Source: Escherichia phage EK8. From it: a DNA stretch of 64,000 nucleotides. How positions within the stretch are numbered: the first letter of the stretch is position 1; the number at the start of each line of letters is the position of its first letter. The stretch lies in sequence record PQ805430.1; one strand, 5' to 3'. The notes beneath the pieces were generated by a model. It ran no database searches, was not told the origin of the DNA, and saw nothing but the letters and a program-made list of their open reading frames with translations. Positions 1 to 64,000 of this stretch are shown here, in pieces. The position numbers and the translations under genes are program-made.

Positions 1-1061
1 TGACAGTCAACCATGATGCCCGCATCTTTTTCGGATTTAACACCGGATGCAGTCAGGCGTTTGTAGATCACGATGGAGCCATCGTCAGCAATCGGCAGAT
101 CGCCGTGCTTCATGAACTTCATCAGGTCTTCAACGCTGAAACGGCGTTTGTGAACCACCGTACCCAGGCGTTCCAGGAATTTCTGGAAGCCAGTGAAGTC
201 TTTCAGATCCGTGGCTGCTTTAACTTGTGCAGCCAGGTGCTGAGCTTCCGGGATGATGGTACGGCCACCGTTGGTAACCGCCACTACCGTTTCGTCTTCG
301 GTCAGCTTTTCGTGGAACTTCGGATCGGATGCAGGTACTGCTTCCTTCTCCAGAATGTCCAGTCGAGCATTGGCCTCAGCGATTTTCTGCTCATTGGTTT
401 GAACCGGAGCAACCGGAGCCGGAGCATTGGCAGGCTTGTACGTTACCACACCGCCCAGGCGAGCCAGTTCGGTTACGAACAGCTTAACCCGTGCATCGTT
501 AACATCATACGCCACGAGAACCGGCAGGCTGCTGGATACCAGGTCATGGGCTTCTTTCAGCCCAGCCCCGGCGACAGCACGGATAGCTTTGATAACAGCA
601 ACCTTCTGCCCCTGCGGGTATGCTTCCAGCATCACGTCATAGTTACCCGGAGGGATAACCACGTCGTCGAACTCAGTCTCTACCGACTCGCCGGGGATAA
701 CCCCCAGCTTGATCGGATTGACATAAGCAGACGGTGCCGGTTGGGTAACCGCAGGCTGCTCAGGTTCATCACTGAACCAGTCAGCAATACGTTTTTTCGC
801 CACTTTGAAGAAGCGAACAACACCATTACTGGCTTTCTCTGCTTCATCAAATTCCGGCTGATGGACAACCGGTATAACCGGTGCCAGGGAGACTTCCACT
901 GCACGAGGGGGAACCTCGGACAGCGGAGCCTTCACCGTTTCCATAATGCGGGTGACACGAGGATCACCCTGCTTTACGGTTACGGTATCACCGTCCTCGG
1001 TAAAGAGGACGATGTTCGCAGAGTCAACTGACACTGCGATCACCACAACTGAATTTTTCAT
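1..1061 (-). CDS. rIIB: rIIB-like protein (partial; start at 1061, 3' end beyond window start)
   Basis: ATG at 1061..1059 overlaps rIIA stop (ATGA); hand translation MKNSVVVIAVSVDSANIVLFTEDGDTVTVKQGDPRVTRIME... stays open to position 901 in frame; plus-strand ORF 105..1031 is its shadow; position directly downstream of rIIA. Confidence 0.45.
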   Translation of the reverse strand, partial: MKNSVVVIAVSVDSANIVLFTEDGDTVTVKQGDPRVTRIMETVKAPLSEVPPRAVEVSLAPVIPVVHQPEFDEAEKASNGVVRFFKVAKKRIADWFSDEPEQPAVTQPAPSAYVNPIKLGVIPGESVETEFDDVVIPPGNYDVMLEAYPQGQKVAVIKAIRAVAGAGLKEAHDLVSSSLPVLVAYDVNDARVKLFVTELARLGGVVTYKPANAPAPVAPVQTNEQKIAEANARLDILEKEAVPASDPKFHEKLTEDETVVAVTNGGRTIIPEAQHLAAQVKAATDLKDFTGFQKFLERLGTVVHKRRFSVEDLMKFMKHGDLPIADDGSIVIYKRLTASGVKSEKDAGIMVDC

Positions 1062-3496
1062 TTTTTATTTCCGTTTTTCATCGCGATTAAAACGAGGGAT
1101 CGGAGAGCAGCTTTTCTCTCCGGGTACATGTCGGCAATCTCACGGACTTGCTCAATCGTTAATTTACGAATCACAATATCCGACTTGATGGCCTTAATTT
1201 GCTTGATCCAAGCAAACTCGGTCAGGTGCAAGGTTTCAACAACCTTACACTGCTCGTACTCTTCTTCGGTCAAGACCTCATCGGTGTACAGGCGATAGAG
1301 GCTGCACTCGTCGATAGCTTTGATTACAGCTTCCAAATCCTTACGGAATGTTAGCTTCTTCAAGCCAGGGACTTTAATGTCCAGCTTCTCCAGCATACGC
1401 AATGTGCCAGATTCTATGTTATGGGCAGTGGACAGATCCGATTGACGTTCTTTGGTCAGGTAGGTCTTCATCTCTTTGCTGAGATAAATCTCCAGCATAG
1501 GTTTGATGAAATACTGATCTACCGGAACCGCACCACGGCGTGCTGCCATGTTACGCTCGATACCGTTACGGACTACCACTGCGTTATCCAGCAGATTGTC
1601 ATCCAGCATGGATGGCGTGCAGAAACGGCCCAGCTTATTGTGCTTCACATCGTCGTACTCAACGTAGAACAGCGGAGCGTCGGTATTACCTTTCCACTCT
1701 TTAGCTGTCTTGATTTTCGAACGTGTGAACACCATAACGCCTTTGTCGCCAGTGTCCACCATGTTACGGATGGGCACCAGGCCATTTGCGATTACTGGTT
1801 TGGCTTCAGCAAGTTTTTTACGCTGCTTTTTGTACTTCTCGACCGGATCCCATTCATGATTCAGGGTCAGGTCAACGACAGTCCAGCCAGCGTCAGTGAA
1901 GGCTTTGATCGGTGCAACCTTTGCATCCTTCTTCATGCCGATGTGGTAAATGTAATAGTTCTTACGGAAGTCAGAGCCATTAAAACCAGGCCACTGCTCG
2001 CAGGAATACTCTACTTCTTTCAGGCGGGTAGTGATGAACACCACACGCTGAGTCAGGCAGTAGAGATTGCTCAGGATTTCCATGTCCTTGTGGTACAGGT
2101 GGAAATTCTTTGCGGTCAGCGAACGATAGCCTTTGAACTGAACCACACGAAGTGATCTCAGATCCAGGTCTTTATGCTCAAAGACTTTGGCTACCGGCTT
2201 CCAGATGAACTGGTAATGGAAACGACGTAACGCATCGTTGCGGCTGGTATTTTTAGCCACGTTAAGGGCACCCAGCAGGGCACTTTCGATGCTCGGATGA
2301 ATATTCCGCTCCGCGAGGAACTTCTTATACGAAGCCAGTTCACAATTTTTGAAGTATTTACGCCAGTGCTCAACGAGATCTTTACCCAGAGGTGAGGTCA
2401 GATAACGCTGTTGCAGATCGGAAAAGCCACGGATGAAGTGATACCAGTTTTTATCCTGCAAACGGTTGGCATTGACATCCCGCAGTTCCTCGCCAACTTT
2501 CATGGCTGTTACCGGAATGCTGGCACGGATATCTTTTTCGACACGCTTGGTCAGGTTAACGCAGAGGTCAACGATACCGTTCTCCGTCATCTTCTGGCTT
2601 GACAGTGCCTCACGGCCCGGTGTTAAAGCCAGAGTGTCAGGAGCAGCCTGAACGAGCATACGACGGATGTTCACGATACGCATGAAACGACGGATGGTGT
2701 CCAGGGCAGGACGAGTTGCCGGGGTATCCAGTGCCGGATAAACGACGTTACCATAACGGATAAACACTGCGTGCTCACCCATATAATCGTCATACCAGCG
2801 GTTCGAGTCCATGTGATAAGAACCTGGCTCGAAGGACATACCCAGTGTTTCCAGACGGCCAGTGGCACCACGGTAATAACCGGATACTTCCAGATCCACT
2901 TTCATTTCGCCATGCAGCGTGATGTAACGGATGTACTGGAGGAACTCGTACTCATCCCCATCTTCGACACGGATACGCACTTCCAGACCGGTTTCAGTGG
3001 TCGGAGCGTCCATGATTTTGGTAATACCCGGACGGCCACCAGATTCTATTGAGGATTTAGTTATGTTGTATACCGTCTTAGTTCCCTGGTTATACGAGAT
3101 AACCCGGAAGCTGTCGGTATACGCGAATGGTGATTTACAGCCCAGGCCAAAGCCACCAGTCACATTGCTGTTGGTCTTTTTGGTGGACGCACCATAGGTG
3201 CCGTACACTTCACCCATTTTGTCATGGGGAATGCCTGTACCGAAGTCACGGAAGATGAGATCACCTTCTTCGTTGATGGATACTTTAACGGCTGTGTCTT
3301 TCAGGCCAGCCTCAATATGGGCATCCCAGGAGTTGCAGAGCGTTTCACGCACTACAGCTAATTTCTGGTTTGAATAGAGGTTGGCTGACAAAATCTGGAA
3401 GAACGCCGGATCGTCAGAGATACCGAAGTTGATGGTCTGGTTGGCACCGCCCAGAGTTGCGGAAGACGCCAGTTGTGTTGAGTCGGCTACCTGCAT
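1058..3496 (-). CDS. rIIA: rIIA-like protein with N-terminal GHKL (histidine-kinase-like) ATPase domain
   Basis: 812 aa; N-terminus LSANLYSNQKLAVVRETLCNSWDAH...DFGTGIP...GGFGLGCKSPFAYTDSF matches the N-box/G1/G2 boxes of T4 rIIA as recalled. Confidence 0.75.
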   Translation of the reverse strand: MQVADSTQLASSATLGGANQTINFGISDDPAFFQILSANLYSNQKLAVVRETLCNSWDAHIEAGLKDTAVKVSINEEGDLIFRDFGTGIPHDKMGEVYGTYGASTKKTNSNVTGGFGLGCKSPFAYTDSFRVISYNQGTKTVYNITKSSIESGGRPGITKIMDAPTTETGLEVRIRVEDGDEYEFLQYIRYITLHGEMKVDLEVSGYYRGATGRLETLGMSFEPGSYHMDSNRWYDDYMGEHAVFIRYGNVVYPALDTPATRPALDTIRRFMRIVNIRRMLVQAAPDTLALTPGREALSSQKMTENGIVDLCVNLTKRVEKDIRASIPVTAMKVGEELRDVNANRLQDKNWYHFIRGFSDLQQRYLTSPLGKDLVEHWRKYFKNCELASYKKFLAERNIHPSIESALLGALNVAKNTSRNDALRRFHYQFIWKPVAKVFEHKDLDLRSLRVVQFKGYRSLTAKNFHLYHKDMEILSNLYCLTQRVVFITTRLKEVEYSCEQWPGFNGSDFRKNYYIYHIGMKKDAKVAPIKAFTDAGWTVVDLTLNHEWDPVEKYKKQRKKLAEAKPVIANGLVPIRNMVDTGDKGVMVFTRSKIKTAKEWKGNTDAPLFYVEYDDVKHNKLGRFCTPSMLDDNLLDNAVVVRNGIERNMAARRGAVPVDQYFIKPMLEIYLSKEMKTYLTKERQSDLSTAHNIESGTLRMLEKLDIKVPGLKKLTFRKDLEAVIKAIDECSLYRLYTDEVLTEEEYEQCKVVETLHLTEFAWIKQIKAIKSDIVIRKLTIEQVREIADMYPERKAALRSLVLIAMKNGNKK

Positions 3497-3524
3497 TTGA
3501 AATTCCTCAAGTAAGATTTAGAAA

Positions 3525-3560
3525 GGCTTTTAGTAAGAAAAAGCCAGATTAAATCTGGCT
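3525..3560 (-). terminator. rho-independent terminator candidate
   Basis: perfect palindrome agccagat-taa-atctggct followed on minus strand by ttttcttact. Confidence 0.4.
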
Positions 3561-3567
3561 TATTGGG

Positions 3568-3900
3568 TTAGATTTTTGGCAGCTTACCCGCCATAGCTTG
3601 CAGTACAAATACGGCCATATCTGATGCACGATCATCAGAAAGGTCAGATAATTGGAATCCCCAGTCTTCATCCCATTCATCAGCAATACGCTGAACTTCG
3701 GCCAGACCCGCCTGCACCATATCCGGGGTCGGAGTGGTGAACGCTTCTTCTAACTGTTGAATACGCTGAACGAGGGCGAGAGCCAGATTATCTCCAGTAA
3801 GGTCGCGCCAAAGGTGGCCATTACGATGAGCAACGAAATGAGCACCGCAATCGTGAGAGACTTCATATTCGCCTACCTTCACAATGGTTTTGGTTGTCAT
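3568..3900 (-). CDS. hypothetical protein (110 aa)
   Basis: ORF in co-directional operon, abuts neighbours. Confidence 0.5.
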   Translation of the reverse strand: MTTKTIVKVGEYEVSHDCGAHFVAHRNGHLWRDLTGDNLALALVQRIQQLEEAFTTPTPDMVQAGLAEVQRIADEWDEDWGFQLSDLSDDRASDMAVFVLQAMAGKLPKI

Positions 3901-4424
3901 ACAAACACTCCTAAAGTGTTCTTGGTCGCACGCTGGAACAGCATATCCAGGTTATGCGCATGTTTGGTTTTAAACTCGGCTACCTGCTCATCACTGAGAG
4001 GCTGGAAGTGTTCCAGGTCGAGTTCCTCTTTGATGCCAATCTTCCGCATTTGTTCATGCAGAAGGCTCGGCAATAGTTGGTACAGGTGAGTTGCACTTTC
4101 ACACCGGCCTACGGCAGCGATCAGTGCAGCATTAACGTAGGCACCTTCCTCATCCAGAATCTTCCGGCGTTTTGCCATCAGTTCGTGCATTTCGGGATAC
4201 AGGAATTTGGCCAGTGTCTGGGGGAAACGTACCGGTTGCGATTCGAACCGGAATACTTCACCCCCGAACGTAAACGTTAATAACGGCGACTTTCTCGCTT
4301 CCTGGTTTCGCTGGGCAATCGACATGATCTTCTCATCGAAGTAGTCAATCGCCCCCTGAAACATGTAACGGTGCAATAGCTTCACCACAAGCTGGATATC
4401 TTTGGTTGTCAGGTCTTTGATCAT
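3897..4424 (-). CDS. hypothetical protein (175 aa)
   Basis: ORF, 4-nt overlaps with both neighbours. Confidence 0.5.
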   Translation of the reverse strand: MIKDLTTKDIQLVVKLLHRYMFQGAIDYFDEKIMSIAQRNQEARKSPLLTFTFGGEVFRFESQPVRFPQTLAKFLYPEMHELMAKRRKILDEEGAYVNAALIAAVGRCESATHLYQLLPSLLHEQMRKIGIKEELDLEHFQPLSDEQVAEFKTKHAHNLDMLFQRATKNTLGVFV

Positions 4425-5776
4425 CAGTACAGATCCCCAGTAAGAAATAGCTGCTTACGGGCACGAGTGCAGGCCACATACAGAAGCCGCATACGGATTT
4501 CAGTGTCCACACAATACCCGATATCAGCCAGGTCAATATAAACACGTCGGAAGGTGGAACCCTGTGACTTGTAGACTGTCTGGGCATAGACCGGGCGTAA
4601 GTCTACCCAGGTGTCTTTCACCTTACGCATCTGGTGCAGATAGGCTTCGGCTGCTTTAGGCTCCGGGGTATTCTCATACTCCCGGTACAGTCGGTTGATG
4701 ATTTTGGAGATGGCCTTATGGTCATGTGGCATGAAGAACGTTCGTTCGTTCTCGTTGTTCATGTACACCCAATAGCCAGGCTCTCCATGCTGAACATCCT
4801 CTTCGAGGGCACTGATATAAACCAGGCCATCAGTACGGATGCCACCAGTGCCTTTCTTGCCAGCCACGTAGTGGTTGTTGATCGCATAATCCCCGGCCTG
4901 AAAGTCACGGCTACCGGTGATGATTCTGTTCATGCCTTTGTTGTAGGCTTGAACCCGGTTGTTACGAAAGGCCAGGAATTTGCTGGTGCTAAAGATCCAG
5001 TCGTCGGACGACATATCCGCCAGCATTACCCGGTCGAACTGAGGACGTGGCATCCACACGATGTGTTTCCCGTCGATAGGACAGGGCGGGATACGCCAGT
5101 CCTTCGCCAGAATACGCTTACGCAGTTCCACGCTGAGTTTGAAGATGGGCGTATCAGTATCAAAACGCTCCACGATCTTAAGCTCAGCTTTACGGAAGCC
5201 AGATTCGAATGCAGGCATCGACTTGGCATCGGCATTCTTCAACTGAGCAGGATCACCAACAAAGATAACTTTCGTATCCTTGCTGATTTTCTTCTTAATC
5301 CAGTCGAATAATTCCTCGTCGATATAGCTCGCCTCATCAATGATGAGGATGCACTTACCGGCCTTGAAATCGTATTTCCGGTCGGCCAGTCTGTCCTTCC
5401 TGGGATTGTTGGGATCCGGTGCCATAGTCAGCCCCAGATAGCTGTGAATAGTTTTCACCTCTGGATTCATGACAGTAATGTCATCACCAGTCACCGACGC
5501 ATCCAGGCCACGGAGTTGAATCTCCATAGCCTCACATGCTTTATTGGTGGTGGCGGTGAAATTGATAGGCAGACCGGTTTTACCCTTCAAACCCAGCAGT
5601 CGCCGGGTCTTATGGAAGTCATGAAGGGTACGCACGAAGTGCTTTAGCACGAATGTCTTACCGGTTCCCCCGGCACCCTCCAGAACCATAAACTGTTCTG
5701 TGGAGCTACCGAGGAACCCGTGCATTATCTGAATGGCCGATTCCTGATCGGCATTAAGTTTTACGTCTTCGGACAT
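4424..5776 (-). CDS. SF1 DNA helicase (Dda/RecD-like)
   Basis: Walker A GAGGTGKT, Walker B IIDEASY, VGDPAQL, YKSQGSTF, ACTRAR motifs. Confidence 0.75.
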   Translation of the reverse strand: MSEDVKLNADQESAIQIMHGFLGSSTEQFMVLEGAGGTGKTFVLKHFVRTLHDFHKTRRLLGLKGKTGLPINFTATTNKACEAMEIQLRGLDASVTGDDITVMNPEVKTIHSYLGLTMAPDPNNPRKDRLADRKYDFKAGKCILIIDEASYIDEELFDWIKKKISKDTKVIFVGDPAQLKNADAKSMPAFESGFRKAELKIVERFDTDTPIFKLSVELRKRILAKDWRIPPCPIDGKHIVWMPRPQFDRVMLADMSSDDWIFSTSKFLAFRNNRVQAYNKGMNRIITGSRDFQAGDYAINNHYVAGKKGTGGIRTDGLVYISALEEDVQHGEPGYWVYMNNENERTFFMPHDHKAISKIINRLYREYENTPEPKAAEAYLHQMRKVKDTWVDLRPVYAQTVYKSQGSTFRRVYIDLADIGYCVDTEIRMRLLYVACTRARKQLFLTGDLY

Positions 5777-5793
5777 GATTACCTCTTAGAGGA

Positions 5794-6963
5794 TCAATCG
5801 TCCTCCGGCATTTTAAAGTGTACAACCTGACCGAATGGCGGTGTGAAACCTGGGTTACCATAGACTGCCCAGATCACCGGTTTACGGGGGTTAGGAATGT
5901 TGTGCAGATTGTGGATGTAACCATCCGTCAATACAACCAGCCAGCGGGACTGATCGGCAGCGTAGGATTCCATCAACTCGTCGATGACCGTACCACCACC
6001 GCCCTTCATCTCAATGTTCAGGAGAGCCTTGAGACTACGGACACGGTTTTTGCTACGCAGCACATGGTCAAACTGCATCACCTCGATATAGTCCGGGTTG
6101 AAGCCCTTCAATACGTGGTGAGTTTCACTGACGAAGAAGTTGAAGATCTTATCGGTTATTGATCCTGATGTATCCCAGCCGAAAGCACCTGGGCCTAAGC
6201 CAGGGGAATATTGACTCGGCAGATAGATACCCATCGGGTGATAACGACGGTTCGGACGCATCCAGTTGAAATCGCCTTTGGTCATGGCGAAAAACAGACG
6301 ACGAAGCACACGCTGCCAGGGAATGGCAGGCTTAAGAATGCTGTCAATCAGTCGCTGTAAGTCTGGGCCAATATCGCTGGGCATTTTGCCAGCCATCTCA
6401 GCCATCGCCTTACCACGCATGACAAGCTCTTGCACCTTCTGCTTAATTTCCTGTCTGGTTTCGGTCTGGTGAGGCCCGTTAGGTTCACGCAGATCCTTCA
6501 TCGGCATACCGCCAAACATATTGTCCGGGGTAGAGCCTTTACCATTCTCTTCCTCTTCATCCTGTAGCAGGCGATACACCTGCATAGTGGAGAGGTTACG
6601 GAAATCTTCACGCAGTAGACCACCCTTCGGCATTTTCAGGCCGACACGGGTGAGGATTAAGTTGATCACGTAATCCGCAGCTTTGTTCCAGAGGTCAGGA
6701 TCCATACCCTGAGCACGTTCAGTGCAGTGCTCCAGTGCGATATGCAGACCTTCATGGGCGACGATGAACTCACGCTCATCAGGGGTGAGGGATTTGAAAA
6801 ATTCCTCGTTGTAGTAACAGTTCAGCCCGTCCGTAAAGGCCGTGGCTTCTGTATTGTTAATGCTGTGCTTACAGCCCAGGATGATGTGAGTGAAGAACAC
6901 CATCTCATCTTTTGTAAGTAGGCCGATCTTGGCCTTGCTCATAATTTTTTGGAAGTCCATCAC
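5794..6963 (-). CDS. vWA-domain protein with N-terminal zincin-like HExxH domain
   Basis: HEGLH motif plus MIDAS-like DTSGS; sits beside MoxR-type ATPase; start could be the internal Met at 6903. Confidence 0.6.
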   Translation of the reverse strand: MMDFQKIMSKAKIGLLTKDEMVFFTHIILGCKHSINNTEATAFTDGLNCYYNEEFFKSLTPDEREFIVAHEGLHIALEHCTERAQGMDPDLWNKAADYVINLILTRVGLKMPKGGLLREDFRNLSTMQVYRLLQDEEEENGKGSTPDNMFGGMPMKDLREPNGPHQTETRQEIKQKVQELVMRGKAMAEMAGKMPSDIGPDLQRLIDSILKPAIPWQRVLRRLFFAMTKGDFNWMRPNRRYHPMGIYLPSQYSPGLGPGAFGWDTSGSITDKIFNFFVSETHHVLKGFNPDYIEVMQFDHVLRSKNRVRSLKALLNIEMKGGGGTVIDELMESYAADQSRWLVVLTDGYIHNLHNIPNPRKPVIWAVYGNPGFTPPFGQVVHFKMPEDD

Positions 6964-7504
6964 TGTTACCTTTCAGTAAGATCATGGTTTTAATTTCGAA
7001 TGCCCGATCATTTATCAGCGACCAATCGAGTTGACGCAGATAATCGTCGAGCAGATATAGTTCACTTTTAATACCCTCATGGGTATCAACCACCATCCAC
7101 TTATGTACCATGAACTCACTTTCGTCAGACCAGTAGTACATATCGCAATGCGCACGCATTGTTCTTGATGACTGTGGGTTGAATTTCTCCGTACTGATAT
7201 TGATTATGCAGTGCGGAATGTAGGCTTGCCCCAGCAGCTTAGAAGGCGACGGGCTGGATGGTTTAATAAACCGGGAAAAGAGACAGAGAGGATTACGCTG
7301 GAATGACCACACGAGTGGCAACTGCATATCCTCTTGGATGGGTAGTATGATCCTCTGTGCCTCTTCTAAACGAGAATCGGGGACTACCACAAATATTTCT
7401 TCTGCCTTTTCGAATTGGGAAGCCCAGCTTTGTTCGTACTGTTCTTTCCATTCACGCCCGGAGGCCAGACGGGGCTGATCGTTTAGCCACGGATACTTGC
7501 TCAT
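6905..7504 (-). CDS. hypothetical protein (199 aa)
   Basis: ORF in operon context. Confidence 0.45.
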   Translation of the reverse strand: MSKYPWLNDQPRLASGREWKEQYEQSWASQFEKAEEIFVVVPDSRLEEAQRIILPIQEDMQLPLVWSFQRNPLCLFSRFIKPSSPSPSKLLGQAYIPHCIINISTEKFNPQSSRTMRAHCDMYYWSDESEFMVHKWMVVDTHEGIKSELYLLDDYLRQLDWSLINDRAFEIKTMILLKGNSDGLPKNYEQGQDRPTYKR

Positions 7505-7519
7505 GATAGTCCCCTTTAC

Positions 7520-8152
7520 TTAGCCGACGATAGAACGGTCTTCTTTGCCGTGGCGTTTCACAATTTCAACGGCCATGTAATACGGCATTGCAGTGATGTT
7601 CAGGCTTTCCACTACAGCGGTTTTTCCGCCGTGCAGAATAGCGAACACATTAGGATTGTTACGGCTTTGGTAAACATCCACCGGGCCGGACATACCGTCC
7701 ATACGAGTGATCTGCACAAAACGCAGTTTGTTGGTCGGTTGTTTTGCTTCCGGCTTACCGAACATCGCGTTACATGCTTCGCAGTCGGTACGGCCACAAT
7801 GCTTTTCAGGGATAGCCGCATCACGCAGAGCAGAGAACAGATAGCTCAGAGCGTCGATAGCATCATCCTGGCTTTGTGGATCAAAGATTTCGGGATCTTT
7901 ATACTCCGGGTTCGGGCCAGCCGGTTCAGCCTGTTGATACGCAGTCTGGTCTTCGCCGGGTTTAGCCGGGTCAACAGCCACTTCGGGCATTACACCGACT
8001 TCCAGTGCAGCACCGGCAGCGACAACAGCCTCCTCTACGAGGTTACGCAGATTGGCTCGTTGATCCTGGCGAGCACGAGTGATTGCCAGTTCAATTGCCA
8101 GTTCTTGCAGGCTTTGTGGTAAAGAATTAAAGGTACGGATGGTATTAGACAT
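7520..8152 (-). CDS. hypothetical protein (210 aa)
   Basis: ORF in operon context. Confidence 0.5.
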   Translation of the reverse strand: MSNTIRTFNSLPQSLQELAIELAITRARQDQRANLRNLVEEAVVAAGAALEVGVMPEVAVDPAKPGEDQTAYQQAEPAGPNPEYKDPEIFDPQSQDDAIDALSYLFSALRDAAIPEKHCGRTDCEACNAMFGKPEAKQPTNKLRFVQITRMDGMSGPVDVYQSRNNPNVFAILHGGKTAVVESLNITAMPYYMAVEIVKRHGKEDRSIVG

Positions 8153-8193
8153 TGACTGTCTCCAGTTAAAGTGGGGCCGAAGCCCCAGGGGGA

Positions 8194-9234
8194 TTAATGC
8201 CAGAGTTCTTTGCTGTTACGAGCGATCCAGTCCTTCATCGCTTCATGCTGGATGAGTGAATCGTCACGCGCCATGATGTGACGGAATGCGATTACCTGGT
8301 ACTCCATCAGCATACGCTCGATGTACGGCACCAGTTTATCGATGTTGTCCTTATTGGCGTGCTGAGCCATTGAACCGGCTACAGCGTAAACCAGCGACGG
8401 ATTATCATCGCTTTCCGGGCAACGGGCTTTCAGCGGGTCTGCCAGAATGTCAGCCAGCTTCGGCACCTGGTCGAAGATTTTACAGAATGCAATAAATTCA
8501 GCACCTACACCAGATGAGATACAGCCAGCCACCAGCGGCAGGTCAGCATCAGTTACCGGTTCGCCACGGATCAGCTTATCCAGGAACATCCAGGTACGCG
8601 GAGCAGCGAAGGTCAGGTCGTCGTGGTCAGGCTTGAAGTGATGCACATAGTCCGGTTTGAACTCCAGAAACGCAGCGATACGATAATCGATATTCTGCGT
8701 CAGGGCATACTTCATGAAGCAATCCAGGTTGGTATACACCTGGAAGTTGATCATACGAGACTGCAACGGAGTTGGTAACGGGTTAACGATGGCACCATCG
8801 TCTTCCATGTTACCGGCAGCGGCCAGGAGTGCATGGGAGTGCAGCTTACGCTGGCCTACCATTTTATCCAGGATCAGCTTGAATGCAGCAGCCTGTACGG
8901 ACGGAGCCGCAGACGGCAGTTCATCCAGGAATACCAGCCAGCCTTTGTAGCCTTCGGGGATAGAATCCCCTTCGACCGGGAATACGTCGAACGGTACATA
9001 CTCCGCAATGTTGCGGGCACCGGACGTGTTGAAGTATGGCAGACCGTTCATGTCAGCAGGGTCATACGTGCTCAGACGCACGTCAATGACCTTGAGGCTG
9101 AACTTTTCTGCGATGGTGCGAATGATATCGGATTTACCGATGGCAGGTGATCCATGCAGCATAGGCACCAGACGTTTTTTGAGCACACGTTCTACGAACG
9201 GGATGGAGTGATCCAGACGGACTTGGGTTGTCAT
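8194..9234 (-). CDS. MoxR-like AAA+ ATPase
   Basis: P-loop LHGSPAIGKS, Walker B LVFLDE; classic partner of vWA proteins. Confidence 0.65.
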   Translation of the reverse strand: MTTQVRLDHSIPFVERVLKKRLVPMLHGSPAIGKSDIIRTIAEKFSLKVIDVRLSTYDPADMNGLPYFNTSGARNIAEYVPFDVFPVEGDSIPEGYKGWLVFLDELPSAAPSVQAAAFKLILDKMVGQRKLHSHALLAAAGNMEDDGAIVNPLPTPLQSRMINFQVYTNLDCFMKYALTQNIDYRIAAFLEFKPDYVHHFKPDHDDLTFAAPRTWMFLDKLIRGEPVTDADLPLVAGCISSGVGAEFIAFCKIFDQVPKLADILADPLKARCPESDDNPSLVYAVAGSMAQHANKDNIDKLVPYIERMLMEYQVIAFRHIMARDDSLIQHEAMKDWIARNSKELWH

Positions 9235-9236
9235 AA

Positions 9237-10004
9237 CTATACCTGTAAGAAGTAACGGTGAATGAGTTGATTCACAACACGGACGCCAATAGCATTCGTC
9301 TTGTAGACCATTTTAAGTTGGGCCTGCACTTCGTTGATGACCTTCTTCTTGTACTGGCTTAAGTTCTTGCCAGTACCGAACGCCTTAATGTACTCGTCCA
9401 GTAAACGAGACTCCGGCACCAGGTCGAGAAGGGATTGCAGGGACGGTCGGATGGTACTGAAATGCAGTGCCACACGTCCTAAAAATTCTGTACGCACACC
9501 CAGTTCACGCATACGGTCGTGGGTGAGGTTAGCTTCGCCATTGAAAGCACCAGCGAACACGAATAATACGTGCTCAACGGAGACTTTCTCGTACTTGCCA
9601 TAGTCACCAAAGACACTGGCGGTACTGCTTTCCAGCATGGTGAGGAACTCGTTCTGGACACCGGCCAGAGCTTCGTGAGTCTCACCGCCTACGCCATTGG
9701 TAAACAGCTTATCGAACTCGTCTACGAAGATTACGATGCCGTTTACCCCGACCATTCCCCGGAGGGGAGCCAGGGCTTTGGATAACGAGTTACCCGATAC
9801 ACCTTCTTTGGTTAAACCAGCAGCGTTGACTTCCAGCATCTGAATTTCACGCTCTTTGGCGAGAGTCGAGATCAGGTGAGATTTACCAGATCCTGATTCA
9901 CCCGACAGGATGAAGTGAGGGCGGATCGCACCTTTAGATTTAGTGTAAGCATCAAAGACGCGGCCTAATACGCCCGCAACTTCTTCTTGTTCTGGGAGAA
10001 TCAT
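9237..10004 (-). CDS. AAA+-type ATPase (255 aa)
   Basis: Walker A GESGSGKSHL, Walker B IVIFVDEFD. Confidence 0.55.
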   Translation of the reverse strand: MILPEQEEVAGVLGRVFDAYTKSKGAIRPHFILSGESGSGKSHLISTLAKEREIQMLEVNAAGLTKEGVSGNSLSKALAPLRGMVGVNGIVIFVDEFDKLFTNGVGGETHEALAGVQNEFLTMLESSTASVFGDYGKYEKVSVEHVLFVFAGAFNGEANLTHDRMRELGVRTEFLGRVALHFSTIRPSLQSLLDLVPESRLLDEYIKAFGTGKNLSQYKKKVINEVQAQLKMVYKTNAIGVRVVNQLIHRYFLQV

Positions 10005-10075
10005 AGATACCTCGAATTAGGTTCAGGTGCCTACTCACGGTCGGCAGGGACTTTCATATTTCAGCACCAGAGGGA

Positions 10076-10468
10076 TTAACGACAGTCGAACGCAATACCG
10101 AATTGCTTCTGGCCTTCGTAGCGGAATACGCCATAGAAGCCCGCATACTGGCCTGTGCCTTTGCTGAACAGCAGACCAATGTTGTTGTAGCCCTGTATAC
10201 CAGAAGGCTTCTGGATGATGAGCTGAGGCGACACCATTGCTACTTTGCCTTTCGCGTTAATCACGGTGAATCGGTCACCCTGATCACGGATGAAGGAGAT
10301 GGCCAACGGCTGATCCGGTTTACCCGTTTCAGTGCGAACAGCCTGACACCAGAGATCAGTAGCCGGGGCGGAGGCAACCGCCGTAACCTGCGTAGCAGGT
10401 GTAGGCTGGTTGACGACGCACCCAGCAAGAGAAAAAACAGCGACAGCAACGAGAATAAGTTTTTTCAT
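10076..10468 (-). CDS. lipoprotein (130 aa)
   Basis: signal peptide MKKLILVAVAVFSLAGC with lipobox LAGC. Confidence 0.6.
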   Translation of the reverse strand: MKKLILVAVAVFSLAGCVVNQPTPATQVTAVASAPATDLWCQAVRTETGKPDQPLAISFIRDQGDRFTVINAKGKVAMVSPQLIIQKPSGIQGYNNIGLLFSKGTGQYAGFYGVFRYEGQKQFGIAFDCR

Positions 10469-10638
10469 TTCTTAACTTCCGGTACGAATTGCATTACACA
10501 ATTCTGGTTTCGAGGTATGTTGAGTTCGCACTCATCACGTTTTTGTGTAAGTTCACTAGTTACTGTCCAATAGGTCAGCAAACCCATAAGAAATGCTCCC
10601 AACACTAAACCAATAACAAATTCCGGTTTATGATTCAT
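10465..10638 (-). CDS. small membrane protein (57 aa, below ORF-track cut-off)
   Basis: hand translation MNHKPEFVIGLVLGAFLMGLLTYWTV...; AAGGGG RBS; stop overlaps the lipoprotein start. Confidence 0.35.
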   Translation of the reverse strand: MNHKPEFVIGLVLGAFLMGLLTYWTVTSELTQKRDECELNIPRNQNCVMQFVPEVKK

Positions 10639-10960
10639 CTTTGATGCCCCTTAAACCAGGGATTGAGTTAAGCCGGGAGATGTATTCACCGATGTAAAAC
10701 AACTCATTAATTTCATCTTGCGTACAAATTAATTTATTGCCTGCATCAGTGATGATTTCCCAGGTTGGTATGAATACTAAAGCCGGGATACCATTGCCTT
10801 CACGCAGAACGAACGCATTACCGCAACGGCGACCATCTTTAGTGAAAAGCTGGCGACCAACCTCTACTACGCCATCAGGCTTATAAGCAGTGGCCCATTC
10901 GGGTAAAACTTCACGTTTGAATTGCTCATTTTGATCTTCAAAGTAATCTTCAAAGCTCAT
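10628..10960 (-). CDS. hypothetical protein (110 aa)
   Basis: ORF in operon context. Confidence 0.5.
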   Translation of the reverse strand: MSFEDYFEDQNEQFKREVLPEWATAYKPDGVVEVGRQLFTKDGRRCGNAFVLREGNGIPALVFIPTWEIITDAGNKLICTQDEINELFYIGEYISRLNSIPGLRGIKDES

Positions 10961-11319
10961 ACCTGCTCCTTCTTGGCACGCTGCATTCGTTTACAATTCT
11001 CTTTCTGGCTTACCAGTTCGAGGTGTTCCGGATTACAGCAGAGACGGTTACGGCATTTATGATCCACCTGCTTATTGCCGGGGATGTAGCCGAAGTAATG
11101 GGTAGCCATGACGATGTGAGTAGCACACGTCTGGCTGTTAATACTGATACGGCCATAACCTCCACCACGTCCTTCGCCCGAAGTGGGGCCAGTCCAGATA
11201 TGACAAGGGGATACGACACCGTTAACGCGATAACCGCAGTCACGGATATCCACCCGCTTCATGATACGGTCGCAGATTTCCTGACGACGATCAGGATGGG
11301 GATGTTTTTTCGTGATCAC
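10957..11319 (-). CDS. HNH homing endonuclease
   Basis: VDHKCRNRLCCNPEHLE HNH motif with Cys/His zinc ligands. Confidence 0.7.
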   Translation of the reverse strand: MITKKHPHPDRRQEICDRIMKRVDIRDCGYRVNGVVSPCHIWTGPTSGEGRGGGYGRISINSQTCATHIVMATHYFGYIPGNKQVDHKCRNRLCCNPEHLELVSQKENCKRMQRAKKEQV

Positions 11320-11570
11320 TTTGAATCCAGAAATAGTAGGGCTTGCTCCAGATATAACCGAAGGTCAAGCAGTTCGTCATGATAGAGGAAGAGGCTATGA
11401 AACTTGTCGTGATACATACTGCGCCCATGTTCAGTAGTCGAGTAATACTCTTCATGTAGTTCCAGTTTGTACCTGGAATCCTTCCTCCTGGTTTCTTTGG
11501 TGATTGTTACCGTCACCGTACCATTGGTATGACGACGTTCGATCACTTGGGTCATACTGTCCATAAACAC
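11316..11570 (-). CDS. hypothetical protein (84 aa)
   Basis: ORF, 4-nt overlap with HNH gene. Confidence 0.45.
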   Translation of the reverse strand: MFMDSMTQVIERRHTNGTVTVTITKETRRKDSRYKLELHEEYYSTTEHGRSMYHDKFHSLFLYHDELLDLRLYLEQALLFLDSK

Positions 11571-11627
11571 TCCTGACTGTCTTACTCCCGAAGTGGGGAG
11601 ATCGACTCATTGAGTGCCCGGAGGGCA

Positions 11628-11942
11628 CTACTCTTCGGGTTCAGCAATTTCCACTGAGAAGCCCTGCTGGGCTAACAGTGTGGCTACTTCACCGGTTTCG
11701 AGATAACGGGTAGGCTCGCAGTTCATGGTACGGCCTGCGGGCAGGTAGATGGTTTTGCCCACTTCTTTGATGAGGGTGTTGTGATACATCATCACCAGAG
11801 AGTGAACAGTGTTCTCATCGTAGGGATACAGATGAGCTTTGATTTCGCTCAGGGCTTCGTCCAGGTTATTCGCTGTCCTGAACATCGGCACCGGAGCCAG
11901 AGGGATCTTTGAAAGCATTTGCATATACCTTAGCTGCAACAC
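11628..11942 (-). CDS. hypothetical protein (104 aa; start probably at an internal Met)
   Basis: ORF; annotated start overlaps upstream gene by 77 nt. Confidence 0.4.
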   Translation of the reverse strand: MLQLRYMQMLSKIPLAPVPMFRTANNLDEALSEIKAHLYPYDENTVHSLVMMYHNTLIKEVGKTIYLPAGRTMNCEPTRYLETGEVATLLAQQGFSVEIAEPEE

Positions 11943-12459
11943 GACGCATTAAGGCAATGGCCTGTTCCTGCGTCATATCTTCCAGTTGTGAGTCGATATC
12001 CAGAGCACGTTCAAGCTGCTCAGGGGCGTAGATTTCTTTGTCGTGGAGAATGTCCAGCATTGCATGGCCAGACTTCTTCACATACTGGCTTAGGTAGCCC
12101 CAGAAAGCCGGTGTAGGCTGTCCTGACGGCGTAAAGAAGCCAGACAATACACGAGCTTCCAGACCAGCATAATCCGCATCGGATAATGTTTTATGGGCTT
12201 TAGCCAGTTGACAATTAGATTCTTTAAACAGGTCTTCTTGCAGACGTAAACCCATCTCCAGGGGAGTTTCCTGTTTACGTTTAGGGGCTAATAATTCATC
12301 GTACAGTTTGTCAATAGAAGTCTGGCCTTCATATGCCATCTGAACTTTGACAGCACGTACTGTAGCGACACGGAGGCCATACATGTTGGCTACCTGATAC
12401 TCGCTGTACTGCAACAAAGCACGGCGAACCTTGTTTTCCATATCTTTGGTAAGTTGCAT
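11866..12459 (-). CDS. hypothetical protein (197 aa)
   Basis: first ORF after a 516-bp noncoding spacer. Confidence 0.5.
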   Translation of the reverse strand: MQLTKDMENKVRRALLQYSEYQVANMYGLRVATVRAVKVQMAYEGQTSIDKLYDELLAPKRKQETPLEMGLRLQEDLFKESNCQLAKAHKTLSDADYAGLEARVLSGFFTPSGQPTPAFWGYLSQYVKKSGHAMLDILHDKEIYAPEQLERALDIDSQLEDMTQEQAIALMRRVAAKVYANAFKDPSGSGADVQDSE

Positions 12460-12604
12460 TTTAATCTCCAGGGTTAAATTTAAGCCTATAGATAACCTGA
12501 TTTGGTATATAGGATCGTTTAGTCAGACTGTCTCAAATGACTGTCTTCAACATATAGGTTTAAAACTTACGACACATACTATGTAAGGTCTAAAACTGTA
12601 TGCT

Positions 12605-12635
12605 CAAAACTAAAAACCCCTCACAAGGAGGGGTT
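12605..12635 (-). terminator. rho-independent terminator candidate
   Basis: aacccctc-acaag-gaggggtt hairpin with T-rich tract on minus strand. Confidence 0.4.
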
Positions 12636-12875
12636 TCTATTGCCATGTTTATCGTTGATTACAGGATCTGGAATCCTGCGCGTCTCAACCCTAGTGGGTC
12701 AGTCGCCGATTTCACTTTTACGACCAGAGGATCGTCTGTATGAACTACATCTGATACATGGCGGTACAGATGCAGCAACGATAAGATAAACCAGATTAGC
12801 ATCAGGTATCCTCATCGTAAGGTGAATCACACTATGTAATTCACATTGGATTATATAACCATAATACAATGTAAA

Positions 12876-12912
12876 CTAAGAAAAAGTAGGACACCCTAAG
12901 ATGGGGTGTCCT
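12876..12912 (-). terminator. rho-independent terminator candidate
   Basis: 9-bp stem aggacaccc/gggtgtcct then ctttttc on minus strand, just after the 81-aa gene. Confidence 0.45.
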
Positions 12913-12975
12913 TTCAGAAAGTAAAAACTAAGTTATGCAGACGCAGAGCGTCATTCATTAAACGCACGGAGTGCG

Positions 12976-13221
12976 TCATTTAAGTTTAAAACGGAGCTTC
13001 TGGGTTCCACCCTGTTCATCGAATACGGACTGCACTTCCACTACACCCTCGTGATCCAGTACCAGTACCTTGTCAGCTTTATTGGTGAACTCACCCTCGA
13101 TTTCAATGACCTTCAAGCCTAACAGCTTCTTGGTTTTGAACTCGTTCAGCTTATCTTCGGTGGTATAGATGACTCTGGTTTGTTGTGTAATATGTTGATA
13201 ACCGCGAAATGGGTCGGCCAT
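12976..13221 (-). CDS. small protein, paralog-family member (81 aa)
   Basis: carries family motif TEDKLNEFKTKKLLGLKV. Confidence 0.5.
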   Translation of the reverse strand: MADPFRGYQHITQQTRVIYTTEDKLNEFKTKKLLGLKVIEIEGEFTNKADKVLVLDHEGVVEVQSVFDEQGGTQKLRFKLK

Positions 13222-13493
13222 TATTCCTCCAGGTATAGACGGATCAGCTTGTCCTCCCCGTCTTCGTAGACACTGACGCCAACCACGCCGAATACTGGCA
13301 GATTGATACGCATCCAGCCTTTCTCCAGCAGATCAGGAGTAATGCGGAACTCGGTCGGGTTAACTCCGGCCAGCATACTGGCCTTGACCGTCGAAACGAG
13401 AGAGGCGGGAACATTCAACCGGGCGACAGGCTTACCCGGTTGTGGCAGAGATTGCAGCAATTTCATAGTTACCTCGATTTGAAGGTGATGCAC
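13221..13493 (-). CDS. small protein, divergent paralog-family member (90 aa)
   Basis: weaker motif VKASMLAGVNPTEF. Confidence 0.45.
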   Translation of the reverse strand: MHHLQIEVTMKLLQSLPQPGKPVARLNVPASLVSTVKASMLAGVNPTEFRITPDLLEKGWMRINLPVFGVVGVSVYEDGEDKLIRLYLEE

Positions 13494-13714
13494 TTAAACG
13501 AGCCATAAACACTCTCATACTGGATTGAGTCAGTATCTATGGGCATTAGTATGCAAGGGAATGTACGGTTAACCTCATCGATCCAGGCATTGGGTACGAG
13601 TACCTCATGATCCTTTATACCGATGAGCATTTCAGTTCTGAGTTCATCCATGATATCGCCCGGCAACCGGACTTCTACCCTGGGATCTGAACCATTGGAT
13701 ATGAAGACAGCCAT
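13469..13714 (-). CDS. small protein, paralog-family member (81 aa)
   Basis: motif IMDELRTEMLIGIKD. Confidence 0.5.
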   Translation of the reverse strand: MAVFISNGSDPRVEVRLPGDIMDELRTEMLIGIKDHEVLVPNAWIDEVNRTFPCILMPIDTDSIQYESVYGSFKCITFKSR

Positions 13715-13722
13715 AGGATCTC

Positions 13723-13869
13723 TTATCGTTTATACCAGTCTTTGATTTTGCAAGTAGTACAAACTGAGAATAGTTTTATGTATTGATTCGCTGTACCACC
13801 AAATTTTCTTGCACGTTCCTCAGCAGAAGGAACAAGTACAATTTCTTTATTACACTTCGAACATTTCAT
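13723..13869 (-). CDS. small zinc-ribbon protein (48 aa, below ORF-track cut-off)
   Basis: hand translation MKCSKCNKEIVLVPSAEERARKFGGTANQYIKLFSVCTTCKIKDWYKR; CxxC..CxxC; GGAGA RBS 6 nt upstream. Confidence 0.4.
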   Translation of the reverse strand: MKCSKCNKEIVLVPSAEERARKFGGTANQYIKLFSVCTTCKIKDWYKR

Positions 13870-13875
13870 AGGATC

Positions 13876-13907
13876 TCCAAATGAAATAGCCACCCCGAAG
13901 GGGTGGC
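13876..13907 (-). terminator. rho-independent terminator candidate downstream of RNAP II genes
   Basis: gccacccc-gaa-ggggtggc hairpin then T-rich tract on minus strand. Confidence 0.45.
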
Positions 13908-13913
13908 TGGTGG

Positions 13914-14168
13914 TTATTTCGGATACTTCGGGTCATTTTCTTTAAGCCAGATAACATGGCGATTGAAGGTATTAACCAGACGGTTGTATTCACCACCTGT
14001 GGCGACATTAATCATATCAATGCCACATTCGAAGCTGCATGTTAGATTAGCAATCTGGATACTGGTCTTTCTGGCTTGTCGCTTATGCCACCAGATTTTA
14101 AGAAAGAGCATAGTTTGAGTTCCTGATCTTATCGCCCAGGTCGTTGCTGAGCTTCTCGTAGACACCAT
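13914..14168 (-). CDS. hypothetical protein (84 aa; doubtful)
   Basis: ORF overlaps RNAP large-subunit 3' end by 71 nt in another frame. Confidence 0.2.
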   Translation of the reverse strand: MVSTRSSATTWAIRSGTQTMLFLKIWWHKRQARKTSIQIANLTCSFECGIDMINVATGGEYNRLVNTFNRHVIWLKENDPKYPK

Positions 14169-15372
14169 CGGTGGTCTGATATAACTGGTTCATGAGCATA
14201 GCCAGCATGTCGCTATCAGCGAAGTCAGCCATGATCTCTTTGTACCAGTAACGGGTGATATCGCAGTTGTTTGCATGGCAACCAAACGCATCATGCACCG
14301 TGATAATCGGGAACGGTTTGTACGTCAGCATGTCATCAGTGATAGACAGCAGCTTGGTAACAATCCACTCCGGCAGGCACATAACGTTGCTCCAGGTCAG
14401 CAGTGGCAGGATGGACAGGTCAGCGATGTGAGCCTTTTCCATCAAAGCCAGAGCTTCAACCAGTTCAGCATGTACAGGCAGACGGTTAGCACCGTTGGCA
14501 TACATGATTTGAGCATTGGCCAGCATCTCATTCGCAGGGTGAACGATAGCCGGATCGTAGTTACAGCGACGTTCCATCCCACGCAGGAGATAGGCGTCAC
14601 AACCGTGAATGGTATTGGCAACGTTGGCACGGCCACGCTCAGTACCTTCGTTCACCTTGTATTGCAGCGTGAACGTAGCGTGGTCGAGTTCGTCTACTTC
14701 AATCCTGGTTTCCTTCGACTCCATGACTTTCATCACGGCTACGAAGCCATCCGGGAACACCAGAGTGTGATCCAGTGCGAACGGACGCCAGGACTCCAGC
14801 AGTTCATCCATTAACTGGAATGCACCCGGAGCGATGATCATCGCAGCGTTGTAGAACACGTCCAGCATTTCACCTTCACCGAATACACGCTTTGGTACGG
14901 CCTTAGAGCCATAGCCAGAGGTCATCACGGCTTGTTTCACGTCCTTACGTGGAACAGTGATGGTAGCGTGACCGGTTTCCAGCAGGAGTTTATTCATCTC
15001 TGCTGTGGTGTTGCTGTACGCATCCATACGGGAGCGAGGGTCAATCATGCCAGTGTTGTAGGCACCAGAGATGCAGCCCGTGAGGGCTGACATAATCTGG
15101 ATACCAGAGCAGCAGGCATCGAAGTGAACGATATGCCCAACAGGGATACCACGGCGAGCACGGTCAATGACCATTGCAGCCTTACGGAACAGGGCAGGTT
15201 CTTCTGCCTGATCCGCGATAGCTTCGAGGTTGTTGATGTTGTTCTGGATGAACTCGATACGAGTATCGAACAGTTCTTTATCCATACCAAAGTGGTTGGC
15301 AGCATCTATACAGAGGTATTCCCAGCCAGTGAACGTCTGGAACCCGGAACCGAAATTGATAGTCTTTTGCAT
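14098..15372 (-). CDS. T7-like single-subunit RNA polymerase, catalytic (large) subunit of split RNAP II
   Basis: motif A HFDACCSGIQ (T7 FDGSCSGIQ), motif B VMTSGYGSK, motif C VHDAFG (T7 HDSFG). Confidence 0.8.
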   Translation of the reverse strand: MQKTINFGSGFQTFTGWEYLCIDAANHFGMDKELFDTRIEFIQNNINNLEAIADQAEEPALFRKAAMVIDRARRGIPVGHIVHFDACCSGIQIMSALTGCISGAYNTGMIDPRSRMDAYSNTTAEMNKLLLETGHATITVPRKDVKQAVMTSGYGSKAVPKRVFGEGEMLDVFYNAAMIIAPGAFQLMDELLESWRPFALDHTLVFPDGFVAVMKVMESKETRIEVDELDHATFTLQYKVNEGTERGRANVANTIHGCDAYLLRGMERRCNYDPAIVHPANEMLANAQIMYANGANRLPVHAELVEALALMEKAHIADLSILPLLTWSNVMCLPEWIVTKLLSITDDMLTYKPFPIITVHDAFGCHANNCDITRYWYKEIMADFADSDMLAMLMNQLYQTTDGVYEKLSNDLGDKIRNSNYALS

Positions 15373-15382
15373 AAGTTAATCC

Positions 15383-16384
15383 TCATTTTCTGAATTTATC
15401 AGGTACACCAATTACCGGCTCTTGATCGGCCAGGTTAATCATTGCTTTTTTGAAGCTGGTGCCCTGTGGGGTGATATGGTAGCCACAAGCGTACATGCGC
15501 CCGCGTTTGTCTACCTTGTTGCTGATATAGAACCGGTTACCCTGGTTCACCATCAGGCTGTAGAAGTAGTAGGACTGCTCCTTATAGGATGCCCAGTTCT
15601 CCTTCTGTTTGCGGATCATATCCGCTATCTGCCAGTCACTGAGATCCTCATCAGACTCAATGCTATCCAGATCGTGAGTTGGTTCTTCCTCCACTGAGCA
15701 TAGGAACTCAACGTCCAGGGACAGAGGAACACGATTGCGTGAATTAAGTACATCAAGGCAGATGTTTCCGTCATGATGGTTGAACCCTCCACCCAGAATG
15801 AGGCTATCGCTCTTGTGGGTATAGTAGGCAGTTGAACGGTTATTCGTGAGCTTACGAGGCTCACAAACCAGTGGTGGTAAATAGCATGAATATTCAATGA
15901 AGTTGCTTAATTCTTCACTGAACTGAATGTTACTGATTATCTGGATTGGGCTGTTACGGTGATGCTTGTTCAGGTCGAACACGTCGGTTGTAGCGAGTAC
16001 AGCCAGCACCTCAGCGATGGTCTGCACGCTATCACGTTTGTCATCGAAGCCCAGACGGGAAGCCAGTTGACCGATGGCATTGACCAGAGGCGTTTCAGCC
16101 TGGAAGTAGGTCACACCAACGAAGATCTCTTTGACGAGATTCTCCAGGTCAAGCTGGGCTAAGTGATGCAGCCGGACAGCTTTGCTGTCGTAATACTGCT
16201 CACTCATCCACTGCTTCAATAACTCAACGCCCTGCTCCACTTCTGGCAGCAGGTTCTCGGTGCCCTCAAATAACTCCTTACGGATGTATCCGTCGATATG
16301 ACGGCGATTGAACTGACGTTCGTTTACGAGTTGTAACTCTTTTGGTGGCAACCACTTATGTTCCATAATTCCCTCTAATCTCAA
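15383..16384 (-). CDS. T7-like RNA polymerase N-terminal (small) subunit of split RNAP II
   Basis: C-terminus DKRGRMYACGYHITPQGTSFKK resembles T7 RNAP DWRGRVYA...PQG segment that precedes motif A; immediately upstream of the catalytic subunit. Confidence 0.7.
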   Translation of the reverse strand: MRLEGIMEHKWLPPKELQLVNERQFNRRHIDGYIRKELFEGTENLLPEVEQGVELLKQWMSEQYYDSKAVRLHHLAQLDLENLVKEIFVGVTYFQAETPLVNAIGQLASRLGFDDKRDSVQTIAEVLAVLATTDVFDLNKHHRNSPIQIISNIQFSEELSNFIEYSCYLPPLVCEPRKLTNNRSTAYYTHKSDSLILGGGFNHHDGNICLDVLNSRNRVPLSLDVEFLCSVEEEPTHDLDSIESDEDLSDWQIADMIRKQKENWASYKEQSYYFYSLMVNQGNRFYISNKVDKRGRMYACGYHITPQGTSFKKAMINLADQEPVIGVPDKFRK

Positions 16385-16411
16385 ATAAAGAGGCCAACCC
16401 TAAGGTTGGCC
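16381..16411 (-). terminator. rho-independent terminator candidate just upstream of RNAP II genes
   Basis: ggccaacc-ctaa-ggttggcc hairpin then tctttatttg on minus strand. Confidence 0.45.
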
Positions 16412-16417
16412 GATTGG

Positions 16418-16717
16418 TTACGCGAGTTCGAACTTTGCACCTTCCGGCGTGGCTTCGCCATACGACAGGACGATGCGGGATGCCAGCGCTTTCAGTTGTT
16501 TCTCAACGTCAGCCTCAGACTTACAGTCTTTCAGCATGTCGATGATCATCCCTTCCAGGGGATGAGACTCACGCAGGCCAATACCCTGACCACCCAGACG
16601 TTTCAGACCTTGTTTGGTCATCACGCCGATGTTCAGATAGCCAGCGATTTTGTTGCGGTTAGCATCAGCAGCAGGAGCGGAGTTGTTAGAACCAGAAGAA
16701 CGACGATTGAAAGCCAT
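16418..16717 (-). CDS. hypothetical early protein (99 aa)
   Basis: ORF in early block. Confidence 0.5.
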   Translation of the reverse strand: MAFNRRSSGSNNSAPAADANRNKIAGYLNIGVMTKQGLKRLGGQGIGLRESHPLEGMIIDMLKDCKSEADVEKQLKALASRIVLSYGEATPEGAKFELA

Positions 16718-16781
16718 GATATATACCTCGAAGAATGAGTAGATGAATGATATTTAAAGGATTGGGGGGTTTTCCCCTCTG

Positions 16782-16796
16782 AGGCGCTATGCGCCT
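16782..16796 (-). promoter_or_regulatory. hairpin element aggcgc-TAT-gcgcct (candidate hairpin promoter)
   Basis: GC stem with 3-nt loop, 66 bp upstream of gene start at 16717; shares cgcTATgcg core with two other copies. Confidence 0.3.
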
Positions 16797-16797
16797 T

Positions 16798-17079
16798 CTA
16801 ACAGATGATGAGGCAGCTAACAGCGTCCCTCCAGGCTGCATAGAGCACCGGATTGCTGTTGACCTCATCATTGTATTGGGACAGGTCTTCGAACGCTTCA
16901 CGACCCAGGTGGGCAGCAGCAATCTCGACCTGAATTTCCAGCGATATGTCTTCCATCACAAGCTGTGACAGACCTTTACGAAACAGGAACAATGCCAGAG
17001 CACGCATCTCCCCGTCTTTCCATGCACGGGAAGCCCAACGAAGGTTGGTTTGAGCGTGGTCAATATTCATATTTGGCAT
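16798..17079 (-). CDS. hypothetical early protein (93 aa)
   Basis: ORF in early block. Confidence 0.5.
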   Translation of the reverse strand: MPNMNIDHAQTNLRWASRAWKDGEMRALALFLFRKGLSQLVMEDISLEIQVEIAAAHLGREAFEDLSQYNDEVNSNPVLYAAWRDAVSCLIIC

Positions 17080-17146
17080 ACAGATAGTCCTTAAGGGTGA
17101 GCGAGGATCCCAGCAGCCCTGGAATCCCCGGTAGTTATTCTGTTCG

Positions 17147-17161
17147 ACGCGCTATGCGCGT
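17147..17161 (-). promoter_or_regulatory. hairpin element acgcgc-TAT-gcgcgt (candidate hairpin promoter)
   Basis: same cgcTATgcg core, 69 bp upstream of gene start at 17079. Confidence 0.3.
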
Positions 17162-17445
17162 TTTCCTTCCAGAGTGACGTAGGACATTTCAACCGTGATA
17201 GTGGAGTAGACACCCAGCAAACACTTTGTGGCTATGGCATAACGCTCATCCCTACGCAGGGTAAATGCGTAGTAAACGTTATCCTGTTTGAACTGGTAGC
17301 TCTCGTTGATATCCAGCTTCGAGGGTGTATAGGCATAGATGCTCACATCAGCTAACACCACGCCTTCAATGGCATCGGTTATCTGGTTTATATCCCAGTC
17401 GATCACTGCGGTTAAGTCTTTGGATTTATACGTATGCTCGGCCAT
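17152..17445 (-). CDS. hypothetical early protein (97 aa)
   Basis: ORF in early block. Confidence 0.5.
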   Translation of the reverse strand: MAEHTYKSKDLTAVIDWDINQITDAIEGVVLADVSIYAYTPSKLDINESYQFKQDNVYYAFTLRRDERYAIATKCLLGVYSTITVEMSYVTLEGKRA

Positions 17446-17759
17446 TACATGCCCTTAATAGTTGCCTCCACCATTGTTACCTCTGGCTTCTTGAGCATGT
17501 GATGCGTCACGTAGACAGCCAGGATGACAAACTTGTTGTCGATACCCGGTATGGTAACGATGGTCTGAATGGTTCCACCCAGGTTATTCGGGCCTAAACT
17601 GACGTTGGCCAGGTTAACCGGGAAGGTGTCCTTGTACACGAATTTGGGGCTTATCAGCCGCATTGTACGAAGATGATCATACTGCTCAGCACTCAGCCAG
17701 CCTATGGCTTCACCATCGTTTACCTTACGGATTTCGTACTCACGTACCTTAGTAGTCAC
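17445..17759 (-). CDS. small protein, paralog-family member (104 aa)
   Basis: motif LSAEQYDHLRTMRLIS. Confidence 0.5.
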   Translation of the reverse strand: MTTKVREYEIRKVNDGEAIGWLSAEQYDHLRTMRLISPKFVYKDTFPVNLANVSLGPNNLGGTIQTIVTIPGIDNKFVILAVYVTHHMLKKPEVTMVEATIKGM

Positions 17760-18121
17760 TCGGCTTCTCCTGTAAGTTTCAGCGGTGGTTTATATTTCAG
17801 AAACCAGCGTGAGATGATACGGCGATTAACCTGTGGAATTAACTCACCACGGTCTACAGCACGTCCACGCCAGTCTTCCGGGCAGTCCATAAATATGGGC
17901 TTAGGCGGATCGCCTCCGTCATACCAGTACACGATGGACGGTAGTTCGAACACCGTATCGGGAGTTATCAACGTAGTGGTACGCATGGCATCAAACTCTT
18001 CCTGAGTTATCTTGGCCTCAACGATGAGGCTAATACCATTCGGGCTTCGTTGTAATATATCCCGTAAGTAAATTGATTTTGACATTAAAAGGGTATCTCC
18101 TTGGTGAAGTTGAATACCCAC
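17756..18121 (-). CDS. small protein, paralog-family member (121 aa)
   Basis: motif ITQEEFDAMRTTTLITP. Confidence 0.5.
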   Translation of the reverse strand: MGIQLHQGDTLLMSKSIYLRDILQRSPNGISLIVEAKITQEEFDAMRTTTLITPDTVFELPSIVYWYDGGDPPKPIFMDCPEDWRGRAVDRGELIPQVNRRIISRWFLKYKPPLKLTGEAE

Positions 18122-18378
18122 GTCATCGGTTGAATAACATCTTCGATACGTTCGTATTCTTCACTGGTTAAAGTATCAGGACGACCTTCGAGATATAAAT
18201 CTTCGGTCACATTCAGATAGCTGGATACACCAAAGTCAGATTTGAATGTATCTACCACTTTACGGTATACAGCGCCTTCACCTAATAAGGTTAAAGCAGT
18301 ACGTATAGCATCTACTTCATTCTGGCTTAACTGACATACCACACGAGAGAACCCTCTAGATCTTAGTTCGTATCCCAT
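18085..18378 (-). CDS. small protein, paralog-family member (97 aa)
   Basis: motif LSQNEVDAIRTALTLLGEG. Confidence 0.5.
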   Translation of the reverse strand: MGYELRSRGFSRVVCQLSQNEVDAIRTALTLLGEGAVYRKVVDTFKSDFGVSSYLNVTEDLYLEGRPDTLTSEEYERIEDVIQPMTWVFNFTKEIPF

Positions 18379-18701
18379 GGTGTATTAAACCTCGCTATTA
18401 GTTGACCGTTCTTTTCAAAGTACAGGAAATTAATACGGACTGAATCCAGATATAGAAGGCTGCTATTACCGGACACTAATAAATGCGGTACAGCCAGTTC
18501 TTCTTTTTTAAAAATAGGCACATCCAGGATGCAGTCCTCCACACCTAATAAGTGTTGAGTACGCATGTTTAATATCAGATCATCATTAATCTCGAAATAA
18601 CGATGACCATTATCATTAACGCTGGTGGCACGACAATAACGTTTCATGCACCCTCCACTCGAACAAAGTGATACATTTCCTGCACCGAAGGTGTAGGCCA
18701 T
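18363..18701 (-). CDS. small protein, paralog-family member (112 aa)
   Basis: motif INDDLILNMRTQHLLGVED. Confidence 0.5.
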   Translation of the reverse strand: MAYTFGAGNVSLCSSGGCMKRYCRATSVNDNGHRYFEINDDLILNMRTQHLLGVEDCILDVPIFKKEELAVPHLLVSGNSSLLYLDSVRINFLYFEKNGQLIARFNTPWDTN

Positions 18702-18955
18702 TCGAACTGGGAATTAGAGCATGGCTCTAATGTAATACGTAATTCAGTACCAGGTATCTGATATTGCATATATACGTTGGTCTGGATTAAGTGAATTTGT
18801 TCGGGTTTTAATATCGTCAATGAATCACGATAATTTATCATTCGATTGCCCAACAAATAGTTGGTACGAATAACCCCAATATCCTCTTCACTTAATTTAC
18901 GTGAGATCAGATAACCATGCTGTATGGCAGCAAGTATTATCTCGTTCACTTGCAC
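18644..18955 (-). CDS. small protein, paralog-family member (103 aa)
   Basis: motif LSEEDIGVIRTNYLLGNR. Confidence 0.5.
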   Translation of the reverse strand: MQVNEIILAAIQHGYLISRKLSEEDIGVIRTNYLLGNRMINYRDSLTILKPEQIHLIQTNVYMQYQIPGTELRITLEPCSNSQFEWPTPSVQEMYHFVRVEGA

Positions 18956-19605
18956 TCCTTATAACAGTAGGCAACGATTTCAACATCGACCTCTTTACGC
19001 CGGGCAACCATATCTTCATGCTCTTGAATACGAGCACGACCATACGGTGACAGCCAGTCATCAGGATCAGCTTTAGCGTAACGGGCTTCGATACAGCCAC
19101 GACGCCACTTGATCAAATAGCGATGAGCAGCCAGATATGACTTGAAGAACTGAGCACGATAAACGCACTCTTCATCAAACTCTCTGGCTTCATCACCCAT
19201 TACACGGTTGGAGATAAACTTATCGGTAAGGAACTTACCGGTGCCAACCTCACGCAGGAAATACATGGTCTTGAATTGGGTATCACCCCCACGATATTCA
19301 TGCAGTCGCAACATCGTGATTTCCATATCCTCACGTTGACGTGTGGGTACAGGAATAGGTTTACCCGGATAAGTCCAGTAATAGCTGTGGTATTCATCGC
19401 CATCCCAGTCTTCTTCACGAGGGATCTGACCTTGCAGCCAGATGGTGAGATAGATTTTGGCATGGCGTAATTCCGGGAATACACGCGGATATGCTAACCG
19501 TGGATCAATGGGTTCAACCCATGAACCACCACGCATACGACTGGACTTGGGTTTAGGCAGAAACTCCTTACGTCGTTTAATGGCATACACATGCTGAGTT
19601 AACAT
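18946..19605 (-). CDS. hypothetical early protein (219 aa)
   Basis: ORF in early block. Confidence 0.5.
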   Translation of the reverse strand: MLTQHVYAIKRRKEFLPKPKSSRMRGGSWVEPIDPRLAYPRVFPELRHAKIYLTIWLQGQIPREEDWDGDEYHSYYWTYPGKPIPVPTRQREDMEITMLRLHEYRGGDTQFKTMYFLREVGTGKFLTDKFISNRVMGDEAREFDEECVYRAQFFKSYLAAHRYLIKWRRGCIEARYAKADPDDWLSPYGRARIQEHEDMVARRKEVDVEIVAYCYKECK

Positions 19606-19844
19606 TAACGAAACCTCATTTGTGTTACAGGTTCAATGTGGAATTGCCAGTGGTTATTACCCAGGTATTCCACGGAATAGTAATTACCCATATGGTGGGT
19701 TTTATCCTTACCCATATGGTTAATACTTACAGCCGGTGCATCAATGACATTAATACCCAGTAGTTTGAATATACGCATTTGATCCATCATGGCTTTAGTT
19801 AGCCAGATGCCTTTACCGGTCTTACTACATCTGAGCTTTTGCAT
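19605..19844 (-). CDS. small protein, paralog-family member (79 aa)
   Basis: motif LTKAMMDQMRIFKLLGINV. Confidence 0.45.
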   Translation of the reverse strand: MQKLRCSKTGKGIWLTKAMMDQMRIFKLLGINVIDAPAVSINHMGKDKTHHMGNYYSVEYLGNNHWQFHIEPVTQMRFR

Positions 19845-20115
19845 AGGCTTCCTCTACTAATAAACGTAGAGCGTGCATAGCCTGATTACAGGTTTCACCC
19901 TCTTTGGTGATGTGGATAATGTCAGCCGGTGTACCGTCTTCCAGGGTTTTACCAATATCCGCATACAGAATGTAATTACCACGGCCATCGGATTCCATAG
20001 ACAGCTTTACGTCTTTCTCTTTGAAATAACGCTCATCATCTTCGTCGATAGCGTTAATTTCTGTATTGGTTCGATTACCGAAAGGACGGGTATAGATTAA
20101 GCAATTAATTGGCAT
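19825..20115 (-). CDS. hypothetical early protein (96 aa)
   Basis: ORF in early block. Confidence 0.45.
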   Translation of the reverse strand: MPINCLIYTRPFGNRTNTEINAIDEDDERYFKEKDVKLSMESDGRGNYILYADIGKTLEDGTPADIIHITKEGETCNQAMHALRLLVEEAYAKAQM

Positions 20116-20237
20116 AAGATTTACCTTTTAACCATGCAGCTTTATAGATATCCCATAAGTCTATCTCAATAGCTTTAGGGCCATAATTAGCAGTGAGCCA
20201 CATTCTGTAATCACTGCGGCATTGAATGAGTTCTTGT

Positions 20238-20486
20238 TCAGTCACGGAATAATTGCTCCATATCGGTTAACAATTCGTATTTAAGGCTGACCTGCACTTC
20301 CATTGGAATGGGTTGAGGTGTCACGCCTAACATAAGCTGGGTTCGATGCTGACTTATAAAGTCCTCATCAATAATTTTGGTAATGAGTTGAGTTATATCT
20401 AACTCCACTTCACCATCTTTAAGGTAATACCTTAAGATAATTGGTTTAAGTTTACTCATACGATTAGTCCAGGACGGGAAACTCAT
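20238..20486 (-). CDS. small protein, paralog-family member (82 aa)
   Basis: motif IDEDFISQHRTQLMLGVTP. Confidence 0.5.
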   Translation of the reverse strand: MSFPSWTNRMSKLKPIILRYYLKDGEVELDITQLITKIIDEDFISQHRTQLMLGVTPQPIPMEVQVSLKYELLTDMEQLFRD

Positions 20487-20505
20487 AAATATGGCCGGAG
20501 GCCAT

Positions 20506-20533
20506 AAAAAATAAGATAAGCCCCGAAGGGCTT
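20506..20533 (-). terminator. rho-independent terminator candidate
   Basis: aagccc-cgaa-gggctt hairpin then atcttatttttt on minus strand. Confidence 0.45.
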
Positions 20534-20702
20534 ATTTAGATTTAAACAAAGATATGGGATAACCAATCATAAATATCACAAAGCCCATTACGAGAATGAA
20601 GGCAGTGAATACCAGTTCAGCAATAAGCATGGCAATGGCAAACACAAACGGCAGCAGGCCAGTGAAGTAAAGTACGACCATTACGATCAGGAATGTGATC
20701 AT
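20532..20702 (-). CDS. small membrane protein (56 aa, below ORF-track cut-off)
   Basis: hand translation MITFLIVMVVLYFTGLLPFVFAIAMLIAELVFTAFILVMGFVIFMIGYPISLFKSK; ATGA overlap with upstream gene stop. Confidence 0.35.
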   Translation of the reverse strand: MITFLIVMVVLYFTGLLPFVFAIAMLIAELVFTAFILVMGFVIFMIGYPISLFKSK

Positions 20703-21091
20703 TCAAATGTTACCTTTTTCCAATACTGCATATTGATATAACCACCCTTACGAATATGTTTATCGATACGGTTAAGCGTATGCTCCACCTGAGCTTTAAG
20801 TTCTGGCTTGCAGCCGTCACGGTACTCAGCGGAATGCGCGAGGTAATAATCCTCGCCATAGATCGTTATCTCGATCCGATTGATGTAATACTGCTGTCCC
20901 AGGTGCGTCTGCATCAGACGACGAGCAATACGAGGGAATGTCAATGCGCGAGCATGTTCACGCTCTAAACGCATTTCGAAGCCCGCAGCACGGGCTTTAA
21001 CGATTTCGTCATGTACCATTAAATGTGATTGCATAATATGTCCCCAGTCCCGAAGCGATGATGAACAACCATACAGCGAGAATAATGGCAA
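20699..21091 (-). CDS. hypothetical early protein (130 aa; true start probably an internal Met)
   Basis: ORF; annotated 5' end overlaps upstream gene. Confidence 0.45.
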   Translation of the reverse strand: MPLFSLYGCSSSLRDWGHIMQSHLMVHDEIVKARAAGFEMRLEREHARALTFPRIARRLMQTHLGQQYYINRIEITIYGEDYYLAHSAEYRDGCKPELKAQVEHTLNRIDKHIRKGGYINMQYWKKVTFE

Positions 21092-21224
21092 TAATGCCTA
21101 TCTCCAGTGCATGGTTAGGTTTGGTTCCGAACATGCGAGCACGTTCTTCCTCATGCCGAATACCCCAATAGAGCATCGGCACAACGATGATAGTGAACAA
21201 CGCAAAGCCTAAGAGGTAACCCAT
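21009..21224 (-). CDS. small membrane protein (71 aa, start re-assigned to internal ATG)
   Basis: GAGGA RBS 6 nt before ATG at 21224; two hydrophobic helices; ORF-track start 21299 adds an implausible Cys-rich leader. Confidence 0.4.
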   Translation of the reverse strand: MGYLLGFALFTIIVVPMLYWGIRHEEERARMFGTKPNHALEIGIIAIILAVWLFIIASGLGTYYAITFNGT

Positions 21225-21358
21225 ACTTAGTCCTCGTACTGATTCATGCTTACCAGACGGACAGCAGCGAAGGTTGCTACTACGGATACAGCAGCCCATA
21301 CGAGCAGACCGGTTAAAATAGTCATAATTAATACCTCTGGTTTAAATGGAATCACCCG

Positions 21359-21371
21359 ACTCGCTATGCGA
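21359..21371 (-). promoter_or_regulatory. hairpin element ctcgc-TAT-gcgag (candidate hairpin promoter)
   Basis: same cgcTATgcg core, in spacer upstream of small membrane-protein genes. Confidence 0.3.
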
Positions 21372-21387
21372 GCCAGGTTTTGATTAT

Positions 21388-22011
21388 TTATGCACGGATG
21401 ACAAGTTGCATGTCTGGTACAGTCAAAGCAGCGTTCGTGTCCTGCACGTAGACTGCGTTATGTGGGTCACCCTCTTCCAGTGTCTTCTGTAACTTTTGAC
21501 GACCACCATACGCATATCCCTGGGCCATATAGAACAGAGTACCATCAGGTAGGTCACCAAACCGCTCCACACGCGGTAAATCGCTTGCACCTACATCAAC
21601 TACAGGCAGATTGAGTTCAGTCGCTCTGTGAGCGATACAGGCGCTTTTAGAGGGATTGACCATCTCGCTACGCTCAATGGTCGCTTCGCTGCACTTCATG
21701 CAATTACAAGCATCACCACATACAGATAAGTCAGTAAGTGGTTTGATTGGACGACAGAACTCAATAACATCTGACCAGCCATCTACAGGCTCATTATCAC
21801 CGTGGAACAGTGTGATGTAGTGGAAGTCAGATTCACGCTGTCCTAACAGCCATGCGTATACAGATGCTTTATCTTCAAACTCTTTCTCTGTCGAGTGAGT
21901 TGCATCAAAGGTCAGATAGTCCAGTACGAATAACGTAGTCATAGTATGTCTCCAATAAGTTAAGTGTATTACTTCACTTAAAGTGCTATGCACTACTACC
22001 GGTCGTAACAC
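21388..22011 (-). CDS. hypothetical early protein with Cys cluster (207 aa)
   Basis: ORF; CGDACNCMKC motif. Confidence 0.45.
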   Translation of the reverse strand: MLRPVVVHSTLSEVIHLTYWRHTMTTLFVLDYLTFDATHSTEKEFEDKASVYAWLLGQRESDFHYITLFHGDNEPVDGWSDVIEFCRPIKPLTDLSVCGDACNCMKCSEATIERSEMVNPSKSACIAHRATELNLPVVDVGASDLPRVERFGDLPDGTLFYMAQGYAYGGRQKLQKTLEEGDPHNAVYVQDTNAALTVPDMQLVIRA

Positions 22012-22038
22012 TACGGTACTACGTACCTACGTGTTACT

Positions 22039-22090
22039 GACTAACCAATACTTCGTACTACGCTTCGCTACGTACTCGTATTGGTTAGTC
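22039..22090. repeat. perfect 13-bp inverted repeat gactaaccaatac / gtattggttagtc with 26-bp spacer
   Basis: read directly at 22039..22051 and 22078..22090. Confidence 0.8.
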
Positions 22091-22118
22091 TTACATCCCT
22101 AGTTATGTATACACATAC

Positions 22119-22259
22119 TAATAGTAAGGTTATTAGATATAAGGTAGATATGAGTTATAGATATAGGATAGGTATAGGTATAGAGATAGTAGTTGATAGG
22201 GTATAGGTAGAGATAAGTGATATAGATATAGATAAAGTAGTAGTAAGAGTAAGTAGTAA
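22119..22259. repeat. cytosine-free microsatellite-like tract (GTA/TAG/ATA units)
   Basis: 141 bp with no C on plus strand; only 4 C in 22119..22320; units taggta, gatatag, gtagtaa. Confidence 0.8.
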
Positions 22260-22520
22260 CAAAGTAGTAAGTAAGTAGAGATAGTAGTAACAGGTAGATA
22301 CTAAACATAAGTAAGTAGTGTTTTACTCAGTAAATACATCCTAATCTCTGTCAACCTTTTCCACTAATATAAATTTCCGATAAGGGTTATCGATAAAAGT
22401 GGTATAGGAAACTTACTGTATGATTTCTGACCGTCATACCTAGCGCGAGTAAAAGCTGTAAAGTTTTGGTAACTTATAGCGCGCCTTACTGTCTCAGTGG
22501 TGAGTTGTGTAATGTGTAAT

Positions 22521-22557
22521 TGTGTAGAAAAGAAATAGCCTACTCCGAAGAGTAGGC
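22521..22557 (-). terminator. rho-independent terminator after the first early gene
   Basis: 8-bp stem gcctactc/gagtaggc, loop cgaa, then ctatttcttttct on minus strand. Confidence 0.5.
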
Positions 22558-22564
22558 ATTGATG

Positions 22565-22819
22565 TTATGCAGTAGCAGTAGCTGATGCAGCCAGAGCTTT
22601 GACTTGGTTATCAAGCTCAGACTTAGCTGCGTTGTAAATCATCTGGTCTTTGATTTCGATGAGTTCACCGAAGCGTTTAGCTTTGTTCTCTGCTACCTTA
22701 GCCAGCTCATCACCAGCAGTAGCCAGACGATTGACTGCGGTTGCAGTTGTGGTGACAGTGGATACGGTTGCAACTACAGCACCAGTGAGAGCAGCGAACA
22801 GACCTTGTGGTTGGGACAT
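22565..22819 (-). CDS. hypothetical small protein (84 aa), apparently monocistronic
   Basis: ORF followed immediately by a terminator. Confidence 0.5.
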   Translation of the reverse strand: MSQPQGLFAALTGAVVATVSTVTTTATAVNRLATAGDELAKVAENKAKRFGELIEIKDQMIYNAAKSELDNQVKALAASATATA

Positions 22820-22991
22820 GAGTAATACTCCATAGCTATTGGATTAATGTAAGGGATGAAGGCATCTCACCTTCAAGACTCTGAAGCCTCCCACATCGCA
22901 GAGCTACGATTGTGGGTGCATACATGTGATTAATCTCAAGCAGACAATGTATGAAAACACTGAATGAGATGGATACGTATATCCATATGAT

Positions 22992-23002
22992 GGCCTATGG
23001 CC
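22992..23002 (-). promoter_or_regulatory. hairpin element ggcc-TAT-ggcc (weaker relative of the cgcTATgcg hairpins)
   Basis: 4-bp GC stem, TAT loop, about 175 bp upstream of gene start 22819. Confidence 0.2.
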
Positions 23003-23133
23003 TGAATTGTGTAAGGCGTAGTAAGAATCCTTTTTCAGCCAGCACTATGGAGGGGGTATCCACCCAAAGCTACAGCCAGAGTAGTAAGTTGAGCACTCGT
23101 ACCTAAATTAAAAAATTTTATAAAAGTTTTCCC

Positions 23134-23334
23134 TTAAACTTTTTTATCTCTATCCAGCGGAGCTATCCTGTTTACCCACCCTTCAAACTTATCCCTGAGT
23201 TTATCCATACCGTTCCAAATACTTTCAAAGATATAAGCAAGCACTAACGCTATACCACCCACCAACCATATCACTAACCAAACTGGCAGCAGAGAGATAC
23301 GGATAGCCTTGCTCTTGGTACTCATGCGATACAT
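23134..23334 (-). CDS. small membrane protein (66 aa)
   Basis: one strong TM helix; GAGG RBS; flanked by AT-rich sequence. Confidence 0.4.
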   Translation of the reverse strand: MYRMSTKSKAIRISLLPVWLVIWLVGGIALVLAYIFESIWNGMDKLRDKFEGWVNRIAPLDRDKKV

Positions 23335-23362
23335 AAAATTTTCCTCATAAAATTTTTAAAAA

Positions 23363-23391
23363 TTGCCCAACCTTTCGACCCTATTTATACT
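23363..23391 (+). promoter_or_regulatory. sigma70-like promoter candidate for the late operon
   Basis: -35 ttgccc (23363..23368), 17-bp spacer, -10 tatact (23386..23391), about 30 bp before the first late gene. Confidence 0.3.
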
Positions 23392-23422
23392 CTGGCTTAG
23401 AACCTATAGGGAGACTATATCA

Positions 23423-24109
23423 ATGGCATTGCTCGATTTAAATACACTCAAAGCTGCGTTGCCTGACAACATCCGTAAGACTATCACTGATGAAGTGTTG
23501 AATGGGATTAACGCTGCTGTGGCTGACCCCCAGTTTTACGAGTATTACCGTAACAACCTGTTGAGCTATGGCCATGTGCTGAAAGAAGGGAAGTTTACGG
23601 TTAAGCAGTACAGTGCAGCAGTCCGGTATGTGTCGTATAAGCTGATGGGCTTAACGAACCAGGAAGCGTGGATGAAGACCTTCCCGGACAAGTATGCGTA
23701 CTTCGCTCAGAAGGGCACCAGTGCAAAAGACATTTCAAGTTACGTCCATGCGTACCATAATACTAAACTGGTAAACCTGGTAATGGAGCAGTCGCTTGTT
23801 CCTGTGCATGTGGTAGGCCGTGACCTGTTCTGGAAAGCTCTCAACGTTCAGGCTGAGTTAATGGTCAGTGCTACCAGTGAAAAGGTACGCAGCGATGCTG
23901 CGAACAGCGTACTGAACACGTTGCGCCCGCCTGAGACTAAGAAGATGGAACTGGATATCAACCACAAGGACGATGGTACGCTGGAGGCGTTGCGTGCTGC
24001 TACGCAGGCTCTGGTAGACCAGCAATCGAATGCGATTGCTAGTGGGACAGTAACAGCAGGGCAGGTGGCCGCGTACCGTGTCATTGAAGCGGAGAAACTC
24101 GATGAGTAA
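23423..24109 (+). CDS. putative terminase small subunit (229 aa)
   Basis: first gene of late operon, directly upstream of large terminase; GGGAGA RBS 8 nt before ATG at 23423 (ORF-track start 23363 is a TTG). Confidence 0.35.
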   Translation: MALLDLNTLKAALPDNIRKTITDEVLNGINAAVADPQFYEYYRNNLLSYGHVLKEGKFTVKQYSAAVRYVSYKLMGLTNQEAWMKTFPDKYAYFAQKGTSAKDISSYVHAYHNTKLVNLVMEQSLVPVHVVGRDLFWKALNVQAELMVSATSEKVRSDAANSVLNTLRPPETKKMELDINHKDDGTLEALRAATQALVDQQSNAIASGTVTAGQVAAYRVIEAEKLDE

Positions 24110-24272
24110 GCCAGAACTGATAGTGACACTGTTTGGGATAGGTGCGTTTTTACTGGGTGCATTCATGGCCTGGCTTAAGCGTTGTCGGCATTCATATTAC
24201 TTTGTACGCACGGCCACTGATGGAAAAAAGGTGCTGTGCTGTGCGAAATGCGGGAAGGTTAAAGTCCAATGA
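24102..24272 (+). CDS. small membrane protein with C-terminal Cys pairs (56 aa)
   Basis: ATGA overlap with upstream stop; GGAGA RBS; hydrophobic helix. Confidence 0.35.
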   Translation: MSKPELIVTLFGIGAFLLGAFMAWLKRCRHSYYFVRTATDGKKVLCCAKCGKVKVQ

Positions 24273-24412
24273 TTACCTTATGGCCCGATTTCAAAGATCA
24301 ATCCCTGGCTTTCAACGAAGAAGAAGGTAAGTGGGAATTTAATAGCCGCCTCTACAGACGTAGGGGCCAGGCCGAAAAAGCAGCCTGGAAAGCATGGAAT
24401 AAGATGCGATGA
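24269..24412 (+). CDS. small protein (47 aa, below ORF-track cut-off)
   Basis: hand translation MITLWPDFKDQSLAFNEEEGKWEFNSRLYRRRGQAEKAAWKAWNKMR; overlaps both neighbours by ATGA. Confidence 0.3.
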   Translation: MITLWPDFKDQSLAFNEEEGKWEFNSRLYRRRGQAEKAAWKAWNKMR

Positions 24413-26022
24413 AAGACCTGGTAATGGGAGAACAGATCACCGCCCGCACCGTGGATAGCTGGTTGGCAGACGTTGACTATAACGACGATCCGACTTACCA
24501 GCCGTCCCGGTTCGCGCTGGAATTTGTGCTGTTCATCAAGATGGTGAACGGCGGGCAGGGGGAGGAAAACAAATCCCCCGTCCTGCACTACAAAATGTTG
24601 GATCAGGTTGTGTCCGGCGATACCCGTATCGCCAACATGATTCACCGTGGTGCCGCTAAGACGACCATCATGGGTGAATACCTGTTCCTGTATATCGGCG
24701 TTTATGGGGAGATCCCCGGCTTCGGTAAAATTGAACTGGCCTTGTACGTGTCGGACTCCATCGATAACGGCGTGAAGAACATGCGTAAGAACCTGGAGTT
24801 CCGCTATGAGAACAGCCCGTTCTTGCAGCAGTACATCCCGGTAGCGAAGTTCACTGATATCCGCTGGGAGTTCCAGAACGTCGATGGTAATAAGTTCGTG
24901 GTCAAGGGCTACGGTGCGAAGACCGGCGTTCGTGGTACGAAAGAAATGGGTAAACGTCCCCGTCTGGCGGTACTCGATGACCTGGTTTCGGATGAGGACG
25001 CACGTTCTCCGACTGTTATCGCGGCCATCGAAGATACCATCTACAAGGCAGTGGAATACGCCCTCCACCCTGAACGTAACATGATGATCTGGTCGGGTAC
25101 GCCGTTTAACGCATCCGATCCACTGTACAAAGCAGTCGAGTCCGGTGCCTGGTCGGTTAACGTCTACCCGGTGTGCGAGCGTTTCCCCTGCACGAAAGAA
25201 GATTTCCGGGGTAGCTGGCCTGACCGTTTCCCGTATGAGTACGTCAAACGCCAGTACGATAAGGCGTTACAGGCCGGAATGATTTCGATGTTTAACCAGG
25301 AGCTTATGCTTCGCATTATGTCCGACGAGGATCGCCTGATCGCAGATGGTGATATTCGTTGGTACAAAATCGACCTGGTTAAAAATAACCCGACCAACTT
25401 CAACTTCTACATCACCACTGACTTTGCGACCGGCGAGAAGCAGGCGAATGACTTCTCGGTTATCTCCGTGTGGGCTTATAACAACAACGGTGACTGGTTC
25501 TGGGTAGACGGGATCTGTAAACGACAGGATATGGCCAAGAACATTGATGACCTCTTCCGGCTCAATGCAAAATACAGGCCAATCTCCGTGGGTGTTGAAG
25601 TCTCCGGGCAACAGCAGGGCTTTATCTCAATCATCCAGGAGCGTATGGGCCGAACCAACAACTGGTTCACTCTGGCTTCAAACGAGAACTCAAACCAGCC
25701 TGGTATCAGGCCGAATACGAACAAGCTGCAACGCTTTAACGTAGTCGTGCCCTGGTTTAAGGCCGGTAAGATGTATTTCCCGATTGAGCACAAACATGAA
25801 GCCCCGCTCATGGAAATGATGGATGAACTTAAGCTGGCCTCAGTCGGAGGGTTTAAGTCCAAGCACGATGACGCCGTTGATACCATCTCCATGCTCGCCA
25901 GCATGAAACCGTTCAAGCCGAGCGAAGAAAGCACGCAGACAACCTGGGAGGATGGTAATATTTGGGATCAGAAAGTTGATGATGGTTGGGGCGATAGTGG
26001 CCTTAACTCCTACCTACCGTGA
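24409..26022 (+). CDS. terL: terminase large subunit
   Basis: 537 aa; Walker A-like HRGAAKTT, Walker B LAVLDD, C-terminal nuclease-like region with acidic residues. Confidence 0.8.
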   Translation: MKDLVMGEQITARTVDSWLADVDYNDDPTYQPSRFALEFVLFIKMVNGGQGEENKSPVLHYKMLDQVVSGDTRIANMIHRGAAKTTIMGEYLFLYIGVYGEIPGFGKIELALYVSDSIDNGVKNMRKNLEFRYENSPFLQQYIPVAKFTDIRWEFQNVDGNKFVVKGYGAKTGVRGTKEMGKRPRLAVLDDLVSDEDARSPTVIAAIEDTIYKAVEYALHPERNMMIWSGTPFNASDPLYKAVESGAWSVNVYPVCERFPCTKEDFRGSWPDRFPYEYVKRQYDKALQAGMISMFNQELMLRIMSDEDRLIADGDIRWYKIDLVKNNPTNFNFYITTDFATGEKQANDFSVISVWAYNNNGDWFWVDGICKRQDMAKNIDDLFRLNAKYRPISVGVEVSGQQQGFISIIQERMGRTNNWFTLASNENSNQPGIRPNTNKLQRFNVVVPWFKAGKMYFPIEHKHEAPLMEMMDELKLASVGGFKSKHDDAVDTISMLASMKPFKPSEESTQTTWEDGNIWDQKVDDGWGDSGLNSYLP

Positions 26023-26030
26023 GGTGAGGC

Positions 26031-26939
26031 ATGAAATTAAGACTGTCCGACGTATTGGATAACCTTCTGGTCGGAGAGTTCGCACAAACAGGCTGGGCAC
26101 AAGATGGTGAGTTTTCCGTAGCGACGGTGAACAAGATTATCATCCTGCTCAATGCTGCATTGGGCGATATCTCTTCTCGGTTCTGGATTAAGAGGAAAGA
26201 AGTCTTCCTCCAGACCTGCCGGGGCCAGACGCTGTACGTGATCGATAACTCGGTCGCAAGTGCCCAGATGAAATTGCAGGGTGGCAACTGTAATTTAACC
26301 ACCAGCACTGGTGAAGTCTGGGAAGATGATCTCCAGCAGATCTATGAAGTCTATGACTGCAACGGGAATGAGATGCCTCTCGCGCACGACGTAGGTTCGC
26401 CGCACGCCAGTGCAAGGCGAACCTGCAAGTGCGGGGCACCGATTAGCCCGGAAGAACTGGATGAGATGTGTTACAAATGCCGTAACGCCCGGTTCAGTAA
26501 AACCGTGGATAAACCAGGTACGATTGTTACCCGGCACCATCCGTTTGGTGTACCGAACATTCGTCCGGGCGACTCGTGCTCTATCCAGCTTGCAGCGTAT
26601 AACACGATCCGTGTACCGGATAACCTGACTCCGCAGAAACTGCGTGTCGTGTACCGGGCAACGGCGAAGCGTGTTAAGAAAATTGAAAACAACGGTGTCC
26701 CATATGACCCAACTCGAATTTTTATTGATGTGCCTTACGAGTATCTCCAGGCGATTCTTTTTTATATTGCTTCTCGTAAGTTCAACTCTAATAAATCCGG
26801 GGTACAGGGTGGGATGCACGAAGGGAACAACTACTACCAAAAATACATTGCAGCCTGTACACTACTGCAAGACCAGGGAGCCGGTGTCGAACCGGTAGGG
26901 AACTCAGGAAGTAAGTTCGAACAGAACGGATTTGTATAA
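26031..26939 (+). CDS. hypothetical protein with zinc-ribbon-like Cys cluster (302 aa)
   Basis: ORF; CKCGAP...CYKC. Confidence 0.5.
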   Translation: MKLRLSDVLDNLLVGEFAQTGWAQDGEFSVATVNKIIILLNAALGDISSRFWIKRKEVFLQTCRGQTLYVIDNSVASAQMKLQGGNCNLTTSTGEVWEDDLQQIYEVYDCNGNEMPLAHDVGSPHASARRTCKCGAPISPEELDEMCYKCRNARFSKTVDKPGTIVTRHHPFGVPNIRPGDSCSIQLAAYNTIRVPDNLTPQKLRVVYRATAKRVKKIENNGVPYDPTRIFIDVPYEYLQAILFYIASRKFNSNKSGVQGGMHEGNNYYQKYIAACTLLQDQGAGVEPVGNSGSKFEQNGFV

Positions 26940-26940
26940 T

Positions 26941-26968
26941 AAAAAGCCCCTCATTGAGGGGCTTAATT
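26941..26968. terminator. bidirectional rho-independent terminator candidate
   Basis: agcccctc-att-gaggggct flanked by A-run upstream and T-rich downstream; sits between convergent genes. Confidence 0.5.
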
Positions 26969-26970
26969 AT

Positions 26971-27417
26971 TTAAATGCTACAGGCACCGCTTTCACACTT
27001 GTTGTTCTCAGCAAACTCAGCCAGTGCAGCTTTGGTCTGAATTTCTTCAAACAGACGCTGTTTCAGGCGATAACCTTCCACCAGCCAGATCTTCTCAATG
27101 GCGTTTTCACGGGCAACATCGCAGCCAATGGAGAAGTTAAAGTTCTCCGGGCTGGCGCAGGCAGAATGACCAATCACGGTGAAGCCGTTTTCCAGAGTCA
27201 GTACGCAGATGGTCACCAGCTTATGGGACTCCAGCGTTTCCTGGGTGGTATCCGGGGAATCACTGTTCTGGTTTGCACCGGAGATACCTTCGGCAGCGGT
27301 GAAGAAGACTTCGGATTTAATCAGGGACTTGATGTAATCCGGGGTAAGACGCGGAGCTTTATCGGCACCAGCAGCAACAATTTTCTGTTCGAGATCAGAC
27401 ATTGGGTTTCTCTTCAT
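26971..27417 (-). CDS. hypothetical protein (148 aa; start may be the Met at 27402)
   Basis: ORF in minus-strand island. Confidence 0.45.
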   Translation of the reverse strand: MKRNPMSDLEQKIVAAGADKAPRLTPDYIKSLIKSEVFFTAAEGISGANQNSDSPDTTQETLESHKLVTICVLTLENGFTVIGHSACASPENFNFSIGCDVARENAIEKIWLVEGYRLKQRLFEEIQTKAALAEFAENNKCESGACSI

Positions 27418-27535
27418 AGAGTGGTTTCATGGAATAGCCGAACATGACTGCATTGTCATACTCGACACTGTTGGCAAATACCAGGTACTTCTTGCCACGG
27501 CGATCCGTGACTTCATAAGCATAAGGTATCGGCAT
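27395..27535 (-). CDS. small protein (46 aa; tentative)
   Basis: hand translation MPIPYAYEVTDRRGKKYLVFANSVEYDNAVMFGYSMKPLYEEKPNV; stop overlaps downstream ATG. Confidence 0.25.
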   Translation of the reverse strand: MPIPYAYEVTDRRGKKYLVFANSVEYDNAVMFGYSMKPLYEEKPNV

Positions 27536-27704
27536 AATTTGTACCTTTTCTTACCCGTGAGAGTATACGTCTGCACATGGATTTAGTGATCGGGGAGCTA
27601 TGCTCAAAGAACATTAGCTTATTACACATTGTTACCACAGCGAGACAGAATACTCCCTGCTCATCTGGTTTAGTCCGGTAATAACGTTTAATTTTCATAG
27701 GTAT

Positions 27705-27737
27705 CCTTAATGGAAAAAGCCCCTCCAAAGAGGGGCT
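27705..27737 (-). terminator. rho-independent terminator candidate
   Basis: agcccctc-caaa-gaggggct then ttttccatt on minus strand. Confidence 0.45.
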
Positions 27738-27836
27738 ATTCCAGGCTTGCAGGTGCATAGGCGCTTTTATATTCCCTATGCGGATAACCTTGTCGGGTAT
27801 TTCCAACCATTACGCACCAGGCGTAACGACGGGAAC

Positions 27837-28082
27837 TTATAAGCCAGCCTTGATAACTTCCAACTGGCTTTTCATCATCACCCAGAATACGGCTGGTATC
27901 TTCTCGTAACCGAGGTTTATAAACATGTCACGTATCTGAATGTTATGAATACGTTTGGCTATAAGCAGACTACAACATCTGAGCTTATCGTCAACGGGTT
28001 CGTTATACTTTTTTGCCATAGCAATACAGAGATCTACCGTATCCACGGCATCAAGAAACTCATCAATAGGATCGGGGAACAT
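27837..28082 (-). CDS. hypothetical protein (81 aa)
   Basis: ORF downstream of tRNA genes. Confidence 0.45.
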   Translation of the reverse strand: MFPDPIDEFLDAVDTVDLCIAMAKKYNEPVDDKLRCCSLLIAKRIHNIQIRDMFINLGYEKIPAVFWVMMKSQLEVIKAGL

Positions 28083-28113
28083 GATTGTTACTCTGGTTTA
28101 GGGAGGGTATGAA

Positions 28114-28189
28114 TTGGATGGGGTATCTGGATTCGAACCAGAGAATGCCGATATCAAAGACCGGTGCCGTAACCACTTGGCTATACCCC
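28114..28189 (-). tRNA. tRNA-Gln (anticodon UUG), 76 nt with encoded CCA
   Basis: hand-folded cloverleaf: 7-bp acceptor, T-loop TTCGAAT, anticodon loop CTTTGAT; close to E. coli tRNA-Gln as recalled. Confidence 0.85.
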
Positions 28190-28194
28190 AGAAG

Positions 28195-28270
28195 GTGGCG
28201 ATGGGATGGAGATTCGAACTCCAATGTCGCGGATTAACAGTCCGGTGCTTTACCGAGTTAGCTATCCCAT
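28195..28270 (-). tRNA. tRNA-Asn (anticodon GUU), 76 nt with encoded CCA
   Basis: hand-folded cloverleaf: acceptor GATGGGA/TCCCATC, T-arm TGGAG-TTCGAAT-CTCCA, anticodon loop CTGTTAA. Confidence 0.8.
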
Positions 28271-28661
28271 CTTATTAATTAAGACACTCTGTTACCTGCC
28301 GATCCATGTGGCTGCATGGAATGATAACACACTGAGATTAGGGTATGAGCCTGTTCAATGTTGAGTGTCCTAATTAATAAGCCCCCTGTAAAGCCGGGGG
28401 GGCAACTCCGAGTTCGGTAATCTGGTTCTGGTTCCAGAGCACTCCAGGTATTAAGCCTTTGTGCAGGGACGGGTCACTGCCCGTATTATCAAATCGTATT
28501 CCCAAAGTAGAACATGGTTCTTAGTCGCTGGCGTCACCGGTGCTTCTAAGCATCAACACACTCGTAAGTATGTTCAGGTTTAAAAGCTCCCCCATCGCTG
28601 AGGGAGAAAATTGATAATGCAGGTGGTGTAAGTTAAGTATTACCGCACCCGCAGCCAGATA

Positions 28662-29210
28662 TCAAGCCTGGTTTGGAAGAAGTTGAGAAAAATCTGGTTC
28701 GGTGAAAGTCACCATGTTTTTCAGGAACTTCCCTTCCGGGTAGAATTTACCGTTCAGTTTGATATCACGCTTAACCTTAATGCACATAGTCGGGTAGTTA
28801 CCGTGCAGATACAGGTCGTCAGGCTGGAAGCCCAGATCATAGTAATAAGCCAGGGCTTTAATCTTGTCGCCTTCGCTGCTAATGAACTTAGACATGTTAG
28901 ATTCATGCACCAGGTCATAGCAGGAGTTACCATCGAAACCAGCCACATGAGCTACTCCGTCGTTAACGGTGGTCAGGTCACCCTGTGCATCCAGGATACC
29001 GGGCATATCGATACTGGTTTCATCCGTATCGCCATTCAGATCCCAGACTACCTTCATACCAGGGTGTGCAGCTTCGACCATTTCGATAGCTTCCTCTAAA
29101 CAAAGCATTGCCTGTTTACGGATAGCCTTAACGTTAGGGTTGTTCAGATCGCCTTTCGCGTTACCAAATGCTAAATTAAGTGCAGTAACTTTTTCGAAAG
29201 TAGTTTTCAT
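28662..29210 (-). CDS. hypothetical protein, possibly all-alpha NTP pyrophosphohydrolase (MazG-like)
   Basis: 182 aa; LCLEEAIEMVEA resembles the MazG/HisE EExxE helix; AGGAAA RBS. Confidence 0.35.
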   Translation of the reverse strand: MKTTFEKVTALNLAFGNAKGDLNNPNVKAIRKQAMLCLEEAIEMVEAAHPGMKVVWDLNGDTDETSIDMPGILDAQGDLTTVNDGVAHVAGFDGNSCYDLVHESNMSKFISSEGDKIKALAYYYDLGFQPDDLYLHGNYPTMCIKVKRDIKLNGKFYPEGKFLKNMVTFTEPDFSQLLPNQA

Positions 29211-29275
29211 GAAAGGTTTCCTTTCTCTTTAAATTGACAATAATGGGTGAAATTATTCACCAGAGCAGAGGACAT

Positions 29276-31513
29276 ATGACTGACCTTGCCCCCGATGACG
29301 TACAGATTGCTGCTGGGGTAGAGGTGCCTAAGCTGACCGACTGGTCGCGTGAACCGACGCTTTCCATTTTCAAACAGGACTTGCAGAGTTGCGAATCCTC
29401 GCACCAGGCTCAGATGAGCAAGGTCGAAGAATGGAATGACTATCGGAATGCGACCGGTAAAGCGGCACCGAAAACCACTAAAGGGCAATCCAAAGTTCAG
29501 CCTAAACTTATTCGTAAGCAGGCTGAGTGGCGGTATGCTGCATTATCGGAGCCGTTCTTAGCAAGCCCAGATCTGTTTAAAGTCTCCCCGATTACCTGGG
29601 AAGATAAGAAGGGGGCTGTTCAGAACGAACTCCTGTTGAACATGCAGTTTACTAACAAGATGAACCGTGTTGCTTTTATCGATGAGTACGTTCGTGCTGC
29701 TGTCGATGAGGGCACCGTTGTGCTGCGTACTGGTTGGGACTTCGAAGAGGTTGAAGAAACCGTCGAAGAACCTATTTACCAGGGTATGGTTGATCCTCGC
29801 ATGAGCGATATCTATCAGCAGATGCAGCAACTGGAAATGGAAAACCCAGTCCAACTGCTCAGTCTTGACCAATCACTGCAAGACGGATATGCCCAGTTCA
29901 AACAGACTGGCTTACCAATCCGTTTAATTCAAACCGGCGTGCGTATGGTTAAAAAGATGCGCACCGTCAAAAATCAGCCAACTCTGGAAGTATGTCGGTT
30001 GGCAAACCTCTATATTGATCCTTCATGTAATGGTGATATTAAAAAGGCCAACTTTGTAGTTTATGCCTTCGAAACCTCCATCGCGGAATTGAAGGCAGAG
30101 GGCCGTTACCGAAACCTGGAGAAACTCAATGTCTCATCTGAATCGCCTTTATCGGCTGCTAACTTCACCCCGAATGCTGCCCCCGATTTCCAGCCAGCAG
30201 GTAAATCCCGTAAGAGAATTGTTGCTTACGAGTATTGGGGATATTGGGATATTGACGGTAGCGGTCGTCTTACTGCAATTGTCGGCACATGGGTAGGTGA
30301 TACCCTCATCCGTCTGGAAGAGAACCCTTTCCCTGACGGTGAACTTCCATTCACTATCGTGCAATACCTGCCGGTGCGTAAGGCCGTATACGGTGAACCC
30401 GATGGCGAACTCCTGAAAGATAACCAGGATATCGCTGGTGCTGTAACCCGTGGGATGATTGACCTGCTCGGCAAATCGGCTAACTCGCAGACTGGCTTCG
30501 CCAAGTCTCTGCTCGATAGCCTCAACAAGAAACGTTACCAGCAGGGACTCGACTATGAGTTTAACCCTGGGGTATCACCGGAAAATGGTATCTATAGCCA
30601 CAAGTACCCGGAGATTCCGGTATCTGCTCAGTACATGCTGAGCCTGATGAATACCGAAGCCGAATCCATGACAGGTGTTAAAGCGTTTGCCAATACCGGT
30701 CTGGACGGTGACTCCCTGGGTGGTACTGCTACGGCAGTCCGTGGGGCACTGGATGCAGCATCCAAACGTGAGATGGGTATCCTCCGTCGTTTATCCACTG
30801 GCTTAGTGGAAGTGGCCCGTAAGGTCATTGCCATGAATGCTGTATGGCTGGACGAGGAAGAGGTAGTCCGTGTTACCGAAGATGAGTTTATCCCGGTACG
30901 TCGTGACGATCTGAAAGGTGAGTTTGACCTCAAGGTCACTATCTCCACCGCAGAAGCCGATGAGCAACAAGCTCAGGATCTGGCATTCATGCTCCAGACT
31001 CTGGGTAACAATATCGACTTCGGTATGACTCAGATGATCCTCGGTGAGATTGCCCGTCTGCGTAAGATGCCTGATCTGCAACACAAGATCATGTCCTTCC
31101 AGCCGCAGCCTGATCCGATGCAGCAAGCTATCCAGCAAGCTCAGCTTGAACTGCTGCAAGCTCAGATTGAACTTACCCGTGCTCAGGCTCTCGAAGCTGG
31201 TACTAAAGGTTCTCTCAACCAGAGCAAGGTTCCTGTTGAACAGGCTCGTGCTAACCACATTCAATCCAGTGCGGATAAAAACAATCTGGATTTCCTCCAG
31301 GAACAGAATGGGGTTAAACACCAGCAACAACTGGAACTTACCCGGACGAAAACTGATGAGCAAATGGCACTCGCTGAGTTGCAAAGTAACCATCAATCCA
31401 CGTTGGCTAAGCTCACCCATAACTTAAATCTGTTGCAGGAACATGCGAAGGCTGGCTTAAACAGACAGACTCAACGTATGAATAACGCTGGACGAAGCCC
31501 AGCAACTGCGTAA
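29276..31513 (+). CDS. portal protein
   Basis: about 746 aa between terminase and capsid genes; GAGGA RBS before ATG 29276 (ORF-track TTG start at 29234). Confidence 0.6.
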   Translation: MTDLAPDDVQIAAGVEVPKLTDWSREPTLSIFKQDLQSCESSHQAQMSKVEEWNDYRNATGKAAPKTTKGQSKVQPKLIRKQAEWRYAALSEPFLASPDLFKVSPITWEDKKGAVQNELLLNMQFTNKMNRVAFIDEYVRAAVDEGTVVLRTGWDFEEVEETVEEPIYQGMVDPRMSDIYQQMQQLEMENPVQLLSLDQSLQDGYAQFKQTGLPIRLIQTGVRMVKKMRTVKNQPTLEVCRLANLYIDPSCNGDIKKANFVVYAFETSIAELKAEGRYRNLEKLNVSSESPLSAANFTPNAAPDFQPAGKSRKRIVAYEYWGYWDIDGSGRLTAIVGTWVGDTLIRLEENPFPDGELPFTIVQYLPVRKAVYGEPDGELLKDNQDIAGAVTRGMIDLLGKSANSQTGFAKSLLDSLNKKRYQQGLDYEFNPGVSPENGIYSHKYPEIPVSAQYMLSLMNTEAESMTGVKAFANTGLDGDSLGGTATAVRGALDAASKREMGILRRLSTGLVEVARKVIAMNAVWLDEEEVVRVTEDEFIPVRRDDLKGEFDLKVTISTAEADEQQAQDLAFMLQTLGNNIDFGMTQMILGEIARLRKMPDLQHKIMSFQPQPDPMQQAIQQAQLELLQAQIELTRAQALEAGTKGSLNQSKVPVEQARANHIQSSADKNNLDFLQEQNGVKHQQQLELTRTKTDEQMALAELQSNHQSTLAKLTHNLNLLQEHAKAGLNRQTQRMNNAGRSPATA

Positions 31514-31579
31514 AACTATAGGCAGGTTGGATAATTTATTGTATTGTCCACCTGCCTTAACTCTATATGAGGTTACCGT

Positions 31580-31900
31580 ATGTCTTTAGAAACCGAACTC
31601 GAAAGCCAGATTAGCCGTGATACAAAAGTCATGGAGAAAGGTAAAGCGTTACGACGACTCCTTAATAGCTCCGACTTTAAATCCGTAATCATTAACGGCT
31701 TCCTTCGTGAATATGCGCTCCACCTGGTTTACCAGCGTGCGGAATCCACGGAAGATGGGGATAAAGTTTCTCGTAAGATCGATGCAGTAGCCGAATTTAA
31801 AGCGTACATCGATAAAGTATTATTGGACGCTGCAACCGCAGAGAAGACAGTTGGCGAAGCCAGCGAAGCACTTCTCTCTATTCGAAATAACGAGGAATAA
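31580..31900 (+). CDS. hypothetical structural-module protein (106 aa)
   Basis: ORF between portal and scaffold-like gene. Confidence 0.5.
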   Translation: MSLETELESQISRDTKVMEKGKALRRLLNSSDFKSVIINGFLREYALHLVYQRAESTEDGDKVSRKIDAVAEFKAYIDKVLLDAATAEKTVGEASEALLSIRNNEE

Positions 31901-31902
31901 GC

Positions 31903-33087
31903 ATGAGTGGAAACGCCGAGCAACTAGGTCAGGACGTTGACGTATTCGCAATGTCGGATGACGAATTAAGCCGGTTGGATATCTCTCAATACCTGGGTGG
32001 TGCAGAACCGTCCCCGAAAGAAGATCCCCAACCTGAACAAACTACCGTTACCGAACCGGAACCGGAAACTCCGAACCCGGATGATAACGGTGAAGTTGTA
32101 GAGACAGGTGAGGGCGACCCAAAACCGGGTGACGATGCTGAAGCACCTAAACCGGGTGAAGGCGAAGATGAGCCGAAGCCGGAGGCGGAGCCGGAAGGCA
32201 AGGCGAAATCTGAGCCGGATGCTGATCCTAAAAAGCCTGATCCTTCATCTCAGAATGTACCGGATTACAAAGCGTTTTATGAGCAACTCACCAAACCCTT
32301 TAAAGCCAATGGGCGTGACCTGACTCTCTCCAGCCCGGAAGAGATGATTACGCTTATGCAGATGGGCGCGAACTACAACGCGAAGATGGCTGCTCTGAAA
32401 CCCAACCGTCGCTTTATGAAGATGCTTGAGCAGAACGAACTGCTGGACGAAGGTAAGCTCGGTTTCCTTATCGACCTGAGCAAGCGTGATCCTAAAGCAA
32501 TCGCCAAGCTGGTGAAGGACAGCGGATTTAATTTCGACGAGTATGATCCTGATGCCGAAGTGGACTATCAGTCCAAGCACACTGCACCTCCGGTTGAACA
32601 GATCGACCTCGAAGATGTTGTTACTGAACTCGGCCAGCAACCTGGTTTCGCAGATATGCTGAACGTGGTTACTACTGGCTGGGATGCTGCAAGCCAGGAA
32701 ATCGTTGGTAAGAACCCGCAGATTCTGCGTGTCCTCCAGCAACAAAAAGCCCTGGGCCACTTTGACCTGATCCAGGCAGAAGTAGATCGCTCCGCATTGT
32801 TAGGTAAAGCCAATGGCATGACCACGCTTCAACTGTACTCTGCTGCTGAGCAAAAACTGATGCAGGAAGGTAAGCTGGGTGTTGCACCGCAACCTCAACC
32901 TACCCCTGCTCAGCAAGCTGCACCGGTAGTAACTGCTCCGGCTAAGAAGGACAATACTGCTGCTAAAAAAGCTGCTGCTGCACCGAAGCAAACCGTACAG
33001 GGCAAAACCTCTGCACCGGTAAGTGATAATTTATTTTCACTTTCTGATGAAGAGTTTGCTAAGATTGACCCAACTAAATTTAAGTAA
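31903..33087 (+). CDS. scaffolding-like protein (acidic, Pro/Glu-rich)
   Basis: 394 aa, low-complexity acidic N-terminus, directly upstream of capsid gene. Confidence 0.45.
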   Translation: MSGNAEQLGQDVDVFAMSDDELSRLDISQYLGGAEPSPKEDPQPEQTTVTEPEPETPNPDDNGEVVETGEGDPKPGDDAEAPKPGEGEDEPKPEAEPEGKAKSEPDADPKKPDPSSQNVPDYKAFYEQLTKPFKANGRDLTLSSPEEMITLMQMGANYNAKMAALKPNRRFMKMLEQNELLDEGKLGFLIDLSKRDPKAIAKLVKDSGFNFDEYDPDAEVDYQSKHTAPPVEQIDLEDVVTELGQQPGFADMLNVVTTGWDAASQEIVGKNPQILRVLQQQKALGHFDLIQAEVDRSALLGKANGMTTLQLYSAAEQKLMQEGKLGVAPQPQPTPAQQAAPVVTAPAKKDNTAAKKAAAAPKQTVQGKTSAPVSDNLFSLSDEEFAKIDPTKFK

Positions 33088-33101
33088 GAGGCTGACTATT
33101 T

Positions 33102-34274
33102 ATGGTTATGCAATATAAAGACCCCGCTAATGGGCGTGAGTCCAGTGTTGGCCCGCAGATTATCACTGCGTACTACCAGCGCCAGGCTTTGACCGAACTG
33201 CGTAAAGAGCAGTTCTTCACCCAGTTGGCTAACGCTCAATCTATTCCGTCGAACTACGGTAAGAAAATTAAGCGTTTCCACTACATGCCGATCCTCGACG
33301 AACGCAATATTAACGACGAAGGTATCGACGCAACCGGTGCGAAAATCGTTAACGGTAACCTGTACGGCTCCAGCAAAGATATCGGCTCTGTGCCGAACAA
33401 GCTGCCGGTACTGGGCGAAAACGGTGGTCGTGTTAACCGCGTTGGTGTTACCCGTCTGGAACTGGAAGGCACCTTTGAGAAGTTCGGCTTCTTCACTGAG
33501 TACACCCGTGACTCTCTGAACTTCGACACTGATGCTGACCTGTTGATGCACATCAACCGCGAACTGCTGACTGCCGCGAACCAGATCACCGAAGATGCCC
33601 TGGGCATCGACCTGATCAACAACGCCGGTACAATCCGTTATGCGGGCGAAGCAACCCAGCGTAGTGAAATCGGCCAGGGTGACGTGGTTACCTACGTTGA
33701 CCTGATGCGTCTGTCTATCGACCTCGATAACAACCGCACTCCGAAACACACCACGATCCTGACTGGTACTCGTAACATCGATACCAAAGTCGTTCCGGCT
33801 GCACGTTATGCGTACATCGGTTCCGAACTGATCCCAACCCTTCGCGCGATGACTGACCTGCATGGTAATCCGGCGTTTATTTCTGCCGAGCATTACGCTG
33901 CTGGTACTACCCTGGCGACCGGTGAAGTTGGCCAGATCGACCAGTTCCGTTTCATCGTTAACCCGAACATGTTCAAGTGGGAAGGTGCCGGTGCGACTCT
34001 GGAATCTGGCGATGACGCTGTGTACTACAACAACGGCGAGAACTATGACGTGTTCCCGATTCTGGTTGTTGGTGACGAGTCCTTTGCGACCATCACTTTC
34101 CAGACTTCCGGTAACTCCGTTAAGTTTGAAATCAACCACAAGAAACCGGGCGAAAACCTCGACCGTCTTGACCCGTATGGCGAAACTGGCTTCATCTCTA
34201 TTCGCTGGTTCTACGGCTTCATGGCACTGCGTCCTGAGCGTATCGCACTGGTTCAAACTGCTGCCAAGATGTAA
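33102..34274 (+). CDS. major capsid protein
   Basis: 390 aa, follows scaffold-like gene and is followed by a strong terminator. Confidence 0.6.
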   Translation: MVMQYKDPANGRESSVGPQIITAYYQRQALTELRKEQFFTQLANAQSIPSNYGKKIKRFHYMPILDERNINDEGIDATGAKIVNGNLYGSSKDIGSVPNKLPVLGENGGRVNRVGVTRLELEGTFEKFGFFTEYTRDSLNFDTDADLLMHINRELLTAANQITEDALGIDLINNAGTIRYAGEATQRSEIGQGDVVTYVDLMRLSIDLDNNRTPKHTTILTGTRNIDTKVVPAARYAYIGSELIPTLRAMTDLHGNPAFISAEHYAAGTTLATGEVGQIDQFRFIVNPNMFKWEGAGATLESGDDAVYYNNGENYDVFPILVVGDESFATITFQTSGNSVKFEINHKKPGENLDRLDPYGETGFISIRWFYGFMALRPERIALVQTAAKM

Positions 34275-34308
34275 TTCTGGCTTCGGCTTGTGAGATGAGC
34301 TAAAGTAA

Positions 34309-34338
34309 GACCGGGGATAATACCCCGGTCTTTTTTTA
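34309..34338 (+). terminator. rho-independent terminator after capsid gene
   Basis: gaccgggg-ataata-ccccggtc then ttttttt. Confidence 0.55.
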
Positions 34339-34362
34339 TTTAATCAATGAGGTATTTACTTT

Positions 34363-34938
34363 ATGTCACAGTTTGATGAAACCACCGACCAGGGCGAGAT
34401 CCCGGAACAAGATGAACGTGCAGCCCTTGAAGCCCGTGCTAAAGTGCTGAACATTTCCTATCACACCAATATTTCTACCGAGAAGCTGCGTGAACGTGTT
34501 AACGCTGCAATCTCCGGTACTCGTGAACAAGACTCCGAACGTCCGGCAAAAGATGAGTCTGACGTTGCACGTCGTAGCCGACTGAAAAAGAAAGCCAGTC
34601 GCCTGATTCGTGTACGTATCCACTGTAATGACCCGGCTAAAAAAGACTGGCCCGGTGAGTATATTACCGTGGGCAATAACGCGGTTGGTACGTATCGTAA
34701 GTACGTTCCGTACAACCAGGACGAACCTTTCCACCTGCCGGAAATCATCGTCAATGCTCTGCGTGAAAAGCGCGTTCAGGTGTTTGCCACCAAGAAAAGC
34801 AAGAACGGTATTCCGGTACGTGAATCCAAATCCATCGCTGCTTACGCTATCGAAGTCGTTCAGCCTCTGACCGAAGAAGAACTGACTCAGTTGGCGAACT
34901 CCCAGATGGCCCGTAACGCTTTAAGCGATAACGTTTAA
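34363..34938 (+). CDS. hypothetical virion-module protein (191 aa)
   Basis: ORF in late block. Confidence 0.5.
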   Translation: MSQFDETTDQGEIPEQDERAALEARAKVLNISYHTNISTEKLRERVNAAISGTREQDSERPAKDESDVARRSRLKKKASRLIRVRIHCNDPAKKDWPGEYITVGNNAVGTYRKYVPYNQDEPFHLPEIIVNALREKRVQVFATKKSKNGIPVRESKSIAAYAIEVVQPLTEEELTQLANSQMARNALSDNV

Positions 34939-34949
34939 GGTAATCGACA

Positions 34950-35717
34950 ATGGCAGAGATTATTACCCCACCAGACGTAACTAGTGATCCGCTAAACATC
35001 ACGGATCTGACGTTAAAGACACTGGATGGTACTGGTGTTCTGGATCAGATGCTGGCTACGATGCGTGTGCATTTAGGTGAGCAGTTTGAAAAGGAACGAA
35101 TCCAGGGTACTGAGTATGCTGAGGTTTACCTCGGTGCATTCCAGTCAACGTTGGCTGCTGCCATTCAGTTCCTTCTGGCACGTCGTAAGTTGGGACTTGA
35201 CCTTAAGCTACAGGAAGCACAAATCAGTCTGACCACTGCTCAGGAAGAACAGATTCGGGCTGAGATGCAGAAGATCCCTTATGAGATCCAGGCGCTCCAG
35301 AAACAACTTGAACTGGCTGATAAGCAGATTGCCCAGGCTGATAAGCAACTGGAACTGACCGAAGCTCAGATTCAGGTTCAACTGAAACAGCTCGACCTGA
35401 TGGCTGAACAGCTCGAACAGGCTAAAGCCCAGACTGCCTACTATGAGCAACGCACCATTACGGAGAAAGCTCAGACCTCGGCTGGTGTGGCTGCAACTGG
35501 TTCTGTTATTGGTACTCAGGTTGCACTGATGAATAAACAGGCTGATGGTTACGACCGTAACGCTGAACAGCAAGCTGCTCAGATTATCACTAACACCTGG
35601 AACGTTCGTCGTCAGACTGATGAAGATACGTCTGCCAACACCACCAACAAACTGGATGATGCCTCTGTCGGGGCGGTTATTTCTAAACTGGCCGCAGGTA
35701 TAAACGTGGTTCTGTAA
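34950..35717 (+). CDS. coiled-coil structural protein (255 aa)
   Basis: Q/E/L-rich heptad-like repeats. Confidence 0.5.
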   Translation: MAEIITPPDVTSDPLNITDLTLKTLDGTGVLDQMLATMRVHLGEQFEKERIQGTEYAEVYLGAFQSTLAAAIQFLLARRKLGLDLKLQEAQISLTTAQEEQIRAEMQKIPYEIQALQKQLELADKQIAQADKQLELTEAQIQVQLKQLDLMAEQLEQAKAQTAYYEQRTITEKAQTSAGVAATGSVIGTQVALMNKQADGYDRNAEQQAAQIITNTWNVRRQTDEDTSANTTNKLDDASVGAVISKLAAGINVVL

Positions 35718-35767
35718 TCACTCTGGTTTAAAGGTATACTCAAGGGAGCTTCGGCTCCCTTTTCATT

Positions 35768-38554
35768 GTGAGGTTCCCGATGGGATTATTCGGCAGTAAG
35801 AAAAAGACCTACCGTGACCTGTCGTATTCCCGGCTTATCGAAGATGACTATCTGCCGGATGTTATCGGCCAGGCCATTACCACCTATGTACTTGACGAAG
35901 ACAACACGTCCAGCCTTGCTGACCTGATGATTGAGTATGGGTGGAAAAGTAACGCAGTTAAATGGAATGCTGCTTATCGCTGGGCAAGTAAACCAGGTAA
36001 GTATGCTTATGGCGTGCCATCGGCATCCATCGTAAACCAGACGGATTTTACCGGGGCTGCATCCCTCAATGAGGTATTGGAGTCACTGACCGGGCAGACC
36101 AATCTGAATTACATCTACAGCAAATTCGGCTCCATCAACATGCGTCATGCCATGTGGCAGTTGCTGATTAGCCAGTATTCCTATAACCCAACTACCAACC
36201 AGCTTAACGGGCTGAATGCTTCGTTGGGGGCTACGGCATATCTGTACTCAGCCAAATCATTCTTCAATGCACAAGTCTGGTTACTGGCAGATCCGTTTAC
36301 TCTGGAACACTGGGGCTTCTCCCCGGAATCCGGTGCAACGCAGAACCGTGCTCAGAACCTGGCCGCTGCTGATGTGCCCGATGGTACTGCCATTGGCCAA
36401 GAGAACTATACCCGTGTGGAATACACCTTCCGCTTCACTGGTTTGACCAAGACTGACGTTGTGACGACCACGGAAGTAGAGACTACCGTTCGTACACCGA
36501 ATGAATCTGGTGGCTACGACAATGAGACTACGACCACCAGCAGTGATTCTACAACCTCGACGACGGATAATAACGGGCAGACTCTGCCTCCAGCATCCAA
36601 CATCATAAGCCAGGATAAGACAGTAACGGATACCACTACCAATACTGAAACTGACGATCCTACCACCACCACGACTACTGACCCGGATACCGGCGTCATT
36701 ACCATTGTGAAGACTACCGTTAGCCGTAAGACTACGGTTACGACTTCCAGCAATGATGTGGTGGCATTTTTCAATATGGGCTTCGGCCAGTACGATTATT
36801 CTTCTGATCTGTTCGTCGATACCACAACGGTACTGGACGACAACGATATGAATAACTATGACCCGAATGCTGTACTGGATCCGTCCGGGGAAAGTGTGGG
36901 TGGGGATGATGACTATTTCCAGGTGCTGTATACCTATGCCGTGGGTGATACTACACACATCGGTTATTTCACCTATCAGTATGGTTCCGGTAACTATCCA
37001 GACCTGGATGGCATCTCTGATACTACAGTAACGGATTTTGGTAAGTCATACCCTCGAATGTATTTCCGACTGAATGGCAACAAGTTATCCGATTCACGTT
37101 ATGTGGATACGGCTGCTTATAAGACCTCCATCAAGTTCGGCAAGAAACTTGATATGGACTGGCTTGAGATCTTGGGCAAGATTTATGACAGTCTCAGTTC
37201 TTTGAAAAAAATTCGTGACGTACTGATGATCCAGTGTGTTCCGGCCAATACCAGTAACAAACTGGAGCAGGAATATCTGTTCCGTTATTTCAAAACGCTA
37301 TATGGCATCCGACCTGTTATAACCGATTCGAATATCGGTACAACGACCGTAATGGGTGACGGTGGGGGTAGTTCTACCCGTCCAACCACTGATTACGATA
37401 CGTATGCTGCTCATGCCGGTACGACTATGAAGTCCACTGATGGGACGATTAACGTCTACAACTCAATGGATGCTATCGGCTGGCGAAGCATTACAGGAAC
37501 GATTGGCCCGGTCGGTTCAGTGGCCTCCGGGCGGGGTACTGGTACTAAGCTCGTAATTTACAAGCGTACTACCAGTGACGACCGAGGTAAGACCTCAACC
37601 CAGACGACATATGGCACGGCAAACACCAGCTACCACTACTACCGTATGCAGGTTTCTGCCACGGTATACGAGGAAGTCCGGGTGTATGAGTTAAGTCATA
37701 AAGTCGATGTAGGTGGTAAAGGGGTAGGGCGATCCGGTGACAGTGATGAACTGATGGTTCCACTGGATTACGCCTTCCGTAAAGAGTTCTCCCCACATGA
37801 GCGTGAAACCCTCTATGCACGGGCAACCCACATTCTGATCTGTACGGAATACACGGTTAAAACCAAATGGTATCAATCGGGTATTTTCAAAGCAGTAGTT
37901 GTGGTGATTGCTGTTGTGCTGTCCTGGTGGACAGGAGGTGCGTCTCTTACGCTCATCGGTGCGGTTACTGCTGCTGCTACAGCGATAGGGGCTATGATAG
38001 TTATGTCCCTGCTCAGCAAATATGTGTTCAGTAAGCTGGGTGGGGTATTTGCTATTATCGCTACCGTGGTAGCTATAGCTGTTGCTATATACACTGGTTA
38101 TCTATATCTGACTAGCACAACAGGGCCGTTCAGTGTTACAGCCACTCAAATGATGCAGGTAAGTAATGTTGCATTCCAAGCGGCTCAGTCTGCTCAGCAA
38201 GGTGCTATCGCCAAAGAAATGCAGAAAATTGCTACGCTGGAAGAAGAGATCGCCGATAAGCAAGAAGCGTTGAAAGTAGCCCAGAAGGAACTAACTAATC
38301 CTTACAATACCATCGAAGATGGTGTGTTTCTTAAAGCGCTTCAAGGTTACGCTTACCTGGGAGAGAAACCGCAGGAATACTATGCTCGTACCCTAAATAC
38401 TAACATTGGTGCTGAAACAAATAACCTGGTTGAAATGTATTACAGCCAATCTATCCAGCTTCCTTCGGATGTGGCTATTAACCAGCTTATACTGCAAAAT
38501 ATACAAAGACCGTTCGAACTCTTCAATGAGTTAAGCAATCTTATTAACCAATAG
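35768..38554 (+). CDS. large virion protein with Thr-rich tract and C-terminal transmembrane helices (928 aa)
   Basis: poly-Thr region and hydrophobic helices AVVVVIAVVLSWW / IIATVVAIAVAIY. Confidence 0.5.
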   Translation: MRFPMGLFGSKKKTYRDLSYSRLIEDDYLPDVIGQAITTYVLDEDNTSSLADLMIEYGWKSNAVKWNAAYRWASKPGKYAYGVPSASIVNQTDFTGAASLNEVLESLTGQTNLNYIYSKFGSINMRHAMWQLLISQYSYNPTTNQLNGLNASLGATAYLYSAKSFFNAQVWLLADPFTLEHWGFSPESGATQNRAQNLAAADVPDGTAIGQENYTRVEYTFRFTGLTKTDVVTTTEVETTVRTPNESGGYDNETTTTSSDSTTSTTDNNGQTLPPASNIISQDKTVTDTTTNTETDDPTTTTTTDPDTGVITIVKTTVSRKTTVTTSSNDVVAFFNMGFGQYDYSSDLFVDTTTVLDDNDMNNYDPNAVLDPSGESVGGDDDYFQVLYTYAVGDTTHIGYFTYQYGSGNYPDLDGISDTTVTDFGKSYPRMYFRLNGNKLSDSRYVDTAAYKTSIKFGKKLDMDWLEILGKIYDSLSSLKKIRDVLMIQCVPANTSNKLEQEYLFRYFKTLYGIRPVITDSNIGTTTVMGDGGGSSTRPTTDYDTYAAHAGTTMKSTDGTINVYNSMDAIGWRSITGTIGPVGSVASGRGTGTKLVIYKRTTSDDRGKTSTQTTYGTANTSYHYYRMQVSATVYEEVRVYELSHKVDVGGKGVGRSGDSDELMVPLDYAFRKEFSPHERETLYARATHILICTEYTVKTKWYQSGIFKAVVVVIAVVLSWWTGGASLTLIGAVTAAATAIGAMIVMSLLSKYVFSKLGGVFAIIATVVAIAVAIYTGYLYLTSTTGPFSVTATQMMQVSNVAFQAAQSAQQGAIAKEMQKIATLEEEIADKQEALKVAQKELTNPYNTIEDGVFLKALQGYAYLGEKPQEYYARTLNTNIGAETNNLVEMYYSQSIQLPSDVAINQLILQNIQRPFELFNELSNLINQ

Positions 38555-38562
38555 GAGGATTC

Positions 38563-38976
38563 ATGGGTGAATTAACTTCTCTCATCCAGAACCTGTTTGG
38601 TGGGGGTACTCAGGCAGACACGGTGCCTATTACTCCTAATATGGCAGGGGCAAGTATCAGCTCTAATGCCTCACCGAATGCGTTCAATACCCCGACTATT
38701 ACTGACACCCTCAGTAATGGTATGTCTGGTTTGCAGATCGGCCAGCTTGGACTGGGTGCTGCTAATGGCCTGCTCAATGGTTATCTTGGTTTCCAGAACC
38801 TCAGACTTGCTAAAAGCCAGGCACGTCAAGCTCAACAGAACTGGGATAAACAGTGGTCTGCCAATGTGAAGAACACTAATGCTGCGCTGTCTGACCGACA
38901 GGCTGCTCGTGTCGCTTCTAACCCTAATGCGTATGAGTCCGTGGACTCCTACATGAAAAAATACGGGATCAGCTAA
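38563..38976 (+). CDS. hypothetical virion-module protein (137 aa)
   Basis: ORF in late block. Confidence 0.5.
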   Translation: MGELTSLIQNLFGGGTQADTVPITPNMAGASISSNASPNAFNTPTITDTLSNGMSGLQIGQLGLGAANGLLNGYLGFQNLRLAKSQARQAQQNWDKQWSANVKNTNAALSDRQAARVASNPNAYESVDSYMKKYGIS

Positions 38977-40139
38977 TGGCAACTATTCGGACACAACAAC
39001 TGGCTCCGGTAAACTTCGGTGATTCCAATCAACTCCTGCGGGTTGCACAACAGCTCATTCAGCAGGGTGCTGGTGGCCTCGTCGATACCTTCGGACAGTT
39101 ACGTCAGAATGTTGTGGATCGAAACACTGCTAATGCGGTTAACCTGCTTACTGGTGCTCAGTCAACCGATGAGTTGGCTCAGCGTCAGGGGCAGGTTGCC
39201 CAGATTCTCCAGGCTGCAAATGGGGATATCAACAACGAAGCAGTGCAACGAGCGCAACTGACCATGCCGGATACACTGTTAGGCCGTCAGCTTAACACCA
39301 ACCGGATTACGGAGTTCAACCAACAACAACATGACCAGCCTCTGTTAAACCAGGCTATGGCTCTGTACGCTGCTGGCGATAAAGCCGGTGCTCAGCAAAT
39401 TCTGTCTGGTGTTCAGGGTGATGCTTCCAAAGCATTGACCTTTGGTGCCAGCCGGGAAGACGCTGCTGCTCAGCGTAGTCTGCAAGAACGTCAGCTTGGT
39501 ATTCAGGCTGCTGGTTTGGCATTACGTCGTCAGGCCGCTGCACAACGTGCTGCTGCTGCGGGGAATAGCAGTAAACAGTTACAGGGGATGCTTAATAAGA
39601 TCCTCGGTATCACTGGTGATGCGAATATCGCTTCTACCGAAGCTGCGGTCAAAGAAGAGAACGCTCGTTTGAAGGATGCGGAGAGTAACAACCCTCTGCT
39701 GAATCCGAACAACGACTCTACTGCGGCTGCTGCTAAGATCACCAATGACAACCGGTCTGTATTGACCAGTTTGCTTCCTAACTCCTGGCGTAGTGACCGG
39801 GGCGGTCGTCTTTTAGGACTCATTGATCAACTGGATCCTGATAAGAAGCTCACCGAAAAAGAACGCACCAACATGCTTAAGGGCATGAACGATGTGTTTG
39901 AGAACGCGAACCTTAACGAAGATCCAGATAAAGCTGCTTTAGACTGGGGTAAAAAAGCTCTGGATAACTTAGGTAAAGTTCGTACCCAGCGATTGCAAAA
40001 TACTCAATCTCAGATTGATCAGAAGAAGGCTACCCGACTCGCTCAAATGCAGGTATTATTACAAAGCATGTTAGCGAACGGTAATGGTCAACTCGACCCA
40101 ATGGCCCTTCAACTGCTCAATCAAGATTATGAGGAATAG
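38976..40139 (+). CDS. Gln/Ala-rich hypothetical virion protein (387 aa)
   Basis: ORF directly upstream of vRNAP. Confidence 0.5.
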   Translation: MATIRTQQLAPVNFGDSNQLLRVAQQLIQQGAGGLVDTFGQLRQNVVDRNTANAVNLLTGAQSTDELAQRQGQVAQILQAANGDINNEAVQRAQLTMPDTLLGRQLNTNRITEFNQQQHDQPLLNQAMALYAAGDKAGAQQILSGVQGDASKALTFGASREDAAAQRSLQERQLGIQAAGLALRRQAAAQRAAAAGNSSKQLQGMLNKILGITGDANIASTEAAVKEENARLKDAESNNPLLNPNNDSTAAAAKITNDNRSVLTSLLPNSWRSDRGGRLLGLIDQLDPDKKLTEKERTNMLKGMNDVFENANLNEDPDKAALDWGKKALDNLGKVRTQRLQNTQSQIDQKKATRLAQMQVLLQSMLANGNGQLDPMALQLLNQDYEE

Positions 40140-40141
40140 CA

Positions 40142-43100
40142 ATGGCAGACTCTCTGTTGTCCCAGGCTCTTAATGCTTTAAGCAACGGCGAGTTCACCAA
40201 TCCTACCGAAGCTGTTTCCGTTCCGCAGGCTGCTCCCCAGCAGCCTGTCTCCAAAGATTCTCAAGTCCTTGACGCCACCCAACGTATTAATACTGGCTTT
40301 GCTGCTAAGGGCATCTATCCGTCTATCTCTGGTGAAATCGAACGTTTAAATCAGCAAAAAGCAGGACGTGAACAAGTCGTTCAAGCATACGAAGAAGATA
40401 TGCAACGTCTGGTTCCAACCAACGCTTTAGAGTCTGGTTCCCCGGTAATTCGCACCGGTGCCCAGATTACCAACGCAATGGCTGGTTTCGGCAGTTCAAT
40501 TGCACGTATCGCTCTCCAGGTGAAAAACCTTAACAATCTCGGTGCTGTAGCTGCCGGGATGGACGGTGCCACCGATGAAGAAAAACTCGCCTTTAACCGT
40601 GAAGCCACTCAACGTGGTGCTGAGGCTGCTGCACTGGTAGGCAATAATGCCCGTCGTGTTCAGGATATCCTCGGCGGTGTTCCGGGTGCGTCTGCTAAGG
40701 CGATTGCCGAAGCATCTGAAATCCCGAATCAGCTTAAGGCTTACCCTTCTGATACCAACCTGCTTGACCGTGAGATTCCTCGTGGTGCAGCAAAAATTCC
40801 TTCTGCAACTCAGGACGATTCTCTTCTGGGTTCGGTAGGTCAATACTTCAATAACCTGAATGATCGACTTGTCGGATCGGTAAATGGCATGACTGGTGAA
40901 GACCAGACCGGCCAGACTGAATCTGTACGTGACCGACTGCAACGTGCTCAGACTGCCCTTACCCAAACTCAGAAATCCCTGGGTAACACTGCACAAGGCG
41001 TCGATAACGAATGGGGAACGGACTCCTGGGTTAACCGTGAACAAACTCAACGTATGGCTCAGCAACTGGAAGAAGAGAATAAAGATCTCTCCATCCCTGG
41101 TGCTATTGCTAACACTGTTGGGGAATATCTGGCTAACCCTTCACTGGTTATCCAATCTGCCGCAGAGTCCTTACCTTACGCACTTGGTCGTGTCGGTATC
41201 ATTGCCGGTACTACCGGTCAGGCGGTACAAAACCAGACTGATGGTTACCGTGGTCAGGCAGATGGACAGCTTCCTACTGATGAGCAAATCAGTGATGTAA
41301 CCCGACTCAATGCGTTGCATTCTGGTTTGAACTTTGTGGAGAACGTAGTCAATGCACGCGCTCTTACCGGTCTTAGCAATGCTGCTATCACTGCTCCACT
41401 TCGCCGTGGTGGTGAAGCACTGGCTGATACTGCCCTCGGACGAGCGATTACCAACGCTGTCGCTCGGAATGGCGTATCTCGTGCTGCTCTGGCAGCAGGG
41501 CGAGCAATTACTCCCGAACCTGTTAGGGAACTTGGCCTGACTATGGCCATTAACGGTCTGACCGAAGCTGCACAAAATCAGATCGAAACTCGCAACCTGC
41601 TCGGTGATGATCGCTGGGATACCGAAGGCAACATCAATGCTGGTGTGCTTGGTGCCCTGTCTGCTGGTGTAATGACTGGCCCATCTACTCTGGCGGCTGG
41701 TGCCGGTGCCGTAGGTGAGCGTATTGCCCGTGCTGCTCAGGAACGTCGTGACGCTGCTAACCCACAAGCTGCCGAAGCTCGTCGTGCTGCACAAGACGCT
41801 GCTAAGCCGTTTGAAGATCTGACCAACCCGGAACATGCGGATTACAACCCGCAGGCTGCTATTCGCCAACAGACCAACGTGTTTGCTGATGAATCAACTA
41901 CTCCTGAAGTACGTCAGGCTGCTATCGACCGTGCTCAGTCCGTCCGTGATTCTGCCGAACAGAACCTGGCTTCGGTTACTGATGAAGTACGCCAAATCCA
42001 GAAAGATATGGCTACCCGTCAGGAAATCGAACGTCGTCTGGAAGATATCCAGACCAACCCGGATTCTGAGTACAAAGGTAGCGAAGCTCAACTGACCACT
42101 ATCCGTGACCAGATTGATGAGCGTATGCCGGATGAAGCTGCTCAACAGGATCTGGTTTCCCGCTTCCAGGCTGCAAACGAAAACGTTGAACGTGTGCGTA
42201 GTGCCTACGATCAGTTTGAGAATGCTGCTGGTCTGCGTGAACGTCAGGCTCCAGAAGAAGCTCAGGCTCAGATGGATACTGCTACCAATCCTGATGCAAC
42301 TCAGGAACAGGTTGATACGGCTGCTGACCATGTGGTTACGCACCCTATGCAGTACACCCCGGAACAACTCCGTACTCTGGCCGATGATACGACCAACCGT
42401 TTCAGCGACACTCAGCGTGAAGCGATTCGTAAACTGGCTGATGCCCGTGTTGCCCAGAACAACCTGAAAGATGATCTGCGTGTAAACCAGGATATTATGC
42501 AGGGTGGTAAGGGCTACCGTTCCCTGGGTGAATACACCTCTGCTTATGCTGCTGCTATCCGTTCCGGTGATAAGACTATGGCTACCAACCTGCGTGAGCA
42601 GTTAGGTCGCTTCCAGGCTTCTCATGAACAGAAAGCTGCCGTTGCTCAGCAAATGATGGACTCTGGTAACTACGGCCAGCTTATCCGTCAGAACAGTCAG
42701 TGGGTGGCTAACGAAGGTAAGAAACTTCGTGGTAAAGATAAGACCCGTAACGGTGCTCTGGATATTCATTCTGGCTCCGGTCGTCTGGTTGCTCGTCTTC
42801 AAGAAGAAGCCGAAGCAATCCGTGCAACTTCCGCTGCCCTGGATGCAATGTCTCAGGCTCGTCCGGCTGCTCCCGCTACCGCTCCGCAGCCGTCCTCCCC
42901 TGCACCAGCGAACGACGCAACCACAACGGTGGAGGCGAAGCCGGAACCGGCAGTGGTGGAGTCGGAAGCGACTGTTACCAAATCATCCCTCTCTCACTAT
43001 GCCAATGACGGCGTACTGACTCAGGATGCTGATGGTGATATGGCTCTGCGTCTGGATCAGTTCTCTCCGGCTGAACAACAGTTCCTGCGTGACAACAATA

Positions 43101-46100
43101 TGGTTGATGCTCAGAACATGGTTAAAGCTGCTTTCTTACGCCGTGCTGAACCGCGTAAAGATGACGCCCATAAACCACGTACTCTGAACCAGCAAGACCG
43201 CATTGCCCCGGCAGAACAACAGACTCAGCAAGAGCAGGTACAGGCTCAGGATACCAATGAGAATGACCCTACTCCGGCCAGCACTGTAGAAACCGACACC
43301 AACGTAACTACCGATCAGACTACGGCAACGAAGACTGACGAGAACACGAAGGCAGACGGTGCTACCCGTGTCCTACGTCCAGAAGGTAAATCTCTGGAGA
43401 CTGCCCGTACCGAAGAACGAGCTAAGCCATTCTCAGAACAGAACCTTGTTCTCACTGGTTTCGTTCAGCGTGTCCGTGAAGGTTTCGTTAACCCACTGGT
43501 TACCGTTGAAAACTTCATGTCCAGCGTTATGGATAAAGCTGACTGGTCTGGTCGCTTCACCGAAGTGAACCGTTACCTTGCTCAGCCGATGAACGCTGCC
43601 CAGAAGAATCTGGTCGGTATGTTCACCAAATTCCATAAAGCAGTGGAAGGTGATATCGATCCTGCTATTAAACAGAAGATCGGTAAAACCCGTGGTGGTC
43701 TGGATCGCTCTGCTTATAACTACCAGGATTTTGTCCAGTTTCTTACCACTGACGGTAAACTGGATGAAAACACGAAGACGGCCCTGACCGCCTCTATGTT
43801 CACCTGGCTTGCAGAGAACGGTAACAAGCTCATCGCCACTCGTGACGATATGGCTGGCCTGTTCCATATGGATAAAGGTGAAGTACCGGTAGAGATCCAT
43901 AATCGCTTCTCTGAGATCGGTTCTTCTCAGCGTGCTGTTATCCAGTCCCTTGGCCAACGTGCTTACCAGATGCTGGGCTTCAAGGTACTGAAAGACGTTG
44001 ACCCTAACCGTGCTGGACGTATGCAGCAAGCTCTCGGCATGTACGCAATGCACGTTATGATGAAACGTGGCTACCTGGAGCAGACAACTATGACTGCTCG
44101 TGAGTACGCCGACGTTATCACTACTGGTTTGGATCCTGAAGCTGCTCAGGCTAAACGTGCAGAGTTTGCTCGTGACTTCCTGAATGGTGAGTCCATCGAT
44201 AAAGCGAAAGAGACATTCAACTTTGTTCGTGTACCACGTAAAGAAGTAAACGGTAAACTCGTACCGGCAGATAACATTGCCCGTATCGTTGAAGCCAACA
44301 AAGGGACTTCCGGGGTTATGAGCAAGCTGTTTAGCTTTGACTCATCCCAGACTTTCCCGTTGACTAAGAAGCCAGGTAAATTCATTCAGAATACCGTAGG
44401 TGACTTTGGTCAGCAGGTTCCTTCTGAATTGGCAGAACGTCTGACTAAAGCCCAGCAACAACCGTACCGGATCAATGAGTCCCTGGTTAACGCCATGAAC
44501 ACGATCCGCAATGTGGATGAAGCTGCATTGCTGCACATGATGGGTGTTCGTACTGAGACAGAAACTCCGTTCATGCACGCTCGTGACCGTATCGGGCAGC
44601 AGGCCAAAAACGACGATATCATTCGTGCTCTGGCTAATGCTGATGAGGTAATGGGTACTCTGGATTCCATCGACCAGCAGATCTATATGCCGCTGGCAGT
44701 ATGGAGTAACAACCGTGTCGGCGTAGCGTCCAACATGCTCAACCCGCAGGGGAACAAAGTTCACCGTGCAATGGTAGGCATGGAAGCACACCGTGTTGAT
44801 ATCCCGGTAAACCAGGCACCAATCGACGCCAACGGTAACATCACTGAGTACGGCCAGTTCTTACTGACTGTGGCTCAGGGTATGGAAGAGGCGCCGATCA
44901 AGAAACCAGGCACTACTGATAAGATGCCTACGGTTGATAAAGTGACTGGTGGTACTTATCTGCAAGGTATGCAGGAATACCTGAAAAGTGACAGCGTTCG
45001 TGCTGGCATTAAAGCCATGCAGAATATCGTTGAGGGTAACTCCACTCCGCGTGATATCGAAACCGTTAAGCAAACCGTTGCCGAATTTGGCATGGGGCCA
45101 CACTCCTTCCAGTCACTCCATGCACTGGCTCTGGTTAACCAGGCTCGTGAACAGGGTGCTGAAAAAGTGCAGGTTGCTATCGGTGGCGAATCAGATGGTG
45201 TCACCAACGGGCCGATCCTTACCAATGTGCTCTATGGTACGGCAGACACTGACCTTCTCGCTCGTGGTGGCCTTTACACTGCTGACGCTGGTGTTACCAA
45301 CGTACCGCAGTACCGCGAACAAGGTGGGCAGGACTACTACCAGTTATTGGGGACAGCTCAGAAGGAAGCATGGGATGCCATGTATCCTCCGACGACTGGC
45401 CGGGTAACGGATCAGAACCAGAAGTTCCGTCGTGCAATTGATTACTTATCTCCTGGTTTCGGCTCTCGTTCGAAAGCCAAAGTACAGGCTACCCCATTCA
45501 ACTACGGTTCCGGTATGGACTCGCTCAAGCGAGCAAGTGCCAGAGACACCATTGATAGTGTCTACGGTCATATCACTGATATTGCCGAAGCCTATAGCCG
45601 TTCCAAAGTTGAGGGTGATTTTGCTCGCCATAAACTGGAGAAAGCAATCGAGATCGTACTGGCCCAGGGCAAGACGCTAGGGATTAAAGTTCCCGCATTT
45701 TCCGGCCTGGGTAAAACGGAATCACTGTTAACCACCGAATTGCCACGTCCAATTGTGGACGCGATTATGCAGATCGATATGGCTATCCGTGGTGAAGCAT
45801 CCGAGACTGCGATTGAGCGTGTTGCTGCTCACTACATCAAAACCCGTGACACTAACACTGCGATTACTAATGCAGCGTTTGAAGTGGGCAAAGTTGTACG
45901 TGACCGTGCAGAGGCTCTGGCTCTGGAACAGGCAGTTAAAGACGGGCAAGTAGGTTCCATCAACGATATCGCCGTAGAAGGCTTATCGACTGATGCAAAA
46001 GCTAACCTGTCTGAACAACTGCGTGAAGCCAGTGCTATCGTCCCTACCGCTACCGGATCCCTTTCCAAAAATAAACTGGAATCAGGTTACGTGGCTGCTA

Positions 46101-49100
46101 AGGTCGGTACTACCTTCAAAACCAATGACCCAACCACCGAGGTATATGCCTCGTTCCGTGAGGGTGCTAACCCTACTGGTACTGGCTTAACCAACACCAA
46201 ACCGACGACCTTTAAGGACGTAAGATCTGGCGCTCAGGTTAAAGAACAGATCGCTCCGGGTGTGTCTACAAGTGCATTGGTTGTGCAGGGTACTGATGCT
46301 GCAATCTCAACTCGTGTTATCGCTGAGCGTCCGGCTCAGAACTTCCATGATGCGAACCTGTTCGCTATTACGGATATGATTGAAGGTGCCAAAGCGCAGA
46401 ACAAAGCCATGTGGGATACAGTGGTCGGTTATGACTCTCAGTTAGCGAATACCGAAGCATTAATCCGCACCCTAGAAGGTGTTACCCAACAAGACGGATT
46501 AACGTCACTGGATTGGATTAATATTGCCGGGTCTTTGCAACAACTGGCTTTCAAGGCTGAACTAATTGGATCCCCTAAAGAGTCCGTATCGGCGGTAGCC
46601 GTACTTGGACGGGTAGTCGGTGATGCTTATAACCGTGAGATTGCCAAGCTCAACACACTCAACGAAGTTGAGTATGTAAACCAGTATGGTTATGAGGGTG
46701 GTGAATACCAGGTTACTGCTGCCGACCGTAAAGCTCTGGCTGACAAAATTGACTCTCTACGCATATCACGGGATAAAGCGGTTGATAAGGCAATGACTCT
46801 TGGCGGTGAACTAAATACCCTGCTACAGCAAGGTACAACCACATCCAAGCGTAAAGCCGATGCTGTTAATGCTGCTCAACGCCGTCAGGCTATTGAACAA
46901 GCTGCTGCTGATAGCGTACCGGTTACCCGTGATGCCAAAGGCAAGAACGCTCTTGAGCGTTTCCTGACTGAAAGCAAAGACGGCACCGTTAATGCTAAAG
47001 ACCTGATGAACTTTACCGTTAAGTCCCTGGCTTCCGGTCGTACTGATGGTTCAGCACTGCAAAGCCGTATGCGTACCACTTACAGCGAACTTGCTAAAGT
47101 GCTCGCAGCGACTCTGCCGGAAAACCTGACCGTTAATATCCTGTCTGCTCAACATAATCCAAAAGGGGTTATGGGTGCTGAGCAGAACGTTAACTCACGA
47201 GCATGGTTTTATAGTGACGGTAAGGTAAACCAGATCAACATCAAGATGGATGGCCCGGAAGCACCGGGGCTGGAAGTTGTGCTGCATGAAATGCTTCACG
47301 CTGCCACTGCCCGTGCTCTGGATGCTGCTCGCCGTGATCCTAAAGCTAACCCGGCTCTGACCGAAATCGTTGGCCGACTGGAATCACTGCGTAGCGAGAT
47401 CGAACAGTCCGTACAGAGTATGCCTCAGTTTGCACCGGCAGTCCGTAACGTGGACGAGTTAATCTCGTGGGGTATGACTAATCCGGCATTTCAGCAACAT
47501 CTTGATGGTTTGCAGTCCTCCATGTACCCACGTCAACGCGAAGGTGTACGTGGTCGTCTGGGTTCCATGTTTAAACAGTTTGCCAACACTGTGCTGCGTG
47601 CGGTCTACGCCTTTACTGGTCGTAAGCCTTCCGCTAAACAGATGACGGCAATGGAAGCCCTAATTCTGGATACTGCTGACGTACTCCAGACTGCCACGGT
47701 TAATCCGGGCAATGCTGGTAACGTTAATCTGGCAATGGCCTCATCTACCCGTGCAGCACAAACTGCCGGACAGTACACCCATCGCCAGATATTCGATGCT
47801 CTGTCGTCCTCGACTGCTGGTAAGCGGAACACTTCTGCCTTTACCGGAAATCTGGGTAAGATCATCGAAAATGTATCGGATAAACTGTTTAGTCAAATTG
47901 GTGGTGATCACCTGACCAACCTTCCGGCAGGTCACGGTTATACACCGGGCCAGGTATGGGCGAATGCTCTTACCGGGGGCAAGGCACCGTTCACTACCAA
48001 AGCATTGGCTGCTGGTTTCCACATGACTGACCAGGAAGCATTCGCTATCGAGTCCATTGAGACTGCGGTTGCTGCTGCTCTGGATTCTGGTTTCGGTACT
48101 GCTGTGAACCGTGAGATCCGTAAATCCTGGGAAGCTGCCCGTAAGCAGGTAACCCCGGAACAGTTCCATAACGGTAACTGGAATACGGCTACCCCGGCAG
48201 AGAAAGCTGCTGCACAAGCAAAGTGGGATCACCTGTTCAAACTGGAAGCCAGCCAGAACGGTAAGAACCGCTACCTCGCACAGTTTGTGGCAATGACTCT
48301 GGGTCATGAAGAAACCAGTAAACTGATGGGCTTCACCAATGAAGTTGCCGATGCTAACGCTCCGGTCACTCCGTTCGAGAAAGCTGCTGCCTTCTTTAAC
48401 CATTCGGTTAACTGGGCATCGGGTTACCTGACTCGCACCAACAATGGCCAACTGGTAAACCAGAAGGCTCAGGCACTGGCTCAACAGTTGATTGAAATCG
48501 ACTTGAAGAACCGTGACAAATCCGTTGATGCACTTGAGAAAGCGTTTATCTACGTCAGCGATCTGGGTGAGAAAGCTGGTAATAAAATCTGGGATGCTGC
48601 TCATGCAACTGCTGATGCGAAACTGATTCGTGAGAACCCTCTCGGTATCGTTCGTATGGCCGGGTCTATTACCCGTCTGGCTGCTAAGCGTAATCTGGAT
48701 GTGCTGAGCGATACCATTCGTCAGGTACGTGATATGAATAACCCGAATACCGCTGATGGTTGGGCTGCTCAAATCCTGTCTGATATCGCTAACCCGGATA
48801 AAGTACGTAGTGCGTTCGAATCGCTGCAACGACACACGAACCTCATTGAACAACGTCGCCGTAATTTCGCAGAAATTACTCGTGGCAACGTGATGGGAGC
48901 GTTCGAAAATAACGGTGAGTATCTGACCAACGAAGATAAAACTGCGTTGTCTTATACCCTGCTGCGAACCGAAGCACACTCACTGCTCAATACCCGCTCC
49001 CTGGATGACGTTCAGCAACTGGTTTCCAGCAAAGCTAAACGTAATGCAGAGATTCGTAATCTGGAGCAAATCGTATTGGCAGATCCGAATGGTAATGATA

Positions 49101-51232
49101 TGGTTATCCGCGCTAAAGCACTCGGCTATTATATGGTGACTGGGAAACCAACTGATGTAGGTTTAGCTAAGAATGCACAAGCCATTGCTTCTGGAGCTGG
49201 TACTCACTACGTCACGACTGGTTTAGCAGACCGCAATGGTGCCCTGACAGAGGCAATAGATCAACTGGCTACTCTGTACGCCATAGACTACTCAAAACCA
49301 GAGCATTTATCGGCTACTGCTGCCGTCATGAAACGTGAGATGGCTAACCCTTACAATGGCATTAAAGCGTTGCTGAATGTGCATAAAGTGCTGGCCGAGG
49401 ACGCAGCCTCTACCCTGTTCCAGGATAACGAGATCTCCCGGATTAAAGGCTACGTTCCAGAGGTAACCAACCCTTATCGTGATGTGAAGATTGTTGAAGA
49501 GGGTGACCGTGCTCAACGTTCAGAGCTTGAGGCAATGGGGTATCAGTTTGTAGGCATGGTGCCGACTGATCCGACTATCCCAAGCATGGGCAAGAAAGCA
49601 ATGTACGCCACTAAGGACAACGGCTCTCAACGTTACGTGTCTGGTGCTGTGAGCTTAACCAGCAATCAACGTAAAGGTTCGTCGGCTATCCGTAACCAGA
49701 ACTACCGCAAAGGGCAAGGCCCGACTGTGGCCGATGGCAGCAAAGCTGTGTATGCCGCTGCTCGTCGCCGTGCTCAAATGAGTTATAAAGACTTTGACCC
49801 TACTCAGGTTAAAGATACTTATATGATTCCGGTGTTCGGAACTGATGGCCGTATTATGGACTTCCAGTACGAGATGAATGCCACTAACCGTGACACTCTG
49901 CTGGATCGTAACAATGACTTTGCACACCTGCTGGGTCAGTACGCAGGGCAGAACTTCGATAAGCTGCATAGCCCGACTCAGAACCGAGTCATTATGGAAG
50001 CTTTACACGAAGACTACCGATCCAACTACGCTGCCAATCCAGAGCGTTACGTTGCAATTGGGCCACAAGTTGCTGATGCCCGCTCCAGAGAAATCTGGGC
50101 TATGCTGCCGCAACAGACCCGTTACGACGCTGAATCAATCTGGGGTGCAGGCGAACCTATGCAGGTACGCAGTGATCTGGTCAACCTCGTGTTCGGTTTC
50201 CGTAAGCTGACAGTGGCGAATGCCTTTGATAAGGATGCCCAGGATCGCAATATGGCCGAGTCTTTAGCGACCTCCGTTTTCAACACTCTGGGCCTCCTGA
50301 CCAATTCCAACGGGAAAGTCATGGCTGCTCAGACTGAACGTGGTGTTCAAGGGGGTGTTGAACTACTGAAAGATATTATCGTGATCCGTAACGTCACCAC
50401 TTTGATGCGCAACCTAGTGGGTAATGCAGCATTGCTGAAAGCCTATGGCGTGTCTCCGACTGATATTGTGAAGGACACCAAGACTGCTTTACAGGCTGGT
50501 TTGAGCTACCGCAAAAACACTGCACTGCTGCTGAAATACCAACAGCAACAACGTGCAGGTATCGGTAACTACGAACAGCTTGAGCAGAAGATCATTCAAC
50601 TGGAAGACCAGCTTGCTCGTAACCCGATCAAGGACTTCATCGAAGCCGGTACTATGCCGAGCATAGTTGATGATGTAGATACTTCTGATACTGCGTATAC
50701 TTTTACGTCAGGCTTACAGCAGAAGATCTCTGGTGTGACTGATAAAATCCCGGCATCTGTACGGACGGCGGCTAAGTGGGCGTTTGTGACTAAAGACACA
50801 CCGCTTTACAAATTCCTGTCCAATACCGCTCAGTTCGGTGACTTTACGTCGAAATATGTGCTGTACAAATACAGTATGAATAAGGCGGATACTAAACTGA
50901 ACCACGCAGAAGCGGTACAGCGTGCAACCGATGCGTTCGTTAACTACGACCTGCCGACTTCGCCAGAGTTGCAGTATATGAACGACATGGGTTTGTTCAT
51001 GTTTACGAAGTATCGTCTGCGGATCCAGCGTGCAATGCTGACCCTGATGAAGGAACGTCCGGGCACTGCACTGGCTCAATCCGTACTGGTGTCGCGCTTT
51101 ACCGATGCACCTCCGGCACTGGAGCCTAACTTAATTACTGGTTTGGGTAATCCGTTCTCATCCGGCGTATTGCAGTTGCCGAATGCACTGACCCAGCCGA
51201 TGCCGATTAAGTTAATCCTCGGATCGCTGTAA
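40142..51232 (+). CDS. giant virion-encapsidated RNA polymerase (vRNAP), 3696 aa
   Basis: size; embedded T7-like motifs GGESDGVTNG (A), RSKAKVQATPFNYGSG (B), NFHDANL (C); N4 vRNAP is known to be about 3500 aa. Confidence 0.8.
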   Translation: MADSLLSQALNALSNGEFTNPTEAVSVPQAAPQQPVSKDSQVLDATQRINTGFAAKGIYPSISGEIERLNQQKAGREQVVQAYEEDMQRLVPTNALESGSPVIRTGAQITNAMAGFGSSIARIALQVKNLNNLGAVAAGMDGATDEEKLAFNREATQRGAEAAALVGNNARRVQDILGGVPGASAKAIAEASEIPNQLKAYPSDTNLLDREIPRGAAKIPSATQDDSLLGSVGQYFNNLNDRLVGSVNGMTGEDQTGQTESVRDRLQRAQTALTQTQKSLGNTAQGVDNEWGTDSWVNREQTQRMAQQLEEENKDLSIPGAIANTVGEYLANPSLVIQSAAESLPYALGRVGIIAGTTGQAVQNQTDGYRGQADGQLPTDEQISDVTRLNALHSGLNFVENVVNARALTGLSNAAITAPLRRGGEALADTALGRAITNAVARNGVSRAALAAGRAITPEPVRELGLTMAINGLTEAAQNQIETRNLLGDDRWDTEGNINAGVLGALSAGVMTGPSTLAAGAGAVGERIARAAQERRDAANPQAAEARRAAQDAAKPFEDLTNPEHADYNPQAAIRQQTNVFADESTTPEVRQAAIDRAQSVRDSAEQNLASVTDEVRQIQKDMATRQEIERRLEDIQTNPDSEYKGSEAQLTTIRDQIDERMPDEAAQQDLVSRFQAANENVERVRSAYDQFENAAGLRERQAPEEAQAQMDTATNPDATQEQVDTAADHVVTHPMQYTPEQLRTLADDTTNRFSDTQREAIRKLADARVAQNNLKDDLRVNQDIMQGGKGYRSLGEYTSAYAAAIRSGDKTMATNLREQLGRFQASHEQKAAVAQQMMDSGNYGQLIRQNSQWVANEGKKLRGKDKTRNGALDIHSGSGRLVARLQEEAEAIRATSAALDAMSQARPAAPATAPQPSSPAPANDATTTVEAKPEPAVVESEATVTKSSLSHYANDGVLTQDADGDMALRLDQFSPAEQQFLRDNNMVDAQNMVKAAFLRRAEPRKDDAHKPRTLNQQDRIAPAEQQTQQEQVQAQDTNENDPTPASTVETDTNVTTDQTTATKTDENTKADGATRVLRPEGKSLETARTEERAKPFSEQNLVLTGFVQRVREGFVNPLVTVENFMSSVMDKADWSGRFTEVNRYLAQPMNAAQKNLVGMFTKFHKAVEGDIDPAIKQKIGKTRGGLDRSAYNYQDFVQFLTTDGKLDENTKTALTASMFTWLAENGNKLIATRDDMAGLFHMDKGEVPVEIHNRFSEIGSSQRAVIQSLGQRAYQMLGFKVLKDVDPNRAGRMQQALGMYAMHVMMKRGYLEQTTMTAREYADVITTGLDPEAAQAKRAEFARDFLNGESIDKAKETFNFVRVPRKEVNGKLVPADNIARIVEANKGTSGVMSKLFSFDSSQTFPLTKKPGKFIQNTVGDFGQQVPSELAERLTKAQQQPYRINESLVNAMNTIRNVDEAALLHMMGVRTETETPFMHARDRIGQQAKNDDIIRALANADEVMGTLDSIDQQIYMPLAVWSNNRVGVASNMLNPQGNKVHRAMVGMEAHRVDIPVNQAPIDANGNITEYGQFLLTVAQGMEEAPIKKPGTTDKMPTVDKVTGGTYLQGMQEYLKSDSVRAGIKAMQNIVEGNSTPRDIETVKQTVAEFGMGPHSFQSLHALALVNQAREQGAEKVQVAIGGESDGVTNGPILTNVLYGTADTDLLARGGLYTADAGVTNVPQYREQGGQDYYQLLGTAQKEAWDAMYPPTTGRVTDQNQKFRRAIDYLSPGFGSRSKAKVQATPFNYGSGMDSLKRASARDTIDSVYGHITDIAEAYSRSKVEGDFARHKLEKAIEIVLAQGKTLGIKVPAFSGLGKTESLLTTELPRPIVDAIMQIDMAIRGEASETAIERVAAHYIKTRDTNTAITNAAFEVGKVVRDRAEALALEQAVKDGQVGSINDIAVEGLSTDAKANLSEQLREASAIVPTATGSLSKNKLESGYVAAKVGTTFKTNDPTTEVYASFREGANPTGTGLTNTKPTTFKDVRSGAQVKEQIAPGVSTSALVVQGTDAAISTRVIAERPAQNFHDANLFAITDMIEGAKAQNKAMWDTVVGYDSQLANTEALIRTLEGVTQQDGLTSLDWINIAGSLQQLAFKAELIGSPKESVSAVAVLGRVVGDAYNREIAKLNTLNEVEYVNQYGYEGGEYQVTAADRKALADKIDSLRISRDKAVDKAMTLGGELNTLLQQGTTTSKRKADAVNAAQRRQAIEQAAADSVPVTRDAKGKNALERFLTESKDGTVNAKDLMNFTVKSLASGRTDGSALQSRMRTTYSELAKVLAATLPENLTVNILSAQHNPKGVMGAEQNVNSRAWFYSDGKVNQINIKMDGPEAPGLEVVLHEMLHAATARALDAARRDPKANPALTEIVGRLESLRSEIEQSVQSMPQFAPAVRNVDELISWGMTNPAFQQHLDGLQSSMYPRQREGVRGRLGSMFKQFANTVLRAVYAFTGRKPSAKQMTAMEALILDTADVLQTATVNPGNAGNVNLAMASSTRAAQTAGQYTHRQIFDALSSSTAGKRNTSAFTGNLGKIIENVSDKLFSQIGGDHLTNLPAGHGYTPGQVWANALTGGKAPFTTKALAAGFHMTDQEAFAIESIETAVAAALDSGFGTAVNREIRKSWEAARKQVTPEQFHNGNWNTATPAEKAAAQAKWDHLFKLEASQNGKNRYLAQFVAMTLGHEETSKLMGFTNEVADANAPVTPFEKAAAFFNHSVNWASGYLTRTNNGQLVNQKAQALAQQLIEIDLKNRDKSVDALEKAFIYVSDLGEKAGNKIWDAAHATADAKLIRENPLGIVRMAGSITRLAAKRNLDVLSDTIRQVRDMNNPNTADGWAAQILSDIANPDKVRSAFESLQRHTNLIEQRRRNFAEITRGNVMGAFENNGEYLTNEDKTALSYTLLRTEAHSLLNTRSLDDVQQLVSSKAKRNAEIRNLEQIVLADPNGNDMVIRAKALGYYMVTGKPTDVGLAKNAQAIASGAGTHYVTTGLADRNGALTEAIDQLATLYAIDYSKPEHLSATAAVMKREMANPYNGIKALLNVHKVLAEDAASTLFQDNEISRIKGYVPEVTNPYRDVKIVEEGDRAQRSELEAMGYQFVGMVPTDPTIPSMGKKAMYATKDNGSQRYVSGAVSLTSNQRKGSSAIRNQNYRKGQGPTVADGSKAVYAAARRRAQMSYKDFDPTQVKDTYMIPVFGTDGRIMDFQYEMNATNRDTLLDRNNDFAHLLGQYAGQNFDKLHSPTQNRVIMEALHEDYRSNYAANPERYVAIGPQVADARSREIWAMLPQQTRYDAESIWGAGEPMQVRSDLVNLVFGFRKLTVANAFDKDAQDRNMAESLATSVFNTLGLLTNSNGKVMAAQTERGVQGGVELLKDIIVIRNVTTLMRNLVGNAALLKAYGVSPTDIVKDTKTALQAGLSYRKNTALLLKYQQQQRAGIGNYEQLEQKIIQLEDQLARNPIKDFIEAGTMPSIVDDVDTSDTAYTFTSGLQQKISGVTDKIPASVRTAAKWAFVTKDTPLYKFLSNTAQFGDFTSKYVLYKYSMNKADTKLNHAEAVQRATDAFVNYDLPTSPELQYMNDMGLFMFTKYRLRIQRAMLTLMKERPGTALAQSVLVSRFTDAPPALEPNLITGLGNPFSSGVLQLPNALTQPMPIKLILGSL

Positions 51233-51239
51233 AAAATAA

Positions 51240-51264
51240 AGCCTCCCTATTCGGGAGGCTTTTT
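51240..51264. terminator. strong bidirectional rho-independent terminator after vRNAP
   Basis: agcctccc-tattc-gggaggct with A-run before and T-run after. Confidence 0.6.
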
Positions 51265-51426
51265 ACTTTCATGGTGCTCTTTCAATGCAGCCACGATAAA
51301 AGCGGCAACGATAATGACTGCCGCTAAAAGTCCAACCCCATACAGGATGAACTTAAATACCATGAGCGCACCTATCAGAGCCAGGGCACCAAAGATGCCC
51401 AATATCCAGTAGATGACACTGAGCAT
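51247..51426 (-). CDS. small two-helix membrane protein (59 aa, below ORF-track cut-off)
   Basis: hand translation MLSVIYWILGIFGALALIGALMVFKFILYGVGLLAAVIIVAAFIVAALKEHHESKKPPE; AAGGAG RBS. Confidence 0.35.
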   Translation of the reverse strand: MLSVIYWILGIFGALALIGALMVFKFILYGVGLLAAVIIVAAFIVAALKEHHESKKPPE

Positions 51427-51435
51427 CTATGCTCC

Positions 51436-52197
51436 TTAATCAAACAGATCCAACACTGCATCACCGCCAGCCGGTTTTACAAAACCTTCCTCAGTGGAGG
51501 TGACAGGTTTACCTGCATCCTGAGTCGGAGCCGGGTCAGAAAACAGATCGAGGCTGTCTTCCGATACCTCCGTCTGCTGTTCACCGCCGAACGGATTGGA
51601 TGCTGCCGTAGTGCTTTCAGCTTCGCCTTCATCTGCGAACAGATTTTCCGTCTGAGTTTCCACCGACTGCTCGGCTACGCTGCCTGACTGAGTATCAGCG
51701 AACAGATCAGTTGCTGCTTCTGTTCCTGCTCCTGCTGCCGCCGCAACCGTACTCGCTGCCGTCGTCGCTTTATCTGATCCCGTTTCAGGTTTGGTTTCCA
51801 GAACTGTTTCGGTTTCCGTACCTTTGGTTTCAGGCTGCTGCGCGTCCTGGCTTTCGCCTGCGGCTTCGCCAGACGCTTGCTGTGGTTGCTGAGTTTCTGC
51901 TGCTTGTTTAGCTTTCGCTTCATCGGCTGCAATTTCCTCTTTGGTGCGACGTTTACGACGCTTACGCGGAGTTGCAGGTTCAGCTTCACCAGTCGGTTTA
52001 GCTTCGCTTTCAGCTACCGGATCAGTGTCGTCATCGTCGAAAGTGCCCTGGGGAACTTCCTCACCGACGCCAGCTACCGCTTTGATTTCGCCACCAATCG
52101 GGCCGATGTGAATTTCAACCGGTGCCAGGCCAGTTTCGGATTTCAGACCTAACAGTACCAGACGTAGAATGTCGTCGGTATTCAAAATGATTTGCAT
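51436..52197 (-). CDS. acidic disordered protein with repeated (D/N)LF motifs (253 aa)
   Basis: DLFAD, NLFAD, LDLFSD and C-terminal LDLFD; basic patch PRKRRKRRTK. Confidence 0.5.
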   Translation of the reverse strand: MQIILNTDDILRLVLLGLKSETGLAPVEIHIGPIGGEIKAVAGVGEEVPQGTFDDDDTDPVAESEAKPTGEAEPATPRKRRKRRTKEEIAADEAKAKQAAETQQPQQASGEAAGESQDAQQPETKGTETETVLETKPETGSDKATTAASTVAAAAGAGTEAATDLFADTQSGSVAEQSVETQTENLFADEGEAESTTAASNPFGGEQQTEVSEDSLDLFSDPAPTQDAGKPVTSTEEGFVKPAGGDAVLDLFD

Positions 52198-52202
52198 CTG
52201 GA

Positions 52203-52793
52203 TTATTCCTTCTTGGCTACCATAGCCATAGTTTTAAAGAGATCGGTTTCCATCGCTGCGTAGATCGCTGCAATGGCATCAGCCATGTGTTCAGCGAGGC
52301 TTGCATTCACCTCGCCCCGGTGCATAGGCCACGGTGCCTCCGGGTGCTTAGCCATTGCCCAAGCAATTGCCTGGGCTTTGGTTGCTTCCCTGGTGCCGGT
52401 AATTACCATTCTGGTTTCGATAGCGTTAACTTCGATCAGAGGTACGCGGGTATTTGAAGCCAGACTGAGTATACCGATACAAACGCCATACCCGGCCATA
52501 GCACGGGCAGATTGACTACCATGAGGGACTTCGGCTGCGATGAGGTCACTTACCCTCATCCTGTCGATAAAGCCCTTAGAGAGCTGTTTAGCGCGGTTTA
52601 AATCGATAGCACTCTGCCGAGTTTGTTTACCCTTTGGAGTTACCGGTCGGATAACGTCCAGCCGTTCAATGATCAGCTTAGACGTTTCCGGGTTGTACAG
52701 ACCTTCGGCAATGCCCCAGTTACTAAATGAGGGGTCACACCCCAGGATCCGTAAACCTTTAGGCATCGGTATCACCTTCAACCGCTTGCTCAA
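52203..52793 (-). CDS. RuvC-like Holliday junction resolvase
   Basis: N-terminal ILGCDPSFSNWG resembles RuvC ILGIDPG catalytic motif; acidic residues later. Confidence 0.5.
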   Translation of the reverse strand: MSKRLKVIPMPKGLRILGCDPSFSNWGIAEGLYNPETSKLIIERLDVIRPVTPKGKQTRQSAIDLNRAKQLSKGFIDRMRVSDLIAAEVPHGSQSARAMAGYGVCIGILSLASNTRVPLIEVNAIETRMVITGTREATKAQAIAWAMAKHPEAPWPMHRGEVNASLAEHMADAIAAIYAAMETDLFKTMAMVAKKE

Positions 52794-53097
52794 TTTCCTG
52801 CTCTACGAACTGGAACGGCAGCGTTTTGAAGATGGCACCGGCTACCTGCACACCGGCGATGAACGCATCACGCTCATTAGGTGTCAGCACTTTTTCCTTC
52901 CCACGGATGGTGGCTTTGATACGAACATCCTTCGGCGGGTTACTGGCTAAAGCAATCTGCTTCTGCCCGTCAGTGTGCCAGTCCACCATAAGCTGTGCGA
53001 ACTGATCCAGATTTTGAACAGGTAGCGGGGTTACCCCTTTACCGTCCGGCGAAATAGGAGCATTCATATGCTCAGCAGCTAATTCGTCACGAGTCAT
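52759..53097 (-). CDS. hypothetical protein (112 aa)
   Basis: ORF in replication block. Confidence 0.45.
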   Translation of the reverse strand: MTRDELAAEHMNAPISPDGKGVTPLPVQNLDQFAQLMVDWHTDGQKQIALASNPPKDVRIKATIRGKEKVLTPNERDAFIAGVQVAGAIFKTLPFQFVEQEIEQAVEGDTDA

Positions 53098-53107
53098 AAA
53101 AGCCTCT

Positions 53108-53140
53108 GGTTACGGAAAAGAAAGCCCACCGAAGTGGGCT
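53108..53140 (-). terminator. rho-independent terminator candidate after SSB-like gene
   Basis: agcccac-cgaa-gtgggct then ttcttttcc on minus strand. Confidence 0.45.
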
Positions 53141-53157
53141 ATTGAACTACTGATCTG

Positions 53158-53937
53158 TTACAGGAACAGATCGTTCTGACCAGCCGTAGTACCAGCAGGT
53201 TCCTGGCTACCAGCAGCGTTACCCGCACCAGCGAATGCACCGCCTGGTACGCCACCAGTCCCGGCCTGAGCGACAGCTTTATATTTGTCGTTCGGCTTAC
53301 CGTCCCACTTGGTTTTCCAGGTTTCGATAAACTCAGCTTTATCTTTCTTACCGACGATTTCGCCAACGGTTTTATCGTCGCGGTCACGGAAGAATTTATC
53401 GATTTCGTTGATGGTACGTTTTTCGTTGATCGGTTCGTACACACCGGTAGATGGGTTCTTCGCAGACTTGTTCTCGATGGTTTCGAGAATACCCGCTTTG
53501 ATACGCTGGCCGATCAATGGCATCAGCATATCCACTTCGGTCGGCACTTCGCGTTTCAGATCGAAGTTGTACAGGTTGATCGTTTTCTTTTCGATCTGTG
53601 CCTGCAACTGCACCAGCGGTTTACCAACGGTCAACAGGCATAGGCTGTCCACGGTCAGGAAGCCAGGCAGATATTGCAGTTCGCCAGTCTTCTTGTCTTT
53701 GTACTTAATGGAACCCTGCTTGTTCGACACGTAGATCGTGAAGCGATGTTTGTTACCGGATTCAACTTCTTTCAGTTCGAGTTGAACGAACTTAGCGCCA
53801 CCGTTGGATTTACCGCAGTACGCCAGCACAACATCAAAGCCGTAGATGCCAGAAGTCAGGGAGCGGAAACCGCCACCTACAACGTCTTTCTCTACTGCAT
53901 TACCGGCTTCGTACTCTGCACTATCTAAAAAGCTCAT
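53158..53937 (-). CDS. single-stranded DNA-binding protein-like (259 aa)
   Basis: Gly-rich C-terminal linker ending in NDLFL tip; size and position in replication module. Confidence 0.45.
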   Translation of the reverse strand: MSFLDSAEYEAGNAVEKDVVGGGFRSLTSGIYGFDVVLAYCGKSNGGAKFVQLELKEVESGNKHRFTIYVSNKQGSIKYKDKKTGELQYLPGFLTVDSLCLLTVGKPLVQLQAQIEKKTINLYNFDLKREVPTEVDMLMPLIGQRIKAGILETIENKSAKNPSTGVYEPINEKRTINEIDKFFRDRDDKTVGEIVGKKDKAEFIETWKTKWDGKPNDKYKAVAQAGTGGVPGGAFAGAGNAAGSQEPAGTTAGQNDLFL

Positions 53938-53954
53938 ATCATTACCTTTTTGGT

Positions 53955-54491
53955 TTATTTTTCGGATCCGTGATTCTCACTGAATCCGAGTTCGATTAAC
54001 TTTGCGCGTCTGGTTTCAACAGCCTCAGCCGCAGTCACGAACGATTTCTGATACACCTTCTTACCGTCCATCGTTATCTCAGCAACATAGCGGTTCCTGC
54101 GCTTGTTGTACCACACGCCCTGGTGACCAGTAACTGTATCCCGCAGTGCAGCCTTGTTTCGCATGTTCTGCTTAAAGGTTATGTCCCGGAGATTGCTGAT
54201 CCAGTTATGGTCACGTACCTGGTCTTCATGGTCGATCTGTCCCTCTGGCCATTTACCGTAGTAAATGAACCAGATAAGGATATGTTCAGGGTAGCTCTTA
54301 CCAAAGATGGTTATGCTACGATAGCCCGTACTTGGTACGAGACTCCCAGCACGAGAACCGAGAACAATTCCTTTATTATGAAACTTACCAATCCAAACAA
54401 GATGTCCAGTATTAGGGTCATATTCCAGTACCGATCTTAACAGTTGGGGGGTAAGGTCTTCTTTACGTAGTCGCATCACCGTAATACTCAT
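53955..54491 (-). CDS. HNH homing endonuclease with AP2-type DNA-binding domain
   Basis: IDHEDQVRDHNWISNLRDITFKQNMRN HNH core plus GVWYNKRRNRYVAEI AP2-like segment. Confidence 0.65.
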   Translation of the reverse strand: MSITVMRLRKEDLTPQLLRSVLEYDPNTGHLVWIGKFHNKGIVLGSRAGSLVPSTGYRSITIFGKSYPEHILIWFIYYGKWPEGQIDHEDQVRDHNWISNLRDITFKQNMRNKAALRDTVTGHQGVWYNKRRNRYVAEITMDGKKVYQKSFVTAAEAVETRRAKLIELGFSENHGSEK

Positions 54492-55200
54492 GCAGGCGGT
54501 CTAAGACCAGTTGCATGTCATTATCGATAAATGTTTCGTTGGACGCAAACAGACCCATCGGGCCACGGAGTCTTTCGTTCACCGTGTCTTTTGTGATCAT
54601 CGTCTGAAATACATACTTGAAGCCCAGAGCTTCTTCCTGCGGAGTGATCGTCAGCAAGTCCGACTTGTACTCTTCGAGGTCAGTCAGCTTTTTCTTCTTG
54701 GCTGCGATAACGCATGAGAAGTAGGATTCAATCCCGTTATTTTTCAGAGAACCTTTAACAGGCACGGAAGTTTCACGCACCATTTCGTCGGTCACATCGT
54801 CCTTAACATGGGCGGTGAAAATGACGTTCTTGGTGGATTTAGCTACCAGATCCTGCATTAGGTATTTGAAGAACTGAGCGAAGTTCGACCAGCCTTCCAT
54901 TTTGTTCGCCAGAGTCAGCACGTACTTGCTTTCGTACATATCCAGCAGGTAGGTAAGGCTGTCTACCACGATGGTATGAATTTCTGGTTTCTGCTCCGCA
55001 CCCATAAACATCTGCGGGATATGCTTAATCGGATCCGTGATTACCCGCTCAATGAACTTTGAGCGGAACGGTAATTTCTTACCGGCTTCGCAGTTGAGGT
55101 AGAGAACCCCTTCGGGATTCTTGATATTACGCAGCGATGCGGATTTGCCATTTGCTGCTTTACCTACCAGCAATACGAGGTTGTCATTGATGGCAGACAT
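54463..55200 (-). CDS. RecA-fold ATPase (Sak4-like)
   Basis: Walker A GKAANGKS, Walker B IVVDSL; 245 aa. Confidence 0.5.
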   Translation of the reverse strand: MSAINDNLVLLVGKAANGKSASLRNIKNPEGVLYLNCEAGKKLPFRSKFIERVITDPIKHIPQMFMGAEQKPEIHTIVVDSLTYLLDMYESKYVLTLANKMEGWSNFAQFFKYLMQDLVAKSTKNVIFTAHVKDDVTDEMVRETSVPVKGSLKNNGIESYFSCVIAAKKKKLTDLEEYKSDLLTITPQEEALGFKYVFQTMITKDTVNERLRGPMGLFASNETFIDNDMQLVLDRLHEYYGDATT

Positions 55201-55331
55201 TACTCTTCACCTCCCAGTACAACGACATAAATTTCGTTAGGGTCTTCACCACGTTGTTCGCAGTGGTTTTCCCATAACGCCCAATGCTGTCCGAGAAATT
55301 CCCGGAGCGATAACATCTGTTCTTCGTCCAT
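55200..55331 (-). CDS. small acidic protein (43 aa, below ORF-track cut-off)
   Basis: hand translation MDEEQMLSLREFLGQHWALWENHCEQRGEDPNEIYVVVLGGEE; AGGGGAG RBS; stop overlaps ATPase ATG. Confidence 0.35.
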   Translation of the reverse strand: MDEEQMLSLREFLGQHWALWENHCEQRGEDPNEIYVVVLGGEE

Positions 55332-55396
55332 CTGGACTCCCCTTTAAAGATGCCCCCCGAAGGGGGCAAGGCCATTAAACGAGCGGAAGCTCGTTA

Positions 55397-55621
55397 CTAA
55401 GACAGTTCGACGTAGCCTTCTTCGAATACGTCTTTAGGGGACCAGGAGTGATACTCCTGATCCGTACCTTTGGCATACACGACCAGATAGCCTGCTGTTT
55501 CCGGTGAACCAGCCAGGTCTTTCTTACCGGAGTGAGTTTTAAATTCACCCAGCGTCATTGGGGTAGCGTGAACTTTTTTATGGCACTGATACAGTTTCAG
55601 ATCTGACATTTCTAACCTCAA
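55397..55621 (-). CDS. hypothetical protein (74 aa)
   Basis: ORF, 4-nt overlap with upstream gene. Confidence 0.4.
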   Translation of the reverse strand: MRLEMSDLKLYQCHKKVHATPMTLGEFKTHSGKKDLAGSPETAGYLVVYAKGTDQEYHSWSPKDVFEEGYVELS

Positions 55622-57780
55622 GGTCTGGCCAATTTCTTGGCTACGGTGATCATGATAGAACCGTTGATTTCGGCTTCATCAAGTTTGTCTGCCAGTTTGT
55701 CATTGAGTTCAATCACGCGAGTGCGGATACCCTCAAAGTCAAAGCCAGCATCGATAAGAATTTCAGCAAAACGGTGCAGCATGTTATTGCGGTTACCGTC
55801 GCCCGTATTATTGATAACCCAACGTTCCAGGTTATCCATCTGCTGCTGGTTACCCAGCAACTGCTTACGGTCTTCGTTCTTACTGGTTTTCGGAATGTAC
55901 GGGAGCACGTCGAATACTTCGCCGTCTTGATACTCGTAACTTCCCTTATGGCTAAGCCACTTCTTACAACGGTGAGTACAGGACTCATCCACTTCAAACG
56001 GTAACCCTTCGATTACGTTATTCATGAACTCTTTGTACTCTTTCGCATCCATGTACAACTCATAGTTCGTTGGCATTATGATGCGGAAACGGTTCGTTTC
56101 AGGAGTGGATCGCTTGGTGGTATAGAACAACGCTTTCTGCCCCTGGAGCAACAGCTTAGCCGTGCTCAGTTGCATAGTGCCGTCGATATCGAGAACAATC
56201 ATGTTGAAGCCAGGAATGGCATTCTCTTCGTTACGATAACCACTTGCCACATGGTGATTAAGCCAGTGGACGCCATCGGTTTGAGTCATCTTCCAGAGCT
56301 TGTCGAACGGTGCTCTGACTGCCTGATAACCCGTCGTCATATCCTGGTTTTGGGTATACGACAGAATCATCTCGCTGAGGTCAGTCTCTTTGAGGGTTTC
56401 CCCACGCAGGAACTGAATACCGTCATTAAAGGCTTTCTTAATGATGACGTTATTTTTATAACCCCATGCAGTCGCCATAGTGATCATCTCGTCTTTCTGG
56501 TTACGACCGCCACGGAAATACGGCAGGTCTTCATCCAGATCAGCGAGTGTCACTTCGTTTTTGGTTGCAGCCAGATAACGTGCCAGCTTGACGTAAGGGC
56601 GCTCAGGAGTCATCAGCTTGGCAAATGCCTCACCGGATTCCTCCACCAGCTTAATGGCGTTTTCCAGGTGATCCTGGGTAATAACCGCCGATTCATCAAT
56701 GAAGGCATAGGCTGCTGCCAGTTTCAGCGTTTTGAAGTAGCGATGATCCATCTCACTTTTCTTCACACTTTCGTGCTCGCTGTATTCGGCACCACGTTCT
56801 TCACACCATAAACGGTAGCGAAGAAGCTCCAGACAGACCGGCTCCGGGATGAATACCTTTTTACGGATATTCGCCACGTCAGCCAGACGGCCTAACTGAG
56901 TGCTGAGATCTTCGATGAAGTTGTTGCCCGCAGCATTGAACATCTGGGCCATCATCTCTTCTGCCGTTACGCCAGCTTTCTTCTTGCTGCCGATAACGAA
57001 GCCGAACAGACAGCGACGGGCATACCCCATTTCCAGCATGTCGTTAAGACGACGCTCGGTAATGTCACCATCAAACAGCTTGGTCGGAGTACCGAATAGC
57101 AGCATGTTGGTTGGGGTTGTGCCAGTGAGTCGCTCATGGCGAACGTTCTCGCTGGTGGACTTGACCAGCTTCTCCTTGACCATACCCAGATCGTAAAGTT
57201 CCAGGAAGGTGTCCAGCACCTCAGTCTGACCAACCAGGTTTGCACCTACTTCGTCAATCTGGAGGTTGACCGCACCAGCGTTACCCATCAGCAACTTGTG
57301 TCGCATCTGTTTAACTGCCGGGGTGGTGCCTGAGTCAAAGCTGAATAACAGCGAACCCAGGCTATCGAACTCTTTGCGTACCGCTACGAGTTCATCAGCC
57401 GGGTCAATCGTGTTATCCGGGGTACTTTTACGGGTTGCACGTTTATGAGCCAGTTCCAGTAAGTGTTGCTCTGCAATCTCAGGGAACGTGTATTCCAGGA
57501 AGTTTTCCCGGAACTGGTTGATGATCTCACGTTCGATGAGACTGGTTGAATAACCTTTACCGGTGCCTGACGGTGACAGGTTCAGGGCATAGATATTAAT
57601 CGGCAGACTGCCACGGTCGAAACCGTGAATCTCAGCACGCATAGACGATGCAATTTGTGCCCAGTAGTACGCCAGCACCACACGGAAGAATAAACGTTCC
57701 TGGTTCTGGGTTTTGGTGCAAAGAATATCGACGACCTGCTCCGACATTGGATGATAGGCCATCTCACTTACTGGTTTCAT
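55618..57780 (-). CDS. putative DNA primase / replication initiation protein (720 aa)
   Basis: large replication-module protein; NMIVLDIDG resembles the DxD motif of archaeo-eukaryotic-type primases; no family-A polymerase motifs. Confidence 0.35.
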   Translation of the reverse strand: MKPVSEMAYHPMSEQVVDILCTKTQNQERLFFRVVLAYYWAQIASSMRAEIHGFDRGSLPINIYALNLSPSGTGKGYSTSLIEREIINQFRENFLEYTFPEIAEQHLLELAHKRATRKSTPDNTIDPADELVAVRKEFDSLGSLLFSFDSGTTPAVKQMRHKLLMGNAGAVNLQIDEVGANLVGQTEVLDTFLELYDLGMVKEKLVKSTSENVRHERLTGTTPTNMLLFGTPTKLFDGDITERRLNDMLEMGYARRCLFGFVIGSKKKAGVTAEEMMAQMFNAAGNNFIEDLSTQLGRLADVANIRKKVFIPEPVCLELLRYRLWCEERGAEYSEHESVKKSEMDHRYFKTLKLAAAYAFIDESAVITQDHLENAIKLVEESGEAFAKLMTPERPYVKLARYLAATKNEVTLADLDEDLPYFRGGRNQKDEMITMATAWGYKNNVIIKKAFNDGIQFLRGETLKETDLSEMILSYTQNQDMTTGYQAVRAPFDKLWKMTQTDGVHWLNHHVASGYRNEENAIPGFNMIVLDIDGTMQLSTAKLLLQGQKALFYTTKRSTPETNRFRIIMPTNYELYMDAKEYKEFMNNVIEGLPFEVDESCTHRCKKWLSHKGSYEYQDGEVFDVLPYIPKTSKNEDRKQLLGNQQQMDNLERWVINNTGDGNRNNMLHRFAEILIDAGFDFEGIRTRVIELNDKLADKLDEAEINGSIMITVAKKLARP

Positions 57781-57791
57781 GGGTACTCCTA

Positions 57792-58784
57792 CTATTCGAG
57801 AATCAGATCGCCAGATTCGATCAACCGATCCTTTTGTTTACAGACGGTAAATGCAGGGCAGTATTTGCAAGCGCCTACCTGCCCCCTAACTTCAACTACT
57901 TCACCTTTACCACCTTTGTTCTGCCAGAAGGCAATCGCTTCACCTTCATTGGTGAAGTTTTTGGTGGCACGGGCTTTGTTCGCCGGGTTTGAGTAATATT
58001 TCCAGACCGGATCGCTACGCCATAGCTCGTCGTCGGTACAGTCCGGGATCTCTTCATCGGGTGCATTCATATACTGCTGCACCAGTTTCAGGCGGTTCTC
58101 AACGTACTGTTGAGTGTCTTCCACGGACATTAACTTGAACTTGCGAGGCATCATTTTACGCGGAGGATAATTAGCATCAGCCCGTGACATTGCTTTCTGC
58201 CAGTCAGTAAAGATGAACTGAATGGTGAAAACGTCATTGGTAATGATCTCCGGGTTAAGCCAGCGATAAATGGAACCCTGGAGGATATAGTCATCGTCTT
58301 TGCGATTCTTAATCCAGGTATAGACACTGGTTGATTTAAAGTCTTCCAGCGCACCGTTGCCAACGAAGTCAAACTTACCGGACACACGAAAACCCATCAC
58401 TTCTTTGAAGCTACGGAGTTCCATATATACCGGGATACTGTCTGGCTTGAGGTCTTCGGGATTCGGGTTAAACACAATACGATCAATGATGTGCTGTGGG
58501 TAGCCCAGATCCTTCATGGCTTGGATACGTGTCTCTTCCACCGACCAGGCTTTTTCGATGCCATCGTGGATCGCCGTACCCATACGTGCAGAGATGAAAT
58601 CCTCCACATCCGGGATATCAGATCCCGGTGGTACACGGCGAGCCAGGACGTATTGTCGTAGTGGTCGGATTAACGACGTAGCCGAGATGGTATTCGGAAT
58701 ATAGTCGTAGTGATCTACGGCGAGAAACAGCGCGACAGATAACGGGATATGCTCCCGGTTTGTCACCTTACGTTGATACGCCAT
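57792..58784 (-). CDS. PD-(D/E)xK nuclease, Cas4/RecB-like with Fe-S Cys cluster
   Basis: FDFVG...LEDFK (D...ExK), QGSIY (QhxxY), C-terminal CKYCPAFTVC. Confidence 0.6.
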   Translation of the reverse strand: MAYQRKVTNREHIPLSVALFLAVDHYDYIPNTISATSLIRPLRQYVLARRVPPGSDIPDVEDFISARMGTAIHDGIEKAWSVEETRIQAMKDLGYPQHIIDRIVFNPNPEDLKPDSIPVYMELRSFKEVMGFRVSGKFDFVGNGALEDFKSTSVYTWIKNRKDDDYILQGSIYRWLNPEIITNDVFTIQFIFTDWQKAMSRADANYPPRKMMPRKFKLMSVEDTQQYVENRLKLVQQYMNAPDEEIPDCTDDELWRSDPVWKYYSNPANKARATKNFTNEGEAIAFWQNKGGKGEVVEVRGQVGACKYCPAFTVCKQKDRLIESGDLILE

Positions 58785-59296
58785 TATTCTTTTTCCTGTT
58801 TGGCAAGGAACTCAGCAGCCAGTGCCTCATAGGCTGTAGCGTCCTCAAAGTTGTCCAGCTTAAAATTCCCCTGGGTACTGCGTACCATCTTGAGGAATAC
58901 CATGAACCGCCAGCCCTGATCTTCGGTCAGGTTCATACCGTAGAACAGGTTGAACAGTTCGACAGTACGTCCCATCGACCGTTCACCTTCTGGCTTATCG
59001 TAAGTAACAGCCCGGTCAGCTAAGTGTCCGGCAGCTTTACTTAGGATCTGGTCAGCCTTAACCAGGTCGGTCAGTGTATCCTGGAATTGTTCGTCATGCT
59101 CTTCCTGACTTAACTTTTCCAGCATATCGGCCAGCTTTGCAGCTTCACCCAGGTGATAGGCTTTTTTACGCCAAGTGGCAGACTGTGCTGCCGATTTCAT
59201 TCGGTTGTTATAATTAGCCTCCAGATTTTCAATCTGTTTGGCCCTAACGGAAGCTCTCATACTCGATCCTCTGCACAATGCCCGGAAGGGCATCAT
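58784..59296 (-). CDS. hypothetical protein (170 aa)
   Basis: ORF adjacent to ThyX-like gene. Confidence 0.45.
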   Translation of the reverse strand: MMPFRALCRGSSMRASVRAKQIENLEANYNNRMKSAAQSATWRKKAYHLGEAAKLADMLEKLSQEEHDEQFQDTLTDLVKADQILSKAAGHLADRAVTYDKPEGERSMGRTVELFNLFYGMNLTEDQGWRFMVFLKMVRSTQGNFKLDNFEDATAYEALAAEFLAKQEKE

Positions 59297-59466
59297 TTAG
59301 TTTTACGGTTGGATAACTTAATCCCATGCCTACTGGCATGTTCTTGAATAGACTTACGATCACGTTTCATAAGACGGGCAAGGTAGTCTATGTCAATATC
59401 ACGTCCATGTAGCTTTAACAGAAACTTCGTCTCGTCTACCGTGAATTGTGAATATCTCTTGCCCAT
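59293..59466 (-). CDS. small basic protein (57 aa, below ORF-track cut-off)
   Basis: hand translation MGKRYSQFTVDETKFLLKLHGRDIDIDYLARLMKRDRKSIQEHASRHGIKLSNRKTK; stop overlaps downstream ATG. Confidence 0.3.
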   Translation of the reverse strand: MGKRYSQFTVDETKFLLKLHGRDIDIDYLARLMKRDRKSIQEHASRHGIKLSNRKTK

Positions 59467-59472
59467 AGCGTT

Positions 59473-60234
59473 TTACTTTGTGAGTGCTTTCCACGATACC
59501 GGGTAAAGCGGTTCGATGATGGTGCGTACCAGTTCAGCAAGCTCCTGGTTTTCACCCTGAGCATGGGGATCGACACGCTTGTTGTAGAAGTTGGCGAAGG
59601 CAAACAGATTACCAGTCCAAAGCCAGTTAACCATTGCACCCTGGGGCAACACAAAGCGTGCTTGCTCTGGTGCTACACCCTTTTCTAGCATCCAGTTATA
59701 GCATTGTACTGCTTGTTCAACTTGGTACTTATAGGCTTCCTTGATGCCAGGATTCAACGGATGAATACCGCCACTACCCTGTTTAATAGAACCTTCTGGT
59801 TTGGTACGGAACTCCGGGATAAAAATCTCCGGCGTACAGGTGATATAGCGACGGGACTCTTCGTTTTCAACGAAGCCCTGCTTATGCTTGAAGCATTGGG
59901 TGCGGATTGGAATTGGTGCCTTCATACTTACGCTAATAGAGGTATGAGCGAACGGCGTCCAGTGAGTAGCCTGGTGTCGGATCTGGTTATAGAGTTCGAT
60001 AGCTGCCTTACCTGATCCCTCTGGACACTTCAACGTACCGTTTTGAATCGCATTAATTACTGCGTTACGATCATCAGTTTTAAGGCCGAAAGCCAGGAAG
60101 TTGATTAACCCTATATCCTTCTTGGTTAATTCACCACTGGTTTCATGGCCTATACCAAAGGACAAACGGGCCGCATTGACCACCGACTTATCGGTGCCCA
60201 TATGATCCACATAAATTGCTGATTGTTGAGACAT
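59473..60234 (-). CDS. thyX: ThyX-fold protein (flavin-dependent thymidylate synthase-like)
   Basis: aligns by eye to ThyX: AARLSFG, HWTPFAH, KAPIPIRTQCFKHK...SRRY, ARFVLPQG, R...HAQ; signature reads K-H-K not R-H-R. Confidence 0.65.
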   Translation of the reverse strand: MSQQSAIYVDHMGTDKSVVNAARLSFGIGHETSGELTKKDIGLINFLAFGLKTDDRNAVINAIQNGTLKCPEGSGKAAIELYNQIRHQATHWTPFAHTSISVSMKAPIPIRTQCFKHKQGFVENEESRRYITCTPEIFIPEFRTKPEGSIKQGSGGIHPLNPGIKEAYKYQVEQAVQCYNWMLEKGVAPEQARFVLPQGAMVNWLWTGNLFAFANFYNKRVDPHAQGENQELAELVRTIIEPLYPVSWKALTK

Positions 60235-60331
60235 GGTATTTCTCCAGTTAATAGTTCATTGAGGGGCAGGGAACTGCCCTTTTATGGGAAAACAGTTTAT
60301 GATTTAGGCATTCGATTAAAGGAGACTCATC

Positions 60332-61051
60332 ATGAGTGATACCCCGATCATTCCAGAGAACACGACACTAATTGACGTGTATCTGAAAAATCCGAATGGT
60401 CATCCATTAACCAACACGCGATTCATTGTGAAACCAGTACGTGCTGGTTTCTGGAATGACTACGTAGGGGTGGTGGAAGACAGAGAGGAACTCTATTGCA
60501 CGGATGAGAACGGTTACGTTCAGTTGCACTTATGGCCGTTGCCCTATCCGTATACGCTTACCTATTCCTATGACGACAATGCTGTGCCTGGTTACTTTAT
60601 GTTTTACGTGCCGGACATTCGTACCGTCGTTCAGTTCCAAGATCTTATCGTTACTCAAGCCAGAGATGAACCCGCTTACGGTGAAACTATCCTGGCCCAG
60701 ATTGTAGCGGCTAAGGCTCAGGTATCAGCTCTCGTTGATGAGGCTAAAACCAGCGAGGCTGCTGCGGCTACATCGGCTACTACTGCTACTAATGCTGCAT
60801 CTACTGCGACAGCTAAGGCTTCCCAGACGGATGAAGATCGCGAGCAGGTTGCAGCTATTCAACTGGCTTTGCAAGGCATTCTTGGACAAATGACCGAGGC
60901 CATTGTTAAGATCCAGGGTATTAACTTACAGAACAAACTGTTACTCGGCGGTTACCAAATTTGGGTAGACGCATTCGGTAAACTTCGTATTAAAAACGGC
61001 GCTCCAACCAGTGATACTGATGGTACTGTCGTTGGCGATCAAACATCATAA
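60332..61051 (+). CDS. putative tail fibre-associated protein (239 aa)
   Basis: first gene of plus-strand tail block; Ala/Thr-rich linker. Confidence 0.4.
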   Translation: MSDTPIIPENTTLIDVYLKNPNGHPLTNTRFIVKPVRAGFWNDYVGVVEDREELYCTDENGYVQLHLWPLPYPYTLTYSYDDNAVPGYFMFYVPDIRTVVQFQDLIVTQARDEPAYGETILAQIVAAKAQVSALVDEAKTSEAAAATSATTATNAASTATAKASQTDEDREQVAAIQLALQGILGQMTEAIVKIQGINLQNKLLLGGYQIWVDAFGKLRIKNGAPTSDTDGTVVGDQTS

Positions 61052-61062
61052 GGAGCGGATAA

Positions 61063-63888
61063 ATGTGTGATAAAGATACTTGCAATGACGCCTCTTGCTG
61101 CGGTGAGTGTGAACCGTGGAACTGCTTAGAACAGCAAGTCAACGACATTCTTGCCACCAAAGAGGATCAACTCCAGGGCTATGTGGACGAAGCCAAAGAT
61201 GCAGCCGCTGAGTCGAAAGCCTCGTCAGAGGCGTCGGCTCAGTCGGCTGCGGAGTCGAAGGAGTTCCGCGACGAAGCAGAAGTGGCAGCAAGCACGGCAG
61301 TAGCCGCAGAAAGTGTTGTACTCGGTGTAGCAAACACGTTACAAGATACCGCAGATAAGCTCGAACAGATTGCTGATGAGCTTGGTACTGCTATTGCTGG
61401 TGTTGCTGTATCCTCATGGTTCTATACTACGGTATCTGAAAACCAGACGGTTATTCCTGTACCGGCTTATAAGAATGCTGTGGACGTGCAGTCGATTTAT
61501 ATCGAAGGTGCTCGTCAATCCCCATTCCGTGGGTTCGAGTTCGATAAAACTGCCATGACTATTACGCTGGCTGAACCTCTGCCGTTGGGTTTAGAAATTG
61601 AAATTATCCTGGGTACTTATAACTCAGATAATCCTAATAATTTTGCTCAAACTCTGGCTTCCAACAATGGTGCAAGTCTTGTTGGTACTTCCAATGGTCT
61701 TACAGTACAAGAGAATCTGACTGATCTAGTAGAACAGGATGCGGACTTTAAAGAAACCTTTAAAGCTCACTGGGTTAACAGCCAGGCAGATAAAAAAGAA
61801 ATTCGTTTTGATCTACCATTACTATTTCCAGATTATGATGCAATTTTAGCCGCACATCCTGACTGGACGTTTATCTATCCAGGGTCATTCTGCATCGGGG
61901 ACGATGGCAATATCTATATTGCGTATGGCCCAAGTAACAACGCAGCAACGGAACGTTTCGTTGTAGTTTACTCAGGCAATGGTGATTACTTAGGGTATCT
62001 CCAGACTAATAATGGAGGCACTGGGGTAAATGGTTCTGCAGTATCCGAAGGGATTATCGTAACCAATTACTATGGTTCACTTAAGTTATTCCTGGGGTCT
62101 TACGATGGTAACTTAGCTGAGTTTGATATCTCAGCAGTGACCTATGGCACTATGATTAGTTATTCAGCTTTGCATCAGGTAGGTCTATATAACCAGTTCT
62201 CCTTCCACAATGGAATGTGGGCAGTTGAGCAGGCCATCCCATCGTTGGGCATTAACCGCCAACGTAATGCTATTGCATATTTCAACTCCGCATTTGCATT
62301 AACTGGTTTCACGGAATTTTCTCCGTATGATGCTGGATACATCACGTCAACTACTACTGATGACGGGTCACTTCAAACTAAGCGACAAGCAATCTGTTTA
62401 GCTCCCGGTGTTTTGATCATGGCATTTGGTGGTGTTTACATTACAGGAACAACTGTAGAAGCGCCTACTAATTATCAGGGGGTAAAAGCATTTAGCACTG
62501 ATGGGCATAAAATGGTAGAGGCAGTAATACCCCCTACTGATTTTATTAATGTTTTGGATGCTAAAGGGTTAACGACCTCTCGTATAGAAAATGAGGGTGT
62601 TTGCTACGCAAAAGGTGAAGTATTCACCTTATGGATTTATAACAATAGAACTACCCCAAATGCGTATACTAACGGCATCCTGATTACTAAAGAATATTCG
62701 AACTCCCCGGATTTGGATTTTTCTGAGGCGGTTACGGTATCCCCAGGTTACGACACTGTTCGAATGGCTTCTGGGGTTTATCCTCGCATTCTCGCAGGCG
62801 ACAGACTCTATAATCCGTTGACTGGTGCTGCCATGACTTCAATGACAGAAGTATTGGACTTTATGCGCCTGTCTGGACAAAAAGCAGTTACTATTTATAC
62901 GTCAAGCACTGGTCTTACAGACCTGGCTGGGGTTGCTTATCCAATTGGGGTAGAACTCCACATTAGCAACCTAAATAACCAGAGTTTTTCTATAGATCAG
63001 ACCGGGCCAACTACCCGTAAAACTGTGCGAGTAACTTACGATACCTCCGGCTATACCATAGTCACAGCAGCTTCTGGTTTGGAGACTTACCGTTTAACTC
63101 TAAACAATACTGACTCTGGTTCTTTAACTCAGGGGCGTATTGCTGCCAGAGCTTTTGGTGGTAGTACACTCACTGAGGCAGAGCAGATTCTTGTTCTGGA
63201 TCAGCAGAGTTCTGCAACTGCTCACTCTCTTCTTATCGGGGGTGGTTCCTCAGTCTTTAAGAGTGCGACTTCTGTAAGTTTTGTGACTAACTCATCACCT
63301 GCCAGTTTAGGTGGTACTATCCGTTGGCGTTTGGATGACACATCCCTTCGTCCGTATGCAGATAACAGCTATAACTTGGGTAACCCATCGTTACGTGTGG
63401 CTCAAGTATTCGCAGCAATTGGTACTATTAATACGTCTGATTCCCGTGAAAAAACTGATCCTTCTGAAATATCGGATGATATCCTTGATGCCTGGGGCGA
63501 TGTACAGGTGATCACCTATAAGTGGTTAGCTTCTATCGCATCTAAAGGGGAGGACTCTGCTCGTTGGCATTTCGGGGTAATTGCCCAACAGGTTCGTGAC
63601 ACGTTCATCAAGCATGGATTGGATGGTACTGCCTTTGGCCTGCTTTGTTACGACGAGTGGGAAGATGAATATGAACCTGAATTCACTGATGAGATTATCA
63701 CTGTTAATATCGACGGTGTGGATACCGAAGTTACACGTCAAGTGGCAACCGGTAACACGTTGCTTGTTAGAGCTGCCGGTAATCGTTGGGGCATTCGTCC
63801 CGATCAGTGTTTTTGGTTAGAAGCCGCTTATCAGCGTCGTCGTGTAAGCCGTATAGAAGAACGCTTACTCGCACTTGAATCCAAATAA
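61063..63888 (+). CDS. tail fibre / tailspike with C-terminal intramolecular chaperone (peptidase S74-like) domain
   Basis: 941 aa; C-terminal TSDSREK motif resembling the SDxxxK autoproteolytic site of S74 chaperone domains; AAGGAG RBS; Cys-rich N-terminus. Confidence 0.55.
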   Translation: MCDKDTCNDASCCGECEPWNCLEQQVNDILATKEDQLQGYVDEAKDAAAESKASSEASAQSAAESKEFRDEAEVAASTAVAAESVVLGVANTLQDTADKLEQIADELGTAIAGVAVSSWFYTTVSENQTVIPVPAYKNAVDVQSIYIEGARQSPFRGFEFDKTAMTITLAEPLPLGLEIEIILGTYNSDNPNNFAQTLASNNGASLVGTSNGLTVQENLTDLVEQDADFKETFKAHWVNSQADKKEIRFDLPLLFPDYDAILAAHPDWTFIYPGSFCIGDDGNIYIAYGPSNNAATERFVVVYSGNGDYLGYLQTNNGGTGVNGSAVSEGIIVTNYYGSLKLFLGSYDGNLAEFDISAVTYGTMISYSALHQVGLYNQFSFHNGMWAVEQAIPSLGINRQRNAIAYFNSAFALTGFTEFSPYDAGYITSTTTDDGSLQTKRQAICLAPGVLIMAFGGVYITGTTVEAPTNYQGVKAFSTDGHKMVEAVIPPTDFINVLDAKGLTTSRIENEGVCYAKGEVFTLWIYNNRTTPNAYTNGILITKEYSNSPDLDFSEAVTVSPGYDTVRMASGVYPRILAGDRLYNPLTGAAMTSMTEVLDFMRLSGQKAVTIYTSSTGLTDLAGVAYPIGVELHISNLNNQSFSIDQTGPTTRKTVRVTYDTSGYTIVTAASGLETYRLTLNNTDSGSLTQGRIAARAFGGSTLTEAEQILVLDQQSSATAHSLLIGGGSSVFKSATSVSFVTNSSPASLGGTIRWRLDDTSLRPYADNSYNLGNPSLRVAQVFAAIGTINTSDSREKTDPSEISDDILDAWGDVQVITYKWLASIASKGEDSARWHFGVIAQQVRDTFIKHGLDGTAFGLLCYDEWEDEYEPEFTDEIITVNIDGVDTEVTRQVATGNTLLVRAAGNRWGIRPDQCFWLEAAYQRRRVSRIEERLLALESK

Positions 63889-63938
63889 TATAAGCCTCTT
63901 GGGGGGCTTTTCCATTGAGAATAACAACAGGAGCTACT

Positions 63939-64000
63939 ATGGAATCTCAATTCCGCCAACCAAAAAAAGTTATTAATGTCGAAGTTAATAAACAGAGTAT
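63939..64000 (+). CDS. hypothetical protein (partial, runs off window end)
   Basis: AGGAG RBS then ATG at 63939; MESQFRQPKKVINVEVNKQS... Confidence 0.3.
   Translation, partial: MESQFRQPKKVINVEVNKQS

Follow-up and report, generated by a model that had tools for sequence, protein, structure and literature searches.

A probable lineage-conserved accessory cassette at the gp67–portal junction of a Cbunavirus-like phage, with a predicted Acb4-family sponge and a putative structured RNA

N4-like phages carry a variable, non-essential hotspot of sponge genes between DNA primase and virion RNA polymerase (vRNAP), which collects Acb4, Tad2, Sequestin, and RyR Tad (Fedorova et al. 2026, bioRxiv 10.64898/2026.06.04.730250). 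In N4, gp48 (Acb4) and gp49 (Tad2-like) are located there. The Acb4 family corresponds to PF13876, and binding of 3'3'-cGAMP has been described for its members (bioRxiv 10.1101/2024.12.30.630793). Counter-defence mining has so far been limited to the primase–vRNAP hotspot. The published gene order of Cbunavirus and Efbeekayvirus runs from a gp67-like gene through an opposite-strand set (N4 gp48-like gene, small ORFs, tRNAs, and NTP pyrophosphohydrolase) to the portal gene, and a tRNA-Asn/Gln pair has been reported for CB4, Possum, and Horatius. Two papers name parts of this cassette and contain neither the view of it as a hotspot, nor the Acb4 naming, nor a description of the RNA (PMC6027278, PMC9569702). 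Most parts of the cassette are annotated already; what is new here is the candidate structured RNA, the assignment of Acb4 at this locus, and the junction seen as a possible second hotspot.

In a Cbunavirus-like phage of the N4 type, we analyzed a minus-strand cassette at 26971–29210 of the window (the whole stretch of 64,000 nucleotides under study), with the gp67-like virion gene on its left and the portal gene on its right (Table 1). The strands of the ORFs and the flanking genes confirmed that it forms an opposite-strand island amid plus-strand late genes, as a preliminary description had stated. The same description placed it between terminase and portal; the locus is real, but the immediate left neighbor is the gp67-like gene, and TerL lies one gene further. 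The gp67-like protein is 91% identical to Kc283 gp88, and its homolog in CB1 is a virion protein confirmed by mass spectrometry (MS). TerL and portal are 92 and 90% identical, respectively, to their counterparts in Kc283 and CB1. The portal ORF is open from 29234, and the likely start given in Table 1 follows from the gene lengths in CB1 and Kc283 together with an AGAGGA ribosome-binding site (RBS). A 3696-aa ORF at 40142–51232, taken as that of the giant virion RNA polymerase, adjoins N4-like structural genes. Judged by its sequence, the phage would belong to the genus Cbunavirus of Schitoviridae: it has N4-type core genes, and its nucleotide identity to published relatives was ~83% over 81 to 86% of an 8-kb query, the one segment compared, where at least 70% is expected between members of the genus. 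The genome is a distinct species-level relative of the published Cbunavirus and Efbeekayvirus genomes.

Table 1. Coordinates and supporting evidence for the cassette and its flanks.
Feature	Position	Strand	Evidence or remark
TerL	24409-26022	+	left flank
gp67-like virion structural protein	26031..26939	+	phrog_2125 E=1.7e-60; last plus-strand gene before cassette
Predicted bidirectional hairpin terminator	26944..26964	both	terminator scan; 9-bp GC-rich stem, 3-nt loop
Acb4-family (PF13876) protein, 143 aa	26971..27402	-	predicted cyclic-dinucleotide sponge (anti-CBASS)
46-aa ORF	27395..27535	-	phrog_34266 E=8.5e-17
61-aa ORF (orf61)	27513..27698	-	good RBS; doubtful gene
Predicted intrinsic terminator after DUF7740 gene	27718..27737	-	8-bp stem, 4-nt loop, T-run
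DUF7740 protein, 81 aa	27837..28082	-	PF24886 28.9 bits vs cut-off 28; phrog_6022 E=4e-29
tRNA-Gln (UUG)	28115..28190	-	ARAGORN; Rfam 59.9 bits; 3'-most array member
tRNA-Asn (GUU)	28196..28271	-	ARAGORN; Rfam 59.9 bits; 5'-most array member
Long hairpin (inverted repeat)	28271..28381	-	19-nt arms 28363-28381 / 28271-28289, 95% complementary
Putative structured RNA core	28370..28493	-	five helices; last is a terminator-like GC hairpin, then U-rich tail
Hairpin + T-run directly 3' of MazG-like gene	28580..28606	-	found by eye
Predicted all-alpha NTP pyrophosphohydrolase (MazG/DR2231-like), 182 aa	28662..29210	-	phrog_2144 E=3.8e-67; divergent from portal gene
Divergent intergenic region, MazG-like gene / portal gene	29211..29275		65 bp
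Portal protein (N4 gp59-like)	29276..31513	+	PF23899 SU10_portal E=5e-152; phrog_1216

The interval is probably a lineage-conserved accessory cassette, with the contents listed in Table 1, in a gp67–portal slot that is variable across Schitoviridae. We found the same cassette in CB1, CB3, CB4, Nepra, phiA41, Possum, Horatius, Kc283, SABI, FBKp27, and MIF8. Its order (Acb4, small ORFs, tRNA array, conserved RNA, and MazG) occurs in all Cbunavirus records and is kept in Kc283, CB1, CB4, Horatius, SABI, FBKp27, and MIF8, while Efbeekayvirus, with a portal only 60% identical, has a variant of it. In a census of ~65 loci in which gp67 and portal could each be recognized, the gap between the two genes ranged from 3 bp to 9 kb, and the cargo was always on the opposite strand beside the portal gene. 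The cargo was of several types: MazG with Acb4 and tRNAs; dUTPase, either alone or combined with a Tad2-like gene or PhoH; DUF7740 in a lysis cassette; and an M15 peptidase together with PhoH. In Migulavirinae, an opposite-strand dUTPase takes this place. In many relatives at ~50% portal identity, gp67 directly abuts portal (gap of 3 to 120 bp), and thus, the cassette represents extra cargo in a variable slot.

The 143-aa small protein belongs to PF13876, whose profile scored 96.3 bits (cut-off 27; E=1.5e-27) with all 82 positions covered. Its ORF is open from 27417, but the ATG at 27402 is likely the true start, as it fits the relatives and overlaps the stop of the upstream ORF (ATGTCTGA). 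A profile search matched PDB 9e4w (SPO1 Acb4; Chang et al., bioRxiv 10.1101/2024.12.30.630793) with E=3.4e-8, and the sequence by itself did so with E=5e-5. The AF2 model (pLDDT 82.6) has the fold of the SPO1 protomer, defined by N-terminal helices, a three-stranded sheet, and a long C-terminal helix, and Foldseek ranks 1 to 13 were exclusively 9e4w chains (prob 1.00, TMt 0.57-0.67, 24 to 28% identity). Based on family and model, we thus predict that this small ORF encodes a cyclic-dinucleotide sponge with anti-CBASS activity. Of the ligand contacts of SPO1 Acb4, the stacking F48 and, in the adenine pocket, F62, N63, and I66 are conserved. In contrast, the guanine-reading E49 is replaced by Thr, and V56, Y57, and T70 are replaced by Cys, Ala, and Val, respectively; K36 and K81 fall outside the aligned stretch. 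Because several contacts are not conserved, the ligand specificity may differ from that of the SPO1 protein. The protein is also longer than SPO1 Acb4 (143 versus 96 aa), with an N-terminal extension and a C-terminal CExGxCxI tail that is common to N4 gp48. It is 36% identical to gp48, 78% to the Kc283 version, which is the nearest, and 46% to that of CB1.

The Acb4 gene is translationally coupled to the 46-aa ORF, whose counterparts in Kc283, SABI, and IMG/VR relatives are 88 to 91% identical and invariably lie directly upstream of Acb4; a search for relatives of its product in the PDB gave none. The DUF7740 protein is 95 to 98% identical in CB1 and SABI, and a DUF7740 gene is also present in the opposite-strand cassette of Ithacavirus. 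A window-specific stretch of ~165 bp contains orf61, which has no Pfam or PHROG match; no tblastn or blastn match to 27536–27700 was found in any relative. The preliminary description had counted three small proteins and had missed the sponge identity of one.

The 182-aa protein at the portal end had been proposed as an all-alpha NTP pyrophosphohydrolase, and both motifs and fold agree with this prediction. EExxE, DAxGD, and SNxxK motifs (residues E39, E40, E43, D74, D78, S104, N105, and K108) showed no variation among 22 homologs, the most distant of which are at 54% identity. The sequence profile matched DR2231 (E=0.007), while the top Foldseek match, 3nl9 (Exig_1061), was weak (E=0.24). No Pfam family, including PF03819 (MazG), PF01503 (PRA-PH), and PF08761 (dUTPase_2), matched at E<=0.1; homologs at 54 to 55% identity carry a precomputed PF01503 match. 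The four-helix core, with its EExxE, DxxxD, and SNxxK metal/phosphate motifs, is shared with the MazG-like all-alpha enzymes, among them DR2231, which is dUTP-specific, 3nl9, dimeric dUTPases, and PRA-PH (PF01503). In comparison with these enzymes, the protein has a loop of ~20 residues between helices 2 and 3 and a C-terminal beta-rich subdomain. Most likely, the enzyme would clean or reshape the nucleotide pool. Conversion of dUTP to dUMP is our leading guess for its reaction because several relatives at ~50% portal identity carry a classical dUTPase at exactly this position, because the nearest characterized sequence relative, DR2231, acts on dUTP, and because the phage also encodes a thymidylate synthase (ThyA, 59473–60234). 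A trimeric dUTPase is absent from the window.

ARAGORN detected no tRNAs in the window other than the two minus-strand genes of Table 1, which score well above the gathering score of RF00005 (29 bits) and encode the 3' CCA, in agreement with the preliminary description. Across relatives, the array contains 0 to 7 tRNA genes. Wherever tRNAs are present, Asn(GUU) is nearest to MazG and Gln(UUG) is at the opposite end, except in one locus with an additional Ser(GGA) beyond Gln(UUG). The array here is reduced to its two constant end members. Gln is the amino acid most enriched in late proteins (1.51x, p=4e-10), and Asn ranks third (1.33x, p=1e-5). The two tRNAs could add decoding capacity for these two amino acids, which are much commoner in late structural than in early proteins. 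Support at the codon level is weak, as CAA makes up only 32% of Gln codons, equally in late and early genes. CB4 has both tRNAs, while CB1 and CB3, at 93-95% or more identity to CB4, lack tRNAs altogether (PMC6027278). The fixed Asn and Gln ends, the variable middle, and near-identical phages such as CB4 with and CB3 without tRNAs provide a natural experiment on the role of phage tRNAs.

Next to the array, a 390-bp "non-coding" gap appears to contain a previously unannotated structured RNA of ~120 to 210 nt, confined to these phages (Cbunavirus/Efbeekayvirus). Beyond the core, conserved sequence reaches ~28585 and includes a further 5' hairpin that covaries in RNAalifold. Our model of the RNA scored 134.7 bits at the window locus and 91 to 142 bits in 23 other island-bearing loci; these 24 were its only strong matches. 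In the alignment, 98.9% of cells were paired. Compensatory changes were found at 8 base pairs as compared to at most 1 in slid controls and 0/500 shuffles, a count that derives from roughly six sequence types in two genera and from an alignment fitted to the model. Furthermore, 19 G.U cells pair on the minus strand only. The RNA is always positioned directly downstream of the MazG-like gene and is kept in MIF8, which has no tRNAs. Rfam cmscan of 26800–29400 on both strands (E<=5) found nothing over 28272–28661 and, elsewhere, only the two tRNAs and chance-level matches. The preliminary description had not reported this RNA. The long hairpin, a possible processing stem, connects the tail of the RNA with the 5' edge of tRNA-Asn; it is present in CB1, SABI, and FBKp27 and is replaced by a shorter AT-rich hairpin in Kc283 and CB4.

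Hairpin terminators appear to divide the cassette into at least three units. Terminator-like sites in the region numbered 8 versus 2.9 +/- 1.6 in shuffles, and both hairpins that had been proposed earlier (26941–26968 and 27705–27737) were recovered. The first separates the convergent gp67-like and Acb4 genes, and FBKp27 has a bidirectional terminator annotated at the same position; the second is kept in relatives. The hairpin behind the MazG-like gene was not reported by the consensus terminator scan. It is conserved in both of our alignments, and all relatives keep a hairpin there with differing stem sequences. It is probably the terminator of the MazG-like gene, and a transcription unit of the RNA and tRNAs may also begin there. 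The start signals of both the MazG-like and portal genes must lie within or adjoining their divergent intergenic region. A sigma-70 scan of the cassette stayed below shuffle expectation, with no convincing site in 29211–29275, and no 11-mer was common to the intergenic regions; no cassette promoter was identified by these searches. The orientation of the cassette is the same as that of early and middle genes. In LUZ7, middle-stage transcripts run antisense through late cassettes (PMC9163698), and thus, opposite-strand genes there can be expressed before the late genes. Transcription would proceed from the NTP pyrophosphohydrolase through the structured RNA, the Asn and Gln tRNAs, and DUF7740 to the 46-aa ORF and Acb4. 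As a tetramer, the Acb4 protein should sequester cyclic dinucleotide alarm signals such as 3'3'-cGAMP, which would blunt CBASS.

Several other readings of these data were considered. It is improbable that 28370–28585, instead of being an RNA gene, encodes a small protein or acts at the DNA level, for example, as a promoter. An overlapping ORF exists in several genomes, and some records annotate a "hypothetical protein"; however, its length varies from <40 to 111 aa (SABI, 111 aa; window, 43 aa), an in-frame stop interrupts it in the window, the invariant block includes a 1-nt indel, and Kc283, CB4, and Horatius have no ORF of at least 40 aa. Third codon positions in the block are invariant even between genomes whose proteins are only 55 to 60% identical, which also argues against a protein. 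A promoter is annotated over the block in FBKp27 and Halo_KS_7, and LUZ7 middle promoters are GC-rich hairpins, but the helix loops here are 5- to 8-nt or larger as compared to 3-4-nt in the N4 and LUZ7 hairpin promoters. The eight compensatory base pairs and the strand-specific G.U pairs speak against both versions and for an RNA. For the cassette as a whole, the preliminary description had seen an acquired module that displaced the ancestral synteny. In N4, tail genes (gp64-66) are indeed present between gp67/gp68 and portal gp59, together with lysis genes (gp60-63), and tail genes also occur at this junction in Ithacavirus, Nahantvirus, and an Alteromonas phage, so that the arrangement of the window is not universal. 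The separate tail block from 60332 onward was borne out as well: the ORF at 61063–63888 has a Peptidase_S74 tail-spike chaperone domain, and the homologous block of CB1 is annotated as tail protein and MS-confirmed as virion structural protein. The MazG-like gene has its nearest relatives outside Schitoviridae in Ackermannviridae (51 to 57% identity), which suggests past horizontal exchange, and tRNA content varies even inside one species. A recent mobile or foreign insertion that pushed the tail genes elsewhere is nevertheless highly improbable. Migulavirinae, Littlefixvirus, and many IMG/VR contigs at ~50% portal identity have neither cassette nor tail genes at the junction; thus, the tail-gene arrangement is independent of the island, and the proposed displacement does not hold. 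The locus differs from N4, but synteny of the cassette extends over both Cbunavirus and Efbeekayvirus. Flanking direct repeats, an integrase, an HNH gene, or a compositional break were not found, and GC3 is 0.52 in the cassette as compared to 0.49 in late and 0.53 in early/middle genes. What stands of the earlier claim is a discrete opposite-strand module of extra cargo, not a recent or private acquisition.

A further reading takes the whole cassette as primarily an anti-defence island, of which Acb4 is merely the one recognizable member: the tRNAs would make up for host tRNAs lost to cleavage by anticodon nucleases, the NTP pyrophosphohydrolase would destroy nucleotide alarm signals or (p)ppGpp, and the RNA would serve as a decoy or inhibitor. 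The presence of Acb4 fits this reading, as do a Tad2-like gene in the same slot of an IMG/VR contig and the habit of N4-like phages of keeping sponges in the primase–vRNAP hotspot, where the window phage has no recognizable sponge and, of RyR Tad, just the inactive N-terminal domain. Asn, Asp, and Tyr tRNAs, three of the four with GUN anticodons, are targets of colicin E5-type nucleases, and arrays of relatives include all three. However, the anticodon loop of tRNA-Asn here (CUGUUAA) matches that of E. coli, the enzyme is closest in both structure and sequence to housekeeping dUTP/NTP pyrophosphatases, and relatives at ~50% portal identity have a plain dUTPase in this place. We therefore regard the anti-defence reading of the entire cassette as rather unlikely and favor a lineage-conserved accessory cassette of mixed content. 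More tentatively, and as possible rather than probable, the RNA could represent a new class of phage trans-acting RNA, and the gp67–portal junction a second, undescribed counter-defence hotspot of Schitoviridae. The RNA may act together with the neighboring NTP pyrophosphohydrolase and tRNAs, for example, as a decoy, sponge, or regulator, and is a small, concrete candidate for a new phage RNA function. Therapy and biocontrol are prospective uses of N4-like phages, with Klebsiella, Pectobacterium, Enterobacter, and Pseudomonas as targets, and success there depends on which host defences the phages evade. A slot between two core structural genes is easily located, and, occupied by a predicted Acb4 gene in the window and by Tad2-like or PhoH genes in related phages, it offers a simple rule for finding further counter-defence genes.

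As in tRNA clusters of large lytic phages, the tRNA region of T4 encodes small stable RNAs, species 1 and 2. The cassette shares with it a short tRNA array and an adjacent, putatively structured non-tRNA RNA on the same strand; no sequence or Rfam relation between the two was found, and here, the RNA is retained in the tRNA-less MIF8. Like the primase–vRNAP hotspot, the gp67–portal junction is a variable slot with a predicted sponge gene. In contrast to that hotspot, the cassette sits inside the late region and combines the sponge gene with tRNAs, a predicted NTP pyrophosphohydrolase, and a candidate structured RNA.

The cassette lies within an N4-like phage genome (Schitoviridae) that encodes an SU10-type portal, terminase, and N4-like core genes. 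The closest records are those of Cbunavirus (Kosakonia Kc283, Pectobacterium CB1/CB3/CB4, Nepra, phiA41, and Possum/Horatius), which an 8-kb query matched at ~83% nucleotide identity over 81-86% of its length; at the protein level, TerL and portal are 92 and 90% identical, respectively, to those of the nearest Cbunavirus phages. Late genes occupy the plus strand (23363-51232, resuming from 60332) and early and middle genes the minus strand. Between 22000 and 23400, GC content falls to 0.33-0.36 and strand polarity flips, with early genes running leftward and gp69/terminase rightward. The ends of the physical CB1 genome, with its terminal repeat, map to the equivalent position, so the window apparently derives from an assembly that was circularised or concatemeric. 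Thymidylate synthase (minus strand) and the relocated tail genes (plus strand) adjoin each other back to back. We also observed that the record of Enterobacter phage SonariX (PQ898399.1, 248,734 bp) contains an N4-like terminase-portal segment with match statistics equal to those of the 76-kb phage SABI; this 249-kb record may be chimeric or co-assembled.

The minus-strand cassette described initially was confirmed, with ORFs occupying 26971-28082 and 28662-29210 and all of its described elements present. The terminators claimed for it were recovered as hairpins at 26944-26964 (both strands) and 27718-27737, and terminator-like sites exceeded those in shuffled sequences (8 versus 2.9 ± 1.6). 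Two start sites were refined. The likely start of the 143-aa gene is 27402, where it overlaps the stop codon of the 46-aa ORF in the same manner as in Kc283, and that of the portal gene is 29276, so that the divergent intergenic region measures 65 bp. The 46-aa ORF is a member of phrog_34266 and in relatives always directly precedes the Acb4 gene. No PDB relatives were found for it or for the DUF7740 protein, and our literature search returned no mention of DUF7740. The 61-aa ORF, for which no homolog was found anywhere, lies in a ~165-bp stretch unique to the EK8 genome. Regarding signs of mobility, we found neither flanking direct repeats nor a compositional jump at the cassette.

Coordinates of the features discussed in the text
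Feature	Coordinates	Strand	Details
Acb4-family protein, 143 aa	26971-27402	-	PF13876, 96.3 bits versus cut-off of 27
Acb4 C-terminal tail copies	26971-27030 (window); L004:3633-4004 (N4 gp48, comparison locus)
DUF7740 protein, 81 aa	27837-28082	-
tRNA-Gln(UUG)	28115-28190	-	ARAGORN; Rfam tRNA model, 59.9 bits; encoded CCA
tRNA-Asn(GUU)	28196-28271	-	ARAGORN; Rfam tRNA model, 59.9 bits; encoded CCA
Inverted repeat	28271-28289 + 28363-28381		19-nt arms, 95% complementary, 73 nt apart
Structured RNA, core copy	28370-28493	-	covariance model R1, 134.7 bits
Third hairpin with T-run	28580-28606		directly after the 182-aa gene
MazG-like NTP pyrophosphohydrolase, 182 aa	28662-29210	-
Virion RNA polymerase ORF, 3696 aa	40142-51232
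HNH endonuclease with AP2 domain	53955-54491		canonical hotspot, inserted beside Sak4-like AAA_24 gene
74-aa ORF	55397-55621	-	aligns only to residues 1-69 of CB1 gp68 (RyR Tad, 183 aa), 62% identity
Thymidylate synthase	59473-60234	-	74% identical to CB1 gp63
Tail protein	60332-61051	+
Peptidase_S74 tail spike	61063-63888	+

The preliminary description regarded this block as a likely acquired module that had also displaced the ancestral synteny, in view of the tail genes found here in N4. This interpretation was partly right: the opposite-strand module is real, but it did not displace the tail genes. Synteny comparison bore out the difference from N4, as both N4 and an Alteromonas phage have tail and lysis genes on the late strand in this interval, but it also showed the cassette to be common to Cbunavirus, with an identical order in Kc283, CB1, CB4, Horatius, and SABI. 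A variant is carried by Klebsiella and Erwinia Efbeekayvirus, whose portals are only 60-67% identical. The cassette itself had therefore been sequenced before and is conserved within a known genus. Relatives at ~50% portal identity that lack the cassette also lack tail genes at this position, so the cassette did not displace them.

Other genera fill the gp67-portal junction differently. Pseudomonas Migulavirinae (Ab09, LUZ7) and Littlefixvirus carry a classical trimeric dUTPase (PF00692) on the opposite strand, either as the sole gene or accompanied by two small ORFs. In Ithacavirus and Nahantvirus, tail genes are followed by an opposite-strand cassette adjoining the portal, which consists of lysis genes and DUF7740 in the former and of PhoH and an M15 peptidase in the latter. 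In Salmonella Ithacavirus UTK0002 the DUF7740 gene (L011:8984-9310) lies beside the lysis genes, upstream of the portal. Of the genes that cassettes in this slot have in common, DUF7740 may be the oldest. The survey extended to 80 IMG/VR loci surrounding portal relatives, in which the ORFs were assigned to gene families. In these loci the gp67-portal gap ranged from 3 bp to 9 kb, and in many relatives at ~50% portal identity gp67 abuts the portal. Given this range and the differing cargo, the junction is a family-wide variable slot. On one IMG/VR N4-like contig a Tad2-like gene (L069:6043-6471, 48% identical to N4 gp49), and on another a PhoH-like gene (L091:55-639), adjoins the dUTPase in the slot, adding to the evidence that accessory and counter-defence genes accumulate there. 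[quoted passage not shown] In the literature searched, the junction is nowhere described as a hotspot, nor are Acb4 at this position and the RNA presented below reported. What is novel is the reading of the cassette as carrying Acb4 and a likely dUTPase replacement, the second variable slot across the family, and a well-supported structured RNA.

The NTP pyrophosphohydrolase gene, listed together with the tRNA pair in Cbunavirus genome papers (PMC6027278, PMC9569702), occupies the same position as the dUTPase of several relatives at ~50% portal identity. No trimeric dUTPase was found in the window, and thymidylate synthase is present. The enzyme is likely a dUTPase replacement, and by this comparison it would most likely trim dUTP or other unwanted (d)NTPs.

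The cassette shares the orientation of the early and middle genes. Antisense transcription across the late gene blocks takes place at the middle stage in LUZ7 (PMC9163698), which implies that embedded opposite-strand genes can be made before or alongside the late genes. The cassette genes could be expressed in the same way. We only infer this timing because no promoter was identified in the cassette, either by a sigma-70 scan (3 sites versus 4.7 expected) or by a search for shared 11-mers, none of which was common to at least three intergenic regions of the window. The published hairpin-promoter sequences of CB1 are from the early region only (PMC6027278).

As originally described, the cassette holds two tRNAs with encoded CCA; ARAGORN identified them as Gln(UUG) and Asn(GUU), and both matched the Rfam tRNA model. 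ARAGORN detected just these two in the 64 kb, 5 nt apart, while the arrays of relatives range from 0 to 7. Wherever tRNAs are present, Asn(GUU) lies nearest the MazG-like gene and Gln(UUG) at the opposite end, the one exception being comparison locus L021 with an extra Ser(GGA) beyond Gln(UUG). Tyr, Asp, Ser, and Pro tRNAs vary between these ends, and the window keeps the end members only. The pair is present in CB4, whereas no tRNA occurs in CB1 or CB3 (at least 93% identical) (PMC6027278). The proposed codon-usage check revealed no codon shift but an amino acid enrichment. Among Gln codons, the CAA share is 32-33% whether the genes are late or early, and codon-level support for tRNA-Gln(UUG) was rejected on this ground. 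Late enrichment is strongest for Gln (6.06% versus 4.02%, 1.51x, p=4e-10) and third strongest for Asn (5.83% versus 4.39%, 1.33x, p=1e-5). The tRNAs would add Gln and Asn decoding capacity, and the enrichment fits a supply role in late protein synthesis; a counter-defence role is also possible.

The 390-bp gap between the MazG-like gene and tRNA-Asn contains a near-invariant nucleotide block, even between genera with proteins 55-60% identical. Our analysis provides good support for a conserved structured RNA here, at 28370-28585 on the minus strand. A conserved protein (orf111) was rejected: the overlapping ORF encodes 111 aa in SABI but spans just 43 aa in the window, where a stop codon lies in frame upstream of it, while Kc283, CB4, and Horatius have no ORF of at least 40 aa over the RNA and the block contains a 1-nt indel. 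RNAalifold predicted several hairpins with compensatory changes, and a covariance model, R1, was built on a hand-set five-helix structure. Each of 24 cassette-bearing loci carries a single copy matched by R1 (91-142 bits), and strong matches were confined to these loci. In the alignment, which was fitted to R1 and comprises about six sequence types from two genera only, 98.9% of cells were paired, with double changes in eight pairs; at most one such pair was left when partners were slid by 1-3 columns, and 0 of 500 shuffles reached the observed values. Helix 1 occurs in three stem versions (CAGGG/CCCUG, ACGGG/CCCGU, and ACAGG/CCUGU), as does helix 2 (GCAC/GUGC, GUAC/GUAC, and AUGC/GCAU), and only the minus strand accommodates the G.U pairs. 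Another hairpin with covariation was predicted 5' of the core; thus, the RNA may span ~28376-28585. Its 3' end is a GC hairpin with a U-rich tail, which the 19-nt inverted repeat joins to the 5' edge of tRNA-Asn. This repeat may be a processing stem; a short AT-rich hairpin replaces it in Kc283, CB4, and some Efbeekayvirus contigs.

The RNA block had no match in Rfam, and blastn located it in 32 phage records, exclusively Cbunavirus or Efbeekayvirus, so its presence near the Ackermannviridae MazG homologs was rejected. A host origin was rejected as well, because a motif of 23 specified bases had 0 exact matches in 185,579 bacterial and archaeal genomes; in IMG/VR it occurred in only 14 contigs, all N4-like. 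Pairing with the tRNAs was likewise discarded, the best runs being 8 nt (Gln) and 7 nt (Asn), lengths that mononucleotide shuffles of the RNA reached in 46 and 174 of 500 cases, respectively. MIF8, from which Acb4 and every tRNA have been lost, keeps the RNA next to the MazG-like gene. In public records the RNA is unannotated or labelled "hypothetical protein" or "promoter."

The 143-aa product, initially listed simply as one of the small proteins, is a strong member of PF13876. Chang et al. showed this to be the Acb4 family, whose tetrameric members act as sponges for 3'3'-cGAMP and thereby overcome CBASS (bioRxiv 10.1101/2024.12.30.630793). Its sole PDB relative by sequence is SPO1 Acb4 (9e4w; E=5e-5 with a single sequence and 3.4e-8 with a profile), and chains of 9e4w fill Foldseek ranks 1-13 for its predicted structure. 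In the alignment, four ligand-contact residues of SPO1 Acb4 are kept and four are altered. The protein is 36% identical to N4 gp48 and, as an Acb4 homolog, is predicted to sequester cyclic dinucleotide signals. The Horatius gene in the same slot (L013:1530-1904, MN812691.1), annotated as "ryanodine receptor," was rejected as a RyR-type Thoeris sponge; it scores 92.6 bits with PF13876, and the public annotation thus appears wrong.

A C-terminal tail, ...F(A/L)ExxxCE(G/S)G(G/A)C(K/T/S)I, in which two cysteines are conserved, is common to the N4-like Acb4 proteins and missing from SPO1 Acb4. The anti-signalling hotspot of N4-like phages lies between primase and vRNAP (bioRxiv 10.64898/2026.06.04.730250), and N4 gp48 (Acb4), N4 gp49 (Tad2-like), and CB1 gp68 (RyR Tad) are located there. 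The corresponding EK8 interval (51247-55621, minus strand) has no Pfam-recognisable Acb4, Tad2, or Sequestin. Of RyR Tad, EK8 retains only the N-terminal domain, as the 74-aa ORF, and the C-terminal RyR-like domain is absent; anti-Thoeris activity resides in the C-terminal domain, and the N-terminal domain alone is inactive (bioRxiv 10.64898/2026.06.04.730250). Compared with the canonical hotspot of N4-like phages, EK8 instead places its Acb4 in the gp67-portal cassette.

Follow-up and report, generated by a model that had tools for sequence, protein, structure and literature searches.

A conserved chain of hairpins upstream of the tRNA genes of an N4-like phage, predicted to be a non-coding RNA of the tRNA strand

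The 64,000-nt stretch of Escherichia phage EK8 analysed here (PQ805430.1, hereafter the window) belongs to an N4-like podophage that stands near the Pectobacterium Cbunavirus phages, and the question raised by it is what occupies the approximately 390 bases placed between a MazG-like gene and the genes for tRNA-Asn and tRNA-Gln, the gap, MazG and the tRNAs all being located on the minus strand. The initial annotation described the gap as highly structured sequence lacking a convincing ORF and proposed either a third, degenerate tRNA or a processed small RNA. Judging from comparison of related sequences, the gap is a conserved, unannotated multi-hairpin non-coding RNA of the tRNA strand. A chain of hairpins recurs in some 35 related phages and contigs. 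Its stems show compensatory changes as well as G·U pairs which are valid on the tRNA strand only, demonstrating that RNA secondary structure on this strand is under selection. No described RNA was found in a literature search for Cbunavirus or Efbeekayvirus, and the covariance-model scan for tRNA and known RNA families, proposed earlier as a check, yielded no family for the gap with Rfam 15 at the gathering score and only chance-level matches at E<=10.

The gap was indeed found to be more structured than expected by chance, with z-scores of -4.75 for the minus strand and -2.57 for the plus strand against dinucleotide shuffles, and the absence of a convincing ORF was borne out, as only three ORFs of 28-43 aa touch it and none of them is conserved. 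Some records place a small protein-coding gene here, namely a 111-aa ORF in SABI and 30-60-aa ORFs in Klebsiella phages; ORFs are called by PHANOTATE and Prokka, and one frame is open across the most conserved 60 nt in many phages. However, variable sites in the core frame are distributed 10/6/7 over codon positions 1/2/3 with no third-position excess, the invariant block of phiA41 is interrupted by an in-frame TAG, and clades disagree in start codons and C-termini as well as in indels of 1 nt and 2 nt. No coding signal is present, and a protein-coding function is extremely unlikely.

Read along the minus strand, the modules are arranged in the order T1, HP2, a core of about 105 nt comprising H1, helix b and H3 and closing with T2, and then P1 (Table 1). 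The hairpins pointed out in the initial annotation were all recovered, its coordinates being 1-3 nt off: gcccc...ggggg corresponds to T2, acggg...cccgt to H1, and tccatg-tggctg-catgga is located at 28303-28320. The inverted repeat, claimed to be 15 bp long, proved to be longer, with 19-nt arms (28271-28289 / 28363-28381) that are 95% complementary and 73 nt apart; arms of 15 bp do exist, at 28275-28289 / 28363-28377 and not at 28272-28286 / 28362-28376.

Table 1 Features of the gap and the adjoining tRNA genes (positions in the window)
Feature	Position	Strand	Description
tRNA-Gln (TTG)	28115..28190	-	ARAGORN and Rfam
tRNA-Asn (GTT)	28196..28271	-	ARAGORN and Rfam; first in the tRNA cluster; 5' end abuts P1
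P1 + apical domain	28272..28380	-	P1 of 18-19 bp, AU-rich, arms 28363-28380 / 28272-28289
Apical three-way junction	28290-28362	-	optional, 73 nt, at the tip of P1
P3	28291-28328	-	arm of the apical domain
P2	28329-28361	-	arm of the apical domain
P2b	28340-28352	-	invariant 7-nt loop (C/U)UCAUAC
T2	28381..28403	-	GC hairpin GCCCCC...GGGGGC, 6-bp stem, then UUAUU; terminator-like 3' end of the core
ACUCGGAGU	28405..28413	-	invariant in 25/25 distinct sequences
12-mer GGAGUGCUCUGG + H3	28421..28445	-	12-mer 28434-28445; H3 28421-28438, UCUGG-AACCAGAA-CCAGA; nearly invariant centre of the core
Helix b	28439..28464	-	GCAC 28461-28464 with GUGC 28439-28442; AGG/CCU apical stem-loop inside
H1	28469..28484	-	5-bp hairpin, conserved loop CAGUGN; start of the conserved core
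HP2	28555..28574	-	8-bp hairpin, UACG (UNCG-type) tetraloop
T1	28582..28606	-	7-bp GC-rich hairpin CUCCCUC/GGGGGAG, then CUUUU
Candidate -10 hexamer TAATAC	28637..28642	-	weak, ends in C
Candidate -35 hexamer TTGATA	28660..28665	-	sigma-70-like; overlaps the MazG stop codon; site flagged by a consensus scan

Comparison with the relatives, which had also been suggested as a check, showed that the helices are kept. In the core, 99.6% of cells are paired versus 26-55% when the partners are slid, and six pairs are changed on both sides, although these double changes mostly split just two clades and thus represent few independent events. Three of the five pairs of H1 are changed on both sides (ACGGG/CCCGU, CAGGG/CCCUG, ACAGG/CCUGU), helix b has one double-changed pair (C-G in 14 sequences versus U-A in 11), and the closing pair of H3, in which the second CCAG copy is the paired one, occurs as U-A (13 sequences) or C-G (12). 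HP2 occurs as 17 distinct variants in 24 sequences, all of them 100% paired and each with one or two G·U pairs valid on the minus strand only. The T1 stem is kept with other sequences in relatives (CUCCCUC-UUCG-GAGGGAG, or AGCCCUGG-UUCG-CUGGGGCU followed by U6), and T2 has a compensatory variant, GCCCUC/GAGGGC, in contig L034. Helix b competes with a fold resembling that of phage LUZ7 (see below), which fits the data equally well but is invariant; in the alternative fold ACUCGGAGU could pair with GAGU of the 12-mer.

Several other readings of the motifs were considered and dropped. A tRNA-like cloverleaf, with H1 as the D-arm, helix b as the anticodon arm and H3 as the T-arm, loses its acceptor pairing in SABI, Tribble and Kc283 according to a hand check of the alignment. 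The four GGA motifs were set aside as a CsrA sponge, being UGGA/CGGA rather than AGGA, with one lost in L034, and ToxI-like antitoxin repeats were ruled out by the lack of 36-nt tandem repeats.

P1 with its apical domain comprises 33 pairs, 99.6% of cells being paired versus 32-41% with slid partners; six pairs are changed on both sides, and seven have G·U, which would mismatch on the plus strand. This bears on whether the element could act as DNA, i.e. as a promoter or operator palindrome, an N4-type hairpin promoter, a replication origin or a packaging signal. AT-rich palindromes are present, N4-like phages employ DNA hairpins as promoters (PMC4496689, PMC9163698), and in the FBKp27 and Halo_KS_7 records a promoter is predicted within the core, opposite in strand to the tRNAs. 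Such a DNA-level role is nevertheless disfavoured and appears highly improbable: G·U pairs, which would become A·C mismatches on the template strand, occur in many of the helices, from 1 to 75 nt are tolerated between the P1 arms, and the loops are far bigger than the 3-4 nt of the N4 and LUZ7 promoter hairpins. The AT-rich P1 arm was also considered as a repeated promoter motif, which was rejected, as the motif is unique within the 64-kb window.

The position of P1 is strictly defined. All 24 distinct spacers between T2 and the tRNA are a single hairpin of 16-26 bp, the helix of which begins at the base directly after T2 and closes at the one directly before the tRNA, so that both ends are fully paired. 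The hairpin exists without the apical domain in other phages, and the domain itself, searched for as a mobile element elsewhere, was found in the P1 context only. The "roughly 75-nt domain" of the initial annotation is real as a 73-nt three-way junction, an optional insert at a hairpin tip.

It may still be asked whether these 73 nt are a degenerate tRNA or tRNA-like element, including a mimic of the tRNA-Met/Ile anticodon loop. The domain adjoins tRNAs and has a three-way junction with a long closing stem, and its P2b loop, invariant save for the first position, fits the anticodon-loop pattern (pyrimidine-32, U33, CAU, A37); moreover, in Salmonella phage UTK0001 an inverted repeat with similar spacing serves as acceptor stem in a tRNA-like remnant whose T-arm has GGTTCGAATCC. 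Against this, the Rfam tRNA model (RF00005) at E<=10 matches only the two known tRNAs, and ARAGORN, run with relaxed and mitochondrial settings, returns no hit in the gap with its threshold set to 100%, 90% or 80% of the standard value and only inconsistent calls below that. There is neither a T-loop (GTTCRANYC) nor a D-loop, only two arms are present, the closing stem has 18-19 bp instead of 7, the loop-bearing stem has only 3 bp, and additional tRNAs of relatives (Asp, Tyr, Pro, Ser) are placed downstream of tRNA-Asn, never in the gap. Taken as a tRNA gene the domain is largely refuted, and even a tRNA-like element in the wider sense is very unlikely.

Upstream of the hairpin chain, a candidate promoter was identified, with all 34 distinct relatives showing TTGnnn, exactly 17 bp of variable sequence and [T/C]AnnA[A/C/T] at the aligned position. 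The TTG is kept in relatives both where it is coding and where it is non-coding, and a weak -10 ending in C is expected of N4-type late promoters (PMC4496689). By hand inspection of the relatives' alignment, no conserved sigma-70 promoter is found between T1 and H1. T1 would function as the terminator of MazG transcripts and also be the stop that transcripts from the candidate promoter meet first, lying only about 25-50 nt downstream of the proposed start site. In the window neither T1 nor T2 passes a terminator scan requiring >=5 T in 8 bases, and the U-tract of T2 is weak (UUAUU); it is better in phages without the apical domain (UUAUUUAU), and in the Klebsiella phages T1 is followed by U6 and T2 by UUAUUUAU. 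T1 is predicted to be a strong terminator in the Klebsiella group, which leaves the route of the polymerase to the tRNAs unexplained and counts against the element being a leader.

Between the window and Klebsiella phage FBKp27, identity amounts to 78.8% in the core, 90.8% in P1 with the apical domain and 79.5% in tRNA-Asn, while MazG shows 59.6% DNA and about 55% protein identity; for P1 and the apical domain, the close match to Klebsiella phages may in part be due to a recent module exchange and not to constraint. The core was seen only beside tRNA-Asn-led clusters of N4-like contigs of about 76 kb and is absent from MazG relatives without tRNAs, the linkage to tRNA clusters being strict. 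An exact-pattern scan of 185,579 bacterial and archaeal genomes for the core gave no matches and thus no sign of a host origin. Covariance models R1 (whole core) and R2 (hairpin domain, filters off) found no match in LUZ7, LIT1, Ithacavirus, phage Cronus or the MazG relatives without tRNAs, the LUZ7/LIT1 hairpin discussed below remaining unmatched at E<=10. In CB1, phiA41 and their relatives both tRNAs were lost to a fusion of the Asn 5' part with the Gln 3' part and the leader is intact; in Nepra both tRNAs are destroyed and the complete leader is kept.

The link to tRNA genes would be expected of a spacer acting only in cis, which terminates MazG transcripts, assists tRNA folding and guides RNase III, E or P, its leader being degraded without any function of its own. 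In favor of this, the element is strictly tied to tRNA clusters, P1 abuts the tRNA in every variant, and a similar hairpin, 26 bp long, AU-rich and starting CUUAUUAAU, abuts tRNA-Ser in UTK0001, an Ithacavirus lacking the core and belonging to an unrelated N4-like subfamily. On the other hand, outside the helices some 50 nt of the core do not vary in sequence, which a structural spacer would not require, the full leader is retained in CB1, phiA41 and Nepra despite their destroyed tRNAs, and the core has a motif in common with the LUZ7 locus, beside which no tRNA lies. A purely structural spacer is thus possible but rather doubtful.

Alternatively, the core might sense a protein, a tRNA or a small molecule and set read-through of T2, and perhaps of T1, into the tRNAs and orf81, as in attenuators and riboswitch-like leaders. 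A conserved structured domain is followed directly by a terminator-like hairpin upstream of genes, aptamers typically combine covarying stems with invariant bases at junctions and in loops, as seen here, and two mutually exclusive core folds share G/A at column 45. Yet T2 has a weak U-tract and no anti-terminator partner was found for it, none of the known riboswitch or T-box models in Rfam matches the gap, and the leader is kept where the tRNAs are dead, so regulation of this kind is considered unlikely.

Part of the core resembles a locus at which small RNAs have been observed. In the Pseudomonas phage LUZ7, the orf69-orf70 region gives rise to abundant late sRNAs of <250 nt with one start site and two terminators, detected by ONT-cappable-seq as putative sRNA1-3 (PMC9163698). 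This LUZ7 region contains GGAGTGCTCTGG...CCAGACCAGAGCACTCC, and the intergenic region of LUZ7 and LIT1 has the identical 12-mer GGAGUGCUCUGG and a tandem CCAGA-CCAGA in the same arrangement as in the window: the 12-mer forms the 5' strand of a hairpin, and the tandem is on its 3' side with the second copy pairing. Both loci are non-coding intergenic regions of about 400 nt on the early/middle-gene strand of N4-like phages, in which two hairpin terminators and a number of neighboring stable hairpins come after a sigma-70-like promoter (promoter and terminators being predicted ones in the window), with a GC terminator or terminator-like hairpin directly before an AU-rich hairpin starting CUUAU. 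The combined 12-mer and CCAGA pattern, searched across all of IMG/VR, was found only in the two N4-like groups and in two coding chance matches; for the exact 12-mer alone p is roughly 0.004-0.02, and the local-alignment score was reached in 14 of 300 shuffles.

The two loci also differ in several respects. LUZ7 has no adjoining tRNAs, and its 12-mer hairpin comes after the AU hairpin. Its stem is a perfect 12 bp around an interior of 44 nt, 39 nt of which precede the first, unpaired CCAGA copy, whereas in the window the loop is 8 nt and the stem either 5 bp or an interrupted 12 bp. The LUZ7 region matches no Rfam family, and BLASTP between the ORFs flanking the two loci gave nothing below E = 0.1, i.e. 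no protein synteny. Homology of the core with the LUZ7 sRNA locus is not confirmed by the covariance models, and the LUZ7 RNAs were observed experimentally, whereas that of the window is predicted. The arrangement of the candidate promoter, T1 and T2 would be compatible with sRNAs of the LUZ7 type, which share a start and use alternative terminators.

A bolder, quite tentative suggestion, which we hold with more doubt than confidence, is that the core represents an unrecognised ncRNA family of distant N4-like phages (Pseudomonas LUZ7/LIT1 and the Pectobacterium, Klebsiella and Enterobacter phages). Its hairpin with the invariant GGAGUGCUCUGG/CCAGA-CCAGA would be an abundant late trans-acting RNA binding a conserved phage or host protein or a host RNA independently of tRNAs, and the anticodon-like CAU loop of the apical domain could serve as a decoy for tRNA-directed host enzymes. 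The core is taken to work independently of the tRNAs because it survives in phages whose tRNAs are dead.

The model we propose for the gap, to which we give about even chances, is a minus-strand multi-hairpin ncRNA serving both as the leader of the tRNA-Asn/tRNA-Gln/orf81 operon and as a small-RNA locus, released by termination and by RNase III/RNase P cleavage. Host RNA polymerase would start at the weak conserved sigma-70-like promoter, with further transcripts supplied by read-through from MazG. Part of the transcripts would end at T1 or T2, yielding small RNAs in the manner of the short and long LUZ7 sRNAs with a common start site, and others would run on into P1 and the tRNAs, where the double-stranded P1 may be cut by RNase III and/or the 3' end may be set by RNase P at tRNA-Asn +1. 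Such cleavage would part a hairpin-capped leader RNA of about 105-250 nt from the tRNAs, and the freed core with its invariant GGAGUGCUCUGG, CCAGA-CCAGA and ACUCGGAGU would act in trans, the most probable role being that of a site bound by a conserved protein or RNA. The AU-rich hairpin abutting tRNA-Ser in UTK0001 is in keeping with this model. The processed small RNA put forward in the initial annotation is thus plausible, given the covariation and G·U pairs on the tRNA strand, P1 ending exactly at the tRNA-Asn 5' end and the related motif in the LUZ7 sRNA locus.

Phage RNAs with comparable features have been studied in T4, where the stable RNAs RNAC and RNAD are co-processed from tRNA precursors and RNase III acts on the species 1 RNA in vitro. 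RNAC and RNAD are small ncRNAs of the tRNA gene cluster with late expression, and their function is not known (PMC9697503). Like the RNA proposed here, they are encoded beside phage tRNA genes on the same strand, the likeness being one of genomic context only; T4 is an unrelated myovirus, and its RNAs lie within or after the tRNAs, whereas the window element is a 5' leader.

With the tRNA-spacer sRNAs of E. coli, such as 3'ETS-leuZ and other external and internal transcribed spacers (PMC9514646), the proposed RNA would share the release of a stable RNA from a tRNA precursor by tRNA-processing nucleases. The E. coli examples, however, are short 3' or internal spacers which sponge Hfq-dependent sRNAs, while the element of the window is a 5' leader of about 390 nt with its own candidate promoter and terminators and with no target or Hfq-type 3' end evident. 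P1 also resembles RNase III hairpins, such as those of T7 early mRNA and the rRNA-flanking stems, in being a long double-stranded helix between functional RNAs with a variable apex and compensatory changes. It differs in its length, 16-19 bp in most phages and 26 bp in Horatius and Ithacavirus, and cleavage of P1 is a prediction; 16-19 bp is short for a classical RNase III site, for which about two helical turns of double-stranded RNA are expected, and this counts against cleavage.

Few phage small RNAs are known and they are poorly understood, and this locus offers a well-delimited RNA backed by covariation, with invariant bases that can be mutated and with natural variants on hand that have or lack the apical domain and working tRNAs. 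Current annotations place spurious ORFs and opposite-strand promoters on the element. It may also be tied to LUZ7, such RNAs having been seen in no other N4-like phage, and if this link holds, the result would be a testable RNA family for the Schitoviridae, which include several candidates for therapy or biocontrol.

The window belongs to an N4-like podophage of the Schitoviridae; at the DNA level it matches best CB1, phiA41 and Nepra, Pectobacterium phages of the genus Cbunavirus (about 85-86% identity). Most non-structural genes lie on the minus strand, and the block from the portal gene to the virion polymerase gene on the plus strand. The portal gene (start at about 29234) is divergent from a gene coding for a MazG-like pyrophosphatase; the control region between them (29211-29275) is very compact, only about 25-65 bp, and holds two small terminator-like palindromes (29211-29225, plus strand; 29261-29246, minus strand). 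The 390-nt gap separating the MazG gene from tRNA-Asn, hereafter the leader, is best read as the source of a processed small RNA, one of the two possibilities raised in the initial annotation.

Features of the MazG-tRNA segment and their identity to Klebsiella phage FBKp27
Feature	Coordinates	Strand	Description	Identity to FBKp27
MazG-like pyrophosphatase gene	29210..28662	minus		59.6% (DNA); about 55% (protein)
Candidate sigma-70-like promoter	28665-28660, 28642-28637	minus	TTGATA, 17 bp, TAATAC (putative)	
Gap (leader)	28661..28272	minus	390 nt, between MazG and tRNA-Asn	
T1	28606-28582	minus	7-bp GC hairpin, then CUUUU	
T1-to-H1 stretch				56%
HP2	28574-28555	minus	8 bp, UACG tetraloop	
Core	28484-28381	minus	H1, helix b, H3, ACUCGGAGU, T2	78.8%
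P1	28380-28363, 28289-28272	minus	two arms of AU-rich helix	
P1 with apical domain				90.8%
tRNA-Asn	28271..28196	minus		79.5%
tRNA-Gln	28190..28115	minus		
81-aa ORF		minus	after tRNA-Gln	
Terminator	27737..27718	minus	after 81-aa ORF	

The candidate sigma-70-like promoter at the end of MazG is suggested by the pattern TTGnnn-17-[T/C]AnnA[A/C/T], which is found at the aligned place in all 34 of 34 distinct relatives with a spacer variable in sequence and constant in length, regardless of whether the TTG is part of the MazG reading frame, overlaps the stop codon or follows it. The spacer of this candidate promoter, where MazG ends, holds a further covarying hairpin (28619-28652). The window has GCGGGUG...CACCUGC, CB1 has GGAUGUG...CACAACC, and Klebsiella phages have small palindromes, for instance AGCUA-AG-UAGCU; the conserved motif GGYAWWACUWA adjoins the hairpin. 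The terminator-like hairpin T1 is kept in relatives with differing stem sequences, and HP2 occurs in 17 sequence variants, all fully paired, with one or two G·U pairs in each. Some 70 nt of low conservation, missing in phage Halo_KS_7, precede the core, in which H1 has a CAGUGN loop, GCAC pairs with GUGC in helix b, H3 (UCUGG-AACCAGAA-CCAGA) is followed by the invariant ACUCGGAGU, and the second terminator-like hairpin, T2 (GCCCCC...GGGGGC), by UUAUU. P1 extends from the first base after T2 to the last base before tRNA-Asn in 24 of 24 distinct versions and in the window encloses an apical domain, a 73-nt three-way junction.

Of the structures proposed initially, the inverted repeat exists (19 nt, 95%, 73 nt between the arms), its coordinates having been misplaced by 1-3 nt; the internal hairpin (28303-28320) and both GC hairpins (28381-28403 and 28469-28484) are present. 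The helices are those of an RNA under selection on the strand of the tRNAs. The folding z-score is -4.75 for the minus strand versus -2.57 for the plus strand, and covariation in relatives backs the helices. Across 17 sequences, the 33 pairs of P1 and the apical domain show 99.6% pairing versus 32-41% with the partners slid; six of them have changed on both sides, and seven appear as G·U in one sequence or more, where the opposite strand would have A·C. For the core, a seven-sequence covariance model gave the alignment, which was thus fitted to the structure; its 22 pairs are 99.6% paired versus 26-55% slid. Six of these change on both sides, but since the double changes mostly distinguish just two clades, they represent few independent events. 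The data fit equally well an alternative core fold, in which H3 is extended by pairing of ACUC with GAGU of the near-invariant central 12-mer; its extra pairs never vary.

One reading frame is open across the conserved centre in many relatives. Its variable alignment columns are spread 10/6/7 over codon positions 1/2/3, phiA41 has an in-frame TAG where conservation is highest, and clades differ by indels of 1-2 nt, so the gap is not coding, in agreement with the earlier judgement that no convincing ORF is present; only three short ORFs (28-43 aa) touch it. Public records annotate on the core hypothetical proteins of 30-111 aa (ORFs in SABI, BM327 and Tribble) or an opposite-strand promoter (FBKp27 and Halo_KS_7), the retrieved sequences concerned being L002 (2220-2555), L008 (728-820), L010 (868-1047), L004 (1665-1697) and L009 (998-1029), in their own coordinates; other records leave the element unannotated. 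These annotations are probably artefacts of automatic annotation.

The other initial proposal, a degenerate tRNA, fails. In the apical domain, hairpin P2b has an invariant 7-nt loop, (C/U)UCAUAC, resembling a CAU anticodon loop. Nothing else in the domain is tRNA-like, neither the tRNA covariance model nor ARAGORN makes a call, and the extra tRNAs of relatives sit downstream of tRNA-Asn; the element is not a tRNA. The gap belongs to no Rfam family. The apical domain, which corresponds to the roughly 75-nt domain of the initial annotation, is an optional module: the three-way junction occurs in the window, CB1, phiA41, SABI, FBKp27 and others, CB4, Kc283, Halo_KS_7, Tribble and others have a plain P1 hairpin of 16-17 bp, and contig L021 and phage Horatius have different inserts or a 26-bp helix. 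The apical domain was not found elsewhere in IMG/VR. In Horatius (L007, 1070-1144), Possum and Arno152, tRNA-Asn has the anticodon ATT, with an unusual first base, not GTT, according to ARAGORN and the record annotation.

The element was recovered by BLAST and pattern scans from about 35 distinct sources, phages as well as metagenomic contigs, all N4-like genomes of about 76 kb, the phages infecting Pectobacterium, Kosakonia, Enterobacter and Klebsiella (genera Cbunavirus and Efbeekayvirus). It is always 5' of a tRNA cluster led by tRNA-Asn and absent from MazG relatives without tRNAs, and no exact pattern match was found among 185,579 bacterial and archaeal species, one genome each. Enterobacter phage SonariX (PQ898399.1, 248,734 bp) carries at 181864-183109 the same MazG-leader-tRNA segment as the 76-kb SABI with identical scores, suggesting that the 249-kb record is a concatenated or chimeric assembly.

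P1 with the apical domain is only 79% identical between the window and CB1 versus 90.8% for FBKp27, so this module has probably been exchanged between lineages. In CB1, CB3, phiA41, A38 and Nepra a deletion has joined a 5' portion of tRNA-Asn to a 3' portion of tRNA-Gln. When CB1 (L005, 1075-1215) and phiA41 (L003, 805-945) are compared with window 28083-28290, the acceptor and D-arm prove to come from tRNA-Asn, while tRNA-Gln supplies the anticodon arm, the T-arm and the 3' strand of the acceptor. No acceptor stem can form in this chimera, ARAGORN calls no tRNA in any of the five phages, and the phiA41 record labels it 'tRNA-OTHER', pseudogene. The whole leader is kept in these phages despite the fusion, a hint that it may do more than serve tRNA expression.

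For its proposed mode of action, the closest parallels are the small RNA locus of phage LUZ7, RNAC and RNAD of T4 and spacer-derived small RNAs of bacterial tRNA operons. RNAC and RNAD are stable RNAs of the T4 tRNA cluster whose function is still unknown (PMC9697503). In LUZ7, the 398 nt between orf69 and orf70 are reported from its transcriptome to give rise to abundant late RNAs of <250 nt, two with a common start site and different terminators and a third apparently processed (PMC9163698). A sigma-70-like promoter and a terminator are present there, together with an AU hairpin beginning in the terminator U-tract and a hairpin GGAGUGCUCUGG...CCAGA-CCAGAGCACUCC. Its 12-mer is identical to that at the centre of the window core, and both have tandem CCAGA on the 3' side, the second copy pairing. 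Litunavirus phages, among them LIT1, PEV2 and DEV, conserve the LUZ7 segment at 83-85%. A combined-pattern scan of IMG/VR returned only the two N4-like groups and two matches inside unrelated coding sequence. Several points speak against homology: the 12-mer alone is only modestly significant, its local-alignment score being equalled in 14 of 300 shuffles; two covariance models did not recover the LUZ7/LIT1 hairpin; the modules stand in a different order; and the ORFs on either side show no relationship. On balance we lean towards the core and the LUZ7 element being truly related. The Pseudomonas N4-like phages LUZ7 (L024, 4902-5019) and LIT1 (L074) share a highly structured element of about 118 nt with three abutting hairpins (z = -8.7), 83-85% conserved between Luzseptimavirus and Litunavirus and not in Rfam; the LIT1 AU-hairpin loop also has GAACCAG.

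Salmonella phage UTK0001 (Ithacavirus) lacks the core and has a 26-bp AU hairpin beginning CUUAUUAAU (z = -6.9), the 3' arm of which ends exactly at the 5' end of tRNA-Ser(UGA). In this phage (L069, 1582-1667 and 2056-2156, minus strand), ARAGORN calls the tRNA-Ser(UGA), which the record leaves unannotated, and there are two remnants besides. One, in the tRNA-Met/tRNA-Ile spacer, is tRNA-like, with a GCAGGTTCGAATCCTGC T-arm and a 19-nt inverted repeat that closes it; the other, GTGAGTTCGAGTCTCAC, resembles a T-arm and is situated upstream of the AU hairpin.

The data establish selection at the RNA level, the element's anatomy and its distribution, whereas the promoter, termination, the nucleases and any action in trans are inferred. 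Most likely, minus-strand transcripts of the gap would arise at the candidate promoter, by read-through out of MazG, or both, and termination at T1 or T2 would yield small RNAs. Read-through past T1 and T2 would give a precursor in which P1 forms, and RNase III cutting in P1 and/or RNase P cutting at tRNA-Asn +1 would release a hairpin-capped leader RNA and the tRNAs, although RNase III may require a longer helix than P1. The invariance of the single-stranded and stem sequences of the core suggests sequence-specific recognition by a conserved partner, and the leader RNA may act in trans. Since the AU hairpin of UTK0001 also abuts a tRNA, a long dsRNA helix adjoining a tRNA seems to be a recurrent design in the tRNA clusters of N4-like phages, which favours a processing role for P1.

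Follow-up and report, generated by a model that had tools for sequence, protein, structure and literature searches.

Introduction

The C-terminal tips of SSB proteins act as docking elements that recruit partners, as known for the DDDIPF tip of E. coli SSB, for the NDYPPF tip of phage HK620 with Sak4, and for the C-terminus of the phage N4 SSB (N4SSB) with the beta' subunit of RNAP (PMC5928155, PMC4496689). Binding of Sak4 depends on the six C-terminal residues of HK620 SSB (PMC5928155), and C-terminal residues of N4SSB are required for the activation of late transcription (PMC4496689). The SSB of N4-like phages is unusual in that its C-terminal end serves replication, recombination and late-gene activation. 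These phages form a large family, and some of its members have been proposed for biocontrol or phage therapy.

In phage T7, the acidic C-terminal tails of gp2.5 and gp4 end in Phe and share a site on T7 DNA polymerase. In phage T4, the C-terminal tips of gp43, gp33 and gp55 bind the sliding clamp, one C-terminal motif being common to replication and late-transcription proteins. Eps15 and epsin, with their arrays of NPF, DPF and DLL, are multivalent motif adaptors.

Here we analyzed a stretch of 64,000 nucleotides from Escherichia phage EK8 (PQ805430.1; the window) and one of its genes, the product of which we call the target. What is new is that a second conserved protein of these phages, N4 gp47 and its relatives including the target, carries, as judged from sequence, an SSB-like tip in every genus examined. 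Like the SSB tips above, the target combines a short hydrophobic tip with a disordered linker and an invariant Phe; unlike them, the motif also occurs in a second, non-SSB protein, in which it is internally repeated, and its Phe is penultimate or earlier. As in T7, look-alike tails appear to sit on two phage replication proteins, for which we propose one receptor; however, T7 carries each tail as a single copy on an enzyme that is active in its own right, whereas the target is essentially a tail with a small head. The T4 arrangement would be a parallel to N4SSB with its dual role, but N4-like phages encode no clamp. With Eps15, epsin and acidic activation domains the target shares xPF/xLF 'stickers' in an acidic disordered chain, which could give avidity for a folded receptor domain, although the likeness to Eps15 and epsin is an analogy only, there being no homology and a different cellular context.

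Results

Layout of the target protein

The target gene has a ribosome-binding site, AAGGAA, 8 nt 5' of its ATG. The ORF list and the AF2 model agree with the preliminary description of a 253-aa product with a folded N-terminus, a basic patch and an acidic disordered tail. The features of the gene are as follows.

51436..52197, minus strand: target gene, 253-aa acidic, mostly disordered protein; ATG start (ORF list)
52054..52197, minus strand: N-terminal folded domain, aa 1-48; helix 7-22 and beta-hairpin 29-42; AF2 pLDDT about 90
52027..52044, minus strand: TFDDDD acidic patch with a conserved Phe, aa 52-57; F53 and D54 at least 90% conserved (30 sequences)
51892..51969, minus strand: basic arm and amphipathic helix PRKRRKRRTKEEIAADEAKAKQAAET, aa 77-102; invariant residues and AF2 helix 86-102
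51784..51804, minus strand: VLETKPE conserved island, aa 132-138; E134, E138 and D142 at least 90% conserved (30 sequences)
51694..51711, minus strand: tip-like motif 1, TDLFAD, aa 163-168; F166 invariant (30 sequences)
51631..51648, minus strand: tip-like motif 2, ENLFAD, aa 184-189; L186 and F187 invariant in 6 close orthologues
51583..51600, minus strand: SNPFGG motif, aa 200-205; P202 and F203 invariant (30 sequences)
51532..51555, minus strand: tip-like motif 3, SLDLFSDP, aa 215-222; L218 and F219 invariant (30 sequences)
51472..51486, minus strand: GFVKP motif, aa 238-242; G238, F239 and P242 invariant (30 sequences)
51439..51456, minus strand: C-terminal tip VLDLFD-COOH, aa 248-253; D246, L251 and F252 invariant; counterpart of the SSB tip

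The protein contains 52 Asp and Glu against 19 Lys and Arg residues (net charge -33) and neither Trp nor Tyr. It was assigned to PHROG 27468, a family of Cbunavirus-type acidic proteins; its residues 1-252 matched positions 1-261 of the 262-position profile at E 1.2e-102. A Pfam search with the target protein returned no family, and Foldseek against viral models found its own family only. The AF2 model was confident at residues 1-55 (pLDDT about 90), contained a helix at 86-102 and fell below a pLDDT of 50 over 104-200; a folded acidic DNA mimic of the Ocr/ArdA type was rejected on these grounds. A structural or virion protein was rejected, as the gene is part of the replication module and its counterpart CB1_75 is missing from the virion proteome of phage CB1 (PMC6027278). 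When the nucleotide-conserved island was considered as an RNA element, the fold z-score was -1.57 and Rfam gave no match.

The most conserved segment of the target's family is the region of the basic arm. In the target, the arm reads PRKRRKRRTK at aa 77-86, with KRRKRRTKEEIAADEA as its invariant part, and R81, R83, R84, T85, I89, A91, D92, E93 and A94 are invariant in 30 homologues. We infer that the arm would serve as a nucleic-acid tether of the minor-groove type. A PDB sequence-profile search paired it with the N-terminal arm of the Pit-1 homeodomain, RKRKRRT, at a non-significant E of 0.2 and over the arm alone; with this match and the lack of a GRP core in the target, an assignment as AT-hook or homeodomain N-arm was rejected. 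The fused homologue of phage EE36phi1 has a GRP-containing patch, RGGRPRK, at the position of the basic arm.

Conserved motifs in the acidic tail

A search with the target gave 43 homologues, and conservation was scored on 30 homologues with identity down to 34%. Relatives came from a viral-contig scan (6 loci) and a metagenome scan (3), and look-ups of the exact protein together with annotated phage records were more productive. The preliminary description had counted four (L)DLF repeats. Four [DN]LF motifs are indeed present, but the full LDLF occurs just twice, and the motif that holds across the family (241 motifs, 50 proteins) is [DN]-[LP]-F-[ASG]-[DE]. Including the NPF variant, the target has five copies, four of them internal; the tip motif has been multiplied to 4-6 copies in the target's clade.

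The motifs are non-random. In 100,000 shuffles of the tail, 0.023 [DN]LF motifs were expected against the 4 observed, and 0.067 [DN][LP]F motifs against the 5 observed (P<1e-5 for each). They also form conserved islands within an otherwise fast-evolving tail. Whether the repeats are conserved in orthologues had been raised as a check, and they are: F166, P202-F203, L218-F219, G238-F239-P242 and L251-F252 are invariant in 30 homologues, while motif 2 is lost or shifted in some distant homologues. Every Phe of the target falls within a conserved island (TFDDDD, DLFAD, NLFAD, NPFGG, LDLFSD, GFVKP or VLDLFD). The GFVKP site was modeled by AF2 as a small hairpin (pLDDT 60-69). Because NPF, GFxKP and TFDDDD are conserved and have no counterpart in the SSB, further partners are likely.

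The target belongs to the N4 gp47-like family

The genes around the target that bear on its role are listed below.

51247..51426, minus strand: 59-aa membrane protein gene, after the target; PHROG 22030; position conserved
52203..52793, minus strand: RuvC-like Holliday-junction resolvase (N4 gp46-like), directly upstream of the target; PHROG 159, E 7e-33
two genes upstream of the target: Gam-like end-protection gene; PHROG 15896
53158..53937, minus strand: SSB-like gene, N4 gp45-like; PHROG 743 SSB, E 2e-68
53161..53178, minus strand: C-terminal tip of the SSB, QNDLFL-COOH, aa 254-259; F258 invariant
54463..55200, minus strand: gp44-like AAA_24 (Sak4-like) protein, candidate tip receptor; Pfam AAA_24, E 2e-11

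Profile comparison and gene order place the target, as an expanded form, in a family that spans the Schitoviridae and includes N4 gp47. Its N-domain (aa 1-44), a helix plus hairpin with the pattern MQ[IV]xLxxxE[IV]..., aligned with an independent set of 9 annotated gp47-like proteins (A3 against this set, hhalign 83.7%, E 8e-6), and the match rose to 98% (E 2e-13) when bridging sequences were added. N4 gp47 as a single sequence gave 2.5%, the homology being visible only with profiles of several gp47-like proteins. An N-domain of the target type is also fused behind RusA in ZC08_013 (98.6%). The homologues of N4 gp47 make up PHROGs 7641, 18842, 27655 and 7564 and the C-terminal halves of PHROGs 33948 and 14238.

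The order resolvase, target-family gene, small membrane protein and virion RNA polymerase (vRNAP) gene was found in the window and in all of the more than 25 fetched loci that cover the region. The upstream resolvase is RuvC-like or RusA-like, and the gp47-like gene always follows it; in three genera a RusA-like resolvase and a gp47-like protein are fused (ZC08_013, EE36phi1 orf55 and RHph_I1_6 064). The N4 equivalent of the 59-aa membrane protein gene is unannotated (L006:8133-8300).

Apart from this slot, the target shares with the gp47-like proteins the layout of the family: about 45 homologous residues that form the N-domain, then a patch of basic residues and a disordered acidic linker, and at the C-terminus an xLF tip resembling that of the cognate SSB. 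It differs from them in being about 100 residues longer, in having 4-6 tip-like motifs against 1-2, and in the flanks of these motifs, which are acidic in the target and basic in the gp47-like proteins; it also has the invariant arm and the NPF and GFxKP islands. The 'gp47' described in the literature for Pseudomonas N4-like phages is an unrelated tail-fibre chaperone that follows a different numbering.

Target tips resemble the tip of the cognate SSB

The SSB-like neighbor had been described as ending in a Gly-rich linker and NDLFL. We found a Gly/Ala-rich linker followed by the end ...AGTTAGQNDLFL, with QNDLFL as the last residues. F258 is 1 of 10 invariant columns among 33 SSBs with identity down to 37%; 454 phage records matched the SSB. 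The SSB tail (225-259) is disordered in AF2, with pLDDT below 50, and is undocked on its own core; neither the target tail nor the SSB tail was modeled in a docked conformation. The Phe is never C-terminal, being penultimate in the target (LFD) and followed by Leu in the SSB (LFL). A bacterial-type SSB-Ct, which is acidic and ends in a Phe with a free carboxylate, was therefore rejected, as Phe is not terminal and 4 of the 5 target copies are internal.

In the window, the SSB tip QNDLFL stands against VLDLFD in the target. The corresponding pairs are PTKSLFAK and PTKSLFARN in Shigella phage B2, and ..AAKSLFGKK (N4SSB) and ..AKPSLFAGLKR (gp47) in N4. This gp47 end is the true one; the N4 reference sequence has a frameshift, possibly an error, at an A-run in gene 47. 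Across lineages, SSBs ending in ..DLFL go with DLF repeats (the window, Cbunavirus and L020-23), those in ..DNLFM with NLF repeats (L007, L010, L012-15 and L017), those in ..DNPFM or ANPFM with extra NPF repeats (L009 and L019), and those in ..DDPFTM with DPF repeats and a ..DDPFANFD end (L016 and P19-618). This parallel shift of motif flavors gave P=0.011 in a permutation over 6 deep lineages, with 3-mers and with internal motifs included. For C-terminal 7-mers within the acidic-tip lineages alone there was no co-variation (P=0.49). In 12 other genera (B2, ZC08, D505, Ea9-2, pYD6-A, EcP1, EE36phi1, RHph_I1_6, Axy24, KPP21, Gamaleyavirus and N4/PMBT57), the gene product at this position has an end like that of the SSB of its own phage.

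Permutation of the tip pairs gave P<5e-6 over 21 genomes and P=0.0008 over the 11 basic-tip genera alone. The permutation statistics are inflated by common ancestry, since the target family and the SSB share their genomes. The ends are alike and not identical, ..LF-D/S in the target against ..LF-L/M in the SSB. Because like tail ends in both proteins recur across the phage family, the target and the SSB probably dock on the same partner. These data bear out the suggested link to SSB partners: the repeats are of the same motif class as the phage's own SSB tip, their flavors change in parallel, and near-copies occur in 12 genera. In view of this likeness, the earlier phrase 'flexible multivalent adaptor' is a fair description.

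Discussion

We propose that the target is a multivalent adaptor or competitor, linked to the resolvase, that uses the docking site of the SSB tip, a reading of the sequence data in which our belief and our doubt are about equal. In this picture, the pocket for the SSB tip would also accept the tip-like motifs of the target; the N-terminal half of the protein would cooperate with the Holliday-junction resolvase, the product of the gene directly upstream, and its basic arm would contact DNA. As an outcome, the target might bring or hold together the resolvase and the tip receptor on SSB-coated intermediates of replication and recombination; alternatively, it might displace the SSB tail from the receptor. 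We infer a single receptor for the twin tips and nucleic-acid binding by the arm, as well as the functional consequence. The link to the resolvase comes from gene order and from fusions in other genera rather than from anything inside the window. Titration of host replication factors had been suggested for this protein; the conserved adjacency to the resolvase and the fusion in three genera point instead to recombination or replication intermediates. A more elaborate form of the proposal seems unlikely to us: with its SSB-tip-like 'stickers', a basic arm that binds DNA and a head that oligomerises, the target would be a scaffold that collects the resolvase, the tip receptor and SSB-coated DNA in a hub, which might be a condensate. 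If it were true, replication, recombination and junction resolution would be coupled, and through the SSB also the switch to late transcription, and the pairing of SSB tips with gp47-like tips would represent a hitherto unrecognised docking code in N4-like phages.

The known role of the N4SSB C-terminus raises the question of whether the target regulates late transcription, its motifs binding at the site of that C-terminus in the C-terminal region of host RNAP beta' as co-activator, or as an anti-activator that sets the time of the switch to late genes. The resemblance of the N4 gp47 end to the N4SSB end is in its favor, and the many LF motifs in an acidic, disordered region recall classical acidic activation domains. 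We nevertheless consider it rather unlikely. Beta' is nearly identical among closely related enterobacterial hosts, and the tips differ widely, from KSLFGKK (N4, B2 and EcP1) to DDPFTM (Klebsiella phage P19-618) and QNDLFL (the target's clade). Moreover, gene order and fusion tie the gene to the resolvase, which a transcription factor would not need. The preliminary description had also compared the repeats with the consensus QL[SD]LF, which would make the target a binder or titrator of the beta-clamp that recruits or sequesters host DnaN through (L)DLF. Here [SD]-L-F fits positions 3-5, in disordered regions and at termini as in clamp-binding proteins; the SSB tips of the target's clade read Q-x-D-L-F, to be compared with the QADMF motif of Pol III alpha, and binding of short DLF peptides to beta has been reported. 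Across the 50 family members, however, Q occupied position 1 in 3 of 241 motifs, the strict clamp-like pattern was absent and L2 of the internal motifs was not conserved; L-F was found in 146 of the 241, with Pro in place of Leu in 87. The SSB tips in three deep lineages are ..NPFM or ..DPFTM, and the tips of most genera are flanked by Lys or Arg and have no Q (e.g. KSLFGKK). N4 reportedly codes for a protein that inhibits the clamp loader of its host (Yano and Rothman-Denes 2011, listed in PMC4496689), which makes it improbable that the phage needs loaded clamps. We regard this reading of the repeats as highly improbable.

A decoy for the host SSB interactome, which would mimic DDDIPF, soak up nucleases or helicases of the host such as ExoI, RecJ, RecQ and PriA and so protect phage DNA, would suit the Gam-like end-protection gene two genes upstream, and the motifs are acidic with a Phe, their NPF and DPF variants coming near to ..DIPF. 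The pockets for the host SSB tail require the free carboxylate of a terminal Phe, however, and Phe is never terminal here. The basic-tip homologues of other genera are unlike the host SSB tail, and it is the SSB of the phage itself, not that of the host, with which the motifs co-vary; we consider a decoy very unlikely. The tips might also bind the SSB core, so that an SSB tip would lie on the core of another SSB, giving cooperativity, or on its own core, and gp47-like tips would use this site to load the resolvase onto SSB-coated DNA or to cross-link SSBs. T7 gp2.5, T4 gp32 and E. coli SSB have tails that bind their own DNA-binding cleft, and in both tip classes the charge of the tail complements that of its own core: SSBs of the acidic-tip clade have a core of 0 to +4 and a tail of -1 to -4, and those of the basic-tip genera a core of -1 to -14 and a tail of +2 to +9, with EcP1 at -2 as the exception. 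Simple autoinhibition would equally explain this complementarity, and the SSB tail was undocked in AF2; we judge binding to the core distinctly unlikely.

Under the adaptor or competitor reading that we prefer, the gp47-like gene, which adjoins or is fused with a Holliday-junction resolvase gene, would gain its first testable role. The shared tip can be exploited experimentally, since peptides of the two proteins are expected to retrieve one common receptor in pull-downs, and the multi-copy acidic version in the window, a natural high-avidity variant, would be the easiest bait. We suspect that this receptor is phage-encoded (Sak4-like gp44, the SSB core, or the DNA polymerase or primase-helicase), because phages whose enterobacterial hosts are close relatives have tips of sharply different flavor and flank charge. 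When the net charge of the candidates was compared, that of the SSB core tracked the charge of the tip, that of the resolvase did so more weakly, and that of the gp44-like protein slightly, but that of the gp43-like protein did not. Orthologues of the gp44-like protein are annotated as Sak4-like in D505, Ea9-2, pYD6-A and KPP21.

Genome setting of the target ORF

The window comes from an N4-like podophage of the Schitoviridae and is ~83% identical, at the nucleotide level, to phages of the genus Cbunavirus that infect Pectobacterium and Kosakonia. Its virion RNA polymerase (vRNAP) gene (40142-51232, + strand, 3,696 aa) converges on a minus-strand replication/recombination module, whose genes are, in transcription order:

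gp43-like protein, 720 aa
gp44-like AAA_24 (Sak4-like) protein
53955-54491, - strand, HNH endonuclease
53158-53937, - strand, single-stranded-DNA-binding protein (SSB), N4 gp45-like, PHROG 743
Gam-like protein
RuvC-like resolvase, N4 gp46-like
51436-52197, - strand, target ORF
51247-51426, - strand, membrane protein, 59 aa

The HNH gene, of the homing-endonuclease type, is inserted between the gp44-like and SSB genes, with an overlap into the 3' end of the former; the insertion was found in the window clade and pYD6-A and is absent from N4, B2, ZC08, D505 and Ea9-2. Where the vRNAP and membrane-protein genes converge, a GC-rich hairpin of 10 bp flanked by T-runs on both strands (51238-51262) reaches into the 3' end of the membrane-protein gene; it has the appearance of a bidirectional terminator. 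Another terminator-like hairpin lies directly past the SSB stop codon (53123-53140), so that the genes downstream, the target included, may depend on read-through for expression.

An acidic protein with conserved Phe motifs

The product of the target ORF is 253 aa long and carries a net charge of -33. The preliminary description had seen in it an acidic disordered protein with (L)DLF repeats, and these motifs are present as listed. In shuffles of the tail, 0.023 [DN]LF motifs were expected and four are observed; for [DN][LP]F the figures are 0.067 and five (P<1e-5 for both). AlphaFold2, run with a 30-sequence alignment, modeled residues 1-55 (the N-domain) as one helix and a hairpin (pLDDT ~90) and residues 86-102 as a helix, and most of the tail was of low confidence (pLDDT <50).

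A search of 5.8 billion proteins returned 43 homologues, the lowest at 32% identity. All seven Phe contexts are kept in 6 of 6 annotated Cbunavirus orthologues. Essentially all invariant columns of the 30-sequence alignment belong either to a basic arm (R81, R83, R84, T85, I89, A91, D92, E93, A94) or to Phe islands (F166, P202-F203, L218-F219, G238-F239-P242, L251-F252), so that the repeats are conserved in orthologues. Outside these islands the tail evolves faster than any other part of the region. Compared with locus L007, the backbone is ~75% identical and most of the target gene is unalignable at the nucleotide level. Fifty family members yielded 241 motifs (median 5 per protein) with the consensus [DN]-[LP]-F-[ASG]-[DE]. 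A second conserved tail motif, PPF[ED]xD (TPPFDPD, DPPFEPD, DDPPFDMT), occurs in acidic-tip and basic-tip members alike (L021, L009, L019, L033, P0097-P0118) and is absent from the window protein.

The motifs resemble the C-terminal tip of the phage's own SSB

The SSB tail is disordered in the AlphaFold2 model, and the Phe of its tip is one of ten invariant columns among 33 N4-type SSBs. In the PDB the modeled core came closest to OB-fold SSB-like proteins (PrgE, mtSSB, bacterial SSBs), with weak scores throughout (best E 5e-4, TM-score ~0.5 or lower). Among the SSB genes of the window and of loci L006-L035, charge is inverted between genera: in N4-type SSBs the core is acidic (pI 4.6-6.3) and the tail basic, and in the window clade the core is basic or neutral (pI 6.6-8.9) and the tail acidic.

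We retrieved the genomic context of diverged target homologues and set the flavour of their motifs against the SSB tail of the same genome.

SSB tip and repeats of the target homologue in acidic-tip lineages (L numbers, compared loci)
..Q(N/S/D)DLFL; DLF repeats; window, Cbunavirus, L020-L023
..QDNLFM; NLF repeats; L007, L010, L012-15, L017
..TDNPFM, ..AANPFM; extra NPF/DPF repeats; L009, L019
..GDDPFTM; DPF repeats and an ..EDDPFANFD end; L016, Klebsiella phage P19-618

Among themselves, the PF-tip lineages, three in number, stand as far apart as they do from the LF clade (41-47% SSB identity). Permuting SSB tips among six deep lineages gave P=0.011; with so few lineages, and related ones, this association of motif flavour with SSB tip is no more than suggestive. 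For the C-terminal tips alone, 7-mer permutation over seven acidic-tip lineages gave P=0.49.

We also examined the gene in the same slot of 11 other phages (Shigella B2, Pseudomonas ZC08 and KPP21, Vibrio D505, Erwinia Ea9-2, Pseudoalteromonas pYD6-A, Enterobacter EcP1, Sulfitobacter EE36phi1, Rhizobium RHph_I1_6, Achromobacter Axy24 and an E. coli Gamaleyavirus). The product is 120-175 aa, longer if fused, and has an MQ[IV]TLxQxEI start, an acidic linker and a C-terminus resembling that of its own SSB.

C-terminal ends of SSB and gp47-like protein from the same genome
B2: SSB PTKSLFAK; gp47-like PTKSLFARN
Ea9-2: SSB APRKSLFDKKS; gp47-like APRQSLFSGLKK..
Axy24: SSB ARPSLFGKK; gp47-like RRPSLFGNLG..
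pYD6-A: SSB ATSLFG; gp47-like KQSLFG
EE36phi1: SSB KSSLFDD; gp47-like KSSIFDVD

When partners were permuted and similarity was scored as the best 7-mer BLOSUM62 match between two tails, the pairing gave P<5e-6 over 21 genomes and P=0.0008 over the 11 basic-tip genera alone, in both cases with kinship among genomes ignored. The N-domain of the window protein matched nine independently chosen annotated gp47-like proteins in hhalign at 83.7% (E 8e-6), and at 98% with bridging sequences from an exhaustive profile search. The N-domains are thus homologous, which makes the window protein a member of the N4 gp47-like family, in an expanded and acidic form with multiple motifs. In PHROGs this family is divided among several groups, every one annotated as function unknown.

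Annotated N4 gp47 ends in ..KPNLLCLQV (..KKYRKKRLKNQYKPNLLCLQV), off the tip pattern, and the neighbouring frame of gene 47 reads ..AKPSLFAGLKR. In the A-run GAAGAAGAAAAAG, the N4 reference (L006, EF056009; 7679-8113) has one A fewer than PMBT57 (L036; 301-744), a phage of the N4 species 98.5% identical to N4. The PMBT57 orthologue is intact (147 aa, ending ..EAKEPVQAKPSLFAGLKR) and the N4 SSB ends in ..AAKSLFGKK, so N4 itself probably follows the pairing rule. The missing A puts the annotated gp47 C-terminus out of frame, and the reference annotation is thus probably frameshifted, through either a sequencing/annotation frameshift or a laboratory-strain mutation. Directly after N4 gene 47 lies an unannotated ORF (L006:8133-8300) with a 55-aa hydrophobic, membrane-like product; in position it corresponds to the window gene for the 59-aa membrane protein (51247-51426).

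Link to the Holliday-junction resolvase

The gp47-like gene always lies directly after a Holliday-junction resolvase gene. The type of resolvase differs between genera, some having a RuvC-like enzyme and others a RusA-like one by non-orthologous replacement. Three genera join a RusA-like part (residues ~1-130) and a gp47-like part (~134 to the end) in a single polypeptide, as judged from PHROG matches to both parts and hhalign (98.6%):

L026:4189-5031, ZC08_013
L031:4286-5224, EE36phi1 orf55
L032:4181-4981, RHph_I1_6 064

Gene fusion of this sort is a classic sign that two proteins share a function.

Possible function and receptor of the shared tip

Tips of this kind are known to dock. Sak4 of phage HK620 requires the last six residues of the SSB both to bind SSB-coated ssDNA and for annealing (PMC5928155); the gp44-like protein of the window is an AAA_24 protein whose orthologues in four other genera are annotated Sak4-like. 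In N4, according to a review, the C-terminal residues of the SSB are essential for activating host RNA polymerase at late promoters, via the C-terminal region of beta', and ssDNA binding is dispensable (PMC4496689). Because of this N4 precedent, the strongest rival explanation is that the target regulates late transcription through beta'. We favor a phage-encoded receptor, since tips as different as KSLFGKK, DDPFTM and QNDLFL among phages of closely related enterobacteria fit poorly with a nearly invariant host pocket. Tail charge is complementary to that of the phage's own SSB core: SSBs with an acidic tail have a core of 0 to +4, and those with a basic tail a core of -1 to -14. The SSB core itself therefore stays among the candidate receptors.

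The beta-clamp-binding motif read into the repeats by the preliminary description fares poorly: position 1 is Q in only 3 of 241 motifs, Pro variants are common and the tips are basic-flanked in most genera. A clamp binder is a weak candidate also in view of the title of a cited paper, by which N4 inhibits the host clamp loader. A decoy for the host SSB interactome is weakened in turn, as the Phe is not terminal and co-variation is with the phage's own SSB, not the host's. A structural role for the target is ruled out as far as the virion proteome of CB1 reaches.

In the proposed mechanism, the SSB tip and the tip-like motifs of the target most likely occupy one docking site. The target carries several copies of the motif on a flexible acidic chain, its conserved basic arm has the look of a nucleic-acid tether, and its head domain would be tied to the resolvase; with these features it would serve, on SSB-coated intermediates of replication and recombination, as an adaptor or competitor of high avidity. 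That look-alike tails can use one receptor is known from T7 and T4. Our literature search found no paper on gp47-like proteins or on the shared tip.

Other features within the target gene

About 70 nt of the target gene (~51840-51910, - strand; aa ~96-120, KQAAETQQPQQASGEAAGESQDAQ) show 0-3 mismatches to the distant loci L007, L008 and L022, at synonymous sites as well, whereas the flanking parts of the gene are 30-55% identical and the genome backbone ~75%; CB1, though a closer relative, is less similar across this stretch. The RNA fold z-score was -1.57, with no match in Rfam. Two explanations are considered for the stretch, a mosaic or gene-conversion tract and an embedded nucleic-acid element. 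An alternative-frame ORF of 104 aa, very rich in K/R/Q, occupies 51675-51989 (- strand, frame +2 relative to the target gene). This frame is open for 57-145 codons in relatives, and the ORF probably arises as a side effect of a coding frame rich in GAA/GCA.
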